NCBI GenBank assembly: GCA_964648855.1
Contig: CAZYLT010000001.1
Location: 342,299-406,298, forward strand
DNA length: 64,000 bases
Origin: an uncultured archaeon
GTDB lineage: Archaea > Asgardarchaeota > Thorarchaeia > Thorarchaeales > Thorarchaeaceae
Direction of reading: 5' to 3'
Below the pieces are notes generated by a model, which was given only the letters and a program-made list of their open reading frames with translations, was not told the DNA's origin and did not search any database. Below, piece by piece: positions 1 through 64,000 of the stretch (its first letter is position 1; every line of letters begins with the position of its first letter). A program made the translations under genes and the position numbers.

Positions 1-300
1 CTTGTTTTCAAAATCGAACCCCCCCTTTCGATCGGTTTCACATACCATGTCTAGATGACCTTGAAGAATCACCGATGGTGCGTTCTCCATGTCTGAATCA
101 GCTTGCTTCTTGATGAGGATGTTCCCTGCTTCATCCTCAGTCACATCAAGTTCTATTCCAAGTTCTTCTTCTTTTTTCGCAATCCACTCTTTTAGACGTC
201 GTCGAATTTTCTCCTCCTTTTTGGAGGGGCGCGGTGTTTTCGTAAAGACCTCCTCGAAAATATGCCAGACGTTCTTTGGCTTCAGCTTCTCAAGCACCAT
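1..300 (-). CDS. pepD: Aminoacyl-histidine (Xaa-His) dipeptidase, M20 peptidase family. Partial: N-terminal ~100 aa only, gene continues beyond the window start.
   Basis: My translation of the minus strand from the ATG at 300 is MVLEKLKPKNVWHIFEEVFTKTPRPSKKEEKIRRRLKEWIAKKEEELGIELDVTEDEAGNILIKKQADSDMENAPSVILQGHLDMV. This matches the PepD N-terminal pattern (LxPxxVWxxFxxIxxIPRPS ... GNIxIRK ... LQAHLDMV) as I remember it. It is not in the ORF track because it runs off the edge. Confidence 0.6.
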   Translation of the reverse strand, partial: MVLEKLKPKNVWHIFEEVFTKTPRPSKKEEKIRRRLKEWIAKKEEELGIELDVTEDEAGNILIKKQADSDMENAPSVILQGHLDMVCETDRKGGFDFENK

Positions 301-412
301 GTTGTTCAATCTCCAGTGTTTTAGAAAAAAGAGAGCCGTCTAATAGTCTTTACCGAAGAAACGCTAACCTTTTGACTGGGTTCTCAAATCCATTTTGGGT
401 GAGAGGAAAGCA

Positions 413-1288
413 ATGGTATTTGATCCAGCATTGACAAACGCGCTTCGTGAGGCGCTCCCGTGGGCAGGTCCATTCTTCTTGGCAATCACTGAGCTTGGCT
501 CTGAAACCTTTTACGTAGCCCTCATTCTCGTGGGCTACTGGGCATTTCGAAAAACAGACTCTATCAAAGTAGCATACGTCCTTCTCGCGTCAGTAGTTTC
601 AAACTACTGGCTAAAACTCGCAATAGCAAACCCAAGGCCAGATCCATCGAACTGGTTGGGTGACTACGAGGCGAGTAACTATAGCACACCAAGCGGTCAT
701 TCTCAGAACTCAGCTACGCTGTTTGGATGGATGGCTGCAAAGGCGAAAACATGGTGGATGACAATTTTATCAGGAATCCTGATATTTCTCATCGGAATCT
801 CACGAGTGTATATTGGAGTTCACTACTTAGGTGATGTCCTGCTTGGGTGGGGCGTGGGAATCTTCACAGTCATTGTGCTTTATTTTGCTGAAGAGCCATT
901 ATCTAGATACTTTGAGAGAATGAATAGCACGCTCCTTTATGGGCTCCTATTCCTCTTCGGGCTCCTGGCTACACTTGTGTCATCGTTTCTACTGCCACTG
1001 CCACTAGGAGACAATTTCGGATCTCTGGGTGGACTAATCATGGGTTTAGCAATTGGTCTTCCTTTGGAGCAGCGCTATGTTGGATTTGACACTGCTGCAC
1101 CACAGGGCCAGAACTGGCGTGTGATACTTAGGATTCTCTTTGGTCTGATTATAGTTATTGGAGTGATGATTGGACTGGCGCCAATCTTGGCGACTGAGAA
1201 TATTTTCCTTAGAGCAGTGAGATATACACTTGTTGTCATTATTGGCTCATTTGCCTGGCCTCTGATATTCAAGAAGATTGGCATCTGA
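413..1288 (+). CDS. PAP2-superfamily phosphatase (phosphatidic acid phosphatase / undecaprenyl-diphosphatase-like), polytopic membrane protein
   Basis: The three PAP2 motifs are present: KLAIANPRP (KxxxxxxRP), TPSGHS (PSGH) and SRVYIGVHYLGDV (SRxxxxxHxxxD). There are multiple hydrophobic helices. The track start at 395 is a TTG; the first in-frame ATG is at 413. Confidence 0.75.
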   Translation: MVFDPALTNALREALPWAGPFFLAITELGSETFYVALILVGYWAFRKTDSIKVAYVLLASVVSNYWLKLAIANPRPDPSNWLGDYEASNYSTPSGHSQNSATLFGWMAAKAKTWWMTILSGILIFLIGISRVYIGVHYLGDVLLGWGVGIFTVIVLYFAEEPLSRYFERMNSTLLYGLLFLFGLLATLVSSFLLPLPLGDNFGSLGGLIMGLAIGLPLEQRYVGFDTAAPQGQNWRVILRILFGLIIVIGVMIGLAPILATENIFLRAVRYTLVVIIGSFAWPLIFKKIGI

Positions 1289-1339
1289 GCTGCAAATCAA
1301 TTAGGCTCGACAGATTCAATAGCAGGAACACAATTCAAT

Positions 1340-2077
1340 ATGAGAAGTGTGAGCACAATGGAAAGTAAATTCAGTAGTCCGTTAAGCAGTCCTCTGTATC
1401 CCCCTCCACCCTACCATTACGAGAATGCAAGATTGTTTCTTTCATTATTCTATCCATCAGAGGATTCAGTTCAAACCCTTCTGCCAAAGCCCCTAATGCC
1501 CTCACAACTTCCGCTCATGGCCTTGCTTGTTGCGGAACAGCCGTGCAAAGAAACAGGTACCTTCATGGAGGCAGGCATACTCGTACAATGCATGTTTGAC
1601 AATCGCGAGTCGGGTGAAGAAGAGGTGGGCGTCTACTTCGCTCAGAACTTCGTTGATTCGGATATCGCTCTGGCTGCAGGGAGAGAGATTTGGGGCTATC
1701 CGAGAAAGCTGGCGAATATCTCTTTAGATTTGAAAGGAGATATGCTGAATGCAAAAGTCGTGCGAAACGGCAATATCTTACTCGAAACAATGTGCGAGCT
1801 CACCGATGAAGGAGAATGGATTGATAGCGGCCCCAATATCAATGCCAAAATATTACCAGAAGTGGGTGGTTCCAGCCACTCCATATTATCTCTGACCGCC
1901 ACATATCTCACATATGATATAAAGAATGGGCGCTCTGGTGATGTGCAAATAGACATTCAAGGTACACCTGATAACGGACTTGATGTCATTGAGATTGAGA
2001 GTTCCATGATCGGACTCTATTTTGATTGCGACATAACTGTCCCAGCAGGAAAAGAAATCGCCAAGTTAGAGCTATAG
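1340..2077 (+). CDS. Conserved hypothetical, possibly acetoacetate decarboxylase-like (ADC family) fold
   Basis: 245 aa, soluble, no cofactor motif seen. The length and N-terminal YPPPPYHYENARLFL segment resemble the YPxxPW region of ADC-family proteins. This is recalled from memory only. Confidence 0.35.
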   Translation: MRSVSTMESKFSSPLSSPLYPPPPYHYENARLFLSLFYPSEDSVQTLLPKPLMPSQLPLMALLVAEQPCKETGTFMEAGILVQCMFDNRESGEEEVGVYFAQNFVDSDIALAAGREIWGYPRKLANISLDLKGDMLNAKVVRNGNILLETMCELTDEGEWIDSGPNINAKILPEVGGSSHSILSLTATYLTYDIKNGRSGDVQIDIQGTPDNGLDVIEIESSMIGLYFDCDITVPAGKEIAKLEL

Positions 2078-3790
2078 ATACTCGCTCGCGTCCATTTTAG
2101 CCAATTTCAGACCAGCAAGCCTAGTGTTACGCCTAAAGAGAAGGTAGCATATCAGTGCAAAACCGGGTAGAGCAAGGTATGTGTAAAGCACATTCATGGT
2201 CAGCCCAATCGAAATCATCCCGAAAATCCCAATATAGCCCAGTAGCAGAGGGAAAATCAGAGCTCGCACCAGACTCCATATTGATATCGGCATTTGGGTT
2301 GAAGAGCCGCGCTGTCTCTCGATTTGACGCTCTGCCTTGAATTCCCCTCCATCTGCTGCTGCATAAGCGGCACTCGCACCTGATGCCATTGTCAAGAATA
2401 GCAGACCAATTGTGATGGCAGGAAGATACAGTAGCAAAATAGGAGTCAGGAAGTAGATGAAGACCGAGGTTATGACTCCGGCACCAATGGTAAATGGAAG
2501 AGCACTATACACTTTTCCCTTGAGATAATCCTGCAGATTTACACTCGCAAGCTGAAGGTTCATAATGTTATCGCCCTCATAGACTGTTTCCAATCCAGCA
2601 AAGTAATAACCATATGCGAGAGCAATTGGAATCACTGCGGATATCATTAGGTAAGGAGTGAATGCAAATATCATTTCTCCGCCTGCAAATGCTGGTAGAA
2701 TTATCCAGATTACATATCTAATGGGACCTAGGAGATACTGAGTCAATACTCTCGCTTCTCGTCTTATGGTCGAGATATTGTACCATACTGATGCACTGAT
2801 CGTTTGATTGAACTTGATGCCCGGTATTGGCTGTGGATCCCAGGTGGAGTGGTCTACGGGTGCAGCTTTCTTGGGTGTGCGTTTCTCTGCTGATGCAAGC
2901 CAGCCACTGTAATGTGCTTTTTCGCTAGCGATAGCGGTTAGATAAAGAAGGCCAACCGAGAGAAATCCATAGAAAATCGCCATAGCCAAATCCTGAATCG
3001 GGATAGGGAGTCCTACAAGAGTACGTAGTGTTATTGAGCTTGCAGCGTAGCCGGGTGTGAGGTCTGATGAGAATCCTAAGGATTGGAGAATATCAAATAC
3101 ACCCGTGAAGAGTCCAAATCCAAAACCGCCATCGGAAAGATAGAATGATGCATACCAAAGTGTACCACCGATTATCCCAGCAGCAGTGAGTATAGCATAG
3201 CCAACCTGTTTCAGTCTTCTTCGCCCCGCCACTAGCCTAGAAACCCCGAGGCCAAGTAGTCCACCAAAAGATACCCCAATAGCTATCAGCAAATACATTG
3301 ACAGAAGAAATACAGGAATAGATATGAAAGCAAAGAGAGCTGGAGACAGTATACTAAACCCAGCAAAAATCGACCCTCCAATCACCAACCAGAAAATGCT
3401 GTTGTAGAATACCGTAATGATGACCTTCTCCAAGAACAGAGTTCGGAGAGAGATGGGCATAACCATCAGATACTCCATTCGAGAGCTATTCGCAACTGTT
3501 GAAGCCATGACAGCAGTAGAGCCCAGAAAAGAGAATAACATGAGTGTGTTGAAAATTGTTGCTCCAAGCCCAGGATTTTCAGTAGCAACAGAACGTGCCA
3601 AGGGCCACAATGGTCTCCCGGGAAAAACAATGAAGAGTGTGATGATTACTGCGATAGCAATAGCTATCACCAATCTCGAAGATCTCTTCCAAAGAGGCTC
3701 AAGTTCAGTGCGTTTTCCGCCAGGATTCATAAAACGAAATGTTCTGGACAAATCTTGCCTGAGGAGGAAAATCAAATCAGATATGTTCAA
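2072..3790 (-). CDS. ABC-2 type transporter permease (multi-spanning membrane protein)
   Basis: 572 aa with more than 10 predicted hydrophobic helices. Its start overlaps the stop of the upstream ABC ATPase by 4 nt. The track start is TTG; the first ATG is at 3730. Confidence 0.6.
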   Translation of the reverse strand: MNISDLIFLLRQDLSRTFRFMNPGGKRTELEPLWKRSSRLVIAIAIAVIITLFIVFPGRPLWPLARSVATENPGLGATIFNTLMLFSFLGSTAVMASTVANSSRMEYLMVMPISLRTLFLEKVIITVFYNSIFWLVIGGSIFAGFSILSPALFAFISIPVFLLSMYLLIAIGVSFGGLLGLGVSRLVAGRRRLKQVGYAILTAAGIIGGTLWYASFYLSDGGFGFGLFTGVFDILQSLGFSSDLTPGYAASSITLRTLVGLPIPIQDLAMAIFYGFLSVGLLYLTAIASEKAHYSGWLASAEKRTPKKAAPVDHSTWDPQPIPGIKFNQTISASVWYNISTIRREARVLTQYLLGPIRYVIWIILPAFAGGEMIFAFTPYLMISAVIPIALAYGYYFAGLETVYEGDNIMNLQLASVNLQDYLKGKVYSALPFTIGAGVITSVFIYFLTPILLLYLPAITIGLLFLTMASGASAAYAAADGGEFKAERQIERQRGSSTQMPISIWSLVRALIFPLLLGYIGIFGMISIGLTMNVLYTYLALPGFALICYLLFRRNTRLAGLKLAKMDASEYL

Positions 3791-4560
3791 TTCCTCTCAC
3801 CAGAATCTTCAAGGTAACTCGCAATTAATTGCATATCGGGTCCACCAGTAAGCTCCAGGAAAATTTCTTCAAGAGAAGACTGACCTTCAGCCTTTTCGCG
3901 CAGCTCATCCAGAGTACCTTCGGCAATCATCTTGCCATCTTTAATTATTCCAACTCTATCGCACATTTGTTCTGCAATCTCTAGCACATGAGTAGACATG
4001 AGAATTGATGCCCCTCGCTTTCGCAGACCGTTGAGAATTTCTTTGACAGTTGCCGCACCCCGAGGATCTATACCTGCTTGTACTTCATCTAGAATCAAAA
4101 CCTGAGGTCTATGAACGAGAGCAGCAACCAAGCTTACCTTCCGTGTCATACCCTGTGAATATGTTTCAATGAGGTCATCGCTGGCATCCATGATATCAAG
4201 CAGTTCGAGGAGTTCCTCAATGTCTTCCGTTCTTTCTTCTCCTCGCTTGACCCTCCAAATATCTGCCACATAATTCACATATTCCCAACCAGTTAAGCGC
4301 TCAGGGAGTACGGGGTTTTCTGGAACATATCCTGTAACCCTCTTTGCCTTTACAATTTCATCCCTTATGCCATGACCGTTTATTTTGGCTGTTCCCTCTG
4401 TCGGCTTAAGCAGGCCTAGAAGCATTCGCATCGTCGTTGATTTGCCAGACCCATTTGGCCCGAGTAGGCCGTAAATTTCTCCAGAATTTACTGTGAACGA
4501 GAGATGGTCTACCGCGACAAAGTCCCCAAACTTCTTTGTAAGCTCAACAGCCTCAATCAT
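3787..4560 (-). CDS. ABC transporter ATP-binding protein
   Basis: Walker A GPNGSGKST, ABC signature YSQGMTRKVSL (LSGGQ-like), Walker B VLILDE, H-loop STHVLE. ATG start at 4560. Confidence 0.85.
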   Translation of the reverse strand: MIEAVELTKKFGDFVAVDHLSFTVNSGEIYGLLGPNGSGKSTTMRMLLGLLKPTEGTAKINGHGIRDEIVKAKRVTGYVPENPVLPERLTGWEYVNYVADIWRVKRGEERTEDIEELLELLDIMDASDDLIETYSQGMTRKVSLVAALVHRPQVLILDEVQAGIDPRGAATVKEILNGLRKRGASILMSTHVLEIAEQMCDRVGIIKDGKMIAEGTLDELREKAEGQSSLEEIFLELTGGPDMQLIASYLEDSGERN

Positions 4561-4638
4561 TGAATCTCACCGCCGAATCTGGGCTAATCACATAAATGGT
4601 TTGAGTTTCAGGTTAATTGTTTATTGGGCGTTTCAAAA

Positions 4639-4646
4639 GTATAAAA
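4639..4646 (+). promoter_or_regulatory. Archaeal TATA box (GTATAAAA) with upstream A-rich BRE-like segment. A GAGGAG Shine-Dalgarno sits at 4677-4682, 8 nt before ATG 4691.
   Basis: The TATA box lies about 48 nt upstream of the radical-SAM gene ATG, and the purine-rich SD is correctly spaced. Both seen directly in sequence. Confidence 0.35.
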
Positions 4647-4690
4647 AGAGAGTCTAAATCCTCAGAGAGCACGTCAGAGGAGTATTGGCA

Positions 4691-5818
4691 ATGGCAAGTG
4701 AGGCGTCTGAAGAGAAAAGAAAGAACCAAAGCAAAGAATCGCCCGAGTATGTTAGGACGAGTCTTGCTGCCGCAATGACCATGAACAAGCTCCCAGGAAA
4801 ATTCTATCGTGATGCAAAACTCTACTGCATCAATCTCCTTTTGACTTATGATGAAGGATGCCATGCAAGATGTGCGTATTGTGGTCTCTCAAACTCTCGA
4901 GAAGTGGATACGGATTGGGTGGACAACAGCTTCATCAGGGTTGACTGGCCAATTTATCCTCTCAACGAAGTGAAAGAGGCACTATCAGATGGAACTTGCC
5001 CGCATGTAGAGAGAGTCTGTGTCTCGATGATAACACTAGGTTGTGCTCGAGAGGACTGTTTTAAGGTCGTTTCAGAGTTAAGAGAGGTAATCCCGCAGAT
5101 TTCGGTCTTAATCACACCGACCATTTTGAATGAGAATTGGCTGATTAGAGCCAAGGAGGCTGGAGCAGACAAGGTGGGTATCGCAGTAGATGCTGCCACT
5201 CCAGAACTATTTGAGAAGCTGCGGGGAAACGGAGTCAACGGCCCCCACAAGTGGAAGAAATATTGGCAAACCGTTGAGGAAGCAGTTGAAGTATTTGGTA
5301 AAGAGAATGTTGGAATTCATTTGATAGTTGGAGTTGGAGAGACCGAAAAGGAGATGGTTGATGCAATACAACGTGCCCAAGACCTTGGCGCTGACACCCA
5401 TCTCTTTTCTTTTTTCCCAGAAGAGGGTTCAGATATGCAAGACGATCCACAGCCACCTCTGGGTACGTACCGTCGGATTCAGGCTGCACGATATCTGATA
5501 AATAACGAATTAACCTCTGCAAAGAGAATGCAATTCAATAATCAAGGTCAGATTACAGATTTTGGCATCAGCAAGACCGAGTACAATCAAATGATGTCTG
5601 AGGGAAAGGCATTCATGACCTCGGGTTGCAACGGAACAACCATGGATAATGCATGCAATCGACCCTTTGGAAATTGCACCCCCTATCAGGCCTATATTGG
5701 ACACTGGAGGAACTTCCCGCTATCCCCTGATAAGGACGATTTGAAAAAGATTGCAGAACAGATACGAGACTACTCATTGAGCTATGAGATGGACGATGAC
5801 TATTTTGAAGATGAATGA
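4691..5818 (+). CDS. Radical SAM protein, biotin-synthase-related; candidate archaeal two-component lipoyl synthase subunit (LipS1/LipS2 type)
   Basis: CHARCAYCGL CxxxCxxC radical-SAM cluster motif. There is a second Cys-rich region (CNGTTMDNACNRPFGNC). It sits directly upstream of, and overlapping, a second radical SAM gene and two LplA genes. Track start 4685 is TTG; ATG at 4691. Confidence 0.6.
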   Translation: MASEASEEKRKNQSKESPEYVRTSLAAAMTMNKLPGKFYRDAKLYCINLLLTYDEGCHARCAYCGLSNSREVDTDWVDNSFIRVDWPIYPLNEVKEALSDGTCPHVERVCVSMITLGCAREDCFKVVSELREVIPQISVLITPTILNENWLIRAKEAGADKVGIAVDAATPELFEKLRGNGVNGPHKWKKYWQTVEEAVEVFGKENVGIHLIVGVGETEKEMVDAIQRAQDLGADTHLFSFFPEEGSDMQDDPQPPLGTYRRIQAARYLINNELTSAKRMQFNNQGQITDFGISKTEYNQMMSEGKAFMTSGCNGTTMDNACNRPFGNCTPYQAYIGHWRNFPLSPDKDDLKKIAEQIRDYSLSYEMDDDYFEDE

Positions 5819-6806
5819 GAGTCTTCTTGAACAGTGCTTCGAAGCAGAGGAGTATGATCTTAAGCCACTCTTTGAGATGGCTTTTGAATTGTCAAGAAAG
5901 AAGTTCTCAGAGGACATTATCTTCTATTCTCCAGGAATGATTCATTATCAGACCGAATTTCATGAGGCAACTGACCCATTTAGGTTTCCAAGCATCTCAA
6001 TAACTGGTAATTCTTGTGCCATTGGCTGCGAGCATTGTAGAGGAAGGCTTCTAGAAAGCATGATACATGCCACTACTCCAGAGGATCTCTGGAGAATCTG
6101 TGAAGAAATTGTCAGAAAGGGAGGCTCAGGGTGTCTGATAAGCGGTGGTTCAACTTCGCGAGGCAACACACCCTTGGAGCAGTTCATACCAATAATAGAG
6201 AGAGTAAAATCCGACTTAGACCTCAATGTCGTTGTCCACACAGGAATAGTATATCCCGAGATTGCTGAGGAACTTGGTCGAGCGGGAATAGATGGAGCCA
6301 TGCTTGATATTATTGGCTCACACCAAACCTTGGAAGAGATTTACCACCTCGATATGCCAGTGAGCATATTTGAGGACTCCATGCGACTTCTTAATGAGTA
6401 TAATGTTCCAATGATGCCACATATTATTGCTGGGCTATACCATGGGAAGCTCAATGGTGAGGACCAGGCAATCCGAATGATTGGAAAATATAATCCGGAT
6501 TCAATAGTGATTGTTGCCTTTATGCCGCTCGATGACACCCCAATGGAAAAAACGAATCCAGCGACACCCATGGATATAGCGAGGGTGGTACTTGGAGCGC
6601 GGTTGTACATTCAGGACCGCCCAGTCGTTCTTGGGTGTGCACGACCTCTTGGTCTACATCGTAGAAGCCTAGACCGACTTGCTATCGATGCGGGAGTGAA
6701 TGCCATAGCCTACCCTACTGAAGAAGGATACTCCTATGCAAAGAAGAGAAACCTATCAATCGGTTTATCGGACCAATGTTGTTCCTTGATAACTAAAAAA
6801 CTGTGA
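5784..6806 (+). CDS. Radical SAM protein, second candidate lipoyl synthase subunit (LipS1/LipS2 type)
   Basis: CAIGCEHC CxxxCxxC motif. It overlaps the upstream radical SAM gene by 35 nt at ATG 5784, or by 8 nt if the ATG at 5811 is used. That ATG is embedded in gATGAATGA, a classic translational-coupling overlap. 340 aa. Confidence 0.6.
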   Translation: MRWTMTILKMNESLLEQCFEAEEYDLKPLFEMAFELSRKKFSEDIIFYSPGMIHYQTEFHEATDPFRFPSISITGNSCAIGCEHCRGRLLESMIHATTPEDLWRICEEIVRKGGSGCLISGGSTSRGNTPLEQFIPIIERVKSDLDLNVVVHTGIVYPEIAEELGRAGIDGAMLDIIGSHQTLEEIYHLDMPVSIFEDSMRLLNEYNVPMMPHIIAGLYHGKLNGEDQAIRMIGKYNPDSIVIVAFMPLDDTPMEKTNPATPMDIARVVLGARLYIQDRPVVLGCARPLGLHRRSLDRLAIDAGVNAIAYPTEEGYSYAKKRNLSIGLSDQCCSLITKKL

Positions 6807-6810
6807 TAGC

Positions 6811-8439
6811 ATGAACAGAAATGACTTCGACAAATGGCGTCTCATTGACACAGGCATTTTGACAGGTGCCCAAAATATGGCCCTTGACGACGTCATCCTC
6901 GAGTGCCATGCGTACGAGAATACTCCGAATACCATAAGATTCCTTCAGTTCAATCCATCCACTGCATTGGTAGGATATCACCAATCGATTGAACAAGAAA
7001 TCAGAATCGATTTTTGTAAACACCATGGCATAGATATAAACCGACGACTTACGGGAGGAGGAGCCATCTTGTTTACGCCGACATGTCTTGGTTGGGAAGT
7101 CTTCGCAGATAAGTCGGTGTCAAGGATTAGAGATTTGAGAACTGACCTCGATAAACTTGCCCAATTAATCTGCGAAGGAACAGTAAGAGGACTTCAAGAA
7201 TTGGGAATAGAAGCAGAGTTCAGACCCAAGAATGATATCGAGGTCAATGGACGAAAAATCTCTGGGACTGGGGGGACTGAACGAGAGGATTCGTTCATGT
7301 ACCAGGGAACATTACTCGTAGATTTTGATGTCGAGCTGATGCTAAGAGCGCTTAGAATTCCTGTAGAGAAACTGCAGGATAAGGAAATTGAAAGCGTGAA
7401 AGAGAGAGTGACATGTCTGAAGTGGGAGTTAGGCCGGGTTCCACCGTTAGCGGATATTAAGCGAGCGATAGCTGATGGATTTCAGGAGGTTCTTGACATT
7501 CAACTGCAGGACAGGGGATTGTATCCAATTGAGTCGGAAATGTATAATCAAAAACTCCCCGAATTCGAATCTGAAGATTGGATAAACATGGTGAGAAAGC
7601 CTCTTGACTGGGCGGGAACCGTAAGCACGATGCGAAAGACCCCAGGAGGATTGATCAGGGCGTCTCTTTCAATAGATATCCCAGGCAACTATATTGTGAG
7701 TTCCTTCATTACAGGAGATTTCCAGGTATTTCCCCAGAGAGCTATCATGGACTTGGAGTCAACGTTAAAGAATTCAGACGCAAGCTATGCATCCATCAGA
7801 AACAACATACTGGACTTTTTCGAGTCTTCAAGAACCAGAATTTTCGGAATACCTCCTGAAATCGTAGCAGATACGATAATTGAAGCAGTGAAGAAAAAGT
7901 CCTTCGTCAACTACGGCTTTACATTGGATGACTCAAATCAATTGATGACCGTGAACTTCTTGCCTGATGAGTTGGAACAACAGCATTTTGATTTCGTGTT
8001 GTTGCCGTATTGTGCTAAACTCCTAGGCTGCGAGTATCGGTTTGTCGAAGGATGTTCAATGTGTGGCGGATGTTCTACCAACGATGTCTATAAACAGATT
8101 ACCGAGCTGAATGTCCCCGTTAGAACAATCCAGAACTTCGAAGATCTTGTGGAGACAGTTCACGAGTTTAAAGAAAAGGGGGCGCGTGGCTACGTTGGTT
8201 CTTGCTGTGATGCCTTCTACAGTAAGCATTACCAGGATTTCGTTGACATGGGCGTACCTGCTCTTCTAGTTGACGTAGATGATTCGACATGTTATGACTT
8301 AGGAGAGGAAGAAAAGGCATACGAAGGAACTTTCGAGGGACAGACGGTGCTGAAAACTGACCTAATATTGAAGGTTATCAATACGCTAACAAATATGGGA
8401 ATACTCCACAGTGGGGTGGTTCAACATCGCTCAGTATGA
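6811..8439 (+). CDS. lplA: Lipoate-protein ligase A family enzyme with a ~170-aa C-terminal Cys-rich extension
   Basis: BPL/LPL catalytic-domain motifs RRLTGGGAILF (RRxxGGGAV) and the lysine in GRKISGTGG. 542 aa against ~340 for canonical LplA. The extension contains CxxxxC, CxxCxxC and CC clusters (CAKLLGCEYRFVEGCSMCGGC ... GSCCDAF). Confidence 0.7.
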   Translation: MNRNDFDKWRLIDTGILTGAQNMALDDVILECHAYENTPNTIRFLQFNPSTALVGYHQSIEQEIRIDFCKHHGIDINRRLTGGGAILFTPTCLGWEVFADKSVSRIRDLRTDLDKLAQLICEGTVRGLQELGIEAEFRPKNDIEVNGRKISGTGGTEREDSFMYQGTLLVDFDVELMLRALRIPVEKLQDKEIESVKERVTCLKWELGRVPPLADIKRAIADGFQEVLDIQLQDRGLYPIESEMYNQKLPEFESEDWINMVRKPLDWAGTVSTMRKTPGGLIRASLSIDIPGNYIVSSFITGDFQVFPQRAIMDLESTLKNSDASYASIRNNILDFFESSRTRIFGIPPEIVADTIIEAVKKKSFVNYGFTLDDSNQLMTVNFLPDELEQQHFDFVLLPYCAKLLGCEYRFVEGCSMCGGCSTNDVYKQITELNVPVRTIQNFEDLVETVHEFKEKGARGYVGSCCDAFYSKHYQDFVDMGVPALLVDVDDSTCYDLGEEEKAYEGTFEGQTVLKTDLILKVINTLTNMGILHSGVVQHRSV

Positions 8440-9478
8440 TGTCGTCGTAGTTGGAGGAGGCCCCTCCGGCGCAGTTACTTCGCTTCTTCTGGCAAAAGAT
8501 GGCATGAAGGTCCTCCTACTTGAAAAGGGACATGAAAAAAGGCACAAAGCCTGTGGAGGAGTATTGCCTTCTGTTGCCCCTGATACCATTGAAGACATAA
8601 TAGACTCGGAAATTCCTGAGGAGGTTTTCGAAAATCCGAGAGAATTGGGTCTCTACTACGTTCCTCCAAGCGGGCCTAATAGTGGAGGTAGAGTTCGAAA
8701 CTACACCATTCATAATATAAATCGAACCCGTTTCGATTTTTGGTTACGCGAGTTAGCTGAAGAGGCAGAAGTGGAAATCCGATACAACACAAAAGCCACT
8801 TCAGTTTCAATAAATGAGAAGTCAACTAGGGTATCAATTCAGGGGCAGAAGGCAACTATCGAAACGCCTATTCTGGTTGGTGCAGATGGAGTAAGGTCGA
8901 CTGTTCGTAAATCCCTTTTTTCCGACACCAATGTTCCAATCATGGTCGTGGGCCAAGAGAAATGGATTGCGAAAGGAGATTTTGAAGACTGCTTTTACGG
9001 ATTCTTTCATGACAAATATTCAGTAGCTTATGCATACCTGATACCCAAACAAGATAGTATCCTCATTGGTCTTGGTGTGGAACCAAACAGAAAGCCAAGT
9101 TATGCGGAATCGCTAGATAGCTTTCGTTCAATGCTAATTGATGAGTTCTCGTTTGCCCCTGAAAAGATTGTTCGAAGGGAAAGTTGGGCAATTCCATTTG
9201 GATATTTCATGCCAGGTAAAGAGAATGCGATACTGGTCGGTGATGCTGCAGGGCTCTGTAATCCATTGTCTGGAGAGGGGATTAGATTGGCAATTGAGTC
9301 AGCGGAGTCAGCAGCCAATATCATTGCACATGCAGATCAATCTAAAATCATAGAAGATTATCAGCATGAGGTGAAAGGACTAGCTGATATGATTAATGAC
9401 CTCAATGATTTTGTAAGAGGGCTTGATAACGAAAAACGCGAACAATTTGTCTCAGAGGAACTATCAAGAGGATTCTGA
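8411..9478 (+). CDS. FAD-dependent oxidoreductase of the geranylgeranyl reductase (GGR) family
   Basis: N-terminal Rossmann DVVVVGGGPSGA, the GGR-type conserved Cys motif KACGGVLP, and a C-terminal GD motif LVGDAAGLCNPLSGEGI. GTG start overlaps the upstream LplA by 29 nt. Confidence 0.7.
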   Translation: MGWFNIAQYDVVVVGGGPSGAVTSLLLAKDGMKVLLLEKGHEKRHKACGGVLPSVAPDTIEDIIDSEIPEEVFENPRELGLYYVPPSGPNSGGRVRNYTIHNINRTRFDFWLRELAEEAEVEIRYNTKATSVSINEKSTRVSIQGQKATIETPILVGADGVRSTVRKSLFSDTNVPIMVVGQEKWIAKGDFEDCFYGFFHDKYSVAYAYLIPKQDSILIGLGVEPNRKPSYAESLDSFRSMLIDEFSFAPEKIVRRESWAIPFGYFMPGKENAILVGDAAGLCNPLSGEGIRLAIESAESAANIIAHADQSKIIEDYQHEVKGLADMINDLNDFVRGLDNEKREQFVSEELSRGF

Positions 9479-9526
9479 TAGCAAGAGATATAGTTGCCAA
9501 TCGCACACATTCTTTTTGTGTCCACT

Positions 9527-10618
9527 ATGAAAGAGCGATGGCGATTACTTGATTTGGGCGCTATTGAACCGCTTGAAACACAAATTATCTATGATATGGT
9601 TGCTCAAGGGATTACAGAGGGAGAATCACAGAATACAATCATCATTTGCTGGCCCGCTGAGCCCTTAGTTAGTGTAGGCTATTTCCAAGAGATTGAGAAG
9701 GATATAGACCTTGCATTTTGCCGGAAAAACGATATTGTGGTGACACGCCGTGTAATCGGGGGTGGAGGAGTCTACCTAGATGATGGACAGCTATTCTACC
9801 AATTAATTGGGCGAGTTGATAGTCCAACTACGCCAAAGCCCATTGATGCCTATTATCGGAAATTTCTCAAAGCACCAGTTCAAGCATATAGGAATCTTGG
9901 CATTGAAGCTGAATTTCGACCAGTTAATGATATTCAGGTCAATGAAAAGAAAATATCAGGAAATGGAGCAGGAGATGTTGGTGATGCTCGCATTCTCACC
10001 GGCAACATAATTTTAGATTTTGACTTCGAAATGATGGTGAAGGTTCTTCGAGTACCAAGTGAGAAATTTCGGGATAAAGTATACAAGAGCCTCAAAGACC
10101 GGCTGTCAACAATTCTACTTGAAACTGGATCAATGCCACAAAAAGACGAGATTAAAACCGACCTAATCAGGCTTTACGAGGAAACCCTTGACATTGAACT
10201 TGAGAAGGGCAAGTTATCTTCATGGGAAAAGAGCAGGATGTCAGAGCTCCGCTCCAAATACAAGTCAAATGAGTGGCTTCACTGGAGGAGTGGAGGCAGA
10301 CTTGATGCTCGAACTGTTAGAATATCCGCAACAGCCTCTGTTGGTACAGCGAGCCATAAGGCCGAAGGCGGGTTGATTCGGGTGACTGCAGAGGAGATAG
10401 AAAATGAGATCAATGAAATTGTCATTAGTGGAGATTTCTTCATGCTTCCGTCCACAGCAATCGGAGAACTTGAGAACAACCTGAAGGGCTCTACTCTTTC
10501 TAGAGACGCGATACTGGAAAGAATTAAGGAAAGCTATACTCAGCTGGATATTGATTCGCCAGGAGTCAAGCCAGAAGATATTGCTGATGCGATTGAGTTG
10601 GCCTTCGAACAAAAGTAA
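9527..10618 (+). CDS. lplA: Lipoate-protein ligase A (second LplA-family paralog, catalytic plus C-terminal accessory domain)
   Basis: RRVIGGGGVYL and NEKKISGNGAG lysine motif. ~364 aa from the ATG at 9527; the track start at 9494 is TTG. Confidence 0.75.
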   Translation: MKERWRLLDLGAIEPLETQIIYDMVAQGITEGESQNTIIICWPAEPLVSVGYFQEIEKDIDLAFCRKNDIVVTRRVIGGGGVYLDDGQLFYQLIGRVDSPTTPKPIDAYYRKFLKAPVQAYRNLGIEAEFRPVNDIQVNEKKISGNGAGDVGDARILTGNIILDFDFEMMVKVLRVPSEKFRDKVYKSLKDRLSTILLETGSMPQKDEIKTDLIRLYEETLDIELEKGKLSSWEKSRMSELRSKYKSNEWLHWRSGGRLDARTVRISATASVGTASHKAEGGLIRVTAEEIENEINEIVISGDFFMLPSTAIGELENNLKGSTLSRDAILERIKESYTQLDIDSPGVKPEDIADAIELAFEQK

Positions 10619-10675
10619 AGCGAAGGACCAATGAGGAATTTAACAAATCGCGTAAAGCCTTGAGGTGAACCAATC

Positions 10676-11761
10676 ATGCCGTCGGATGTTAGCTTTTCTG
10701 CGATTGCGCCCGGAAGAGTCTGCATCTTTGGAGAACACAGTGACTACTTGGGACTAGATGTGATTCCCGCAGCAATTAGCATGCATATCGAGATTTCTTG
10801 TTCACCACGCGATGATCGTCTAATGGATATCAGATATTCGGATTTGGGAACAAAGGATACGTTCGAGATTGATACAAAAATCGATTATGCCCATGAGAGG
10901 GACTATGTTAGAAGTGCATTTAATGTACTTAGAAGGCAGGGACTTACTCTCTCTTCAGGATGGTCAATGTATGTTAGAGGAAACATACCAATTGCAGGAG
11001 GACTATCCAGCTCGTCAGCATTAGCTGTCGCATCAGTCCTGGCATATTCTAGAATGGCTGGAGAATCCCTGAATCCCAAAGCATTAGCCGAGCTTGCATT
11101 CCAGGCTGAGGTCAAGGAATTTGGAGAAAGCGGAGGTATGATGGATCATTATGCATCTGCGTACGGTGGAATCATACACTTGACTACAAAACCTAAGATA
11201 GAGGTGACCAGAATCCCTACATCCATTAGTGGGTTCGTCATTGGTGACTCGGGGGAGGAGAAGAAAGATACCGTGGGAGATCTGGAAGAAATCCGCAATT
11301 TGGCTGAGAAGGGATACAACAAACTAGCACAGTACGTAGACAATTTCGACCAAACCAAAACAGCCCTTGAGAAGGTTCAACCATTCCTGAAACGGCTTTC
11401 CTCAAGAGAGCAGACAGTGGTGGAAACGACCATCAAAAATAGGGACTTAACACAGCGTGCATATGATACTCTAAAGTCTAGTAACTACGAACCTGAAGAG
11501 TTAGGCTCAATGATTGATCAACATCATATCTATTTGCGTGATGGTCTGAAGCGATCGACCAAGAAAATAGAAAAGATGATACGAGCTGCAAAGAAAGCAG
11601 GAGCTTTGGGCTGCAAAATCAACGGAAGCGGTGGAGGAGGAACGATGCTAGCATATTGTCCAGGAAAGGTGGATGTTGTTTCATCAGCTATAGAGAGAGC
11701 AGGGGGGACACCATATGTGGTCAGTATTGGACAGGGCGCCCACCTGAGCGTCCAAGATTGA
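10676..11761 (+). CDS. GHMP-family sugar/small-molecule kinase (galactokinase-like signature)
   Basis: N-terminal APGRVCIFGEHSDYLG (galactokinase-type GRxNxxGEHxDY), GHMP ATP-binding loop PIAGGLSSSSALAVA, and a C-terminal GSGGGG. Confidence 0.7.
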   Translation: MPSDVSFSAIAPGRVCIFGEHSDYLGLDVIPAAISMHIEISCSPRDDRLMDIRYSDLGTKDTFEIDTKIDYAHERDYVRSAFNVLRRQGLTLSSGWSMYVRGNIPIAGGLSSSSALAVASVLAYSRMAGESLNPKALAELAFQAEVKEFGESGGMMDHYASAYGGIIHLTTKPKIEVTRIPTSISGFVIGDSGEEKKDTVGDLEEIRNLAEKGYNKLAQYVDNFDQTKTALEKVQPFLKRLSSREQTVVETTIKNRDLTQRAYDTLKSSNYEPEELGSMIDQHHIYLRDGLKRSTKKIEKMIRAAKKAGALGCKINGSGGGGTMLAYCPGKVDVVSSAIERAGGTPYVVSIGQGAHLSVQD

Positions 11762-11766
11762 AGAGG

Positions 11767-13329
11767 TTAGTCGCTCGATGCAAGATCTTCCATTCTGCGT
11801 TCAACTATGCCAAGTATTTCGTCTTTGAGATTCTCGCTCTCTTCAATGAGCTCCTCAACTTCCTTTCGAATGTTCTTGACGAATTTCTCGTCCTTAATAT
11901 TGTCAAGATTTATTCTGACATTGAGAGATGCTGCCTTGATTGCGGCTGAGAGTGCATATGCAGCGCCGCCAGCATCAGTTATGGCATTGATATTGCCCTT
12001 CTCTGCAGCAACTTTTGCATGAGTGAGTGCCTCATATGATTGCTTCATGGTTTCTAATGGAATCTCAGCAGCATGAATTGTTGCTTCCTCTACGGCTTCT
12101 TCTTTCGTTTGTTTTTCCTCTTCATTTCCTTCAGGAAGCTTATAAGTTTCCATCACTTTTTCAAAGGCTTCAGAGTCCTTCTCAACCATGTCCAGCAGAA
12201 CACCCCTGTTTGTTTCACAGGCATGTCGATGATCAAGCATCTCCTTTTTGATTGCAGCAAATTTTCTTCCAGTCAATGAGAGACCTGTGACCATGCATAC
12301 AAGAGCCGCGCCATAAGAGCCCATAACTGCAGCAACACTTCCTCCACCAGGAGTTGCTCTGGCTCGTCGCACCTGATTCCCGAATTCGATTAAGGACATT
12401 TCAGTGAACGACTTCTCAGTGGGCTCTTCAGCACCACCAAGATAATACAAATCGAGAATCATTGATTCATCGAGATTCTCTGGTTGCAGATAGTACTTGA
12501 GAGCGTCAATCAAAGCGAAGAGAGGTACCATTCCAATAATCTCGGTTTCAACGACAGTGGCACCAAAACGTTTCGCTTCGTTCCTCACAACTTCAAGAAC
12601 CTGATGTATCTTGGTTCTCTTGGGATGGGTGAGATTGCATGAAACCTGAACCATTCCCTTATCCGGCAAGTCCAGGCCAATACCTTGCACATACACAAAG
12701 CCACCAGTGGTTGCTCTAACTGCATTCGCACAGACCTTTGCTACCTCAACATTAGTTGTATTAAGGTTGAAATTGATTGCAATCAGGAAGAATCGTGCTC
12801 CGGTAGCAGTGGCACCAGCTGTTGGATTGATTTTGTTAGGGCCATAATCAGGAGTCCTACTCTCATCCTCTCCGATGGTTTCACGAAGCCCTTCAAATTC
12901 TCCTTGACGAATATTAGGCAATTCTTCTCGTTCAGGACGCGTTGCGGATTTCTCATAGAGGTATACGGGTACATCATGCTTCTCAGAATATTCCTTGGCG
13001 AATTCTTTTGACAGCTCTATACACTCGCCAATGGTTACTCCGTGTAGCGGAATGAAAGGAACAACATCAACTGCGCCCATTCGAGGGTGAGCTCCCTCGT
13101 GTTTGCTCATGTCAATTCGTTCTACTGCAACATCCGCTGCCTTCAGAGCTGCCTGTTTAACCTTCTGTGGTTCTCCTATGAATGTGAATACCGACCTGTT
13201 GTGATCAGGGTCATATTCAACATTAAGAAGACGAACACCATCAACGCTCTTGATGGCATCAGCCAATTCATCAATTACCTCTTTTCGACGACCCTCGCTG
13301 AAATTGGGTACACATTCGACAACCTTCAT
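11767..13329 (-). CDS. ftcD: Bifunctional glutamate formimidoyltransferase / formimidoyl-THF cyclodeaminase
   Basis: N-terminus MKVVECVPNFSEGR is the hallmark start of the formiminotransferase domain. The C-terminal ~200 aa are helical, consistent with a cyclodeaminase domain. ~520 aa. Track start 13341 is TTG; ATG at 13329. Confidence 0.75.
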   Translation of the reverse strand: MKVVECVPNFSEGRRKEVIDELADAIKSVDGVRLLNVEYDPDHNRSVFTFIGEPQKVKQAALKAADVAVERIDMSKHEGAHPRMGAVDVVPFIPLHGVTIGECIELSKEFAKEYSEKHDVPVYLYEKSATRPEREELPNIRQGEFEGLRETIGEDESRTPDYGPNKINPTAGATATGARFFLIAINFNLNTTNVEVAKVCANAVRATTGGFVYVQGIGLDLPDKGMVQVSCNLTHPKRTKIHQVLEVVRNEAKRFGATVVETEIIGMVPLFALIDALKYYLQPENLDESMILDLYYLGGAEEPTEKSFTEMSLIEFGNQVRRARATPGGGSVAAVMGSYGAALVCMVTGLSLTGRKFAAIKKEMLDHRHACETNRGVLLDMVEKDSEAFEKVMETYKLPEGNEEEKQTKEEAVEEATIHAAEIPLETMKQSYEALTHAKVAAEKGNINAITDAGGAAYALSAAIKAASLNVRINLDNIKDEKFVKNIRKEVEELIEESENLKDEILGIVERRMEDLASSD

Positions 13330-13468
13330 GCGTGTCACCAAGCCCGTCGGATAAGTTCAAGCAAAAAAGCATTTGGGAATCGGGGGTTTAGTCGAAAAAT
13401 GATGTCAGATAGGCAAAAAAGAGACGCGAATTGCACATCTGGTCATTTCTTGTTCCAAGCAGCTAGGG

Positions 13469-14404
13469 TTAGCTTGTATATCCACCATAATCTATGGCGT
13501 CGACAATGAAGACATTGGTCTGGTTCTGCAGATACGTATAGGCTGCAAGTACATTTCTGAGTAACATGGCAATAGTCATTGGCCCCACACCACCAGGTAC
13601 CGGAGTAATGTAAGATGCTTTCTCCTTAACAGTTTCAAAATCGACATCACCCTTTGGCGTAGCCACATCTATGACAATTGCACCCTCTTTAACCATCTCT
13701 TCAGTGATAAAATACGGGTCGTCATTGGATTCCCGAAGTCCAACCGCAGTGACAAGAATATCTGCTTGCTTAGTCATACTTGAGATGTCCTTGGTCTTCG
13801 AATGGCAAACGGAAACCGTAATGTCTCTGTCAAGCAACATGAAAATTAGTGGTTTGCCGACTATAGTAGATCGGTTAATGATGACCGCGTCTTTTCCTTT
13901 CAAATCAACCGGTAGTAAATCCAGCATCGTGACAATACCTTGAGGAGTCGCAGCACTCAAGAATTCATTCCCATGGAATAACCGATATATGTTCCTCGGG
14001 GAAAATCCATCAACATCTTTACCAGGCGATATTGCATCAATAACCTCCTCTTCATCGATATGACTTGGCAGAGGCAACTGTACGAGTATACCATGAACAT
14101 CACGGTCTTGATTGAGTTCCTGTATCAGGTCGATAAGCTCCTCTTCGGTCGTGTTCCCCGGTAAATCATGGGTTTCGGAAAGAATACCGGCCTTTTCACA
14201 GGCTCGCTGTTTCATACGCACATACATTTTGGACCCTGGGTCCTCACCAACAATAATGGCGACTAGCTTTGGCGGTGTTCCGTGTACCTCAGTCAGATGC
14301 TGAACTTCTTCCTTGATGTGCTGTCGTATCTTTTTTGCCAGAGTCTTGCCGTCAATGACTTTTCCTTCTACGAATTCCTCAAGTGCAATGTCGTATTCGC
14401 TCAT
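13469..14404 (-). CDS. folD: Bifunctional 5,10-methylene-THF dehydrogenase / 5,10-methenyl-THF cyclohydrolase
   Basis: VIDGKTLAKKIRQHIKEEVQ ... PKLVAIIVGEDPGSKMYVRMKQRACEKAGI ... HGILVQLPLP ... GGVGPMT are all FolD hallmarks. 311 aa. Confidence 0.85.
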   Translation of the reverse strand: MSEYDIALEEFVEGKVIDGKTLAKKIRQHIKEEVQHLTEVHGTPPKLVAIIVGEDPGSKMYVRMKQRACEKAGILSETHDLPGNTTEEELIDLIQELNQDRDVHGILVQLPLPSHIDEEEVIDAISPGKDVDGFSPRNIYRLFHGNEFLSAATPQGIVTMLDLLPVDLKGKDAVIINRSTIVGKPLIFMLLDRDITVSVCHSKTKDISSMTKQADILVTAVGLRESNDDPYFITEEMVKEGAIVIDVATPKGDVDFETVKEKASYITPVPGGVGPMTIAMLLRNVLAAYTYLQNQTNVFIVDAIDYGGYTS

Positions 14405-14415
14405 GTTGAATCCTC

Positions 14416-16011
14416 CTAAAATACGCCTGATATGTTGCCATCCTCATCTATGTCCATCTCTTCTGCCGCGGGATCAGATGGGAGTCCAGGCATCAACATG
14501 ACATCTCCAGTGTACACAATAACAAAACCAGCACCAGCGCTGACATCAGCTCCACGTACGGTTAAGACGAAATCTTCCGGTCGCCCCTTCTTGCGAGGAT
14601 CATCACTGAGGCTGAATTGTGTCTTCGCCATGCATATTGGGAGCTCACCATGCCCACGTTTCTTCAACGACCATAGTTCTCCATTGGCATTATCTATGTA
14701 CCTGACACCCTTTGCTCCATAGATACTCTTGGCAACCTTCTCAATTTTCACTTTGAGGTCTTCATCGACATCATAGGTGTAATTCACTTCGTTTCGAGTT
14801 CCTGTAATATCAAGTACTGCCTTCGCCATATCCTTTCCACCCTCGCTACCCTTGGCAAATACCTCTGAAACCTCCATCCTCCATCCCTTTTTCTCGCAGA
14901 ATTCCCGTACTTCTGCAATCTCCCCATCAGTATCATCAGGGAATCGGTTCACAGCAATTGCAAATGAAGGACCAAAGTTTTGGATGTTCTCTGCATGTTT
15001 CGCCAGATTTGGTAAGCCCTTCTTGAGGTCATCATCACCCTGCTCTTTCAGGGCTCTTATGCTGGTGATGATCACAACTCCGTCGACATTAAGGTTGCCA
15101 GCACGAGTGACGATGTTCATAAATTTCTCAGCACCGAGATCTGCTCCAAATCCTGCCTCGACTACCACATAGTCAAATAGACGCAGTGCAATGTCAATCG
15201 ACATTATTGAGTTCGTTCCATGGGCTATGTTTGCAAAGGGGCCGATGTGAATGAGGGCTGGTGTTCCCTCAGATGTCTGTACCAGATTCGGCTTTAGGGC
15301 ATCCTTCAACAAGACAGCCATTGCACCGTTCGCATTGATATCTTTGGCATATACTTCATTGAGGTCGTAATCTCGAGAGAGCAAAATATTGCCAAGCCGC
15401 TCCTTTAGGTCGGTATAGCTATTTGCCAAAGCCATTATTGCCATGATTTCGGAGGCAGCTGTAATTACATAGCTATCCTCTCTTGGAAACCCATTGTCCT
15501 TTCCGCCAAGGCCGACAACGACTTTTCTTAACGCCCGGTCATTCATGTCTATCGTTCTTGTCCAGTAGACTCTTCGTGGATCAATGCCTGCTTCATTCCC
15601 TTTGTTCACATGATTATCCAGCATTGCAGACAGAAGGTTGTGTGCTGCGGATATAGCTGGAAAATCCCCGGTGAATAGGAGGTTAATCTTCTCAAAAGGA
15701 TGAACTTCTGATTTACCACCGCCAGCGGCACCGCCCTTGATTCCAAAAACGGGACCCAGTGATGGTTCACGAAGTGTCACCACTGCGCTCTTCCCGAGAG
15801 CATTGAGCGACATAGACAAGCCTATAGAGTTTGTAGTCTTACCCTCTCCCGCGGAGGTCGGAGTGGTGGCAGTTACAAGAATCAGTTTTCCTTTCCGTTC
15901 TCCAAGCTCCTTCCGAATATTGAGATTGATTTTGGCCATGTGTTTTCCATAGGGTTCGAGATACTTTTCAGGAATTCCTGCCTCTTCTGCGACTTCAGTA
16001 ATGGGTTTCAT
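14416..16011 (-). CDS. fhs: Formate--tetrahydrofolate ligase (formyl-THF synthetase)
   Basis: PTSAGEGKTT P-loop variant typical of Fhs, plus GIKGGAAGGG. ~530 aa. The likely start is the ATG at 16011 (MKPITEVAEEAGI); the track start at 16113 is TTG. Confidence 0.85.
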   Translation of the reverse strand: MKPITEVAEEAGIPEKYLEPYGKHMAKINLNIRKELGERKGKLILVTATTPTSAGEGKTTNSIGLSMSLNALGKSAVVTLREPSLGPVFGIKGGAAGGGKSEVHPFEKINLLFTGDFPAISAAHNLLSAMLDNHVNKGNEAGIDPRRVYWTRTIDMNDRALRKVVVGLGGKDNGFPREDSYVITAASEIMAIMALANSYTDLKERLGNILLSRDYDLNEVYAKDINANGAMAVLLKDALKPNLVQTSEGTPALIHIGPFANIAHGTNSIMSIDIALRLFDYVVVEAGFGADLGAEKFMNIVTRAGNLNVDGVVIITSIRALKEQGDDDLKKGLPNLAKHAENIQNFGPSFAIAVNRFPDDTDGEIAEVREFCEKKGWRMEVSEVFAKGSEGGKDMAKAVLDITGTRNEVNYTYDVDEDLKVKIEKVAKSIYGAKGVRYIDNANGELWSLKKRGHGELPICMAKTQFSLSDDPRKKGRPEDFVLTVRGADVSAGAGFVIVYTGDVMLMPGLPSDPAAEEMDIDEDGNISGVF

Positions 16012-16295
16012 TTTTCCTACACCAGTGAAAGTAAACTTTTGATTAGTTGTTCCAATCAGTGCAAGTATTGACTGATAAAATGCACCGTATGGCTGTAGAG
16101 GCGGTTTGGTCAATCATGGTTGTGTCAGAAATGCACTCTTTTACAAAAGGTCTTGGCAATTATTACTGAAAAAAAGATGAGGCAGGGTGTTTATCCGCCT
16201 ATTGGGCTGAGAAATATGAATAGGCTTCCTCTCGAGGCACTGCCAGATGCATTGCCAGATGAAATTGATGTCGAAAAATATGTGATTTGCACGTA

Positions 16296-16421
16296 TTATG
16301 TAGGATTACCCCCGTTTATGTCTGCGATGAAAATCTCGTCGGAGTCGTCAAAACAAGCAAGCGTACGAACTGCTACGCTGCCAACTATTCCACAACCACC
16401 AACGACTACATCACGTGACAT
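16296..16421 (-). pseudogene. Possible remnant of an FAD/NAD-binding oxidoreductase (N-terminal Rossmann segment only)
   Basis: Minus-strand ORF encodes MSRDVVVGGCGIVGSVAVRTLACFDDSDEIFIADINGG followed by a stop. This is a GxGxxG beta-alpha-beta start with nothing after it. It lies in a ~500-bp region with no other convincing gene. Confidence 0.2.
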
Positions 16422-16621
16422 GTTTAGTGTGAGCTTTAATCGCTCCATAGAGATATGGCGAGCATAATCCAATTTGATGAAAAATCTGAAAGATTCTGGG
16501 ATGAAAATTTCGCATAGAATCAAACGCTACTTGAAGAAAGATTGATTGGACGATTGCTCACGACTTTGCCTGCCGGGTCTGCATCAGCAAATGGCTACTT
16601 GGAGAGAAAGCAGTGCATTGA

Positions 16622-17380
16622 TTAGCTTTCTTCAATCCTTATGGGCTGACCAACGGACAGTCGAAGCTCCTGAACAGCACTTGCATTCTTTGCGGCAATC
16701 TCGAGGGTATCGTAGCTGCCAGTGACCAAGAAGAGACCTTCGTCAGGGCCCTCGGAATACGTCGGATACCAATTCAGATCCCACTTCAAGTCAGAGGTTT
16801 CAATCCTGTATTCCTTGGCATTTGCATGGGGAATATTGGTGATGATGTTTCCAAATCTATCAATCCTCACTATCATGCCATCGCGGTCATGCAGAGGAAA
16901 CTCCAATTTCACACTTAATTCTGATTTGAATCCTCCAAGTACCTGACCTGCCTGACCACGACCCATATACCCTGCGGCTCTAGCAAATACATCTCGACCA
17001 TGAAACGTTCTTGACGCATTATCTTCAATTACTAGTGTGGAAACACTCTTTATTCCGTCCTGTTTTACCGCTGGATACATCAGACCATTATCAGGCCCAA
17101 TGAAAGAGTAATTCTTCGTTCTCACATAGATAGGGTCGCGTCCTGTTCCAACTCCCGGGTCAATTACACAGACAAAGATAGTATTCCGCGGAAACTGTGC
17201 GAAAGCCTGTAACAAGACCCAAGCACCCTCACAAATTGACTGCGGTCGAATCGAGTGTGTTAGGTCAACAATTCTAGAACTAGGACTCAAAGAGATGATG
17301 ACACCCTTCATTATCCCAACATATTCAGATTCTCCGAAGTCAGTCAAAAGCACAACAAGTGGAGGGTTCCTCATAGCCAT
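16622..17380 (-). CDS. S-adenosyl-L-methionine hydroxide adenosyltransferase family protein (DUF62 / SAM hydrolase, fluorinase-like fold)
   Basis: N-terminal LVVLLTDFGESEYVG and the DPGVGT region are characteristic of the DUF62 SAM-cleaving family. ~252 aa from the ATG at 17380; the track start is GTG. Confidence 0.7.
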   Translation of the reverse strand: MAMRNPPLVVLLTDFGESEYVGIMKGVIISLSPSSRIVDLTHSIRPQSICEGAWVLLQAFAQFPRNTIFVCVIDPGVGTGRDPIYVRTKNYSFIGPDNGLMYPAVKQDGIKSVSTLVIEDNASRTFHGRDVFARAAGYMGRGQAGQVLGGFKSELSVKLEFPLHDRDGMIVRIDRFGNIITNIPHANAKEYRIETSDLKWDLNWYPTYSEGPDEGLFLVTGSYDTLEIAAKNASAVQELRLSVGQPIRIEES

Positions 17381-17396
17381 GGCGCTCACCCGCTTT

Positions 17397-18554
17397 CTAT
17401 TCGATTTTTACTAATCTTATTTCATTGTAATCTGTCAAGACACGAATATAGCCTCTCAACATTTCATCCACACTACTATCTCCGGTGTCAACCTTAAGTG
17501 TCCCACCCTCAATGCCCTTGAGCTTTGAAGGCGTGCTCATTACAATGATGTCATCTCGTTCGACTTTCTCAATTATTTTGGGACTGATTTGCTGATTACC
17601 CCTACCAAATAACATCCCTTGATGTCCTATGGGTGACACAATGATTTTGGTCTTGCTGAAGTCTTCCACCAAGTCTAGTATCTGGTCTTCATTGAGATCG
17701 TTATGAACCTCTCCGTCTTTGTACAGGTCGACCCCTAACGTTGTCTTTTCTATATCAAGTAGGTCTGCCACACTCTTTACGGTGGTTCCCGGACCGAGTA
17801 CATAGGTCCCATACTCATCCATGTTTTCAACAATGTATCGTGCAATTGCCTCCTGAGCTTCTCTCTCATCCACTGTTTCGGGGCTGGCTTGCTTGGCACC
17901 TTGAAAGCGTGCAGGAACTGATGGCCCTTTCATATAGCCGTAGAGCCGAATTTCCAGTTTATCATTCCGGAAGGCTTCTTCATCAATATCCATTATTTCG
18001 AATTCTGTTTCGCCCGTCTGCCCCTCCTCAATCAGACGAATGACCTCTGCAGCGTCGCGAGGATTCAGAACAAAAATAGCGCTATACATCTTGACGCCAG
18101 CTGGAATACCAATAACCAAGAGGTCCTCAAGACCATACTCTTTGATTGCATCTAAGATATCTCTGGCAGTACCGTCGCCACCAACAAAAGCAATTATCTC
18201 AACGCCTGCATCAGCCAATGCCTTCACGCATCGCTTAGTATCTTCAGCAGTGGTTTCATCGGAGATGTCCACGTCTATTGTTTCGAAGGGAATATTCTCA
18301 TTCTTGCATTCATTGCCCCCCATATCACCAGGACAGGCAGTCAAGGTGGGGTCATGTTTATTGTCATCGAAAAGGGGAGAAAGAGCATTGAGAAAGTCCT
18401 GTGCTCGGTTTGGAGACACCGGCTCTGCGCCCAATTCTCTTGCCGTATCTACGACTCCGTCTGTTCCCTTAAGACCAACACGACCGCCCATCCCAGCAAT
18501 AGGATTCACTATGAAACCAATGTGCAACAATGTCAATTCATCCCTATGTAACAT
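17397..18554 (-). CDS. ATP-NAD kinase-like / polyphosphate-or-ATP kinase family protein (COG3199-like)
   Basis: IVNPIAGMGG and the FVGGDGTARD GGDGT motif of the NAD-kinase/diacylglycerol-kinase fold. 385 aa with a C-terminal extension. It ends 8 nt from the SAM hydrolase gene, so they are probably an operon. Confidence 0.55.
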   Translation of the reverse strand: MLHRDELTLLHIGFIVNPIAGMGGRVGLKGTDGVVDTARELGAEPVSPNRAQDFLNALSPLFDDNKHDPTLTACPGDMGGNECKNENIPFETIDVDISDETTAEDTKRCVKALADAGVEIIAFVGGDGTARDILDAIKEYGLEDLLVIGIPAGVKMYSAIFVLNPRDAAEVIRLIEEGQTGETEFEIMDIDEEAFRNDKLEIRLYGYMKGPSVPARFQGAKQASPETVDEREAQEAIARYIVENMDEYGTYVLGPGTTVKSVADLLDIEKTTLGVDLYKDGEVHNDLNEDQILDLVEDFSKTKIIVSPIGHQGMLFGRGNQQISPKIIEKVERDDIIVMSTPSKLKGIEGGTLKVDTGDSSVDEMLRGYIRVLTDYNEIRLVKIE

Positions 18555-18864
18555 ATATCTGTATAATCTACACTATAGGGCTTTTGATAGATTCATTTCT
18601 AAGGCGTCTACTTCTGGTTGGGAAAAGATACGAGTACATAGAATCCTTCAAGTCTGTTTATCGAACAGACGCATGCCAACGTATTTTACATTTTCATGAC
18701 ATAAAAAGTGCCAGGTGCGTTTCATCTTGGATATCAAAGGACTTGGCATTATTCTCGTGTTAGTTCTAGCAATTAGCTCTCCCGGGCCTATTGTCTATCC
18801 TAGATACCAATTCCCATAATTCTCATCATAATCTTGCTAAGGAGAAAGCATGCTTAACCTAGAA

Positions 18865-19989
18865 TTAGTAGTTAAAATCTATCATGAATTCAGATGAGAT
18901 TCTCCATGACTTTGATTTCTCGTCAAATGTTTCAGGCCATATTCCATAGACCTCAGTGTTCTCATAGTCAACCATAGAAACCATAAGGTCGGAGCTATTG
19001 CCATGAACGTACTCTAATACACGCGACATGTGAGAAGGTGGCAATCTCAGGTACCAGAACAAGAATTCATCCGCAATTTTCAGTGTTGACCTGAAGGGAA
19101 TAGGATTGGAAAGCATCTTCGCCTGTAGCTCCAAAGCAAATCTCTGTTCCACATTAGCGGTAAGAATCACATTGCTATAGAGATCAAATGCCTCTGGGTC
19201 TATGAAGACATGATATCCTTGTATGAAGTGATCCTGCAATAACTTTAGTCGACGAGAGAATTCCTGTGATGAGAATTCTATACCTCTTTTGGATAATTTG
19301 TCAATTATCGCCTTCTGCTTTCTTCGAGCTCCATGAACCAGGTCGCTGAGAATATACATATCGTTCTTGGAAAGCAAGTCCAGCCTTGGAACGCTTTGCC
19401 TAGGTTTCTTCACAGACGGAATCTCGATTGTGGATTCAATCCAAGAAGACCAATCAAAACCCCATGTGAAAGAATTGTTGTCCCAATGTTCTAATCGGGC
19501 TATACTAAAGATTGGCGCCGTGTTGGTAGTTGGCAGTATCCAAAAACTATCTAGGTGATTCTCATCGACCTTTGACTCAAGCAGAGTCCTTAGCTGATTC
19601 TGAGAGCCAAGCGGAATACGGAATTGTGCGAATAGTCCCGGAAAACCTCCATAGGATCGTGCACGATATTTCGTGTAGGGATGTGCATCACAGAGCTGCT
19701 CCAAATTCCTAATGGAATCGTAATTATCCGTCTTGAGGAATACCTCAACTGTATAGAGTGCTAAAGCTGCTTCATCAAATTCTGGCACAACTCTGAAGAA
19801 CTTCTTTGGAGAGTCATTTGATTTACCATCCAGCCACTTCAGGTATTTGGACACGGTCGAGCGAGAGAAATCTACTCGGTGAGACAAGTCCTTGGTTGTC
19901 TCTAATGGTCCTTCCTGTAGTGCCAGCAGCAGGCTCAAATGCTTACCTGTCAGTCTGAATGTCTCCAATAAATTACCCTCTGAAATCAA
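18865..19989 (-). CDS. Hypothetical protein with an N-terminal winged-helix DNA-binding domain and a possible second wH around residue 215
   Basis: LTGKHLSLLLALQEGPLETTKDLSHRVDFSRSTVSKYLKWL is HTH-like. The second helix-rich segment is MYILSDLVHGARRKQKAIIDKLSKRGIEFSSQEFSRRLKLL. No enzymatic motif. TTG start. Confidence 0.5.
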   Translation of the reverse strand: MISEGNLLETFRLTGKHLSLLLALQEGPLETTKDLSHRVDFSRSTVSKYLKWLDGKSNDSPKKFFRVVPEFDEAALALYTVEVFLKTDNYDSIRNLEQLCDAHPYTKYRARSYGGFPGLFAQFRIPLGSQNQLRTLLESKVDENHLDSFWILPTTNTAPIFSIARLEHWDNNSFTWGFDWSSWIESTIEIPSVKKPRQSVPRLDLLSKNDMYILSDLVHGARRKQKAIIDKLSKRGIEFSSQEFSRRLKLLQDHFIQGYHVFIDPEAFDLYSNVILTANVEQRFALELQAKMLSNPIPFRSTLKIADEFLFWYLRLPPSHMSRVLEYVHGNSSDLMVSMVDYENTEVYGIWPETFDEKSKSWRISSEFMIDFNY

Positions 19990-20012
19990 GATTCTCAGTT
20001 TGTGATTTCACA

Positions 20013-20483
20013 TTATAGCACAGTGACCGTGATATGCGGGTCGCCTGCTCCAGAACCGGTTGGTGGGTCGAAGTCATAGCTGTCTGTTGTATACCCATAG
20101 ACCGATCCGCCAAAAGCTAACGCATCAATCAAGACATTATACCAACCAGACTCCCACGCAGAATCAAACCAAGTCAGACGAATTCTGATTGAATCGAATT
20201 TGCCCACGAGTGTAACCATAGCCAATAACTCAGCGCCAGATGGCAGAGTAAGTGTGAAATAGAAGTCGGTCTTCTGTGGGCTCTTGTAGCCTTCAGTGAC
20301 TTCACAGAGATATTCTATTATTATGTCATCTTCTTGACCGTCGGCGTCAACATCGGCGTAGTATGCATTCTCTATAGTGACTTGGAATCTGGAACTGACA
20401 GCTGAAACCCCTTGAACCATTGATAGAAAAATCAATGGTAGCAATGCTAGTGCTAAGAGTCTTGCTTTGTTTCCATATTTCAT
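20013..20483 (-). CDS. Small secreted or exported protein of unknown function
   Basis: N-terminal signal peptide MKYGNKARLLALALLPLIFLSMVQGVSAVSS followed by a beta-rich ~125-aa domain. Directly downstream of the subtilase gene. Confidence 0.5.
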   Translation of the reverse strand: MKYGNKARLLALALLPLIFLSMVQGVSAVSSRFQVTIENAYYADVDADGQEDDIIIEYLCEVTEGYKSPQKTDFYFTLTLPSGAELLAMVTLVGKFDSIRIRLTWFDSAWESGWYNVLIDALAFGGSVYGYTTDSYDFDPPTGSGAGDPHITVTVL

Positions 20484-20559
20484 AGTTTGGGAAAATGTAA
20501 AGCGTCTTATATATGTCTTCGGAAATTAAAAAAAGAAGGGGGATGAGGGAGTTCCCTCA

Positions 20560-22563
20560 TCAAATTGTAAATGTTTCTGATGTTTCGACGTTGGCCGTGG
20601 CGTCGTAGGTATAACTACTATGAGCTACATTCGTGACGGTCACTGTATATGTGCCCTGGGGAGATCTCCCTAGGTCAAAAATGGCCACACCATTTGTTCC
20701 GGTGGTTGCAGTATAGGTACTGATGCTTCCGTCAGGATATTCCAAGTCTATGGTAACTTCCGCACCACTCACTGCATTTCCATTTGAGTCAACAACTGTA
20801 ATTTCAATTGTCAACCAAGCATGTGGACCTCGATAGGTCGCAGAGTACGAAATATCTGCAACATGCATGCTTCCGTCACTGCTTCCGCCATCATTACTTA
20901 CCGTAACTCCTACGCTATCTGAAGCAGTCTGACTGGCTGTGTCAGTGACTCGAGCGTTAATGGTATGGTCACCATCTGCTACACCTGTTGTGTCCCAGTC
21001 ATAGTAGTAATAACCATCCGAATCGACATTGTTAGTTATGTCAATCCAGTTCCCACCATCGATGTTCACTTCAACCGTGGAAACACCATTGTCGTCGCTG
21101 GCTGATACCTTGATCCTGTACGTACCACTCACTGTCTCTCCTTCTGTTGGAGCGTGAATTGATGCAGTTGGTGGGTTGTCAGTGGGTTCAGTTCCGCCAC
21201 CAGTAACATAGTCCAAGGCGTCCTTTGCTTGTGCTATGCCCCAGCCGTATGTGTTGTCTTCTCCTTCCTCACCCATATCCATGGCTGTTGTCTTAAGTAC
21301 CTCTTTGACATTGAAGGAAGTTAGACCAGAGTCGGCTTGTCGAAGTAGTGCGCCAATTCCGGCGGCCATGGGCGTAGCCATAGAGGTTCCGCTGTAAGTA
21401 ACATATCCGCTTCCACTATTGGCCTCGGCTGCAGTTATGGATGAACCGGCAGCACAAATTTCGGGTTTTATTCTTCCATCACCAGTCGGACCCTCATTGC
21501 TGAAGCTTGAGTGGGTTCCGTCATCATTGACAGATCCTACTGTAATTGCGTAGCGTGATGCCGATGGACATCCTATGGTGTTATACCCATACAGACGTTC
21601 AGGGTGACCGTGATTGCCTGCAGCAACAAAGAGAGCAATGTCGTTCTCCATTATGGAGTCTGCCATCAAACAAATCTCACCTGTACCATCGGATGAACTA
21701 GATGGGTTGGTTGATAGACTCATTGAGGCGATATTGATGTTGTAGGTTGTCCGGTAATCAATAATCCACTGCATGCCAGCAAGAACACCTTCAAGGGTTC
21801 CACCGCCGCCAGAGTCAAGGACCTTAACTCCGACTAGCTGAGCAGCATATGCAACTCCGCGATATCTGGAATCACCCTCTCCAGTCCCAGCAGCGATGCT
21901 TGAACAATGGGTTCCATGTCCATTATCATCGTATGCTACAACAGGAGTTGATAAGTCATCTTGACCGTTCACTACATCCTTGAAGGCGACGACTTTGTAG
22001 GTGTTGTATGGATCATCGTCATCCAGGTCAACATGGGTATTGTCGATTCCCGTGTCTAGGACAGCGATAACCATTCCTTCTCCGCGATAATCGTAGGATT
22101 GATATGCTTCAGGAACCTGCACAATGGGCAGTCCGCTATCAAGTGTTGCCTGTACCTCAATATTTGCATCAGATATTCTGATGACATCTTGTGAAGCACT
22201 GAGGTATTTCATGTTTCGTCGTGGGATATCTATCGATAGAGCCCCGATTGCGTCGTACCTGTATCTGACTTTTGCATCCAGCATGGGGAGCATATCTTCC
22301 AAGCTTGGAGAGGCAGTCACAATTACAGATACGCGTTCGTTTTGTTTCAGCTCTGCTAATTTTGGCTCAAATTCATCAACAATCTTGTTACCGTTCTGGT
22401 CCCAGCTATGGGTTACAATAGTGGTGCCCTTAGGTTGGGCTATAACTAGACCGGCAATCGCCACTGTCAAGAATAAGAACGCAAAGGAGCAAGCTAGATA
22501 CTTGTATCCGCGTTTTTTCAAATCTCTCACATCCAGAGGCCTTTCAAAATAGGCCTCAGGCAT
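20560..22563 (-). CDS. Secreted subtilisin-like serine protease (peptidase S8) with C-terminal Ig-like/beta-sandwich domains
   Basis: Catalytic triad motifs VIAVLDTGID (Asp), HGTHCSSIAAG (His) and GTSMATPMAAG (Ser). N-terminal signal/TM segment. The C-terminal ~230 aa are Thr/Ser/Gly-rich repeated beta strands. Track start GTG at 22584; ATG at 22563. Confidence 0.85.
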   Translation of the reverse strand: MPEAYFERPLDVRDLKKRGYKYLACSFAFLFLTVAIAGLVIAQPKGTTIVTHSWDQNGNKIVDEFEPKLAELKQNERVSVIVTASPSLEDMLPMLDAKVRYRYDAIGALSIDIPRRNMKYLSASQDVIRISDANIEVQATLDSGLPIVQVPEAYQSYDYRGEGMVIAVLDTGIDNTHVDLDDDDPYNTYKVVAFKDVVNGQDDLSTPVVAYDDNGHGTHCSSIAAGTGEGDSRYRGVAYAAQLVGVKVLDSGGGGTLEGVLAGMQWIIDYRTTYNINIASMSLSTNPSSSSDGTGEICLMADSIMENDIALFVAAGNHGHPERLYGYNTIGCPSASRYAITVGSVNDDGTHSSFSNEGPTGDGRIKPEICAAGSSITAAEANSGSGYVTYSGTSMATPMAAGIGALLRQADSGLTSFNVKEVLKTTAMDMGEEGEDNTYGWGIAQAKDALDYVTGGGTEPTDNPPTASIHAPTEGETVSGTYRIKVSASDDNGVSTVEVNIDGGNWIDITNNVDSDGYYYYDWDTTGVADGDHTINARVTDTASQTASDSVGVTVSNDGGSSDGSMHVADISYSATYRGPHAWLTIEITVVDSNGNAVSGAEVTIDLEYPDGSISTYTATTGTNGVAIFDLGRSPQGTYTVTVTNVAHSSYTYDATANVETSETFTI

Positions 22564-22708
22564 AGTGTTTGGGAAAATGTACACTAGCTTATAAGTATAT
22601 CTAGAAATTTCCCGCTTTGACTGTCATGGACGAAAATGCTAGACGGAATAACACATCACCTTCGTACTGGTCGAACATAACATCAAAATCACAGAAACTC
22701 ACATCTAC

Positions 22709-23299
22709 TCAGGTAGGCAGATGCAGAGCACCCACATCAGACGCGGATTGAATCCAAAAACAGACTCGAACAAGTACTTCCTCAAGAAAGCGAGGCCGGT
22801 CACTTGGCTTGGCATCCTTCGGCCACCGATTACGTCTGTACTCGTCGAACTTCTGGAATGTTCGCCCGTATTTGGTGGTCATCGGTATCTCGACGTAGCG
22901 ATCACATACTGTCGTGAGGGCACGGATAAGAGGCGCATATTCAAACTTGATCCGTAATAACCACTTCGTGATGGCACGGAAGAATGCGCGGTCATCGGTG
23001 CCTTCCCACGGAATATCCATCATCCCTTCGCGATCTTCACCACGAACCCTCTGGCTGTTGAAGTCGCAGTCGCTGCTGTGAGTGCAACGAGCTCTCACAA
23101 ACACCTTTTTGTCGGTAAACCACAGAACTACTCTATGGTCCCCCTTTTTCTGAAGAAGCTCTTTATGGTCGCCGGCAGGAAAGATCAACTCTATCGTTCC
23201 CGGGTCTTTGAATTTGAAATCCTTCTTGAAGTATAATTGCATGGCCCAGGTGATAGGAGGGATAGTATTTACTGGATAGAGCTCGCTTCGGTCAGTCAT
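22709..23299 (-). CDS. Hypothetical protein (196 aa), co-oriented and immediately downstream of the Rab-like GTPase
   Basis: ATG start, no recognisable motifs. Cys/His-containing segment RARCTHSSDCDFNSQ. 110-bp spacer to the GTPase gene. Confidence 0.5.
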   Translation of the reverse strand: MTDRSELYPVNTIPPITWAMQLYFKKDFKFKDPGTIELIFPAGDHKELLQKKGDHRVVLWFTDKKVFVRARCTHSSDCDFNSQRVRGEDREGMMDIPWEGTDDRAFFRAITKWLLRIKFEYAPLIRALTTVCDRYVEIPMTTKYGRTFQKFDEYRRNRWPKDAKPSDRPRFLEEVLVRVCFWIQSASDVGALHLPT

Positions 23300-23408
23300 G
23301 TCTACTCAGCTGGCTGTTTCTTAATGGATAATAGGATAGAATCCAGTGGTCTTGCTAATCTAAGTCTTGTCCTCCATGAATTGGACCATGAGATAGAACA
23401 CAGCGAAA

Positions 23409-23951
23409 TTATTCGCTTGAGCGTCTAGTACTAACGAGTGTCTTTCCAAGATTCTCGAAGATGTCAACGATACCCTCGCCCGTCTTTGCAGATGACTCCA
23501 CGTAGGGCATGCCGTGTGCATCAGCGAATTCCCTGCCCTCCTTTGGCTCAACCACACGGTCAGGCAAGTCCGTCTTGTTTGCAACTAGCACCAAGGGAAT
23601 CTTTTTCTTAATCGCCTTTTCCAATTCATTGAGCCACTCATCAAGCAGAAGGAATGTTCGGCGTCGGGTGACATCGAATACGAGCACGCCGCCGCTTGAA
23701 CCTCTATAGTACATTGGTCTCAAAATCTGAAAGCGGCTCTGCCCCGCCACGTCCCAGATTTGCAGCTTCACAGTCAGGTTTTCACGGCTCTCACGTATAT
23801 CGATATTCTTGACAGCGAACTGAGAGCCTATCGTTGTCTTGTAATCGGTACGGAAGAAGCCATGAGAGAAGCGAGTGACGATTGCAGTTTTTCCTACTGC
23901 ACCCTCTCCGAGAATGACCACTTTAAACAGGTAATCGTACGTACTGCTCAT
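23409..23951 (-). CDS. Small GTPase of the Ras superfamily (Rab/Arf-like, eukaryote-type)
   Basis: G1 GEGAVGKT, G2 YKTTIGSQF (switch I Thr), G3 WDVAGQSRF (DxxGQ), G4 VANKTDL (NKxD) and G5 ESSAKTGEG (SAK). ~180 aa from the ATG at 23951. Confidence 0.85.
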   Translation of the reverse strand: MSSTYDYLFKVVILGEGAVGKTAIVTRFSHGFFRTDYKTTIGSQFAVKNIDIRESRENLTVKLQIWDVAGQSRFQILRPMYYRGSSGGVLVFDVTRRRTFLLLDEWLNELEKAIKKKIPLVLVANKTDLPDRVVEPKEGREFADAHGMPYVESSAKTGEGIVDIFENLGKTLVSTRRSSE

Positions 23952-23996
23952 CAGATTCAATTCCGACTCTTGTTTTGAGTGAAACGGTTGGGCTCA

Positions 23997-24012
23997 ACCT
24001 AACGCGTTAGGT
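23997..24012. promoter_or_regulatory. Perfect 16-bp palindrome ACCTAACGCGTTAGGT upstream of the GTPase gene
   Basis: Seen directly in sequence. It lies in the 113-bp spacer between the hydrolase stop and the GTPase start, about 45 nt upstream of ATG 23951. Confidence 0.25.
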
Positions 24013-24073
24013 GCGCAGGCATCTAATAAGGTTTCGTTAGACCTAGAACTCTGCTATTGTATTAGCGATCCCA

Positions 24074-24916
24074 CTACTTCTTTTTCTCAAGAATTACCTC
24101 TGTGTCTTTCAGTCGTTGGCGGTCGAGGTCACCCTGAGCCCACTTCATAAATTTCTTGAGTAACCGATTGAAATTTTCTGGCTGCTGAACCATGGGGGAA
24201 TGGTCGGCATTTCTTATGACTGCGATATCAGCTCGGGGAAGGGATTTCTCGAGCTCCCAAGCAACATTTGGGGGGATAATGTCATCATCATCTCCAACAA
24301 TGACCAAGGCAGGCATTTTGATTTCATCAAGTCTGTCAGAGATATTGAAGTCATCACAAACGTCCAAATCGCGGAAAATGCTCTTGGCGTTGAATTTTGT
24401 CACCGTCTCTTGAAACTTGTTGAGAGAAAAAGTCTTGAAGTCTACATCGAGCGCTTCGGTTTCATAGGGTGGACTGTGGTCTTCAAATGCTTCAATGATG
24501 AGGCCTTTCACCAGTTTTCGAAGATTTAGGTCGGAAGAGGTGCCCACTAACACAATGGCATACGGAAGAGACACATCATGGCGTAGACAATATGCCATGA
24601 CAATACCTCCACCCATTGAGTGTCCAATAAGGGCGAAGTCATCTATCTCAAGGTGGTCTATCAGGGCGGCGACCTGGTCGGTGAATCCGTTTTCTATGGA
24701 GGGAGGCTTTGCAAACCTGTCACTCAGCCCATGACCGGACATGTCCAAGGCAATCACACGGTAGTCTTCCTTGAGTTTCAGTAACTGCAAGCTCCAAATC
24801 AGATGAGAAGAGCCAGCTCCATGTATGAAGATCAAGACGGGAGTATCCTTCTGTTCATGCCGATCATCAAAATCGACATAATGGAGTCTGCAACCTCGGA
24901 ACTCAAAATATGGCAT
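24074..24916 (-). CDS. Alpha/beta-fold hydrolase (esterase/lipase/peroxidase-like)
   Basis: Nucleophile elbow GHSMGGG, HGAGSS oxyanion region, and C-terminal Asp/His (NADHSPM). 280 aa. Confidence 0.75.
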   Translation of the reverse strand: MPYFEFRGCRLHYVDFDDRHEQKDTPVLIFIHGAGSSHLIWSLQLLKLKEDYRVIALDMSGHGLSDRFAKPPSIENGFTDQVAALIDHLEIDDFALIGHSMGGGIVMAYCLRHDVSLPYAIVLVGTSSDLNLRKLVKGLIIEAFEDHSPPYETEALDVDFKTFSLNKFQETVTKFNAKSIFRDLDVCDDFNISDRLDEIKMPALVIVGDDDDIIPPNVAWELEKSLPRADIAVIRNADHSPMVQQPENFNRLLKKFMKWAQGDLDRQRLKDTEVILEKKK

Positions 24917-25042
24917 GTGATGACCTCGTGTCTTTTCCCATAGAATACGAGCACTGCATATATTCGTTCTCTGGATAGTTGGCTGGGCTCATCGTCAGTT
25001 ACCTTTTTCTTTCAGTGGCGAGATGAAGGGCATGTGAAAAGA

Positions 25043-26422
25043 ATGGCAGAAAAATTGTTTGGAACAACGGGTATACGGAAAATATACGGCTCCGAATTCA
25101 CCCTAGATATGGCAATGAAGTTGGGGAGAGCACTAGGCACATATCTCCAAACAGGAAGAATACTCATTGCAAGGGACACCCGAACAACAGGGAAAATGGT
25201 TGTCGATGCATTCGTATCAGGGGTACTCTCAACGGGCATCGATGTGACCCGGCTGGGTATAGTTCCAACACCGACATTGGCATACCTGACCAGAAAAAGG
25301 GTATTTGATGCGGGCGTGATGGTAACCGCGTCCCATAACCCCCCAGAATATACAGGCATAAAATTTTGGCATAAGGATAGCATGGGATACACTTCAGAGA
25401 TGGAGAGAGAAATCGAGAGGCTCTACCAATCACAAGAATTTCAGGTAGCACCGTGGAACGAGCTGGGTCAAGAAGCTGTCTTGGAGGATGCAGTAGAGGA
25501 ACATATCTCTGACATCATCGACCACTGTGATAGTGAAGCCATCAGTCGCCAAGAGTTCAAGGTCATTGTCGATCCCGGAAATGGAGCAGCATGTGTCTTG
25601 ACTCCGTATCTTATGCGGAAACTAGGTTGTAAGGTTATCACAATCAATGGGCAGCCAGATGGGCATTTTCCTGGAAGAAGGTCTGAACCAGAAGAGGAAA
25701 CTCTACAAGACCTCATTCATATGGTGAAAAAGCAGGGAGCGGATCTGGGAATCGCTCATGATGGAGATTCCGATCGAGGAGTATTTGTGACTGAAACAGG
25801 AGAAGTCGTAAGAGGAGACAGAACCATTGCCCTACTTGCAAAGACACTCTTGAAGAATGCCAAAACGGGCGTAGTTGTAACCACAGTGGATAGTTCAAAG
25901 GTTCTCGACGAAACGGTTCAGAGGGCTGGCGGGGATATTGTTCGGACACCAGTTGGCGACATCCAGGTTGCAGTCAAGCTAAAGGAGCTTGAAGGTATTA
26001 TGGGAGGAGAAGCCTGTGGAGTGTTCATATTTCCTTCATTTCACATTGCACCAGAGCCTTTCCTGGCTGCTTGCAAGATACTGGAGATGATGGCTCACGT
26101 CGGAAAAAGCTTTGGCGAGCTGGTTTCTGAGATTCCGGTATACCCGTTATTGAAAACAAAGCTTGAGGTGGCGAATAATAGGAAGGAACCGGTCATGAAG
26201 GAACTCTCAAAGATGTTACCAAAAAAGATAGATGGAATTCAAGATGTGATTACGGTAGATGGCATCGGATTAGTCCTAGATGATGGGTGGATTCTTGTAA
26301 GACCATCAGGAACGGAACCGGTCATAAGGATAACTTGCGAAGCATCAACTGACGACCGAGCTCACGAAGTACTGGACTCATGTAAGCGAGTTGTAAAGAA
26401 GACAATCTCTTCCCAGAAATAA
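25043..26422 (+). CDS. Phosphohexomutase family enzyme (archaeal phosphoglucosamine / phosphomannomutase / phosphoglucomutase)
   Basis: GTTGIRK N-terminus, active-site TASHNP, and the DGDSDR metal-binding loop. ~459 aa from the ATG at 25043; the track start is GTG. Confidence 0.8.
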   Translation: MAEKLFGTTGIRKIYGSEFTLDMAMKLGRALGTYLQTGRILIARDTRTTGKMVVDAFVSGVLSTGIDVTRLGIVPTPTLAYLTRKRVFDAGVMVTASHNPPEYTGIKFWHKDSMGYTSEMEREIERLYQSQEFQVAPWNELGQEAVLEDAVEEHISDIIDHCDSEAISRQEFKVIVDPGNGAACVLTPYLMRKLGCKVITINGQPDGHFPGRRSEPEEETLQDLIHMVKKQGADLGIAHDGDSDRGVFVTETGEVVRGDRTIALLAKTLLKNAKTGVVVTTVDSSKVLDETVQRAGGDIVRTPVGDIQVAVKLKELEGIMGGEACGVFIFPSFHIAPEPFLAACKILEMMAHVGKSFGELVSEIPVYPLLKTKLEVANNRKEPVMKELSKMLPKKIDGIQDVITVDGIGLVLDDGWILVRPSGTEPVIRITCEASTDDRAHEVLDSCKRVVKKTISSQK

Positions 26423-26505
26423 TAAGGGCAGAATAGCTTGGTCCTGTGCAAACAAGCTTTATAGCCCAAACGAAATAAACGGTACAAAGAACGGAGCCAA
26501 ATCCA

Positions 26506-26937
26506 ATGGCTGAAGACGATGACGATTTCATCATGGAGGAATTTGAATGGGCCCTAAAGGACCCAACAGAAGAAAAGCTACGTCAACTCGGTGAAGTAGT
26601 CAGCATCATAACAGGAAAAATTGTTGATGCCATAGGTCAACTTGAAAACCGTATTAGTTCGTTAGAAGAAAATGTCAGTAACATGAGTTCTCGCATATCA
26701 TCTCTAAGCTCGAGAGCGAGCAGTGCTAGTGCAGAACCCGCTGCGGAAGCAGTAGAATCCACACCCAGTCCACCAACATCGCCAAGCGTTGGTGGTGCCC
26801 CAGAACCAGCATCAGCCAGTGCAGGAGGCGGAGGGCCACCTGGAGGCGGAGGTGGTGGAATGACAATGATGGGGGAGCTCAAAGCATTGTTGGCGGCGAG
26901 AAGAAAGAAAGTAGAAGGCGGAGAAAAACAGGCTTAG
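26506..26937 (+). CDS. Small acidic coiled-coil protein with a Ser/Pro/Gly-rich linker and a C-terminal basic amphipathic helix (function unknown)
   Basis: 143 aa. The N-terminal ~75 aa form a heptad-like helix. Then SSRISSLSSRASSASAEPAAEAVESTPSPPTSPSVGGAPEPASASAGGGGPPGGGGGG, then MTMMGELKALLAARRKKVEGGEKQA. TATA-like TTTATAG lies ~45 nt upstream. Confidence 0.5.
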   Translation: MAEDDDDFIMEEFEWALKDPTEEKLRQLGEVVSIITGKIVDAIGQLENRISSLEENVSNMSSRISSLSSRASSASAEPAAEAVESTPSPPTSPSVGGAPEPASASAGGGGPPGGGGGGMTMMGELKALLAARRKKVEGGEKQA

Positions 26938-27596
26938 GTCAATAATTTACGACTGTTCTTTTTGTAGAAAGGGCCTGCGTGGCGGGGCATAGAAACAGTG
27001 AACGCCTCTGCGCGCGAACAAGCGCCTTGGACGCCTCTCAGTTTTGTTCGAGCATCATAGAAAGTCAAGTAGAAGCCTTCAGCTTTTGAAATCTGAGATT
27101 CGTGTTTCTTCAGTGCCAATAAGCTCTCATCGTAGGACGTGGTGATATCCACTATAAAGTGAGGATGTGAATGGAGAGTGTTGATTTCCATCTGTAGCAT
27201 GCGATCCACTCTATGAGGTTCTTCGAACATTGTCTTGTGCGATGCCCATTCGATAGATTCCATAACAAGCTCCGCACAGATTCTGTGGTTACGATTGTAG
27301 TCCTCGCTAGAGTGCGTGATTATGATATCGGGACGGGACTGGAGGATAACCTCAATTACTGAGTCGGAAAGACTTCTATCGATTTCAAAGTCCCCTCGAT
27401 TGGAAGGGTATATCTTTCTGACACCCAATATGTCACAAGCATTTGCAAGCTCCTCATTTCGTTTGTCATTTCCGGTTAAGCAAAGGACATCTACTGGAAT
27501 GTCCGCCTTGGTATGATTTCTGATTGTCCCTCCAGCACCAAGACATTCGTCATCGGGATGTGCGGTAATCACAAGAATAGAATCCAAATCTGCCAT
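26934..27596 (-). CDS. bshB: PIG-L / LmbE-family N-acetylglucosaminyl deacetylase (BshB/MshB-like)
   Basis: LVITAHPDDECLGAGG is the AHPDDE zinc-binding motif. ~220 aa from ATG ~27596. The track TTG at 27626 would overlap the divergent neighbour. Confidence 0.75.
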   Translation of the reverse strand: MADLDSILVITAHPDDECLGAGGTIRNHTKADIPVDVLCLTGNDKRNEELANACDILGVRKIYPSNRGDFEIDRSLSDSVIEVILQSRPDIIITHSSEDYNRNHRICAELVMESIEWASHKTMFEEPHRVDRMLQMEINTLHSHPHFIVDITTSYDESLLALKKHESQISKAEGFYLTFYDARTKLRGVQGACSRAEAFTVSMPRHAGPFYKKNSRKLLT

Positions 27597-27710
27597 ACAG
27601 GTTACTCGGAGATGGTCACTAATCAAGTTTTACCAATGCTTCAGGGGTATATTCCCGCACCAAGCACCTTAAAGGTAGGTAGTCTTGATACGATACAAGA
27701 GTTGACAAGG

Positions 27711-28874
27711 GTGAAAATTGGAGTCAATCTATATCCTTCAGTCGGTGGTTCAGGATATCTTGCCACTCGACTAGGCCAGCATCTAGTTGAGAGAGGACAC
27801 ATAATCCATTTCATAACATATCAAAGACCTTTCTCATTAGTGTGGGAAGATACGCGAGGAGCATTTGTGGACCTAGTTGACACTATCGACTATCCATTAT
27901 TCAAGGACATCTGCCCGCCCTATTCAATGGCGCTAGCTTCGAAGATTGTCCAAGTTTCTCAAAACTCCCAACTGGATTTGATTCATTCACACTATGCCAT
28001 CCCACATGCACTATCTGCATACATGGCAAGAGAAATTGTGGGGATACCTTATGTCATTACGATGCATGGCTCAGATGTACACTCGTTAGGTCTGGACCCA
28101 GCATATCAACCAGTAGTAAAACACACAGTTCAACAAGCAAGTGCGGTCACCACGGTAGCGGCCTTTCTCCGAGATAGTGCTTACGAAAAGTTAGGTATTG
28201 ATAGAGAAATTCATGTTATTCCAAATTTCATTGATGTTGAGAAGTACAAACGGAAAGAGGGTATACGACTTGTAGTTGAAAGCGGTTGTGTATCGGTGAG
28301 AACAGAGGAGGATGCCGAGGCCATCAACCCAGATCAGAGAGTCCTACTCCATGTTTCAAACTTCAGGAAAGTCAAGCGAGTCGTTGAACTGATAGAAATA
28401 ATGAAAATGGTAGTGGATGAGAAGCCAGATACCCGGCTTGTTCTCGTAGGAGATGGACCAAAGAGAGTAGAGGTTGAGCGTAAGATAGAGGAGCTAGATC
28501 TTTGCCAAAAGGTACACCTTCTAGGAATCAGAAGCAATGTACATGAAATCATGTGTTCATCTGATATGCTCTTGATGAATTCCTTGCAGGAAGGGATGCC
28601 ACTTGTTATCCTAGAGGCCATGGCATCGCAATTACCTGTTGTTACGACACCAGCTGGTGGAATACCGGAATTAGTAAGACCCGGAAAGGATGGGTGGGTA
28701 ACTGAAGGTTATGAAAAGGAAGAATTTGCTCATGCGATTCTAACCCTTCTTGATGATGACGCAAAACTGAAGAAATTTGGACATACTGGATGGAAGAGAG
28801 TCAAGGAGAAATTCTCAGCAGACATAATTGTACCAAAATATGAACAGGTCTTCCAAGAAGCAGTTCAAAAATAG
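27711..28874 (+). CDS. bshA: GT4-family retaining glycosyltransferase resembling BshA/MshA (N-acetyl-alpha-D-glucosaminyl L-malate synthase-like). A PIG-A-like GlcNAc transferase is the alternative reading.
   Basis: N-terminus VKIGVNLYPSVGGSGYLATRLGQHLVERGHIIHFITYQRPFSL closely resembles the BshA start (KIGITCYPSVGGSG...HFIT) as I recall it. C-terminal EX7E motif EGMPLVILEAMASQLPVVTTPAGGIPE. The GTG at 27711 gives a BshA-like N-terminus; in-frame ATGs further upstream (27636, 27513) would overlap the divergent deacetylase gene. Confidence 0.75.
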   Translation: MKIGVNLYPSVGGSGYLATRLGQHLVERGHIIHFITYQRPFSLVWEDTRGAFVDLVDTIDYPLFKDICPPYSMALASKIVQVSQNSQLDLIHSHYAIPHALSAYMAREIVGIPYVITMHGSDVHSLGLDPAYQPVVKHTVQQASAVTTVAAFLRDSAYEKLGIDREIHVIPNFIDVEKYKRKEGIRLVVESGCVSVRTEEDAEAINPDQRVLLHVSNFRKVKRVVELIEIMKMVVDEKPDTRLVLVGDGPKRVEVERKIEELDLCQKVHLLGIRSNVHEIMCSSDMLLMNSLQEGMPLVILEAMASQLPVVTTPAGGIPELVRPGKDGWVTEGYEKEEFAHAILTLLDDDAKLKKFGHTGWKRVKEKFSADIIVPKYEQVFQEAVQK

Positions 28875-28885
28875 GAGAGTATTGA

Positions 28886-30604
28886 GTGACCAAGAGAAGC
28901 ATTACACAGGCATACTTGGACTATATTTGGAAGTCCAAACACGAGGAGTTGGCATCTGAACTCTACAACGACCCACCTATTTTGATGAACGACTTGAGAA
29001 AGCGCGCAGTCAATTTGAGAAAGACGTATGCTGAGCAAGACTGGCATACAGATGATAGGACTGAGAGATTGCAGAGGGCGTTGACAAGGATTAACCGTGA
29101 GCTAGGTTGTCTAAGTCCGAAAGTCAAGAAAAGCATTGAGAAACTACATGAGGGCGCTGTTGAGGCAGCTCATCAAAGCGTTGTATTAGGCGGCCCTTGC
29201 TATATTCTGAACAAGGCCATCACAGCAGAAAGATTGGCGGTCCTGAACTCGACCGAGCAGACATCTCTTGTCCCATTTTATTGTATTGCTGATTATGATA
29301 TAGTTCAGAGTGAGTTGACCCATACGAGAACGCCCTTGATGGGACCAAGTGGAAATATAGTGAGCATACCGGTTCCTGATGAATACGAGTTCTCACCTGT
29401 GAGTGTTGTGCCTTTACCCGAATATCATTGGTATGAGGAAGCGGAGGAGAGTATTAGAACGGGGTATAGCCCATTGTTCAAAGTACTTGAAGGAAATACA
29501 CGAAAGCTCTTTGACGAAAGGCTTGAATATGCACTTTCCATAACCAGACAAGCATTTCTTAACTCCGAAACTCTGGGGGAATGGGCACAAAGGATTATTG
29601 CAAGGATTGTGAACATTGAAGGAAACCTAGGACTACCTCTAGTTCCAGCTTCTGACGATGAGATACGAAAACTATGGGCGCTTGGCATGGAATTTCTTCT
29701 CTCCAAAGAGATACGAGAGAATTTCGTTCAGATGTACGGTCAAGCCACGAAAAGAATTCAGAATAACGGGTTTGAGCCAGGTGCAGGAGGAAGGGATAGC
29801 GCGTATGTCCCATTCTTCTATGAATGCCAAACAGAATCATGTAATCGGGCTAGAACAGAGCTGTTCTATGAATTGGATGGGTCGAAAGCATTACTCAGAG
29901 GAGAATGTCCTCTTTGCAACGAAAAAATCCAATTAGAAGTCGATGCGGAAACTCCAGATCTATCAGACCAAGCTACGTTTCTATCACCCAGAGTTGATTC
30001 TCGACAATTTGCAGTCGATTCCTCGATCCCTATCATAGCTCATGCGGGAGGGCCGGGAGAGACTGCGTATTATGCGCAAGTCATACCGATTGCAAGAAAA
30101 TTGAAGATACCATTTCCTATGTTTGTGAAATACCCTCGTGTCTTTTTCAATACCCCATGGAGCGAAGATATGGCTAACCAGCTAAAGACAAGCGAGATTC
30201 CCGTGCTTCACAGAGGTGAGATGTTTCGGGCCATGGGACAAGTTACTCGAAATAGAAACAAAGAGAACTATGACGAGATGAATGGGGCAATCCAGGATCT
30301 TGCAGGAATCATTTGGACGACACATGATGAGCTGTTAGAATCTTTGCATAAACTTGAGAAGGAGATTGAGGAAACCGAGGAGCATGTAGAGGAAGACAGA
30401 CTAGAGCTGAAATTCAAAATTGAAACCTATCTGTCTTGGGCATATGGTCGGTATGCAAAGGGAAAGAATGCACAGGAGTCATCTTGGTCATGGATTGAAT
30501 GGGTACTAAATGCGGGACTTGGTGATTTATTTGGACCGTACGAGCGGGCCTATATGCAACAAATGAAGAATGGAGCAACGCTTTTTGTAAATTTCATGGT
30601 ATGA
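28886..30604 (+). CDS. Large conserved protein, candidate BshC-like enzyme (third gene of a bacillithiol-type pathway), with an internal Cys4 zinc-ribbon
   Basis: 572 aa with a GTG start 12 nt after the bshA-like stop. Segments SVVLGGPCYIL, VPFYCIADYD and IIAHAGGPGETAYYAQV resemble conserved blocks of BshC (YllA) as I recall them (VVGGQQAGLLTGP / IPIFWVAGEDHD / IAGPGE). The memory-based match is uncertain. Zinc-ribbon is CQTESC ... CPLC. The C-terminal ~130 aa are coiled-coil-like. Confidence 0.45.
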   Translation: MTKRSITQAYLDYIWKSKHEELASELYNDPPILMNDLRKRAVNLRKTYAEQDWHTDDRTERLQRALTRINRELGCLSPKVKKSIEKLHEGAVEAAHQSVVLGGPCYILNKAITAERLAVLNSTEQTSLVPFYCIADYDIVQSELTHTRTPLMGPSGNIVSIPVPDEYEFSPVSVVPLPEYHWYEEAEESIRTGYSPLFKVLEGNTRKLFDERLEYALSITRQAFLNSETLGEWAQRIIARIVNIEGNLGLPLVPASDDEIRKLWALGMEFLLSKEIRENFVQMYGQATKRIQNNGFEPGAGGRDSAYVPFFYECQTESCNRARTELFYELDGSKALLRGECPLCNEKIQLEVDAETPDLSDQATFLSPRVDSRQFAVDSSIPIIAHAGGPGETAYYAQVIPIARKLKIPFPMFVKYPRVFFNTPWSEDMANQLKTSEIPVLHRGEMFRAMGQVTRNRNKENYDEMNGAIQDLAGIIWTTHDELLESLHKLEKEIEETEEHVEEDRLELKFKIETYLSWAYGRYAKGKNAQESSWSWIEWVLNAGLGDLFGPYERAYMQQMKNGATLFVNFMV

Positions 30605-30616
30605 AAACAAGAACGG

Positions 30617-30653
30617 GGCACCAGAGCCGAGTTTCTGGTGCCTTTGCGTTTTT
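30617..30653. terminator. Bidirectional intrinsic-terminator-like hairpin with flanking T-tracts between convergent genes
   Basis: Stem GGCACCAGA, loop gccgagtt, stem TCTGGTGCC, followed by TTTGCGTTTTT. The minus strand also reads into a T-rich run. It lies between the stop at 30604 (+) and the stop at 30652 (-). Confidence 0.4.
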
Positions 30654-31926
30654 ACTCTAGCTGTTCTGATAGAAGATTGCCAAGCTTCTCAATACCTTCG
30701 GATATCACATCTGGTTCAGCATAGGAGTATCCTAACCTCATCGTGTTAGGCTGTGGTGAGGTTGGCTTTAACTCGTTCCCATTTTCCGTCAGGTCGTATC
30801 CGGTAATGGGGTAGAATGGGCCACCAGGAACATAGATAATATCATTTGGGAGCGCTACATCCATCATGAATTTCTTGCTATCAAAATCGGGTTTCTCGCT
30901 TTCCCACCAGATGAAGAAGCCACCTGTGGGATCAGTTCTCTTGCCAGTGGGGAATGATGAGTCTATTGCTTTTGCCATTGCTTTGTATCGCTTTTCGTAC
31001 TCGGGAATTGCGACCTTCATGGCCTCGTCAATGTAGTTCATGTAGTACTCGTTCAAGATTCGCTGAACTAAGGTGGACGTACATAGGTCAAGGTAGCCTT
31101 TATCCTTCAGAACTTGTTCTCGAACATTGGTTGGCATCACAGAATATCCGACTCTAAGAACGGCAGCCTCTTTGCTTGTAGTTGCAAGGTATGCTACTCT
31201 CGTGTTCTCTTTATCAAGTGTCTTAATCGCCTTTGGATTCTCTTTGAATTGAATTTCGGCGTAAGCGGAGTCTTCTATCAAGAGAATATCGTGGCTCTCG
31301 CAGATGTCAAATAGAGCCCTCCGACGTTTCATCGGGATTGTAGTACCCTTTGGATTATCTGAATCGGGAACAACATAGAGGATATCAGGAACTTTACCAA
31401 ACTTGATTTTTGAAACATGAACCGCTTTCTCAACATATTCAGGAATCATACCATCAAGGTCTGTCGGTACAGTTATGATACGCCCGCCAAGCTTGACAGC
31501 AGGCACTAGGAATCCAAGGTAAGCCGGGGACGGAGTGATTATTACATCACCAGGGTCAATGAGAGTATCGAGGAGCGCATAAAGCGCCTGTTGTGAGCCA
31601 TTTGTAATGGATATTTGTTCCCATTCTCCATCATCACAATCAATAGGTATTCCACGAACCTCACATAGTCTCTGAGCAAGCGTGTTTATAAACCAAGGCT
31701 GACCACCTGTTGGCCCGTAGTTAAAATCCTCTAGTGCCATCTTTGGATTTTCTTTGTACCTTTCGCTCAAATCGGCCATAATATCAGCGAAGATATCTGT
31801 GGGAATTATGCCGGGTTTGCCGCCAGCATAATAATAATCCACATGATACTCCAAGAGAGCTCGGATTTGAGATTCTTCGATAAACGAAGTCCAACTCGAA
31901 AAACTATATCCATCTTTATCTGCCAT
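30652..31926 (-). CDS. PLP-dependent aminotransferase, class I/II (fold type I)
   Basis: 424 aa. TSKEAA contains the probable PLP-lysine in the SxK context, and the overall length and layout match AAT-like aminotransferases. ATG start. Confidence 0.75.
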   Translation of the reverse strand: MADKDGYSFSSWTSFIEESQIRALLEYHVDYYYAGGKPGIIPTDIFADIMADLSERYKENPKMALEDFNYGPTGGQPWFINTLAQRLCEVRGIPIDCDDGEWEQISITNGSQQALYALLDTLIDPGDVIITPSPAYLGFLVPAVKLGGRIITVPTDLDGMIPEYVEKAVHVSKIKFGKVPDILYVVPDSDNPKGTTIPMKRRRALFDICESHDILLIEDSAYAEIQFKENPKAIKTLDKENTRVAYLATTSKEAAVLRVGYSVMPTNVREQVLKDKGYLDLCTSTLVQRILNEYYMNYIDEAMKVAIPEYEKRYKAMAKAIDSSFPTGKRTDPTGGFFIWWESEKPDFDSKKFMMDVALPNDIIYVPGGPFYPITGYDLTENGNELKPTSPQPNTMRLGYSYAEPDVISEGIEKLGNLLSEQLE

Positions 31927-32084
31927 TAGAACTCATTCCATCAACTACGATATGGTCATGTACACTTTTGTACAGCAGTTCGAGAATATGTGCCAATTCC
32001 CTTTATCTGTTTCTGATTATGAGATGGAAAAAGCGGTCTCTTCCGACCCAGTATGTACACTTCCGTACATCTTGTTGGTGCAAT

Positions 32085-32873
32085 CTACTGCATGGTTTGT
32101 TCGGCTATGGTTCTCGCAGCCTCAGTAGGATTATCAGCATTAATTATGGAACGTGCAACAATAACATATTCTGCTCCAGCTTGTATTGCATCACTAGCGG
32201 ACCCTCCCTGAGCTCCAACTCCAGGCGAGAGTATTGGTACCGTATCACCAAGAATGTTCTTGACTTCGGTGATCCGTTCCGGATAGGTTGCCCCCACAAT
32301 CACTCCGTCCGCCTCCCACTTCTTTGCACGCCGTGCAAATTCGATGTAGAGTGGCTCCCACTTCTTTCCCTTTTCATCCAGCGCGACCTTTAGGCCATAT
32401 CCCTCTTCTGACCCAGGATGAGACATATAGCACAGACTGATGATTCCCTTAGACCGTTCAGTGGCAACTTTGAAAACTGAATCAAGACCTCCGTCCCAAC
32501 CCACAAAGGGATTAACAATGACAGCATCGAAGCCGGCATCCAAATAATACTTGGCGATTACTTCGTTTGAGTGACCGATATCGTTGATTTTGCAGTCCAT
32601 GATAGCTGTCAGGCCTAAGTCATGGATTGACTCAATCATACCAGGGATTTCGTCATAAAGACCCAAAGGCAATACGAGATGTCGGTTGAATTTGTATGCG
32701 ATTACATGATCAGAAGTCTGGCGGATGATACTGCGAGCCTTCTCTGCTAGCCTTTTTCTCTCGTCAATGCGGGCTTCACTTCTATAGAGTGTTGTATTTG
32801 CTACAAGATCCAATCCGAGGATGAGTCTGCTTTTCCTGACAAATTTGGCGGCTGCAAGTTTTCTCTTATACAC
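32085..32873 (-). CDS. pyrF: Orotidine 5'-phosphate decarboxylase
   Basis: LILGLDL N-terminal strand, DxKxxDIG motif (IMDCKINDIGHSN), 262 aa TIM-barrel length. GTG start. Confidence 0.65.
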   Translation of the reverse strand: MYKRKLAAAKFVRKSRLILGLDLVANTTLYRSEARIDERKRLAEKARSIIRQTSDHVIAYKFNRHLVLPLGLYDEIPGMIESIHDLGLTAIMDCKINDIGHSNEVIAKYYLDAGFDAVIVNPFVGWDGGLDSVFKVATERSKGIISLCYMSHPGSEEGYGLKVALDEKGKKWEPLYIEFARRAKKWEADGVIVGATYPERITEVKNILGDTVPILSPGVGAQGGSASDAIQAGAEYVIVARSIINADNPTEAARTIAEQTMQ

Positions 32874-32973
32874 GGCGAAAAACTCCTAAATACCTTACAT
32901 CTCCTTGGTCGAGGACACTTATATTAAATGCGGAATCCAGAACAATAGCGTGATTGAGTTGAGTCCGGACTGG

Positions 32974-34002
32974 ATGGAAACACGATTGGTTGTTGTCGCC
33001 ACTGCGATTCTGGGGTCAATCTATTTCTTCCTACTCATGTTCATCTTACCATTCACGTTGAGTCCGTTTACCGACCCGTTGCACAACGAACTATTTCACC
33101 ATGTAGTGACTCCACTCGTTTTCTCTGCACCCTGGCTCGGGATAATCTACAACTCTAGATACAGATTTGCCAACACTATTCACCATATGCATGACTCAAC
33201 TAGTTCCGTACCCTTAAGATGGAGAGTATTCTATGGCACAAATGCGGCATTTGTTCTTGCCTTTTTCGTACTGCCAATTGTAACTCCACCGCTTGCAATT
33301 CTTGGGGGGTTGTATGTTGCCGGAGTGGTATTCTATCGCGTCGGGGTTGGAAAACTTGGCGGAGGTAGATTGGCATCAGCCTTGGCGGTTCTGATTGCTA
33401 TTGCCTTATGTATTCTTCCTACAATTATACTACTCCAGTTCATACCAGAGTATGTGTTGGTTTGGCAGGAAATACTAGCAGCATGGAGCTCTTTTTGGGT
33501 GAAAGTCGTATACGGGATCGCCCAATGTCTAGTGAATGCTCTAAGCTTCGGGGCACCGGTCTACTTCCTCTATTTCGCAGCCCAAGAATACGACAAGGGA
33601 GTCTACGGGGAGATATATACGGCAACGCCTACAAAATGGATTTGGATTGTAGAGTCCATCATTTTCTTGATTTTCATCGCCCTATATTTGCCACCGGTTC
33701 CAACTCCATTGGGAGCAATACCATTCCTAGACCGGTCGGACCTCTTTAATCAGTACATAAACTGGATATCTCTCGGAGTAGTTGTTATTCTCACTCTGGT
33801 GAAAAAATTGCTTGGAGTTGAGAATGACACCACATTGGGAGGCCCCTCTAACATTATCATCGTTGGATTGTTTCTGGTAGTGGAGCTCTTCTTCAAAACG
33901 GATTTACTCATTGTCACTCTGATAATCTGGCTGGCATTCATGTTATACGCTACCGTTTTCTTAGCGAACTTCCTCAGAGCATCACCACGGGAGATGTACT
34001 AG
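32974..34002 (+). CDS. Polytopic integral membrane protein of unknown function
   Basis: ~10 predicted TM helices, no motifs. Track TTG at 32905; first ATG at 32974. Confidence 0.5.
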   Translation: METRLVVVATAILGSIYFFLLMFILPFTLSPFTDPLHNELFHHVVTPLVFSAPWLGIIYNSRYRFANTIHHMHDSTSSVPLRWRVFYGTNAAFVLAFFVLPIVTPPLAILGGLYVAGVVFYRVGVGKLGGGRLASALAVLIAIALCILPTIILLQFIPEYVLVWQEILAAWSSFWVKVVYGIAQCLVNALSFGAPVYFLYFAAQEYDKGVYGEIYTATPTKWIWIVESIIFLIFIALYLPPVPTPLGAIPFLDRSDLFNQYINWISLGVVVILTLVKKLLGVENDTTLGGPSNIIIVGLFLVVELFFKTDLLIVTLIIWLAFMLYATVFLANFLRASPREMY

Positions 34003-34051
34003 CATTGATTATGATTCCGTCGCTCTCTAGCCAAATGTGGTGATTCATTTA

Positions 34052-34333
34052 TCATTCGTCTTCAGAAGCAAAATGCATTTCTTCTTCGCTTGAATGGGTT
34101 TCTTCCAAGTGAGCGGCCCTTCTCTTCGTACGTTTTGTAGTGCACCGAACAGCACGCATTGCTAGTGTAATGATAAGCACAAAACTCAGTATGATGACAA
34201 AGACATCCACCGTGTCGTTCACATCTATTAGTGCAATCCATATCACAATCAACGCGGCTGGAACTGCCACAACGACCATTCCGAGGATCGTTATGACGCA
34301 AGAAGACGGCGACTCATCAATGAACCCAGTCAT
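34052..34333 (-). CDS. Possible small membrane protein (93 aa, two TM helices, basic/acidic C-tail)
   Basis: The C-terminal part of the 307-aa minus ORF is MTGFIDESPSSCVITILGMVVVAVPAALIVIWIALIDVNDTVDVFVIILSFVLIITLAMRAV...EEEMHFASEDE. The remainder of that ORF is low-complexity and overlaps the NUDIX gene on the other strand. Confidence 0.25.
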   Translation of the reverse strand: MTGFIDESPSSCVITILGMVVVAVPAALIVIWIALIDVNDTVDVFVIILSFVLIITLAMRAVRCTTKRTKRRAAHLEETHSSEEEMHFASEDE

Positions 34334-34427
34334 ATGTATGGTGTGGAATGTGGGCAAGAACAGTTCTCTGTCAACATCCGAATATGTTATGACGGAGAAC
34401 ATTGCTTGCCATGAAGAGGATTCCTCA

Positions 34428-34898
34428 ATGAAACAAAAGAGAACTGGGAAAAGAAGAAACTGGCATAACCCAAACCCAACGGTTGATATTGCGATTACAG
34501 ATGGCCGTCGAGTTGTACTCATCCAGCGTGCGAATGAACCGTTTAAGGGACAGTGGGTATTTCCGGGAGGGTTCGTTGAGTATAATGAGCGAGTAGAAGA
34601 TGCGGCTATCAGGGAAGCAAAAGAAGAAACCTCGCTGGATGTAAAGCTGGTTGACATTCTCGGGGTATATAGTGACCCCCATAGAGACCCCCGAGCACAC
34701 AATATATCGGTTGTTTTTGTTGCGAGATGGCTAGAGGGCGAAGTAATGGGTGGAGATGATGCGGCCGCAGCAGAATGGAGAGATCTGAAAGACCTGATGC
34801 CAGATGATTTAGCATTTGACCATGGCCTTGTTTTGCAGGACCTAAAGTCCTGGTTGAAAGATTCATCAATGACTTTCTGGTCAGCTAAAGAAAGATGA
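34428..34898 (+). CDS. NUDIX hydrolase
   Basis: Nudix box GGFVEYNERVEDAAIREAKEETSL (Gx5Ex7REUxEExGU). 156 aa from the ATG at 34428. The upstream part of track ORF 34140..34898 starts at GTG and is low complexity, so it is probably not translated. Confidence 0.75.
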   Translation: MKQKRTGKRRNWHNPNPTVDIAITDGRRVVLIQRANEPFKGQWVFPGGFVEYNERVEDAAIREAKEETSLDVKLVDILGVYSDPHRDPRAHNISVVFVARWLEGEVMGGDDAAAAEWRDLKDLMPDDLAFDHGLVLQDLKSWLKDSSMTFWSAKER

Positions 34899-34919
34899 AG
34901 CTTGATGAGTATCTCGTAA

Positions 34920-35324
34920 TTAAATATCCAATATCTCGAGTTTCTCTTCCAGTCTGATAATAGGCAAATGTACAATCATTGGTTCAGATTCAAAGGCATC
35001 AACAAACTTCAGAGATTCTTTTGGACGCGCCTTGTATGCCAAAAAATTGCCTTCTGGTGGTTCGTCGGCCTCATAGTAAATCCACAGAGGCATACCATAG
35101 TATTCGTAGTAACCGTGGTTGGAAATCATTGTACCATAAACGTGCTTCCCCTTGTGTTCGAAGTACAGCATACTTGCAGGACGGTCTCGTTGAGACCATG
35201 ATACAAGCATTCTAGCCAAATCGGTCATGGAAGATAGTTTTAGGTTCACAGGAGGGCGAATATCTTCTTTGCTCATTTTGACACCAGTTTCAATGCAAAA
35301 TTCAGTCCTTATAAGGCCATTCAT
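34920..35324 (-). CDS. Hypothetical protein (134 aa) immediately downstream of the HerA-like ATPase
   Basis: No motifs recognised (KGKHVYGTMISNHGYYEYYGMPLWIYY). 9-nt spacer to the upstream ATPase gene, so probably an operon. Confidence 0.45.
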   Translation of the reverse strand: MNGLIRTEFCIETGVKMSKEDIRPPVNLKLSSMTDLARMLVSWSQRDRPASMLYFEHKGKHVYGTMISNHGYYEYYGMPLWIYYEADEPPEGNFLAYKARPKESLKFVDAFESEPMIVHLPIIRLEEKLEILDI

Positions 35325-35333
35325 GCAGGGCAG

Positions 35334-37502
35334 CTAGGATAAGGATCGAAGTCGGTTTGCGAGATTCATGATTGCCTTCTTCTCAGGACTGACCAATGCA
35401 ATAGCTACACATGCATATGATGGAGTTGTTGCTGCAGATATTGAAGCACGAGCGTTCATTGACCCCATGAGGATATAGGAAAACGAATCGTCTTGGGGAG
35501 CCCTAATGATATCGAATCCCGCAGTTTTGAGTATAGACACTACACGCTCTAGCAAGGTCTTCGCATCAAGGTGTTTACTAACAATAGCAATGGAGTCTCT
35601 TTCACGAATATCTGAACTGAATAGAAAGTCGTGCGAAGGGGGTGCATACAGAACCTTTCTCATCATGGCCTTCCTGAGAACTGAGGGAGAGAGATTTTTG
35701 AACGTACGAATTGACAATTTCAGCGAGCTCAAATCATAGCCAGGCAGTTCCTTTGTCAGATCGAATGGGCTATCCTCTAGTAGTGCCTTAGATTCTTCTT
35801 CATGGACATGAGAAGGCTGTACATGAGGTGGCTCTTCATCTGTTATAGTGTACTCTTGTAGTCGCTCCTCAAAGAGCCTCTCCACATAATTCTTCATCCA
35901 ATCATCAAGAACTGCCCAATCCTCTTTGCTCAATTTCAGAGGCGGCCGAGGAATATCAGGCAACTCAGGTGCTTCAGCAGATTCTTCTTCAACAGCCATT
36001 TCATCATCTACTTGGTCAGGGGCCAATGCCGCAGCTTGAAAGATTCCAGAGAGACGATCTGCGCCACCATGTTGTGACATTCTAGGACGCACCTGCATGA
36101 TGAAGGCACGTTTATTCTCTGTGCTTTGATCAAATACCAAAGCAACACCTCTCGGTAGGCTGCTGATGAATAACTTGTCCTTGAACTGATTTGGCATAAA
36201 TGCGGGAGCTCTCTGATGCAATGCTCGAATGTCATTGTCGTGGGATAGCGAATGAGAGAGCACGATATCAGCCTGAGAAATTGCTTCATCAGCTACGGCA
36301 GAGGGTTGTTGTGTACAGAGTATCAGACTACATCCGAATCGTCGACCAAGCTTGGCATATCCAACAATAGCATCCTTCGCAGGTGTATTTCCCGTCCGTG
36401 GAACAAGGGTGTGAGCCTCGTCGATAATGAGCCAAGTGGGAGGCAGTTCTTCTCTGGCACTAGTACCTTCCTCAGTCCAAGCCATGCGATAGGTGAGAAC
36501 CTGTCGAGAGAGCATGTTGGTAAGAATTGCAAGCACTGCTTCTGCATTAGCCCCGAGGGGAGCCACATCGATGATTGATATTTGCCCTCCAATAGCGAGG
36601 TCCTGAGCACTTGTCCCTCCAGTGTGAAATACACCGAGTCGATCCGCTCTACGGAGCCTTTGGATAAGTGCGGTCTTAGATGATGTTTGGTATAGCTCAT
36701 CAATTGCCGGATTGTTTTCTATGCAGTTGATCATGTCAGCTATACTGAAATCACGTTTCCGTTTCACTTGCTCGCCCGAGTCAAGAGTGTAACCTTTTCT
36801 CATACTCTCCAAGACGTCCCCAATTAGATTAGTCATTGAGGTACTGAGCTGTCCCCCTCGTTCTAATACGTAGCCCCATTCACTCGCCGTAAGTTCCCTA
36901 GGACTTATTGCAAGAGGCAGTAGTCGAGCTTTCTTTTTCACTTCATCAGGCAAAGACAAGTATGTCTTTCTAGGAATGTATACGGACACAGGGAAACTTC
37001 TTGCCTCTAGCCCCCACTTTTTCAGCAGCTGTTTTTGGTCAGCATTTTCTTCAACCATCTGTCGAAAGACATCGACCGTATCAACGATGACCCCCGCAAC
37101 TTGTATCTCATTCCGTTCCATTGAGAGAGCCAATGCCTCTGCAAAAGTACCAAGGGTATAGCTCTTGCCAGAACCTCTTTTGCCAGCAACAAAGACCACG
37201 TGCGGGCTCATGAGGTCCATGAGCACAGGCACACCAAATAGAGAGGATGAATCATCATCTGCTACCTCTGAAACCGCCCCAATCAACCCCAAGCCCGAAG
37301 AGCCAAACTTTTCATGAAACTTCGCAGAACGTCCAAGAATGACTCCATTATCAAGGTCGAGATGGAGGTCTAAGTCATGACCGACCCTTGGTGTGAAATC
37401 TACATCCGACGGTGAAAGAACTCGCTCTAATTCGAGCGGCTTTTTGTAATCTTCGCCGGCTTCAGCGTTGTCAGGCATATCGCTCGGATGTTCGCTATCC
37501 AT
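35334..37502 (-). CDS. HerA/FtsK-superfamily P-loop ATPase (DUF87/AAA_10-like) with N- and C-terminal extensions
   Basis: Walker A VFVAGKRGSGKSYTLG, Walker B WLIIDEAH, and CTQQPS (sensor/arginine-finger region typical of HerA/VirB4-like ATPases). ~722 aa from the ATG at 37502. The track ATG at 37574 would overlap divergent trmI. Confidence 0.65.
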   Translation of the reverse strand: MDSEHPSDMPDNAEAGEDYKKPLELERVLSPSDVDFTPRVGHDLDLHLDLDNGVILGRSAKFHEKFGSSGLGLIGAVSEVADDDSSSLFGVPVLMDLMSPHVVFVAGKRGSGKSYTLGTFAEALALSMERNEIQVAGVIVDTVDVFRQMVEENADQKQLLKKWGLEARSFPVSVYIPRKTYLSLPDEVKKKARLLPLAISPRELTASEWGYVLERGGQLSTSMTNLIGDVLESMRKGYTLDSGEQVKRKRDFSIADMINCIENNPAIDELYQTSSKTALIQRLRRADRLGVFHTGGTSAQDLAIGGQISIIDVAPLGANAEAVLAILTNMLSRQVLTYRMAWTEEGTSAREELPPTWLIIDEAHTLVPRTGNTPAKDAIVGYAKLGRRFGCSLILCTQQPSAVADEAISQADIVLSHSLSHDNDIRALHQRAPAFMPNQFKDKLFISSLPRGVALVFDQSTENKRAFIMQVRPRMSQHGGADRLSGIFQAAALAPDQVDDEMAVEEESAEAPELPDIPRPPLKLSKEDWAVLDDWMKNYVERLFEERLQEYTITDEEPPHVQPSHVHEEESKALLEDSPFDLTKELPGYDLSSLKLSIRTFKNLSPSVLRKAMMRKVLYAPPSHDFLFSSDIRERDSIAIVSKHLDAKTLLERVVSILKTAGFDIIRAPQDDSFSYILMGSMNARASISAATTPSYACVAIALVSPEKKAIMNLANRLRSLS

Positions 37503-37625
37503 TGTACTCCCTCTATGGCTCGTTTTTTCGTAGCCGAATAAAGGTTTGTAGTGGCAGGCTATAATCTGAATCATATCATCGTACCGTTAGCAAGACTCAA
37601 AACATCCTTTCCCGAATCATCACGT

Positions 37626-38405
37626 ATGCCAACCACAATTGAAGACGGCGACAATGTGTTCATTTTCTTGGATGTAAAAAGAAACTGGATACGAAAGGTG
37701 AAAGCAGGCAGTAAATTTCATTCGAATAAGGGCATAATCGAATACGATGATCTCATCGGGCGTCCATATGGCATCAAGGTGGAGAGTCATTCTGGAACAA
37801 TGTTTCAGATTCACAAACCAAGCCAGAATGATATTCAGATTTCCATGGGGAGAGCAACTCAAATCATCTATCCAAAGGATGCAGCAACGATTGTGAACGA
37901 GGCAGGTATTTGCGCCGGCTCTCGGGTTGTTGAAGCAGGAACAGGATCAGGCTCTCTGACCTGGGTACTCTCAAGAATTGTAGGATCAGAGGGGCAAGTG
38001 TACACGTACGAAGTCAGGGAGGATATGTACAACCAGGCACAGAAGAACCTGAAGCGGTTTGCTGACATGGACTGCATCACGATGTACAACAAAGATGTTC
38101 TAGACGGAATTGAGGAACAAGACGTCGATGCTGTCGTGTTTGATTTAGCGACGCCTTGGTTGGCAGTGAAAGAGGCTCATGCCGCCCTCAAACCCAGTCG
38201 ATTTGTTGTGAGCTACAGCCCAACCATTGAACAAGTCATGAAAACCTGCAAGGAATTAGGAGCAGAGGGAAAGTGGGGAATGGTCAAAACACTAGAGATT
38301 CTTGAGCGCGAAATAATGGTTAGAGAGGGAAAGACACGACCTCCTACTTGGATGGTTGGACATACTGGGTATATCTCCTTTGCACGAAAGCTAGTTGCGT
38401 GTTAG
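37626..38405 (+). CDS. trmI: tRNA (adenine-N1)-methyltransferase, TrmI/Gcd14 family (m1A57/58)
   Basis: SAM-binding VVEAGTGSGSLT, catalytic-region FDLATPW, ~260 aa. Track GTG 37551; ATG at 37626. Confidence 0.8.
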   Translation: MPTTIEDGDNVFIFLDVKRNWIRKVKAGSKFHSNKGIIEYDDLIGRPYGIKVESHSGTMFQIHKPSQNDIQISMGRATQIIYPKDAATIVNEAGICAGSRVVEAGTGSGSLTWVLSRIVGSEGQVYTYEVREDMYNQAQKNLKRFADMDCITMYNKDVLDGIEEQDVDAVVFDLATPWLAVKEAHAALKPSRFVVSYSPTIEQVMKTCKELGAEGKWGMVKTLEILEREIMVREGKTRPPTWMVGHTGYISFARKLVAC

Positions 38406-38852
38406 GATTGTAGCATTATGCAGATCTCATTAATATCCCCAATGAGTGACACTATCAGAGAGTTCGATTTAGACCCCCATTTCTTCGTCTAGATTGACCT
38501 TTTCTGACCGATTGAGTGAACTCAACGTGTCTGAACCTCCTCTTTCATGAGGTTTGTCGCAACACGCTAAACTATCACAGAGGGGTTCGAAAAACGGAGA
38601 AGTTGGTAGAGTTCCACCTGAAGAGGAGACTCGGAGAGATGCATCACAAGGAAAACATTTTGGAAATAATAGGGAACATACTCATCCTGAAACTCGATGA
38701 GTTTTGGCAATACCCCCGCTAATGATGACCCCTTGATTGTCGTGATACCGAAGAGTATCCTAGTAGTACGACGACATGTAGATAAGCAAACCATTAAGAG
38801 GTTATTTCCTGTTGCAACAAGATTATTAGTCAGGCGGCAATGAAGCGGAGGA

Positions 38853-40643
38853 ATGGTTCCGATGATTTCAATATCACCTGAACTGGCAATCGTTTTCATG
38901 ATCCTAGCCGTGACAATCGGAATGTTCATCAAAGGTGACTGGCGGTATGACATCACCGCTCTATTTGCCTTGTTGGCTGTTGCAATCACGGGAATAGTTC
39001 CACTCAATGAGATTTTCTTGGGTTTCGGTCACCCTGCAGTGATAACGGTTGCAGCTGTGTTAGTTATGAGCCGCGGCCTCATTAACTCAGGATTTGTCGA
39101 TTTGATTGCGAAATGGACGTCCCGCGTTGGCGATGGCACAATAGTGCAAATTCTGACACTGTCCGGGCTGGTGATTGTGCTTTCGGCATTCATGAACAAT
39201 GTGGGTGCCCTAGCACTTTTGATGCCCGTAGCGATTCGTATGGCTAAACGAACCGGCAAGTCCCCTTCGCTTCTTCTCATGCCCCTTGCCTTTGGATCCA
39301 TGCTTGGAGGTCTGATAACATTGATTGGCACTCCTCCAAACATTATAATATCAACCTTCAGGGCTCGGAACGGCTCTGCACCATTTCTTATGTTTGACTT
39401 CGCGCCAGTCGGATTGGGAGTGGCAATAGCTGGAGCTCTGTTCCTCTCTCTGGTGGGTTGGCGGTTGGTTCCTTATCGTGAGGGAAAGGCAGATGATTCT
39501 GTTTTCAAAGTTGAAGATTACATCGCTGAAGTCTTTGTACCTGAGGGCTCCAAGATGGATGGAAAACGAATATACCACGTTGAATCCTCAGCGGAGGCTG
39601 ATGTGTCAGTAATAGCTCTTGTCCGAAAGGGTGAACGAATTAGCGCCCCTTCTAGATTGAGGGGATTGAAAGCGGATGATAGCCTGATTGTCAGAGGTGA
39701 GCCTGCGGACCTGAAGCTTCTAATTGATGCCACTGGGCTTCAAGCGGTTGAACCCAAAAAGGACGACGAGAGTCTTCTGGAGTCAGACGAACTAGATGTT
39801 GTGGAAGCCGTTGTAACAACAAATTCGTCTCTAGACGGTAGAACTGCACGAGGACTTCACTTACGCAGTCGCTTCGGGGTAATCCTCCTTGCTGTTTCAC
39901 GTCAGGGTCGGCGTCTGAGAGCTCGAATCGGCGACATCCGATTGCGTACGGGCGACGTATTGCTACTGCAGGGACCCAAAGAGGAATTGCCCGAAACGCT
40001 AACTGAGATCGGTTGCCTGCCGCTAGCTGAGCGCGACATAAGACTTGGAAAAAAGTCTAAGGTTATTCCGGCGGTTGTGATTTTTGGAATCGGACTCGCA
40101 CTCTCCGCCTTGGGTGTTTTGCCGGTCCAAGTTTCTTTTGTGCTTGCTGCTGTAGCCATGGTTGCTGTTGGGCTCGTGTCGCCGGATGAGGCCTACAAGA
40201 GTATCGATTGGTCTGTAATCGTTCTGCTGGGAGCCATGATCGGTGTTGGAAAAGCACTAGAATTTAGCGGTGGTGCTGAGCTGATAGCAAGTGCATTAGT
40301 TGGAATGGGAAGCACGTTCCCGCCCATTGCGTTTCTTGCAATGATATTGGTCGTTACGATGCTTCTATCGGCAGCAATCGACAACATATCCGCAGCAGTT
40401 CTCATAGCTCCCATAGCGATGAACATGGCAGTCGCACTGGGCACGTCATTGGATCCGTTCCTGATGGCCGTTGCTGTTGGCGCGTCAACTCCCTTTCTTA
40501 CCCCTATAGGCCACCAGTCCAGTACCTTGGTAATGGGACCTGGAGGGTATAGGTTTGCAGACTATGCACGTGCCGGTCTACCATTACAGATCCTTGTAAT
40601 CCTCTTGGCAATCCCCTTGATTGCATTCTTTTGGCATTTCTAG
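38853..40643 (+). CDS. Anion/cation permease of the ArsB/NhaD/DASS (SLC13-like) superfamily with two central TrkA-C regulatory domains
   Basis: The N- and C-terminal halves are each ~6 TM helices with re-entrant GS-rich loops (GSMLGG, GTPPN). Between them are two ~70-aa soluble repeats (FKVEDYIAEVFVPEGSKMDGKRI... and ESDELDVVEAVVTTNSSLDGRTAR...) typical of TrkA_C. Confidence 0.75.
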   Translation: MVPMISISPELAIVFMILAVTIGMFIKGDWRYDITALFALLAVAITGIVPLNEIFLGFGHPAVITVAAVLVMSRGLINSGFVDLIAKWTSRVGDGTIVQILTLSGLVIVLSAFMNNVGALALLMPVAIRMAKRTGKSPSLLLMPLAFGSMLGGLITLIGTPPNIIISTFRARNGSAPFLMFDFAPVGLGVAIAGALFLSLVGWRLVPYREGKADDSVFKVEDYIAEVFVPEGSKMDGKRIYHVESSAEADVSVIALVRKGERISAPSRLRGLKADDSLIVRGEPADLKLLIDATGLQAVEPKKDDESLLESDELDVVEAVVTTNSSLDGRTARGLHLRSRFGVILLAVSRQGRRLRARIGDIRLRTGDVLLLQGPKEELPETLTEIGCLPLAERDIRLGKKSKVIPAVVIFGIGLALSALGVLPVQVSFVLAAVAMVAVGLVSPDEAYKSIDWSVIVLLGAMIGVGKALEFSGGAELIASALVGMGSTFPPIAFLAMILVVTMLLSAAIDNISAAVLIAPIAMNMAVALGTSLDPFLMAVAVGASTPFLTPIGHQSSTLVMGPGGYRFADYARAGLPLQILVILLAIPLIAFFWHF

Positions 40644-41126
40644 GTCGATACACTTTTCCCCCTCATCACTACTAGCAGCAAGATTATCGAATCTGGAATT
40701 TTTATTGCCCAAATGAGTTCTGACGTGAAAGGAATTCACAAGAGGTTCAGAAGAGCTAACAGCTAGAACCAAAACGAGTATGATTCCAAGTCCTTTGAAA
40801 TCTGAGATAGGGTGCACCCATGACATTTGATGGTGTAATAATCTGAAATGATCTTGGCACTACCCATTTGGAAAATTGCAGCATGAGCATTCGGTGCACA
40901 GTTTTTTGATATGAGATACGGTAAGCCAGTGCTTCTGAAGGGAATCGAGGATACAATATTCAGCATTGAAGACATATATGCGGCAAGCAATCTAATAGAG
41001 AGAGCCCGCTTGCTATTTAGACTGCCCCCATGACGCAATGGAAATCTCTTCTGATAAGGAAGTACGATAAGCTATTTCTTGGAACAGCCTTGCAAACGTT
41101 TATAACAGTCCGCGAGTCCCCAATGC

Positions 41127-41160
41127 TGTCGATTGTTGTCTATTATTGTCGATTGTTGTC
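41127..41160. repeat. Tandem direct repeat: TGTCGATTGTTGTC, then TATTAT spacer, then TGTCGATTGTTGTC (20-bp period); candidate operator
   Basis: Seen directly. Preceded by TATA-like TTTATAAC at ~41099-41106. It overlaps the 5' end of the small ORF (TTG 41146 / ATG 41173). Confidence 0.5.
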
Positions 41161-41172
41161 GGTGAACTCGGG

Positions 41173-41547
41173 ATGACGTATAGCCATAAGCGCAAGAAAT
41201 GCGCCAAAGAAACTAAGGAAATTCTTGAAAATGTAATCAGAGGCCATAAGGCAAAGTACGCCTTTATCAATGAGGGACAAACTGTAGTTGTTTCAAATCC
41301 CATAGAGAGGGTAGCGAAAGACGCAGGGAAAATCAACGTACTAGAAACAAAACCTGAACATGGTTTGGAGAAAGAAGTGGAGATTGAGGACAAATCAAAA
41401 TCAGAACCCTCTGAAACGGAAGGCATGGAAAACTATCAGCCTAATCGAGAAGTTGGAGACCCCAGATCGGAGATTAAGAAGGTCGTACAACGGGATCGGA
41501 AAAGACGAAACTATGTCAACCTTAGGGATGAATACGAGAGTAAGTAG
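41173..41547 (+). CDS. Small Lys/Glu-rich hypothetical protein
   Basis: 124 aa from the ATG at 41173 (track TTG at 41146). Charged and low-complexity in the C-terminal half, no motifs. Confidence 0.35.
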   Translation: MTYSHKRKKCAKETKEILENVIRGHKAKYAFINEGQTVVVSNPIERVAKDAGKINVLETKPEHGLEKEVEIEDKSKSEPSETEGMENYQPNREVGDPRSEIKKVVQRDRKRRNYVNLRDEYESK

Positions 41548-41556
41548 GTGAGATTG

Positions 41557-41937
41557 ATGGCAAAACCATCAGAAGTGGACGTTCTAAAAGACGAGATAAG
41601 AGAACTGAAAGAAACCGTCAGCACTCTGACCAAGACAGTCAATGAATTGTCTTCAAAGATACGAGTTCCAGAAAAGAGAGATGCAAAGTCAGTTGCACCT
41701 GGGCACTATAGGATTTTCAACGAGGGCGAAAGCGTCATTATGGAAGATGCCAGTTGGAATCGACTGTTGACTCTATTGGAGAATGCACAGAAGGGACTAA
41801 CCACTTCTGAATTGGCCAGGAAGTGGGGTAAGTCCAGGTCTAGGACAAGTGAAGTACTGAACCAGCTTGCTGATGATGGACATCTAGTAAAGTACCGCGA
41901 CGGAAGACGAATGAAATTTAGATCGCTAGATGAATGA
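41557..41937 (+). CDS. Winged-helix transcriptional regulator with N-terminal coiled-coil
   Basis: The N-terminal heptad helix is EVDVLKDEIRELKETVSTLTKTVNELSSKI. The C-terminal wHTH is LTTSELARKWGKSRSRTSEVLNQLADDGHLVKYRDGRRMKFRS. ATG at 41557; the track start is GTG at 41548. Confidence 0.5.
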   Translation: MAKPSEVDVLKDEIRELKETVSTLTKTVNELSSKIRVPEKRDAKSVAPGHYRIFNEGESVIMEDASWNRLLTLLENAQKGLTTSELARKWGKSRSRTSEVLNQLADDGHLVKYRDGRRMKFRSLDE

Positions 41938-42065
41938 TTACTGCTTTTACTGGTGTGATTATCTCACTCTTCTCTATCTTGATGTGTTTTGAGTATAGTC
42001 AGGACTATTCTTAAGTAGAATACAGACAAATGTAGCTTCAGTTAATAGGAACTGAGGTTGTCCCA

Positions 42066-44384
42066 TTGAGCAATACGATTTCAAAAGGGAAGTCAAATAC
42101 GGATTCAAAGGAAATCGAGGTCTATACCAAGCACCTCTTTGAATTGAATAAGACATCCCAAGAAGCCGTCTTTGATTTTGCACTCCACGATATTGATGAC
42201 AAAGAAGGACTCGAAAAGAAACGGATTGCAATGCATGATGCATTTACTGAACTCTACAATGCCACTGCATCCCTCGGTGAAATAATAATGGGTCAGGACT
42301 TTGACATTGCGTACTTGAGAAATAGACTGCTGCAAGCCGAAGGGGAAGCTCGAGAACAGCTTGAAGAGGCCATGAAACAGCTTCAGGAACAAGTCCAAGA
42401 GAGTCTTTCCGAGATTTGGATGGCTAAAGTCATGGCTTGGTTGCATCAAGCCGCTGCTGCAAGTGGACCATTCGTAGAGAAAGAACATGCCGACAAGGTA
42501 GAGAACGCATCTGCAGTTCTTGCTTCGGTCTATACTATGCTCGAAAGACCATTTGTCGCAGTTCCTTCAAAGGTTGATGGAACCCAGAAACTGAGAAGGG
42601 TGGCGCTAGGATACAAGGCCTATAGCCTCCTGGAAGAGTCTGCAAAGAAGAACGAAGATGAGTTGGCAAGTGTCCTGGGAAAGAATAAGGCAGCAGAGGC
42701 AGAATTCTATGACGAGTTTCTCAATGAACTAATACAAGAAGAGAGCACATTCCGGCAGGCATTCAATCCATTTGATGAAATCATATGGAGAGATATCCTC
42801 AGCTCATTCATTTTCGAGCAGGCAACGGACCTCTACAATGAAGCATTGGCAGATTTGAAAAAGGCAAGAAAAGACAACGAATCCATCATCTCAAGGATAA
42901 CATCTTGGAAACATAATACAGCGGGACTTAGCGAAGTCTATCTCGCCATGACCTATGACGACATTGCTGATACTCAGCTGAGAGATGGTAACTTGGAGGA
43001 TGCTGCAAAGCTCTATCAATCATCATCTGATGCTTTTGCACGAGCTGAGAGTGTTTTCAACGAAGTCATAGCTCTGAGAAGAAATGCAGAACAATCCGGA
43101 AAGGACAAAGAACACAGGAAAGCCCAATCCCTCTTTTGTAAAGCCGAAACCTCTCTCAAAGTATTATCTGACCTTCTTGAAGTTGAGAACGTGGATGGAG
43201 CACAAGAAGTGCTGGGAGATATCGATAAGAATCTGAAAAAGGCAGAGAAGCTGGCTGGAACCAGAGAACTCATCTCAGCGATTAAGGAAGACCTCAGAAT
43301 TGTCTCGTATGTTGGGGGTCTCATGAAGAAGGAGGAGAGAAGGGCAAGAAGTATTGCTGAACAGATAGACTTCGCAAAGGACCTTAGAAAGACTGGGCTA
43401 ATACAAGACGTCAATAAATCCCTTGATGATGCAAGTAACCAGCTGGGGAAAGAACCATCTGATGCTCTCGACTCAATTCGTGAAGCACTGAACAGTCTCG
43501 GTATTCTCCTAAATCTTGACTCAGAAGATGAAGAGGTTACATTACTCAGAAATCGAACTCTGGCGTTACTCAACAATGCGAAATATGTAATCCAGTTCCA
43601 ATTGAGCTCACAACTCCAACATGGTGTGAAATTCATTATGTCTCGGATTTTGGAGAACCTTCATGCAGCTGATGCAGCAAAGTACTACAAGATACTAGGA
43701 AATGACGAGACCGCCAAAGAACTAACTGATTTGGGTAAGCTCGCTGTTGCAACAGCTTATGCCTCGGAGGCGCAAGTATTTGCACGGCAATCCGAGCAAT
43801 GGGCATTTCGGTCACAGATTGAGAGAGGAAATATGATTCAGAATATCGATGACGCTCTACTGGAATTGGATGATAGCAATGTAATTGAGAAGGGAGTCGA
43901 TGTTCATAATGAGGCAATTCTAAGAATAAGGCATGCCATTGCTTCATTCGATGCAGCCTCAGAAGCACTAGACAGCGTACAAGGAAAAGTAATCCGCAAG
44001 AAGAATAGCGTGGATGCCCAAGTGAAGCAATTGAAAGCAGTTGTGATGAAGTTTCAAGGCGATCTATCTCGACTACAAGGTGCTAGGAGCGATTTCATTG
44101 CTGAGTTTATGTCCAGGCAGGGTGAGAATACCAAGGCGCAAAGACATTATGATGATGCTAAGGACATGCTCAGAGAAGCGGTTGGCAATTATACCGTAGC
44201 AGCACAAGTGTTTCAAGAAGTAGGAGATGCACAGTCGGCGCAGAGTGTTGATAGACGGGCAAAAACAGCAGATTTGCTAGCACGAGGTATGTGGGACAAT
44301 AGACAACGTCTGAGTCGCGACCAAGACCCCCAGTACAAGAGCGATCAAGAGCTTGCAGCGCTCTACCTTGGTGGAACTGGCTAA
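42066..44384 (+). CDS. Large (772 aa) all-alpha coiled-coil / TPR-like repeat protein of unknown function
   Basis: Continuous helical heptad-like sequence, rich in E/K/A/L/Q, with no TM helix and no enzymatic motif. TTG start with a GAGGT SD 13 nt upstream. Confidence 0.55.
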   Translation: MSNTISKGKSNTDSKEIEVYTKHLFELNKTSQEAVFDFALHDIDDKEGLEKKRIAMHDAFTELYNATASLGEIIMGQDFDIAYLRNRLLQAEGEAREQLEEAMKQLQEQVQESLSEIWMAKVMAWLHQAAAASGPFVEKEHADKVENASAVLASVYTMLERPFVAVPSKVDGTQKLRRVALGYKAYSLLEESAKKNEDELASVLGKNKAAEAEFYDEFLNELIQEESTFRQAFNPFDEIIWRDILSSFIFEQATDLYNEALADLKKARKDNESIISRITSWKHNTAGLSEVYLAMTYDDIADTQLRDGNLEDAAKLYQSSSDAFARAESVFNEVIALRRNAEQSGKDKEHRKAQSLFCKAETSLKVLSDLLEVENVDGAQEVLGDIDKNLKKAEKLAGTRELISAIKEDLRIVSYVGGLMKKEERRARSIAEQIDFAKDLRKTGLIQDVNKSLDDASNQLGKEPSDALDSIREALNSLGILLNLDSEDEEVTLLRNRTLALLNNAKYVIQFQLSSQLQHGVKFIMSRILENLHAADAAKYYKILGNDETAKELTDLGKLAVATAYASEAQVFARQSEQWAFRSQIERGNMIQNIDDALLELDDSNVIEKGVDVHNEAILRIRHAIASFDAASEALDSVQGKVIRKKNSVDAQVKQLKAVVMKFQGDLSRLQGARSDFIAEFMSRQGENTKAQRHYDDAKDMLREAVGNYTVAAQVFQEVGDAQSAQSVDRRAKTADLLARGMWDNRQRLSRDQDPQYKSDQELAALYLGGTG

Positions 44385-44467
44385 CCAACAAATTAGATGT
44401 CAGGTCAATTCGTTGGATTCGATGGTAGACTCACATCCAGTTTGGGGGAAGCATATAGACAAAATCA

Positions 44468-44782
44468 CTAACTTTTCCTGGTAGGCCCTTTGACAAATAC
44501 ATAATTGTTTCTGCAAGAATGTTGAGAGAGAAGAATTGCAAGGATTTCTGGTGTGGGAGCCCTCTGACCAGATATTTCGATCACAGTACCATAGTACGTT
44601 TGCTTGAGTGTCTTCATGGAATCATCATATGAATTGGATTGCATGATAGATTCATAGTCTTTGACGATTAGGACACGGGATAGACTGCCCCAGATTCGGG
44701 TATTGATGTTCCCATACTCTGCCGCACCGTCGTAGATGTTCAATCGGTTCCAGCCTCTGACTATGATGACCTGCGGCTGCAT
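44468..44782 (-). CDS. Hypothetical small protein (104 aa)
   Basis: ORF only. It sits in a ~490-bp gap between two plus-strand genes and has no motifs. Confidence 0.25.
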   Translation of the reverse strand: MQPQVIIVRGWNRLNIYDGAAEYGNINTRIWGSLSRVLIVKDYESIMQSNSYDDSMKTLKQTYYGTVIEISGQRAPTPEILAILLSQHSCRNNYVFVKGPTRKS

Positions 44783-44872
44783 TAGTTGTCAGTTGATATA
44801 CTCTTCATGACTTGACGGTCTAATAGATAGAGGATAAGAGAATTATCAACATTCAAATAGTAGGGGATAACA

Positions 44873-45475
44873 TTGTTTTCTAGGTTTGGTGAGATGAACG
44901 AGAAAGAAATCCAGTCCAATGAAGAACGTTTGTTTGATATCGGAGCACTGTTTCGGAGTTCGGCAATAATCACTCTTGTCGTCCAGATAGTGTCTGTCAT
45001 TGTCATGCTAGGTTCGATTTCCGCATTTTATCTAGACGAGTTCATTCCCGGGCTGAGCGAAGATATCCGAGTTCTTCTGCTTTTGGTTGGCAGTATCATC
45101 ACACTGATGATTTTCCTTATTGCTTTCAGTTTCTTCTGGCGCTTTTCTAGAAGAATCAGTAACGCTGTGATTGGGCCGGGAGTAGAAGTAGTTGATGTTG
45201 ATAAGCCACGAGTCAAAAGTGTAGTGTACACATATGGTCTAATGGTTGGTTTGGTCGGAATTACAGGCATATACCTGTGGTACCTAATCCATAAGTACTA
45301 CTTGGCACCCTGGGCCGCATCTTATGACTCTATATCGCTATTGGTATTTAGTCTGGCTTTGGGAGCATTCTTCATTGCACTTCTCATTCAGATTATTATA
45401 GCAATAGTAGGTCGCACTGCCTCAAGAATAATCTTCGAGGTCCTCGATTCGGATGACTCTGAGTTCCTAGAGTAG
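44873..45475 (+). CDS. Membrane protein of unknown function (4-5 TM helices)
   Basis: Hydrophobic segments (IITLVVQIVSVIVMLGSI, VLLLLVGSIITLMIFLIAFSFFW, etc.). No motifs. Confidence 0.4.
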   Translation: MFSRFGEMNEKEIQSNEERLFDIGALFRSSAIITLVVQIVSVIVMLGSISAFYLDEFIPGLSEDIRVLLLLVGSIITLMIFLIAFSFFWRFSRRISNAVIGPGVEVVDVDKPRVKSVVYTYGLMVGLVGITGIYLWYLIHKYYLAPWAASYDSISLLVFSLALGAFFIALLIQIIIAIVGRTASRIIFEVLDSDDSEFLE

Positions 45476-45878
45476 TAGCTCTAGGACTCGTCATCTTCTT
45501 AGGAAGGAGATTGTATGTCTTCAAAGATTACTTCTTCAGATGGCATTCTATGTTAGCCTGCTTCAAGCATTTTCTTCTCTTTTACTCATAGAGCCTTGTG
45601 TGTTGTGTAGATGCCTATAACAAGAACAAATTCTACCAATGCTCCAATTTGACCTGCAATAACTTGACCCGCAAAGAGAAGGGCTATCAATAGACGGGGC
45701 AGCTATAATCTCACTGCTATCAGTCGTCCTACTACAGCAAGGTTTCTTCCGCTCGCTTCTTCATCGCTCACAGTGTATTTCATATTATCAAGAACAATAA
45801 CGGTTTTGTCCAGTTACGAAAATGCATCTTAGTGAATATTTTTCTGTTACTAAAACACATGTACCGTGTGGTTACTTG

Positions 45879-47165
45879 ATGAAAGTCAGTCTTGCATATG
45901 GAAGAGAAAAGGTAGAACTTGAGATTCCTAAGAAGAATCTTGCAGATGTTATTGAACCAAGGAATCCCGAAACCATAGCTGATGTGGAGGAGGAACTGAA
46001 TCGTGTTCTTGACAATCCACATGGCCCGATGCTTGAGGATCTCAGTCGTGGGAAGAGTGTCTGCGTCCTCGTAGAAGACCATACACGTGATGAGCCACAT
46101 TGGGAACTTCTGAATACGACCGTTCCACGCCTAAAGGATGCAAGTATGGTCCAATTCATTATCACTACTGGATCGCACGAGGTCAAGCATACAGGAAATC
46201 TCGAAATAGTGGAGATGATTCATCGAGCAGCACGCTCAGCCAAGTTAGAAAACTATGATGTGGTCATCAACGATTGCCAAAGTGAAGATGTGACAGACCT
46301 AGGAACGACATCAAGAGGAACTCCCGTCATAATAAATGATGCAGCAGTAGGTCACGGACTCTTCGTGCCTCTTGCAGACATGAAGGCACACTATTTCGCT
46401 GGTTACTCTAATGCTCTGAAGGACTTCTTACCAGGTATCTGCGCGTTTGACAGCATAGAAGCGAATCACTCCATGGCACTTGATGTCAATTCCACTTTTG
46501 GCCGTCATCCCTATCACCCCAATGAAGATAGAAGAAATAACCCACTGGCTGATGATATGAGAGAAGCGTTTGAGATGATTACGAAGGATGCACGGGTCTT
46601 TACGTTGTCAGTCATTTCAGCAGGTGAGGAGATAGCATGGGCCGATGCCGGTGAAGTAAAACCGGTGATTGCTAGCGGAATTGAGGTGTTGGACGAAACT
46701 ACAAGTTTCACCATCAAGCCAACCCCTAGGATAGTCGTATCTCCAGGCGGTTATCCGCAGGACAAGAGCTTGTATCATGCACAGAGGGGATTAGAGCTTA
46801 CCAAGAATGCTGTATCCGATGGAGGAGAGATTCTGTTCCTAGCAGAGTGTAGAGATGGTATTGGTCCCGGCTCTGCAATTGAGAATTTCTACAACAAACT
46901 GACGATGCCACTTGATCGAGTGATAGATAGCATAAGTGACGAGTACAAACTCTATCAGCATAAGGCGTACAAATTTGCCCAATTGCTCAAACGCGTAAGC
47001 TCCATAGACATGTACACAGACTTGGAAAAGGATGATGTGGAAGCTGCTCATCTCAATAAGGTTTTCAATCCACAGGAAACTATTGATAGGTGGCTTGAAG
47101 AAGATCCTGATGTGAAGGTCACAGTTTTGGATAAAGCTAACAAAATAGCAGTCTACGCGTCTTAG
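45879..47165 (+). CDS. LarA-like (DUF2088) lactate racemase family protein
   Basis: N-terminus MKVSLAYGREKVELEIPKKNL matches the LarA_N pattern (MxIxLPYGKExIExxIPExNL), and the length is ~430 aa. The family assignment rests on recalled N-terminal domain similarity; LarA-family conserved His residues were not positionally verified. Track ATG 45822; alternative ATG 45879. Confidence 0.5.
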   Translation: MKVSLAYGREKVELEIPKKNLADVIEPRNPETIADVEEELNRVLDNPHGPMLEDLSRGKSVCVLVEDHTRDEPHWELLNTTVPRLKDASMVQFIITTGSHEVKHTGNLEIVEMIHRAARSAKLENYDVVINDCQSEDVTDLGTTSRGTPVIINDAAVGHGLFVPLADMKAHYFAGYSNALKDFLPGICAFDSIEANHSMALDVNSTFGRHPYHPNEDRRNNPLADDMREAFEMITKDARVFTLSVISAGEEIAWADAGEVKPVIASGIEVLDETTSFTIKPTPRIVVSPGGYPQDKSLYHAQRGLELTKNAVSDGGEILFLAECRDGIGPGSAIENFYNKLTMPLDRVIDSISDEYKLYQHKAYKFAQLLKRVSSIDMYTDLEKDDVEAAHLNKVFNPQETIDRWLEEDPDVKVTVLDKANKIAVYAS

Positions 47166-48682
47166 ATGTTGTCCAGTCTTATTTCAGATATCGCACGGTA
47201 TAGTCGCCTATATTTTTCATAGGCTCTATCATAGACCGCCCTATTTTCGGTGGTTGGCTTCAGTTGGTCTTTTGGTCGAACCATCTCTCGCGCCGCATCT
47301 GGAATCGATTTGAAGATGCCAACACCATAGCAAGCAAGAATTGCGGCGCCTAAGGCGGTTGCCTCCTCCAATTCAGTCCTGATTACGGGAACACCAAGCA
47401 CATCAGCCTGTATTTGCATCCATGTTTCACTGCGTGCTGCACCACCAGTCACTCTGACTTCATCGGATGGTATTCCAAGGGACCTCATCACCTTTAGATT
47501 GGCACGAATCTCATAGCAAACGCCTTCCAAAACGGAGCGAATCATGTGGCTGCGAGTATGCCCTAGAGCGAGTCCAGCAAAGACACCACGGGCATGTGGA
47601 TTCCAGTAGGGCGCGCCCGCTCCAACAAGGTGAGGTATGTGGATTACTCCCTCTGAGCCCGGGGCTATTTGCTCAGCTTCAGCGGTCATAATGTCATATG
47701 GGTCCATGTTCCTCTTTTCTGCAATATTGCACTCTTCTGTAGCAATATTATCCCGCACCCAACGAAGAGCTGAACCAGTCGTGAACATGCTTGCCTCCAC
47801 GACATATGACCCTGGAACCACGTGGCGACTACAGAGAACCCTTCTCTCGTTGTCCAACCGAATCCTATCAGAATGGGCAAGAATGAAGGTTCCTGTCCCT
47901 GTTGTAGCCTTTATCATTCCCTCTTCAACAACTCCAACACCCAAAGCAGCACACTGCTGATCGCCGCCTCCTGCGATAATGGGCGTCCCTGCCTCGATAC
48001 CCATTGAGCCAGCAGCGTCAGTGGTAAGCTCCCCCGCTTTTGTACCAGGAGACATTGGTATGGGCAGCTTTTTGCTGGGTATCTCCAGCTCATCTAACAT
48101 TAGATCAGACCATTGAGATGTATCTATATTAAAGAGAAGTGTACGACTTGCATTCGAGTAATCAGTGACAAAGTTTCCTGTCAACTTGTGAATGAGGTAA
48201 TCATGAACAAGGAGAAATTTATGCGTCTTGTGGAAAACCTCTGGTTCGTTGTCTTTGATCCACAGGATTTTCGGTGCAGAAAAATAGGGATCTACTGTCA
48301 ACCCAGTTGTTTCATAGATTTTCTCAGCGGGAATCGTTGCGCGGATTGCATCACATTGTACAGTGGTTCTTCGATCCTGCCAAACTATAGCGTTTCTGAG
48401 AGGAACACCACTTTCATCAACGGGAACGATTGTTTCTCTCTGATTCGTGATACTGATTCCAACGATGTCCTCACCTGAGAGTTTGCTTTCCTTGAGTGCG
48501 AGCTGGGTTGTACCTGTTGCTGTTGACCACCAAGCATTGGCGTCTTGCTCCACCCATGAGGGACGTGGATACATGCTCGTGAATTCATCATAAGCGCTCG
48601 CCTTCACTTCACCATTTGTATCAAAAATGATGGAACGTACGCCGGATGTACCAGCATCAATGGCTAGGACATATTCGACCAT
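47162..48682 (-). CDS. FGGY-family carbohydrate kinase (glycerol kinase / xylulokinase-like)
   Basis: N-terminal LAIDAGTSGVRS, PRPSWVEQDANAWW, and the conserved C-terminal GGGAR-type segment (VRVTGGAARS). Its stop overlaps the convergent LarA-like stop by 4 nt. Confidence 0.8.
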   Translation of the reverse strand: MVEYVLAIDAGTSGVRSIIFDTNGEVKASAYDEFTSMYPRPSWVEQDANAWWSTATGTTQLALKESKLSGEDIVGISITNQRETIVPVDESGVPLRNAIVWQDRRTTVQCDAIRATIPAEKIYETTGLTVDPYFSAPKILWIKDNEPEVFHKTHKFLLVHDYLIHKLTGNFVTDYSNASRTLLFNIDTSQWSDLMLDELEIPSKKLPIPMSPGTKAGELTTDAAGSMGIEAGTPIIAGGGDQQCAALGVGVVEEGMIKATTGTGTFILAHSDRIRLDNERRVLCSRHVVPGSYVVEASMFTTGSALRWVRDNIATEECNIAEKRNMDPYDIMTAEAEQIAPGSEGVIHIPHLVGAGAPYWNPHARGVFAGLALGHTRSHMIRSVLEGVCYEIRANLKVMRSLGIPSDEVRVTGGAARSETWMQIQADVLGVPVIRTELEEATALGAAILACYGVGIFKSIPDAAREMVRPKDQLKPTTENRAVYDRAYEKYRRLYRAISEIRLDNI

Positions 48683-49025
48683 CTAAACCACTGACTTGTC
48701 TAAGCGTTCACCCTTGATAAGAAGTATTCGAATTCTCTCAAGAAATGAGACACTCATTTGATGGATTAAGGTTACTTGTTATGTTTCAATGAATGAGAGC
48801 TCGTATGATTTGACTGTGAATAGTTGATTCTTTTGTGCTTTATCAGTGATGGTCTTCTCTGAAAGCAATCTGATGGTCGGTACAGCTTAGTAGACTGGTT
48901 AATGGGTCAGTGGACTGCTCTCCTGAACCAGCATTTGAACACCATATTGTTTCATTCAAGGTTGAGGAGGACCACCGATGAATGATGCAGTGTATGGCAG
49001 GTCATGTGGCAATATCAAGCCTGGA

Positions 49026-51920
49026 TTACATAGTTCTTTTTTTCATTTGTTCCTGCACAAATTTTCTAATCTCATCTGCAAAGAAAATCGAACTGGATAC
49101 TGAGATGATTACCATCCAATCCCACATAGATAGCGCGGTGGTCCCTAGTACCGCCTGGAAGAAGGGTAGAATAGTGGTTAAAACCAGCAACAATACAGAA
49201 GTCATTATTGCAATATAGAGGTATTTGTTAGTCAGAAGCCCAAGGCTAAAGAACGATTTGGTCCGTGACCTGCAGTTAAGGGAGTTAAATACTTGGAACA
49301 TAGCTAGGGTCGTGAACCCGAGGGTCTGTGCTCTGATAAGCCCTCCAGTGGCGTAACCTTCAGCAAAGACCCATAATGTTCCAATAACCATGAAGACGCT
49401 TGCGTAGAGGATGTTTAGGAGAATCTCTCCATTCACTATATTGGTAGTAGGATCCCTCGGAGGTTCTTTCATGACATCGTCTTCTTTGGGTTCCATAGCT
49501 AGAGTAACATCAAGAATTCCGTCTGTAACTAGGTTTACCCAGAGTATCTGTATGGGAGCAAGAATCAAGGGGGTAGCAGGCAGGAGAATCAGGGCCACTA
49601 GTATTATCAAATCCTCTCCAATATTCGTGCTGAGAAGATATTTCACAACTTTCTGTATGTTTTTGAATACCACACGCCCTTCTTCGACTGCACTGACTAT
49701 GCTGGCAAAGTTGTCGTCAGTTAGCACCATATCAGCAGTTTCTCTCGTGACATCTGTTCCAGTGATGCCCATGGCGATGCCGATTTCGGCTGCCTTTAGA
49801 GCAGGTGCATCATTTACTCCGTCTCCGGTCATAGCCACAATGTGGCCCCTTCGCTCAAGGGACTCAACGATTCTATACTTGCTTCCAGGAGATACCCGAG
49901 CGAAGACGGATGTTTCATCAACCACAGCATCCAACTCTTCCTCGCTCATCTTGTCTAATTCCGATCCGGTAATAACCTTAGACCCATGCTCCAGAATTCC
50001 AACTTCCCTCGCAATTGCTTCTGCAGTCAAATGATGGTCTCCAGTCGCCATAATAACCTTGATTCCTGCGTCTTTGCATTGTTTGACTGCGTCTTTCGCC
50101 ATCGGCCTCGGCGGATCAATCATTCCTACAAGACCAACGAAAATTAGCTCGGGATTTCCATATTGTATACGCTCCTTGAAATCCTCTACAGATTCTCGCT
50201 CTGTCGTCTGATGTGCAAATGCTAGAACCCTTAGTGCCTCACTTGCCATCTGTGTATTTTCCTCTCGGATTCGCCTCCGTTTCTCTGGTGTTAACTCTTG
50301 GACCTTCCCGTCCTCAAAGAAGTGCGAACACATCCGGAGTACATCTTCAGGTCCCCCTTTCACGAATGCTCGAATGCTTTCACCAGAAGACTCATGGAAA
50401 GTCGCCATGTACCGATACTTGGAGGTAAACGGAATCTCGTCTACCCGAGGATAGTCGTTTTCCAGTTCGTGTTTCTCAAGTCCAGCCTTTCTCGCGGCAA
50501 TCAACAGAGCGCCCTCGGTTGGTTCGCCCTGTATAGTGAACCGATTTCTCTCATTGCTCTCTTCTTGACTCAGGCGGGCATCGTTGCATAGAGTTGCGAT
50601 TTTCAATAGAAGTGTGAGAGCTCGATTTTCTCCGTGGTCTATCGGTTCATTCCCAACTTCAAAATGCCCTTCGCGAGTATAGCCAACACCAGTTACGCCG
50701 ACTATTCTGTTATCGGACAGAATCTTTCTCACCGTCATTTGATTGGTTGTCAGAGTTCCGGTCTTGTCAGCACAAATTGCTGAAGCTGAGCCCAAAGTGT
50801 CAACTGCCCGGAGCTTTCTAATGATTGCATTGCGTTTGGCCATTCTCCGAACTCCAATGGTTAGTGCAACTGTTGTAACTGCGGGCAGACCTTCGGGTAT
50901 AGAGGAAACTGCAGATGCCAATGAGTAGGCGAGTATATCATTGAAGTTGAGTAGGCGCAAGATACCGATTAGCAAAGTCAGTCCTGCAACGAGAATTACC
51001 AAGACCCCTAGGTACCTGCTAAGAGAATTAATCCGCTTCTGAATCGGAGTTTCAGACTCATCAGTTTCTCTCACAAGCTCCGCTATTCGTCCCATCTCAG
51101 TTTCCATGCCAGTGCTAACCACGATGCCTTTTGCTCTGCCGTGTGTCACTAGGGTGCCAGAGAAGACCATGTTTTTCCGATCTGCAATAGAGAGGTCCTC
51201 CTCAATCACACCAACTCCTTTCTCCACTGGGGTAGACTCACCAGTTAGCAAAGACTCATCTGTTTCAAGATTCATAGAATCATACAGGCGAATATCTGCA
51301 GGAACCTTGTCTCCCTTGTTCAGGAGGACTAAATCACCAGGGACTAGTTCTTTTGAATTGATACTAATTTGGATACATTTGCCGTCGTCACGGCACTCTC
51401 TAATCACCTCAGCTTTCGGGGCAGCCATCGATTTTAATGACTGGATGGCAGTTTCAGCTTTGTATTCTTGAGAGAAACCGATGACGCTGTTGACGCCTAT
51501 GATAATGGTGATGACAAGTGCATCAATGGATTTGCCGGCGGCTAACGAAACTAATGCAGCTACAACTAGCACTCCAATGAGAGGATTTCTGAGCTGGTTG
51601 ATTAGTAACGCCGCCTTGCTAATCTCTTCCTCCTCTTGTATCTTGTTGGTGCCGTATTCTGCTAGTCGCCTTTCAGCCTCCTCATTGGTCAGCCCTTTTT
51701 TGCTAGTTTCGAGTCTTTCGAATACCTCTTGAATCTCTAACGCGTGCCAAGGAATCTTCGGATCCAGGATAACATCACCCGTCTTCTTTGTACAGTGATG
51801 AATGCCGCCATGACAAAATAACACTTCTTCTATGCCTAATGTGACGCAGACAAGCTGGGTGTGTTGGAATGCTATATCGCCGCTCTCAGAATCATAATGA
51901 CAAAGTACTAGAAACGACAT
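49026..51920 (-). CDS. P-type ATPase, type IIA/IIB cation (Ca2+/Mg2+-like) transporter
   Basis: Phosphorylation site CADKTGTLT, TGES (TGESTPV), hinge MTGDGVNDAPALK, MATGDH. ~10 TM helices, ~964 aa. The N-terminal ~35 aa preceding the canonical WHALEIQEV start carries CHYDSE...CHGGIHHC. Confidence 0.9.
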   Translation of the reverse strand: MSFLVLCHYDSESGDIAFQHTQLVCVTLGIEEVLFCHGGIHHCTKKTGDVILDPKIPWHALEIQEVFERLETSKKGLTNEEAERRLAEYGTNKIQEEEEISKAALLINQLRNPLIGVLVVAALVSLAAGKSIDALVITIIIGVNSVIGFSQEYKAETAIQSLKSMAAPKAEVIRECRDDGKCIQISINSKELVPGDLVLLNKGDKVPADIRLYDSMNLETDESLLTGESTPVEKGVGVIEEDLSIADRKNMVFSGTLVTHGRAKGIVVSTGMETEMGRIAELVRETDESETPIQKRINSLSRYLGVLVILVAGLTLLIGILRLLNFNDILAYSLASAVSSIPEGLPAVTTVALTIGVRRMAKRNAIIRKLRAVDTLGSASAICADKTGTLTTNQMTVRKILSDNRIVGVTGVGYTREGHFEVGNEPIDHGENRALTLLLKIATLCNDARLSQEESNERNRFTIQGEPTEGALLIAARKAGLEKHELENDYPRVDEIPFTSKYRYMATFHESSGESIRAFVKGGPEDVLRMCSHFFEDGKVQELTPEKRRRIREENTQMASEALRVLAFAHQTTERESVEDFKERIQYGNPELIFVGLVGMIDPPRPMAKDAVKQCKDAGIKVIMATGDHHLTAEAIAREVGILEHGSKVITGSELDKMSEEELDAVVDETSVFARVSPGSKYRIVESLERRGHIVAMTGDGVNDAPALKAAEIGIAMGITGTDVTRETADMVLTDDNFASIVSAVEEGRVVFKNIQKVVKYLLSTNIGEDLIILVALILLPATPLILAPIQILWVNLVTDGILDVTLAMEPKEDDVMKEPPRDPTTNIVNGEILLNILYASVFMVIGTLWVFAEGYATGGLIRAQTLGFTTLAMFQVFNSLNCRSRTKSFFSLGLLTNKYLYIAIMTSVLLLVLTTILPFFQAVLGTTALSMWDWMVIISVSSSIFFADEIRKFVQEQMKKRTM

Positions 51921-52482
51921 CAAAATAAAGAGTAGAAAAGATGAATCTAACCAGATTTCTACAAGCTACACCTCAATCAGTTCGGAAGAGTCCTCGAAAG
52001 ACAAAGCGAAGCCCCATCCTCCTCTCTATTGAATACGGTCCTTCAGTCAATACCAACAAAACCACGACCGCCACTTGTTCCTTTTTGCCCTTTGATAGCG
52101 GATTATGAGAATCTCTGTCTTGGCCAAAACCAGACCCAATCATATCATGAAAAATTATACCATTGGACTATCAGCATAGTCTGTAGAGATATCACTCCAC
52201 CCTTCAGCATATTCAAGGATCTCCCCAATGACTGCCCAGTCCATCTCAGAATTCTCTTGCACTCCAACAAACAATGTGGCTAGCGAAACCATGCCATAAG
52301 AGAATGTCAACGTATTAACAAAAAAGACCTCTTCAGCTTGAGTCGTTCGGAGTGCCATCGTATGCATGCACCAACAGCTTTCTCGCTTGAGGAGCTATAC
52401 CCATTTTTTTGGGTCATAAGGTTGAAACATTTCAAAAGAACTCGGCCGGCAACTGATAGGACATAGGAAACTTGGTGACTGT

Positions 52483-52770
52483 CTATTTGTAGCTCTCCTC
52501 GGTAGCAATTACCTCTCTAATATCGCGCCGTGCGCCGATGAGACTCATCTTGAGTTTGCGATTGTTCTTAATCTCCAGTTCTCTCTGCATCGCCTCTGAC
52601 CGTGTTTCAAACTGCTCAAGATGCACCAAATACTTTGGCTTGTGCATCCGAAGATAGGCTGCTCCATGAGAATCACTATGGACGTGTTCTTTAAGCCTAC
52701 GAGACAAGTCGTTGGTCTGACCAGTGTAGTAAGTACCATCTTCCGTTTCTACTATGTACAGGAAGTACAT
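52483..52770 (-). CDS. GIY-YIG domain nuclease (small stand-alone URI-domain protein)
   Basis: MYFLYIVETEDGTYYTGQTNDLSRRLKEH matches GIY-(x10)-YIG plus the conserved Arg and Glu. 95 aa from the ATG at 52770; the track start is GTG. Confidence 0.7.
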   Translation of the reverse strand: MYFLYIVETEDGTYYTGQTNDLSRRLKEHVHSDSHGAAYLRMHKPKYLVHLEQFETRSEAMQRELEIKNNRKLKMSLIGARRDIREVIATEESYK

Positions 52771-53012
52771 GCTGGCAACCACGAATGATTATGGTTGAAA
52801 CAGGAATATAGAACTTTGGCATTCGTTCGACAGATGAGGGCTTGATAGCTGCTCCTAATCATGATAGATGACATGAAAACAAAAGCCGACTACCGTGAAA
52901 CTATGTATTCCAGTAACGCTGAAAGATGTCACTAATTATCTAAGCGAAAGCACCTCCACTGAGAAACAGTTAAGGGCACTACTCAGAAGGATTACTGCAG
53001 GAGTCACTGGAT

Positions 53013-53966
53013 TTGATGAAGGCCATAGTAACTGGCTGCGCAGGATTCATCGGTAGCCATCTTGCTGAGGAGTTATTGAGACGAGGGTATTCAGTTCTTG
53101 GGATAGATAACTTCAGAACAGGAACTAGGCAAAATATGGCATCATTTCAGGAAGATAGTCATTTCCACTTCTTAGAAGGGGATATAACCAACCTCGATAT
53201 TAGGGAGCAAATCAGTGGAGATTATGATTTTCTTTTTCATCTGGCTGCTGTTTCATCGGTAAGACTGTCATGCGAAGAACCTCTAAGTGTCCATGCAATA
53301 AACACCACAGGCACACTCATGATGCTTGAGCTTGCCAGATCGTGTGGAATGCCTCGCGTTGTGTTCAGTTCCAGTGCTGCAGTCTATGGAAAACCCAGTA
53401 CCTTGCCAGTAAGAGAAGAGGAGTCAACACATCCACTTAGCCCCTATGCGGCCTCCAAGTTATCAGCCGAGAACTACCTTGCAGCATACCAGGAAGCATA
53501 TCAGCTTGAAATGACAATCCTTCGATACTTCAATGTTTTTGGACCTAGACAAGCGTATTCAGAATACAGTGGCGTAATCTCAATATTTCTGAATCAAGCA
53601 ATAAAGGGTAAGCCATTGACGGTAGAGGGAGATGGAAAACAGACGCGCAGCTTCATCTATGTTGATGATGTCGTAGATGCAACGATGAGAGCAGCTGAAA
53701 AGAAAGAGGCTTTGGGAGAGGTTTTCAATATATCTGGCACCGAGAGAATCAGTATTCGAGAACTCGCCAGAACAATCGATGATATGGTCGCCAATATGAA
53801 TCTCGGAATTGTGCATGAACGCGCACGGCCGGGTGACATTAAGGATAGCATCGGATCCATAGGAAAAGCCCAGAATCTTCTCGGATTCAGGCCAACGAAG
53901 ACATTGAAAGACGGCTTATCCGACACCTTATCGTGGTACCGCGAGCAAGCGGAACAATATGACTAG
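53013..53966 (+). CDS. NAD-dependent nucleotide-sugar epimerase/dehydratase (extended SDR, UDP-GlcNAc/UDP-Glc 4-epimerase-like)
   Basis: GCAGFIGSH Rossmann motif, catalytic YAASK (YxxxK), 317 aa. Confidence 0.85.
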   Translation: MMKAIVTGCAGFIGSHLAEELLRRGYSVLGIDNFRTGTRQNMASFQEDSHFHFLEGDITNLDIREQISGDYDFLFHLAAVSSVRLSCEEPLSVHAINTTGTLMMLELARSCGMPRVVFSSSAAVYGKPSTLPVREEESTHPLSPYAASKLSAENYLAAYQEAYQLEMTILRYFNVFGPRQAYSEYSGVISIFLNQAIKGKPLTVEGDGKQTRSFIYVDDVVDATMRAAEKKEALGEVFNISGTERISIRELARTIDDMVANMNLGIVHERARPGDIKDSIGSIGKAQNLLGFRPTKTLKDGLSDTLSWYREQAEQYD

Positions 53967-56900
53967 GTGACCGTCAACATGAGACTCAGCTGGTCCTCGA
54001 TGCCTTCCTCACTTCGAAGAGTAATGACCACCAAGTATTGAGCCAATACAATGCCATCAGGTAGATATGCTGTCACGGATGGATTTGTTCCATAATAGTC
54101 GCCGGGGCCCACTGTTCCAATATTGAGTGAAAATGTACTGTTCGAAGGGGAAATGGTAGGTTCAACTTCTGTACCGTGCCAAAATACAGAGAAGTTGCCA
54201 GCTGCAACCGTGATATCAACAGTCAAGTTATGTTCAATATTGTCATTGTTCCGCAGTATCATAGACAGTCTCGAAAGTTCTCCCGATTCAATAGTAATGG
54301 GATTAAAGGCAGCATTCTCTATCCCAACCTCTCCCTCCTCAATGGCAGTACGGTTCAAAAGCCCAAACATCTTGTAGTATGCTTCAATAACATTGTCACC
54401 TAGGGTAACTCTTTCTCCTGTACGTGCATCAACTAGTCCAACACCACCAAGCTTCTGAATTACTCTATCTATCGATGTTTCAACGACTAGAAACACTGGA
54501 ATTACAAAGAATAGGTCACCACCAAGATGGTAGATAAGCCGATTTCCAATACGATATTCGCCCCAGAGCTGCAATTGAGTGCGTACTTCGTCACTGGTTT
54601 CAAATGCCTGAACAGCAGCGTTTGGCCCAAGTAACGTAGAAAATCCTTGGCTTGAAGCACTGTAGAATTGCAACTTGCCGAAATCCCTGTTCCCACAGCC
54701 CACCATATATATCCCCGCAAGATTTCGTCCTGCAGAGTTTAAGAACTCAGAATTATGGGTTGCAACAAATCTATCAACTCCACCTATACGTATCACGATG
54801 TAACGAGTGTCCGAATCTTCCGGTGATTCATGGAAATCATTCCCGCCCTTCCAGAGGAATCCATCGGTCACATGATAGATGTATGCCACCTCAAGCTGAC
54901 GTTCATACAAGTCCTCAGGCCACTTCATCTGCCTTTGAAGCCACTCGGGTGGAGCCCGCCAGTCATAATGATCATAGAATGTCTTGTCGATGAAAAAGGA
55001 CGAGTCTCCCGATGGCTGGCTATAGAACTGCATATCCCCATTTTCGATATCAACGAGTGCGACTCCGATGAAGCGCAGATACTTCTCGTGGGCATATCCG
55101 GTGGCAAGCCTATAATCAGCATATATCGATACGGCATAACTCAAAGACCCGTTCGGGGCCACTACGATGTAGGGGTCGTTGTCCACCCGGAGCCCCTGTA
55201 ACAAGATGTTTTGAACACGGGATAAGACATTTCTTTCAATAAGAATATCCATCTCCTGTCCGAGGAATGACCAAGCTTCCGGACCCTGAGTTAACATATA
55301 ATAAAAGGACTCAAAACCACGTAGCATATAATCTGCCTCCCCCTGAAATGAGGTGCTGCCAATCTCTTGAACAGATGGAACATTGGGAAACACGTGCCCT
55401 CTGAACCCAATGCCCTCACCGTAATACATCGTTACAGGCCGTGTCCTGTTAAATAGAGCTACTAAGGAATCTCCTTCTATGATATCGCCGCTATACGCAT
55501 CTAATACCACCATCCCTTCAGTGTGCGTGTAGATGAGCCTATGATTAATGAAACTGGTTGATATTGTGGCATAGTCAAATGTCAGGGGAGCGACCCAATA
55601 CTCATGCCCGTTCAAATAAACAATATCCGAATCAGCAATTTGCATCCAGTTTGTTCCAATCTGATTCTTCATGCGAAGACTACTTGCTTCTTCATCCCAC
55701 TGCCGCACGGATGTGAGGGCGTCCACCTCGCTCTCGGGGGTTGCATTTGATATCAGATCATCGATTTTGAGTTGCTCAATATCAGTTACACCTGCAGCCC
55801 AATTGGTTATGGCAATCTCTTTTCTGGTTTCGTAGTTGAACTTCCATTCAATGTATTTGTCGCCCTGCATCTGAATGCCATAGTACAGTCCTTGGATAAC
55901 AGGTAATACAACTACCATGACGATGAGAATACCAGCTAACAAACCGAATTTTCGAGGAGAAGTGCCAAGCGGTAAGAGCCTTTCCAGTTTCAATCGCCGC
56001 AATTCATTGCCTATATTAGAGCGATCCTCCATAAGCATCGAGACCCTTCGTCGGTACTCTTCCATGGAAAGAGACCCCGATTCATATTCGGAGCGAACGG
56101 AAATCAGCTCTCCTTGTAGTCTTGCTAGGTTCTCCTCCAATTGCTGAATCTTGCTTCGCAGTCGTTGATATGCATCTCCTGCATGTAGCCGCATTATTAG
56201 GAATGCAAAGGCTCCGATGAGGGCAGCAGCTAGTCCTATAATGAGAGCTAGATAGCTCATCCAAGTTCCGGCATTAGCTGTCCACATGGGAACACTAAGA
56301 ATTTCCAGTACAATGATGAGAGAAACAATGAACAACGCCTTCGAAATTATGGCGTACGAGTCACGTCGCGGAGCCAGGTAATCTACTGCTATTGAGAGAC
56401 CAATCCGACCAGCAGTGAACACAATGAATGTAGCTATCAATCCAAGATAGAGCTGATATGCCTCCAAAGCCGGCATCAACTGAATGATTGCGTCTGACGG
56501 TGTGCCGGGGTAGAATGGAAGGGAGAATAAGGTGGAAATGTCCTGCTGTGACAATGCTATTGACCCATCTCCAGTGAGCATCATGAGAAATGCAACATTC
56601 TGTCCCGTAACAGAAAATCCTCCACTTGAGATGTAGAATAGAAACAGGCATCCAAATTGTATCAATCTCCAGACGATTGCATGTGATAGCTTGAGTCTTT
56701 TGACTACTGGTCCTGTCTGAGAGAGCGCTGAAACAAATGAAATGAATGTTGATCGCTGAGGTAGCGTGATTACGCTTAGGACTGCAAGAAGAATGGAGGC
56801 ATAGAATACGTTATTCTCTAGAGTCCAGGTAGCCCAGTAATCTACACCTGCCTTCGACGAGTACGTAGATTGGTATATTGATTGTCCCAACAGCCAGCCG

Positions 56901-56974
56901 TAGAGTGTAACGATAGTGGCAGCGAGAACAGCAATGGTAATCAGTGTAGCAAATATCAGCCGGGCATGTTTCAT
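53963..56974 (-). CDS. Large (~1000 aa) polytopic membrane protein with a big extracytoplasmic domain (UPF0182-like architecture?)
   Basis: The N-terminal ~330 aa contain 8-9 TM helices. A long coiled segment follows (LRSKIQQLEENLARLQGELISVRSEYESG), then one more TM and a ~600-aa soluble domain. The family name is a guess from the architecture. Track TTG 56989; ATG 56974. Confidence 0.55.
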   Translation of the reverse strand: MKHARLIFATLITIAVLAATIVTLYGWLLGQSIYQSTYSSKAGVDYWATWTLENNVFYASILLAVLSVITLPQRSTFISFVSALSQTGPVVKRLKLSHAIVWRLIQFGCLFLFYISSGGFSVTGQNVAFLMMLTGDGSIALSQQDISTLFSLPFYPGTPSDAIIQLMPALEAYQLYLGLIATFIVFTAGRIGLSIAVDYLAPRRDSYAIISKALFIVSLIIVLEILSVPMWTANAGTWMSYLALIIGLAAALIGAFAFLIMRLHAGDAYQRLRSKIQQLEENLARLQGELISVRSEYESGSLSMEEYRRRVSMLMEDRSNIGNELRRLKLERLLPLGTSPRKFGLLAGILIVMVVVLPVIQGLYYGIQMQGDKYIEWKFNYETRKEIAITNWAAGVTDIEQLKIDDLISNATPESEVDALTSVRQWDEEASSLRMKNQIGTNWMQIADSDIVYLNGHEYWVAPLTFDYATISTSFINHRLIYTHTEGMVVLDAYSGDIIEGDSLVALFNRTRPVTMYYGEGIGFRGHVFPNVPSVQEIGSTSFQGEADYMLRGFESFYYMLTQGPEAWSFLGQEMDILIERNVLSRVQNILLQGLRVDNDPYIVVAPNGSLSYAVSIYADYRLATGYAHEKYLRFIGVALVDIENGDMQFYSQPSGDSSFFIDKTFYDHYDWRAPPEWLQRQMKWPEDLYERQLEVAYIYHVTDGFLWKGGNDFHESPEDSDTRYIVIRIGGVDRFVATHNSEFLNSAGRNLAGIYMVGCGNRDFGKLQFYSASSQGFSTLLGPNAAVQAFETSDEVRTQLQLWGEYRIGNRLIYHLGGDLFFVIPVFLVVETSIDRVIQKLGGVGLVDARTGERVTLGDNVIEAYYKMFGLLNRTAIEEGEVGIENAAFNPITIESGELSRLSMILRNNDNIEHNLTVDITVAAGNFSVFWHGTEVEPTISPSNSTFSLNIGTVGPGDYYGTNPSVTAYLPDGIVLAQYLVVITLRSEEGIEDQLSLMLTVT

Positions 56975-57086
56975 TCTTAATCCTCGCAATCGTGTAGCTT
57001 AAGGAGAAATAGAGCGAGAACATATGAGCGTTGTCTATAGGACACTATCACTTAGAACATACGAATGCAGAATCATCGAGAAAAGG

Positions 57087-57590
57087 CTAAGTCAAGATTC
57101 TCTGATGTTCAGAACGAAGAGAAAAGGACTTGGAATCTTTCGCTCGCTGTACCGCGAGAATACCGTCAAGATGGTCAATTTCATGCTGTAAGAGTTCAGA
57201 CATATCGTCTGAATATTCAATCTGCACTTGGTTCCAGTTCATATCCCTATACTGCACAACAATATTTCGATAGCGCTCGACCTTCACCAACAAATCTGGG
57301 AATGACATACAATCATCCCACAATTCAAATGTTTCCTTGCCATGTTGTACAATCTGGGGATTAAGGAGAACTATGGGCGCATCTATGTTGACATATACAA
57401 GCCGCTTGAATTCATTAATCTGGGGGGCAGCAATCGCCCTGCCCACGCCATATTCAGCTCGGAATGCCATCAACGTGTCATGTAGATCGTCAACCACATT
57501 CTGTAGGTGTTCAATCTCATCTTGAGAAACAGGAGAAGAGGCGTCGTATAGCTTAGGGTTACCCAAGAGAAGTATCCGTCGTCTTGTCAT
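57087..57590 (-). CDS. def: Peptide deformylase-like metallohydrolase
   Basis: Motif I GVGRAIAAPQI (GxGxAAxQ), motif II Cys in DDCMSFP (EGCLS-like), motif III HEIDHLDG (HExxH). 167 aa. Confidence 0.7.
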   Translation of the reverse strand: MTRRRILLLGNPKLYDASSPVSQDEIEHLQNVVDDLHDTLMAFRAEYGVGRAIAAPQINEFKRLVYVNIDAPIVLLNPQIVQHGKETFELWDDCMSFPDLLVKVERYRNIVVQYRDMNWNQVQIEYSDDMSELLQHEIDHLDGILAVQRAKDSKSFSLRSEHQRILT

Positions 57591-57666
57591 TTTGAAACCT
57601 AATTACTCGGATGTGCCGCTCCAGTCTATTAATTTGCCTGTCGCCTCTCAATAACGAGGTCGGTTT

Positions 57667-58416
57667 CTACTGGATAGTCATTCCGCCATCTATGATAATC
57701 AATTGCCCTGTGATGTAGGAGGATTCCTCTGATGCCAGAAAGGCGACCAGGTTCGCTATGTCTTCTGGTTTTCCGAGTCTTTTTAACGGAATAGAAGCGA
57801 TTGTCGCTTGTCGTGTTTCTTCATCCATAATCTCTTTGACTGTAGGAGTTTCGATTGCACCTGGAGCAATCGCATTTACTCTTATACCGTCCTCTGCAAG
57901 CTCAACCGCGGCGCTTCGAGTGAATCCGCTCATGCCTGCTTTAGATGCGCTATAGTGAGCTAGTTGATTGTATCCTACCGTTGTGCCAGCAATGGATGAT
58001 ATATTGATAATGCTTCCACCATGTTCGCGCATGTTCTGCAAGACGCCACTTACACAATTGAACATACCCTTCAGATTGATATCTATCACCTTGTCCCAGT
58101 CGGCTTCGGTCATTTCTTTGAGTGCCTTGTAAGGATATATCCCAGCATTATTGACTAATATGTCAACACGTCCCCAGCGTTCTATGACATTGCTCACCAT
58201 CTTCTCGACGTGATCTTTGTCAGACACGTCAACAACAACATACATTGTTTCCTCTTCTTTCCCAATATCTGTGGCTACACGCACGACATCCTCATTTATG
58301 TCACTGAGGGCAACTTTCACACCTCTCATTGCGAGCTCTTCTGCAATTCTGCGCCCGATTCCCTGTGCAGCACCGGTCACAATAGCAACTTTATCCTTCA
58401 ATGAATTATTAACCAT
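57667..58416 (-). CDS. Short-chain dehydrogenase/reductase (FabG-like 3-oxoacyl reductase family)
   Basis: VAIVTGAAQGIGRRIA (TGxxxGIG), NNAG, and the S-YxxxK catalytic triad (SSIAG ... YSASKAG). 249 aa. Confidence 0.85.
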   Translation of the reverse strand: MVNNSLKDKVAIVTGAAQGIGRRIAEELAMRGVKVALSDINEDVVRVATDIGKEEETMYVVVDVSDKDHVEKMVSNVIERWGRVDILVNNAGIYPYKALKEMTEADWDKVIDINLKGMFNCVSGVLQNMREHGGSIINISSIAGTTVGYNQLAHYSASKAGMSGFTRSAAVELAEDGIRVNAIAPGAIETPTVKEIMDEETRQATIASIPLKRLGKPEDIANLVAFLASEESSYITGQLIIIDGGMTIQ

Positions 58417-58562
58417 AGTTATCTACATATATGCATGGGCGTTTCTCCTCATAAGTGCTACGACAAGTGAATTGTCGAAGCAAAATAGGTGGCAGTATGC
58501 AATCAAACATTTTCATATGCAAATCGATAGTAATATCAGGACAAATCTGAAGGAAACGGGAT

Positions 58563-59384
58563 ATGGGTACTCCACTCTGGCTTGTCGAGATAATAAAGAA
58601 GACATTTCCTAACCGAAGCCTGATTGCAAAACTTACACATCTACCAGTCCTTGGCACCATTGCAGAGAAGCTGCTCTTTGAAGGAGATGATATCATGTAT
58701 CTCCCCAAGGACGACGTGATCACCATCAATGTTAACCAAAGTGTGGATATGCCTGTAGAAACAGCCCTTCCCTCAAAAGTCATACATGATTTCATCGACA
58801 AGGCAAACTTCCATTGGGTCATGAGCAAATGTATCTGTCGAGATGCATCTCAATGTGAAGACTATCCTATTGATTTGGGCTGCCTGTTTCTCGGTGAGGC
58901 GGCAAAAGGAATCAACCCTGCATTGGGTCGACAAGTGAGCAAAGAGGATGCTCATGAGCATGTCAGAAAATGTAGAGAGGCGGGTCTGGTCCATCTCATC
59001 GGGCGAAATAAATTGGACTCGGTATGGCTGAGCGTGAAGCCAGGAGAGAAGCTTCTGACCATATGCAATTGCTGTCCTTGCTGTTGTTTATGGAAGATGT
59101 TGCCTGACGTGGAAAGCAGGATTGGTAGACAGATTACAAAGATGCCCGGTATTTCTATTCACGTAACAGAGGACTGCATTGGTTGTGGAAGATGTACTGA
59201 GGACGTCTGCTTTGTTGACGCCATAACTCTAAGAAACGGAAAGGCGGTCATAAGTGACCAATGCAGAGCATGTGGAAGATGTGTTGCAGTTTGTCCCCAG
59301 AACGCAATCAGAATTGATGTGGACGACAATCTCTATATCGAGAAGTCGCTTGAAAGACTAGCAAAAGTCGTGGACGTGGAATAG
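58563..59384 (+). CDS. Iron-sulfur protein: two C-terminal 4Fe-4S ferredoxin-type motifs plus an unusual CNCCPCCC cysteine cluster
   Basis: CIGCGRCTEDVC...CRACGRCVAVCP are two Cx2Cx2Cx3C ferredoxin motifs. Upstream is CNCCPCCCLWKML, with additional Cys at CICRDASQCEDYPIDLGC. 273 aa. Confidence 0.6.
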   Translation: MGTPLWLVEIIKKTFPNRSLIAKLTHLPVLGTIAEKLLFEGDDIMYLPKDDVITINVNQSVDMPVETALPSKVIHDFIDKANFHWVMSKCICRDASQCEDYPIDLGCLFLGEAAKGINPALGRQVSKEDAHEHVRKCREAGLVHLIGRNKLDSVWLSVKPGEKLLTICNCCPCCCLWKMLPDVESRIGRQITKMPGISIHVTEDCIGCGRCTEDVCFVDAITLRNGKAVISDQCRACGRCVAVCPQNAIRIDVDDNLYIEKSLERLAKVVDVE

Positions 59385-59512
59385 ATACGATTAGACTCGT
59401 TCGGAATTGATTTCTTCGTACAAAAATCCCAATAGAGCAAGCTTTTTGAAGCCAGCTTAGCCGCATCATGATTATTCACTATATGCTGAATAAGGCATAA
59501 TGAGGTTACACC

Positions 59513-60856
59513 ATGACCACAAAGATTGTAGTAATTGGAATGGGATATGTAGGGATTCCCGCCGCCGCACTCTTGGCAGATGTCGAGGGTTTTTCGGTCA
59601 CAGGTCTTCAGAGACGTTCTAAACGTTCAGGATGGAAAATTGACGTTCTCAATAGTGGGAAATCTCCTTTCGAAGGTGACGAGCCTGGTCTTGATGACCT
59701 TATTTCCAGGGTTGTAAAGAAGGGAACTTTCAAGGTTACTGATGATATTGATATTCTGAAAGACGCCGACATCATTCTGATTGATGTACAGACCCCAACA
59801 GATGCACAGAATATGCCGCGGTATGAGTCTCTACGAGAGGTCAGCAAGAACATCGGACAACGGTTAAAGAAAGGTGCATTTGTGATCGTGGAATCCACTG
59901 TTGCCCCCGGAACAACAGAGAATGTAGTCCAAGAAATCATCGAGAGAGAGTCCGGGTATAAGGGCGGCGAGGACTTCGATCTTGCATTTTCATATGAAAG
60001 AGTGATGCCCGGAAAACTCTTGGAGTATATCACTGACATGCCTCGAGTAGTGGGTGGAATCACTCCAAAGAGTACTCAAAGGGCTCTGGACCTCTATTCA
60101 AAGATTGTGAATGAAAAAATCTATACCACAGATACGCTGAGTGCAGAGCTTTCCAAAACCATTGAAAATGCGTATCGTGATGTTAACATTGCCTTTGCGA
60201 ACGAAATGGCACTTGTATGCGAGAGTCTTGGTGTTAACATCTATGAAATCATTGAATTAATCAATGCGCGTGATGATAGGCATATGCATATCCCAGGCGC
60301 GGGAGTGGGCGGTCATTGTTTGCCGAAAGATCCGTGGCTGCTAAGATACGGTCTCTACGAATATGGCACCTGGAAGGTGGAACCAGAATTCATTGCTCTC
60401 GCACGGAGAATAAACAATCACATGCCCATTCATATGTCAGACTTGGTTGAAAATGCCCTCAGAGCAAAAGGAGTATCCATCCACGGGGCGAAGGTAACGA
60501 TTCTTGGAGTGGCATACTTGGAAGATTCTGATGATACAAGAAATACACCCGCAGCCACCTTAGCGGCTTCATTGCAGGCGAAAGGCGCAGATGTTATTCT
60601 ACATGACCCATATGTCCGAGAATGGGAATTCGGTCCACAAGAAATCACAAGAGACATCGAAGAGGCTGCAAAGGGGTCTGACTGTCTTGCCCTTGTTACA
60701 AAACATAAGATGTACTACGACCTAGACCTTGAGAAGCTAAAAGGAATCATGCGAAATCCGACTATTGCAGATGGTCGGAATGTCTTCGATAAGGGGGAAG
60801 TAGAGGCAAAAGGATTCGAGTATCGCTGTGTGGGGAAGGCCGGAATCAGGAGGTGA
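59513..60856 (+). CDS. Nucleotide-sugar dehydrogenase (UDP-glucose / UDP-N-acetyl-hexosamine 6-dehydrogenase family)
   Basis: N-terminal Rossmann VIGMGYVGIP, central catalytic Cys region GGHCLPKDP, and a C-terminal UDP-binding domain. 447 aa. ATG with GAGGT SD. Confidence 0.85.
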   Translation: MTTKIVVIGMGYVGIPAAALLADVEGFSVTGLQRRSKRSGWKIDVLNSGKSPFEGDEPGLDDLISRVVKKGTFKVTDDIDILKDADIILIDVQTPTDAQNMPRYESLREVSKNIGQRLKKGAFVIVESTVAPGTTENVVQEIIERESGYKGGEDFDLAFSYERVMPGKLLEYITDMPRVVGGITPKSTQRALDLYSKIVNEKIYTTDTLSAELSKTIENAYRDVNIAFANEMALVCESLGVNIYEIIELINARDDRHMHIPGAGVGGHCLPKDPWLLRYGLYEYGTWKVEPEFIALARRINNHMPIHMSDLVENALRAKGVSIHGAKVTILGVAYLEDSDDTRNTPAATLAASLQAKGADVILHDPYVREWEFGPQEITRDIEEAAKGSDCLALVTKHKMYYDLDLEKLKGIMRNPTIADGRNVFDKGEVEAKGFEYRCVGKAGIRR

Positions 60857-60907
60857 GGCCATAGGGTTTCAAGCGTTGCTTGACGCTCGTTTAATCTCTC
60901 TTGAAGG

Positions 60908-62149
60908 CTAGGCTCCAAACTTCTCAATATGTCCCGAGTAACCAAGAAGCATTGGAAGAAGCTCTTTCCCACGCAATCCGAGAAGTGCCCCCTTCATTGC
61001 CTCGCTTTCTCCAAATCGGGTCGTTGCGTCTTTTCTCACAGGAGAACCCCATAGTACAAGAGGGACAGGGTCACAAGTGTGTTCGCCAACGGTAACTGGA
61101 GAAGAATGGTCCCCGGTCACAGCAATGACAATCTCTTCGCCCACACCATCGATTATCAGCCCCACCATCTCATCGGCTCGTTTGATTGCCTCTCTCTTCT
61201 GTTCTGGATCGAAATCATGACTTGCGTTATCGGTGGCCTTGATGTGAATGAAGAGAAAATCATAGTCTCTCTTGATGCAATCTATTGCTTTGCTGGCGAC
61301 ATTACCAAAGTCAGTATCGATTGTTCCATCCTGTCCCTCAACGTCAATTTCATCCATCCCCACATATTTCGCAGTTCCAATATAGAGGGCTCCACCTGCT
61401 AGAACAGCAGACTTGATGTTGTACTTCTCTTCGAGGGACGGAATGGTTCCATGCTGTCCTGCGCCACGAAGCAATAGAATATTGACAGGATATAATCCGC
61501 GTTCCTTCCGACTTTCATTCAGATCCATGTCTTTGAATAGACGATGCGATTCAGCTACCAGATTGTTGACTATTCTTGCTGTTTTCTCTGCCTCCGGGAT
61601 ATTCGCTTCGCATTTCAAAATCTTTTCTCCAGTTTCATGCGGATCGACTTCGGTTATTTCTCCGGAGAGCCCTTCGCCCTCTAGAACCACTGCACCCCTA
61701 TGTTGAGTGGTAGGAACAAAATGGACAGTGATGTCTTCAATCTTCAGACCGTCAATGGCATTCCTGAGTGCCTTATGTTCGTCTTCAGTAAAGTCCCGTC
61801 CCGCCCGACGATCAACTACAACAAAATCATCATCCACTGTTCCGAAATTGGACCTGAAAGCGACACTCCCAGGTTTTGATGGGAGACCTGCACCCAGCGC
61901 CTCAAGAGGACCTCTCCCCGGGTAGTGGTCCAAGGGGTCATAACCAAAGAGAGCGAGATGAGCAGTATCGCTTCCGGGCGTAATTCCGGGTGAGATGACA
62001 TCCATAAGCCCAGTCTGTCCCTCTGCAGCCAAACGGTCTAGGTGCGGAGTTTCAGCAGCTTCCAAAGGCGTACGACCATCCAGTTTCGGTACTGCTCGAT
62101 CACCAAGCCCATCAAGGACGACAAGAACTGCTTTCTTTTTCGCAGCCAT
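60908..62149 (-). CDS. apgM: 2,3-bisphosphoglycerate-independent phosphoglycerate mutase, archaeal type
   Basis: N-terminus KAVLVVLDGLGDR plus metal-site segments (TGDHSSP, HFVP) typical of archaeal iPGM. 413 aa. Its ATG directly abuts the enolase stop. Confidence 0.85.
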   Translation of the reverse strand: MAAKKKAVLVVLDGLGDRAVPKLDGRTPLEAAETPHLDRLAAEGQTGLMDVISPGITPGSDTAHLALFGYDPLDHYPGRGPLEALGAGLPSKPGSVAFRSNFGTVDDDFVVVDRRAGRDFTEDEHKALRNAIDGLKIEDITVHFVPTTQHRGAVVLEGEGLSGEITEVDPHETGEKILKCEANIPEAEKTARIVNNLVAESHRLFKDMDLNESRKERGLYPVNILLLRGAGQHGTIPSLEEKYNIKSAVLAGGALYIGTAKYVGMDEIDVEGQDGTIDTDFGNVASKAIDCIKRDYDFLFIHIKATDNASHDFDPEQKREAIKRADEMVGLIIDGVGEEIVIAVTGDHSSPVTVGEHTCDPVPLVLWGSPVRKDATTRFGESEAMKGALLGLRGKELLPMLLGYSGHIEKFGA

Positions 62150-63451
62150 CTATTGATAGTCCCTCCAACTAGTTCGGAAGTCTGGTCCAGGGTAATCGCA
62201 TTCGCCATCAAGAATACTGTAGATTTCCAGCAGTCTGTTGTATTTCTCTACGCGGTCACTCCTTGCGGGAGCACCGGTCTTAATCTGACCACTAGAAAGC
62301 GCCACAGCAAGGTCTGCAATGAATGTGTCACCAGTTTCTCCGCTTCTATGACTGACAACAACAGGCCAGTCAGCGGAATAAGCAACGTCAGCCGCCTCAA
62401 TTGCCTCAGTTACTGTTCCAATTTGATTCAATTTTAGGAGAAGTGCATTGCCTGCACGCATGTCAATAGCCTTCTTGAGACGTTTCGGATTGGAAACTGT
62501 GAGATCATCCGTCACGATTTGATTAGTACTTTTCTTGGCATGCTCAGCAAAATCATCAAACTCCTCCTCATCGAATGGATCCTCGATAGTGCGGAGAGGG
62601 AATGTCTTCTCAAGTTCAAGATAGTAGTCTAATAACTCTCCAGAGTCTAACTCCTTTCCATCAACGTGGTATTTTCCGTCCTTTAGAAATCCACTTGCCG
62701 CTGCATCAATGCCAAGAACAATCTCTGACCCAGGCTGGTAGCCAGCTTCTTCCGCCGCGAGCACGATTTCCTCAAAGGCCTGGTACGTATTATCAAGGCC
62801 GTAACCGCAAAATCCACCCTCATCTCCAATGTGTTTTGCCATTCTACCATATTTTTCAACCATCTGTTTGCCGAGAACGTGATAGACCTCACTGATACAT
62901 CGAATGCCCTCGCGAATATTGGATGCGCCTATTGGGAGAACCATAAATTCCTGGATAGCAAGCTTGTTGCCGGCGTGGGCGCCACCATTAATGACATTGG
63001 ACATCGGGACAGGTTGAAGATACTTCTCAGGCCGTTCAATTACCCTTGTCTTCAGGTATTTGAATAAGGGCATTTCCAGGCTAGAGGCTGCTGCGACAGC
63101 GGTTGCCATTGAAACCGAAAGTATGGCATTAGCACCCAACTCACTCTTTCCTTTGCTTGGATCCAACTCTAACATCTTGTAGTCGATATCTGTTTGGTTC
63201 AAAGGGTCAACTGAGCCCAACGCTTTAGCAATAATTTCATTCACATTGGATACTGCCTTTGTCACACCTTTGCCCATGTATCGTTTGCCGCCATCTCGAA
63301 GCTCTACAGCCTCGTGGACTCCAGTGGATGCACCGCTGGGAACCCTCGCAACTCCCGAGCTTCCATCAGATAGTTTCACTTTCGTCATCACCGTGGGATT
63401 GCCGCGGGAGTCCAGAATCTCCATTGCCTTTATTGACTGAATCTTAACCAT
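62150..63451 (-). CDS. eno: Enolase (phosphopyruvate hydratase)
   Basis: IKAMEILDSRGNPTV ... SGASTGVHEA ... and the DDLTVSNPKRL ... SHRSGETED-like segment (SHRSGETGD). ATG at ~63451. Confidence 0.9.
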   Translation of the reverse strand: MVKIQSIKAMEILDSRGNPTVMTKVKLSDGSSGVARVPSGASTGVHEAVELRDGGKRYMGKGVTKAVSNVNEIIAKALGSVDPLNQTDIDYKMLELDPSKGKSELGANAILSVSMATAVAAASSLEMPLFKYLKTRVIERPEKYLQPVPMSNVINGGAHAGNKLAIQEFMVLPIGASNIREGIRCISEVYHVLGKQMVEKYGRMAKHIGDEGGFCGYGLDNTYQAFEEIVLAAEEAGYQPGSEIVLGIDAAASGFLKDGKYHVDGKELDSGELLDYYLELEKTFPLRTIEDPFDEEEFDDFAEHAKKSTNQIVTDDLTVSNPKRLKKAIDMRAGNALLLKLNQIGTVTEAIEAADVAYSADWPVVVSHRSGETGDTFIADLAVALSSGQIKTGAPARSDRVEKYNRLLEIYSILDGECDYPGPDFRTSWRDYQ

Positions 63452-63639
63452 TAATCTCATCCTCTCTCATTATCTTCATACATATCTATACAGAAGTAAT
63501 GGGTTCTAAGATTTATGTTAATCCATATGAAACATATTTCAGGCAGATACGATGCCATTATAGCTACAGCATATGCATCACCTCTATGATAGAAGGATAG
63601 CGGTTTTCAATAGGATGATTATGTGCCGAGGTTCCACAA

Positions 63640-64000
63640 ATGACTAAGAAACAAACAAGGTCTAAGATTGTTTGCACAATAGGGCCCGCTTCCCGCGAAG
63701 AAAAAATTCTCATCGGGATGATTGATGCGGGGATGGATGTGGCTAGAATCAATCTCTCACATGAGGACCACTCCACTGCCCGAGAAACACTGGACCGAAT
63801 CCGGTCTATTGACGAAACTGTAGCGATTCTTTTTGATCTGCAGGGGCCTAAGATCAGATTGGGAGATATGGATGGGCAATACGAGCTGGAAGAGGGACAA
63901 GAATTCATTCTCACCACCAATGATATTGTAGGTGACCAATCAAAGGCGTGCGTATCCTATGAAAATATTACTGATGATGTAAAGCCGGGAAATGTCATTG
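63640..64000 (+). CDS. pyk: Pyruvate kinase (partial, N-terminal 120 aa; continues beyond the window end)
   Basis: My translation from the ATG at 63640 is MTKKQTRSKIVCTIGPASREEKILIGMIDAGMDVARINLSHEDHSTARETLDRIRSIDETVAILFDLQGPKIRLG. These are canonical pyruvate kinase N-terminal motifs. Confidence 0.8.
   Translation, partial: MTKKQTRSKIVCTIGPASREEKILIGMIDAGMDVARINLSHEDHSTARETLDRIRSIDETVAILFDLQGPKIRLGDMDGQYELEEGQEFILTTNDIVGDQSKACVSYENITDDVKPGNVI

Follow-up and report, generated by a model that had tools for sequence, protein, structure and literature searches.

A HerA/FtsK-type ATPase with domain-sharing relatives inside Asgard ESCRT gene clusters forms a conserved gene pair with a small α/β protein in Thorarchaeia

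Introduction

P-loop ATPases of the HerA clade are described from DNA repair, where the HerA translocase (PDB 4d2i, 7f6d, 9x1l) is linked to NurA, Mre11 and Rad50, and from anti-phage systems such as Sir2-HerA, DUF4297-HerA and TdpAB (PDB 8j4u, 9c1m, 8xau, 8wet), which pair the ATPase with a second gene. In archaea with eukaryote-like ESCRT systems, the question at stake is how the handling of DNA is coordinated with membrane scission. Among the FtsK/SpoIIIE translocases, FtsK is anchored in the membrane by its N-terminus, recognises KOPS sites through a γ domain and works with FtsZ divisomes. ESCRT-III of Lokiarchaeota binds DNA in vitro, and it has been speculated that DNA segregation and constriction were coupled by ancestral ESCRTs (bioRxiv 10.1101/2021.11.29.470303). 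A motor for this has yet to be named.

Here we analyse a thorarchaeal gene pair consisting of a HerA-clade ATPase and a small protein, which lies in a 64-kb stretch of DNA (hereafter the window). The original prediction, made from the sequence of the window, had described an orphan HerA/FtsK-like ATPase with long terminal extensions and a tightly linked partner, and had proposed an uncharacterised defence or DNA-processing module.

Results

The ATPase gene and its product

The predicted 722-aa HerA-like ATPase is real: its ORF spans 35334-37574 on the minus strand and encodes 746 aa from the first, upstream ATG and 722 aa from Met25 (Table 1; residues are numbered in the 746-aa frame throughout). 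Met25 (37502) is most likely the start codon, since the majority of the homologues begin there and the motifs GAGGGAG and TTTATT lie upstream of it. The Walker A, Walker B and CTQQPS motifs that had been recognised are all present and invariant across 24 homologues.

Table 1. Features of the locus in window coordinates, with the ESCRT-context loci of related ATPases in the last line
Feature	Position	Strand	Remarks
HerA-clade P-loop ATPase gene	35334..37502	-	722 aa counted from Met25
Conserved ATPase core, residues ~62-515	36030..37391	-	near-invariant alignment block; common to the broad archaeal DUF87 family
Walker A GKRGSGKS, residues 131-138	37161..37184	-	invariant in 24 sequences
Walker B LIIDEAH, residues 382-388	36411..36431	-	D385, E386, A387 and H388 invariant; aligns with solved HerA Walker B
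GRRFG, residues 410-414	36333..36347	-	invariant; GRKYG in the aligned HerA chains 9c1m and 8xau
CTQQPS, residues 420-425	36300..36317	-	equivalent of HerA SQRPS carrying Q in place of R, as aligned with 9c1m and 8xau
Acidic linker of variable length, residues 516-541	35952..36029	-	gapped acidic alignment columns; pLDDT <50
Pro-rich segment and helix LPxVPRPPLKLSKEDWxVLDxWM..., residues 542-575	35850..35951	-	conserved; predicted helix 550-571
C-terminal α/β domain, residues ~620-746	35337..35717	-	common to ESCRT-linked Asgard ATPases
CTTATAAG box, TATA-like	35308..35315	-	in the ATPase-partner spacer, ~40 nt before the partner start codon
GGTG, Shine-Dalgarno-like	35282..35285	-	6-9 nt before the partner start codon; conserved in the Thor alignment
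Partner gene, 118 aa (start at Met17 in the 134-aa ORF)	34920..35276	-	α/β protein without family assignment
ESCRT-context loci			L160-163 Promethearchaeota; L164 Lokiarchaeota; L165 Helarchaeota; also L166, L167-169, L081 and L089

The protein belongs to a large family: 230 cluster representatives match positions ~35-480 of its profile at E<1e-30. Pfam DUF87 (PF01935) is passed marginally, with 27.3 bits against a gathering cut-off of 23.2, and the same model is found in the precomputed records of nearly all homologues. The fold is of the HerA/VirB4 type; the best 50 Foldseek matches are all HerA-type ATPases, TdpA among them, and solved HerA chains align to the protein from Walker B to the sensor region. 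Scores against the curated NCBIfam models are far lower than their cut-offs: 33.6 bits for NF040937 (cut-off 800) and 21.7 for NF040819 (cut-off 970), both repair-HerA equivalogs, and 44.8 and 36.9 for the HerA_antiphage models (cut-offs 800 and 850). The CedD and VirB4 models yield 17.1 and 11.3 bits, against cut-offs of 600 and 643.

The GRRFG motif (residues 410-414) occupies the position of the GRKxG motif of HerA, which, following the Sulfolobus HerA structure paper, we take to be that of the arginine finger. The (S/T)QRP motif expected after the sensor strand is not found in the Thor ATPase, which reads TQQP; this variant also occurs in relatives of the Loki-, Hel- and Promethearchaeota type, while the relatives fused to DUF835 retain TQRP. 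The ATPase of this locus keeps every HerA-clade catalytic motif together with the HerA-clade fold. By analogy with that clade, it would form a hexameric ring that translocates dsDNA.

The flanks of the core differ in part from what had been expected. Of the proposed ~120-aa N-terminal extension, ~35 variable residues stand as such, whereas residues ~62-130 belong to the conserved core of the family. Only ~50 conserved residues precede Walker A, and the model of this region, where an N-terminal HAS barrel would lie, has a pLDDT <50. The 'ACT-like' character of the C-terminal tail was not borne out. The Pro-rich segment within this tail has invariant P542-P545, L548, S549, D552, W553, L556, D557 and W559, and its LPxVPRPP stretch may resemble MIM2-type Vps4-binding motifs.

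The partner gene and the spacer

The second ORF (34920-35324, minus strand) lies downstream of the ATPase gene on the same strand. As the homologues are 118-121 aa long and start at the equivalent of Met17 in the window, we place the start of the partner there; this shortens the predicted 134-aa product to 118 aa and widens the supposed tight linkage of 9 nt to a gap of 57 nt. The basic layout, an ATPase gene followed by that of a small protein of no known family, was borne out. The partner has no match among the PADLOC, Pfam or NCBIfam models, and neither a model match nor a fold of the nuclease, Sir2, TIR or other defence kind that had been suspected. It is an α/β protein without the RNase-H-like fold of NurA.

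The spacer between the two genes has a median length of 73 nt across loci. A TATA-like CTTATAAG box and a GGTG are seen in 45/45 listed Thor sequences, and position counts over all loci that can be anchored at the start codon support both elements. The box is probably the partner's own promoter, and its conservation together with that of GGTG suggests that the partner is expressed without translational coupling to the ATPase. In Jordarchaeia the partner gene is flanked by a radical-SAM gene and the membrane-protein gene, and no ATPase is encoded within 8 kb of it, which suggests that the protein may function independently. Comparisons of the partner by HMM and hhalign with the long ATPase relatives, with the 300-344-aa proteins encoded downstream of some of these, and with ESCRT proteins were all negative, and we rejected the idea that it is fused or related to those components.

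Conservation and gene neighbourhood

We collected 74 ATPase loci from species-representative genomes, all of which bear either an Asgard MAG label, for the most part Thorarchaeota, or the label 'uncultured archaeon'. Both genes are covered in 65 thorarchaeal loci, and in every one of these they are adjacent with identical synteny. They are embedded in a recurring block, with p772, wH129, p133 and trm61 on one side of the pair and a NUDIX gene, a membrane-protein gene, pyrF and an aminotransferase gene on the other. The other junctions of this block tolerate insertions, whereas that between ATPase and partner has none in the 65 loci; adjacency and co-orientation are also kept in a deep lineage at 38-44 % identity. 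Where the pair is more diverged, so are the flanking housekeeping genes, their identities being correlated at r 0.72-0.81. The ATPase gene belongs to the core, is inherited vertically and has a fixed housekeeping neighbourhood, and the two genes are a conserved Thorarchaeota core gene pair rather than a phage-defence island. A search of viral contigs yielded no relatives, and we rejected an origin from a virus or mobile element.

A Pfam scan of 30 further ORFs of the window (6 at E<=1e-5 only) detected no NurA, Mre11, Rad50 or conjugation genes; the original prediction that none of these adjoins the ATPase was thus correct. The wH129 neighbour matches EAP30 in 21/22 members, below the cut-off and no better than it matches MarR or TrmB, so that it is at most a possible ESCRT-II protein. 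Searches with Loki and Thor queries found no homologues of Snf7, Vps4, Vps25 or EAP30 in the 64-kb window or in the loci L001-L079 (each with ±8 kb). Thor AB_25 also carries a Thor-type ATPase (L039), on a contig other than that of its ESCRT genes. According to Hatano et al. Supplementary Data 1, the locus tags of the latter run consecutively, so that no ATPase gene could fit between them.

Relatives inside ESCRT gene clusters

An HMM of the C-terminal domain of the Thor ATPase matches longer Asgard ATPases (E 1e-7 to 1e-11), and hhalign aligns the α/β domains of the two groups with a probability of 97.6 % and E 3e-12. The genes of these longer ATPases directly adjoin ESCRT genes in MAGs labelled Lokiarchaeota, Helarchaeota and Promethearchaeota and in several further lineages. 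The usual order is Vps4 | ESCRT-IIIB → ATPase → ESCRT-IIIA, the flanking Snf7 genes sorting into ESCRT-IIIB and ESCRT-IIIA groups. The ESCRT-cluster DUF87 ATPases are a group defined in this analysis. We found no ESCRT-associated ATPase of this kind in the main text of Makarova et al. 2024 and Hatano et al. 2022, nor in that of Liu et al. 2020, Lu et al. 2020 and Nachmias et al. 2021; it may appear unlabelled in the figures or supplements of those papers.

The N-terminal extension of the Loki-type ATPases has weak α/α-toroid-like matches; we considered an MIT domain for this extension and discarded it, as no MIT match was obtained. One ESCRT-linked member has an N-terminus with a NucS-like nuclease fold at a sub-threshold score, and related archaeal DUF87 proteins bear SAP and winged-helix domains; both observations, like the DNA binding of Loki ESCRT-III, speak for DNA as the probable substrate. 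The core of the Thor ATPase shares 36-42 % identity with every member of a large archaeal clade. A bootstrapped neighbour-joining tree of the core places Thor as a long-branch sister to that whole clade, in a position that it leaves unresolved. What links the Thor ATPase specifically to the ESCRT-linked group is solely the C-terminal domain.

Discussion

The reading that we favour, with a probability of about 0.45, is that HerA/FtsK-type ring ATPases have a branch specific to Asgard archaea, whose Thorarchaeia version, a putative ESCRT-associated translocase, is encoded at this locus and joined by a lineage-restricted 118-aa α/β protein. The family would comprise hexameric, ATP-driven dsDNA translocases acting alongside ESCRT-III, where they may clear membrane necks of DNA, or move DNA there, in the course of scission, like FtsK at the bacterial septum; alternatively, they may serve to fill vesicles with DNA. 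In the Thor lineage, the ~250-aa N-terminal helical domain would have been lost and the gene would have departed from the ESCRT cluster, to settle divergently from trm61 and upstream of the gene for the small protein. The latter, probably expressed from its own promoter, could be an accessory subunit or an adaptor, perhaps to the polytopic membrane protein whose gene lies close by. Given that no ESCRT gene lies in the window or within 8 kb of the Thor loci, the tie of the Thor pair itself to ESCRT is purely an extrapolation. The unplaced core, the conserved promoter of the partner and its solo occurrence in Jordarchaeia are points against the favoured reading, as are the replacement by Q of the arginine in the QRP of HerA and the short, poorly modelled HAS-barrel region.

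A bolder proposal, which we regard as doubtful, is that the family is an overlooked DNA-handling motor of the Asgard ESCRT machinery and that in Thor the N-terminal domain has been functionally replaced by the 118-aa adaptor. An FtsK-like pump between ESCRT-IIIB and ESCRT-IIIA might then couple chromosome clearance or segregation, or the loading of vesicles with DNA, to scission by ESCRT-III and Vps4; in Thorarchaeia the ATPase would have turned into a stand-alone module, with the adaptor representing a new fold. The looser notion of a DNA-processing module, which had been offered beside defence, is plausible, and it gains an unexpected context from the relatives that sit inside the ESCRT cluster in other Asgard classes.

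Rather unlikely, in our estimate, is a functional independence of the two genes, with the 118-aa protein being an independent Asgard protein that stays next to the ATPase solely because gene order is inherited. Its own conserved TATA-like promoter in the ~70-nt spacer, the Jordarchaeia copy without an adjacent ATPase and the ESCRT-linked relatives without a partner homologue nearby would all agree with this, and adjacency is little informative because the entire region is syntenic. Yet adjacency and co-orientation persist in 65/65 loci while other junctions of the block accept insertions, and they persist in the deep lineage at 38-44 % identity too. We consider it improbable that the ATPase is the housekeeping HerA for the resection of DSB ends, with NurA, Mre11 and Rad50 encoded elsewhere or replaced and the partner serving as NurA substitute or regulator. 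The repair HerAs of Sulfolobus, Deinococcus and Thermococcus are indeed among the best structural matches, the gene is part of the vertically inherited core, and core-only relatives of ~436 aa on metagenome contigs adjoin genes that resemble, by eye, RFC, RPA and DnaG. However, NurA, Mre11 and Rad50 are absent among the scanned ORFs of the window, the repair equivalogs reach 22-34 bits where 800-970 are required, the N-terminal barrel region is cut short and the α/β partner lacks the NurA fold; moreover, the closest domain-sharing relatives lie in ESCRT clusters and not in repair operons.

Still less probable is a cytoplasmic motor for DNA uptake, export or secretion of the Ced/Ted, VirB4 or VirD4-like kind, in which the partner would couple the ATPase to the 365-aa polytopic membrane protein. 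This conserved protein has no family assignment, its gene is on the strand opposite to the ATPase pair, and in many loci the NUDIX gene or insertions of 2-6 kb stand between it and the partner; the scanned neighbours include no genes of the pilin, CedA-like or T4SS kind, and CedD reaches 17 bits against a cut-off of 600. Least credible of all is the anti-phage module of the original prediction, that is, a HerA-type scaffold that serves a small sensor or effector, comparable to Sir2-HerA, DUF4297-HerA or a component of MADS. The highest library scores do come from PADLOC models (mad8 with E 5e-18 over the whole core, HerA models with 1e-17 to 1e-7), the nearest solved sequences are those of defence HerAs, and the two-gene layout superficially resembles defence pairs. 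Nevertheless, the HerA matches are confined to a generic portion, from Walker B to the sensor region, the antiphage equivalog stays at 44.8 bits against 800, and taken together the PADLOC, NCBIfam and Pfam libraries gave the ATPase only generic HerA similarity and the partner nothing, on which grounds we rejected a defence annotation. The fixed synteny (65/65) and the divergence in step with housekeeping neighbours (r 0.72-0.81) likewise fail to support defence, and the suggested check for a variable island came out negative: among the ORFs scanned around the pair there is no such island, integrase or other defence gene. No effector such as Sir2 or a DUF4297 nuclease lies beside the pair, the partner itself has no match or fold of this sort, and as to other mad genes, such as a methyltransferase, the neighbours scanned with Pfam include no defence-type gene.

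The Thor pair matters because domain-sharing relatives of its ATPase in other Asgard archaea lie between both ESCRT-III scission genes. A HerA/FtsK-family gene in that position in several Asgard classes is a concrete, testable candidate for a motor, and the Thor locus illustrates how such a gene may be uncoupled, trimmed and re-partnered within one class. It also calls for caution in annotation: a HerA gene paired with a small gene is not automatically a defence system.

Comparison with known systems

The Thor ATPase differs from the repair translocase HerA in having no linkage to NurA, Mre11 or Rad50, in showing a short region before Walker A instead of a full HAS barrel, and in reading TQQPS where HerA has SQRPS. 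Beyond HerA, it has an added acidic linker, a helix and a C-terminal α/β domain, and it falls far below the cut-offs of the curated HerA models. Among solved structures, the anti-phage HerAs come closest in sequence (E 1e-9 over ~125 residues) and, like the Thor locus, pair the ATPase with a second gene. In contrast to them, the Thor locus shows no effector domain, patchy distribution or island, and its partner is unrelated to Sir2, DUF4297 or TdpB. Compared to FtsK/SpoIIIE, the Thor ATPase is devoid of a membrane anchor, and the gene association is with ESCRT-III and Vps4, in sister lineages only.

The ESCRT-cluster ATPases (P0247, P0248, P0249, P0250, P0252, P0281, P0301 and P0262) have a core ~40 % identical to that of the Thor ATPase and, with the exception of P0262, share its TQQP. 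Most of them begin with the ~250-aa helical domain, for which P0262 has a 151-aa nuclease-like N-terminus, whereas the Thor proteins have no such domain and ~60 residues ahead of the core. The ESCRT-cluster genes often adjoin those for Vps4, ESCRT-I/II and ubiquitin, while the Thor gene adjoins none of ESCRT. Downstream of some of the ESCRT-cluster ATPases a 300-344-aa all-α protein is encoded; the 118-aa partner, in turn, is absent beside these ATPases and present beside that of Thor.

A syntenic gene pair of Thorarchaeia

Scanning a single genome of each species recovered 74 loci for the HerA/FtsK-like ATPase, the majority labelled Thorarchaeota; the few labelled otherwise (Promethearchaeota, one 'Hermodarchaeota', 'uncultured archaeon') show the same synteny at ~59% identity. 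The partner gene is directly downstream of the ATPase gene in every sufficiently long locus, within a conserved block of the form p772 ← wH129 ← p133 ← trm61; ATPase → partner; ← NUDIX ← 365-aa membrane protein, continuing as pyrF → aminotransferase → ← BshC-like. Insertions of 2-6 kb separate the partner and membrane-protein genes in several loci, while none interrupts the ATPase-partner junction in the Thor loci compared. A deep lineage (L065, L078/79) has the same arrangement, with 44% (ATPase) and 38% (partner) identity. Across loci, the sequence identity of the ATPase rises and falls with that of the aminotransferase, trm61 and pyrF (r 0.72-0.81), the other genes of the window belong to metabolism or housekeeping (FTHFS, PGM, glycosyltransferase, P-type ATPase, FGGY kinase, LarA, epimerase, deformylase, SDR), and the viral contigs searched hold no relatives. 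Taken together, the fixed synteny, co-divergence, housekeeping surroundings and lack of viral relatives point to a vertically inherited core gene of Thorarchaeia and speak against the defence module envisaged in the original prediction.

The two ORFs of that prediction are real and lie on the minus strand, in a region of flat GC content (0.44-0.47), but homologue comparison shifts both start codons. Most ATPase homologues start at the window's Met25 (MDSEHP), giving 722 aa in the homologue P0002, and GAGGGAG and TTTATT lie directly upstream of this codon. The partner homologues are 118-121 aa long, instead of the predicted 134, and start at the window's Met17 (MSKEDIRPP). The supposedly tight 9-nt spacing thereby becomes a true spacer of 57 nt; in 65 related loci it spans 28-106 nt (median 73, with a single outlier of 268 nt). 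A CTTATAAG box ~40 nt, and a GGTG ~8 nt, before the partner start codon are present in 45/45 aligned spacers inspected, and position counts over all anchorable loci agree with both. Judging from sequence, the first is probably a TATA box of archaeal type and the second a ribosome-binding site.

Coordinates and gene orders at the window and at homologous loci (L numbers) in other genomes and metagenomes
Feature	Locus	Coordinates	Strand	Details
ATPase ORF	window	35334-37574	-	746 aa from first ATG
Partner ORF as first drawn	window	34920-35324	-	134 aa; 9 nt from ATPase ORF
Revised spacer	window	35277-35333		57 nt
Membrane protein	window	32905-34002	+	365 aa, polytopic, no family assignment; near partner gene
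p133, wH129, p772	window	41146-44384	+	strand of trm61, divergent from ATPase, nearly all Thor loci
CitMHS/SLC13-type permease	window	38853-40643	+	two TrkA-C domains; between trm61 and p133
BshC-like protein	window	28886-30604	+	572 aa; bacillithiol-synthesis BshC Rossmann-like domain, E 2e-19
Ras/Roc/Arf-type small GTPase	window	23409-23960	-	183 aa; Ras E 1e-48
ORF adjoining small GTPase	window	22709-23299		196 aa; no family match
1008-aa protein	window	53963-56989	-	sole match UPF0182, C-terminal, E 7e-20
Partner homologue, radical-SAM gene	L075-L077, Jordarchaeia	6693-8366		divergent; TIGR04337, 292 bits
Membrane-protein homologue	L076, Jordarchaeia	8630-9982	-	450 aa; 30% identity
ESCRT-linked ATPase region	L160-163, three Promethearchaeota-labelled MAGs and one public-sequencing-run contig	L160:7344-11667		Vps28, EAP30/Vps22, Vps25, Vps4; Snf7 → ATPase (874 aa) → 344-aa protein
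ESCRT-linked ATPase region	L164, Lokiarchaeota	6346-10555		ubiquitin, RING, UEV-Vps23, EAP30, Vps25, Vps4; Snf7 → ATPase (925 aa) → Snf7
ESCRT-linked ATPase region	L165, Helarchaeota	5231-9395		E1, E2, ubiquitin, RING, Vps23, Vps4; Snf7 → ATPase (923 aa) → Snf7
ESCRT-linked ATPase region	L166	3681-7863		Snf7 → ATPase (948 aa) → Snf7
ESCRT-linked ATPase region	L167	1762-7280		Snf7 → ATPase (1017 aa) → 333-aa protein → Snf7
ESCRT-linked ATPase region	L168	6001-10876		ATPase (881 aa) → 304-aa protein → Snf7
ESCRT-linked ATPase region	L169	1388-6714		Vps4; Snf7-like, 191-aa protein, Vps25 → ATPase (763 aa)
ESCRT-linked ATPase region	L081, metagenome	3628-9524		Vps4, Snf7, ATPase, Snf7
ESCRT-linked ATPase	L089, metagenome			ATPase, Snf7
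All-α proteins (300-344 aa)	L160, L167, L168	L160:10633-11667, L167:5494-6495, L168:8848-9762		directly after ESCRT-linked ATPase, three lineages
P0262 N-terminus	L169	4423-4875		~150 aa; takes helical domain's place

Among the neighbors, wH129 combines a coiled coil with a winged helix and has a weak EAP30/Vps36 match in 21/22 members, alongside MarR and TrmB, while p772 (59-66% conserved) has a weak TPR match; a tie to ESCRT-II-like winged-helix proteins is possible. The permease has a match in 0/43 related loci that reach far enough upstream to be compared (L001, the closest locus, stops short on this side) and hence resembles a lineage-specific insertion within that block. The BshC-like protein, surprising for an archaeon, is conserved among the Thor loci with 50-60% identity, and the small GTPase is a typical Asgard eukaryotic-signature protein.

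Domain architecture of the ATPase

Alignment of 24 homologues shows that the Walker A (GKRGSGKS), Walker B (LIIDEAH), GRRFG and CTQQPS motifs are invariant, and residues ~73-515 (746-aa frame) are close to invariant throughout. Pfam DUF87 scores slightly over its cut-off, with weak HerA_C, FtsK and Zot matches; the NCBIfam HerA, VirB4 and CedD equivalogs reach 11-45 bits (cut-offs roughly 570-970), and the best scores are those of the PADLOC models for mad8 (5e-18) and, below it, HerA. Solved HerA chains are alignable only between Walker B and the sensor region; the GRKxG arginine of HerA is retained, whereas its SQRPS is replaced by TQQPS. Library and structure searches thus concur in placing the protein in the HerA clade, as originally proposed. 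As a whole, its AlphaFold model is of poor quality (pLDDT 56), with good stretches at a helical insertion (residues ~200-320) and at the C-terminal domain (residues ~620-746). Four elements follow the core: an acidic linker that varies in length, the conserved segment LPxVPRPPLKLSKEDWxVLDxWM, another variable linker and an α/β domain.

Relatives within ESCRT gene clusters

A profile search against 1.84 billion cluster representatives returned 1956 relatives (230 at E<1e-30) of 400-1650 aa, which have the core (profile positions ~35-480) in common. Those with a taxonomic label belong to Promethearchaeota/Lokiarchaeota, Helarchaeota, Theionarchaea, Thermoplasmatota, Aenigmarchaeota, Nanoarchaeia and Diapherotrites, and some carry DUF835, SAP or TrmB/MarR winged-helix domains. 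Core-only relatives of ~436 aa occur in metagenome loci (L101-L159), where genes identified by eye as RFC (small subunit), RPA, DnaG, Trm5-type and HtpX-like repeatedly adjoin them.

An HMM of the C-terminal 200 residues of the Thor protein matches one subset only: P0247/P0392 (labelled Promethearchaeota), P0249 (Lokiarchaeota), P0250 (Helarchaeota), P0248, P0252, P0257, P0281, P0301 and P0262. Profile-profile comparison (probability 97.6%, E 3e-12, 117 columns) shows homology between this C-terminal domain and the one in Asgard ATPases encoded inside ESCRT clusters. In Loki-, Hel- and other Asgard lineages, the genes for these ATPases of 760-1020 aa directly adjoin ESCRT genes and usually lie between those for ESCRT-IIIB and ESCRT-IIIA: by sequence match, the upstream Snf7 resembles Loki ESCRT-IIIB and the downstream one Loki ESCRT-IIIA. 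Several of the loci are beside Vps4 and some include ESCRT-I/II and ubiquitin-system genes; for instance, L160-163 continue beyond the 344-aa protein with a small GTPase, RING, ubiquitin, E2 and E1.

Unlike the Thor proteins, most ESCRT-linked ATPases have a ~250-aa N-terminal helical domain, with weak α/α-toroid-like matches only; its replacement in P0262 gives sub-threshold matches to PD-(D/E)xK nuclease families (NucS_C E 9e-4, UPF0102, SfsA). The all-α proteins encoded after three of these ATPases are related to each other (phmmer 1e-66 and 1e-7), have no Pfam match and are unrelated to the Thor partner.

Functional implications

We propose that the Thor gene may be an orthologue of the ESCRT-linked ATPase that was relocated and N-terminally trimmed, and that the family could have an FtsK-like or vesicle-loading role together with ESCRT-III. 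The substrate would be DNA, given precedent in the superfamily, the fusion of relatives to SAP, winged-helix and nuclease domains, and the DNA binding of Loki ESCRT-III (bioRxiv 10.1101/2021.11.29.470303). This interpretation has its weak points. The core tree leaves the relationship between the Thor and ESCRT-linked ATPases without resolution, and the Thor ATPase lacks ESCRT linkage: queries with Loki and Thor ESCRT proteins detected no ESCRT gene across the 64-kb window or at any Thor locus. According to Supplementary Data 1 of Hatano et al., 2022 (PMC9192718), the ESCRT genes of Thor AB_25 are numbered consecutively by locus tag (08990-09030), with the second ESCRT-III gene (07240) elsewhere. 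The Thor-type ATPase is on another contig of this MAG (L039). A non-systematic comparison of the assemblies gathered found none with both ATPase types. Separately, ThorAB25_09000, labelled ESCRT3A in that Supplementary Data 1, groups by sequence with Loki proteins of ESCRT3B type, whereas ThorAB25_07240, which carries the label ESCRT3B, groups with Loki proteins of ESCRT3A type; the labels seem to be swapped between the two phyla in this dataset.

The 118-aa partner may serve the Thor ATPase as an accessory subunit. It has 125 homologues, with 62-97% identity within Thorarchaeota-labelled genomes, falling to ~50% in Jordarchaeia and to 36-38% in a deep lineage. Weak points here are its own predicted promoter and its occurrence in Jordarchaeia apart from the ATPase: there, its gene is flanked by an AmmeMemoRadiSam radical-SAM gene on one side and a homologue of the membrane-protein gene on the other, with trm61 adjoining, and no ATPase is found within 8 kb. 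The radical-SAM gene occupies the place that the ATPase has in Thorarchaeia, and the membrane protein is near the partner gene in Thorarchaeia, the deep lineage and Jordarchaeia alike.

No mention of a HerA, DUF87, FtsK or P-loop ATPase near Asgard ESCRT genes was found in Makarova et al., 2024 (PMC11188069), in Hatano et al., 2022 (PMC9192718), where only genes with diagnostic Ub/ESCRT domains are given colour, in Liu et al., 2020, Lu et al., 2020 and Nachmias et al., 2021, or by term searches across a limited literature set; this does not prove novelty. The locus is of value mainly because it hints at a HerA-like, ESCRT-associated motor in Asgard archaea, and the Thor locus itself is a new variant inside a known superfamily.
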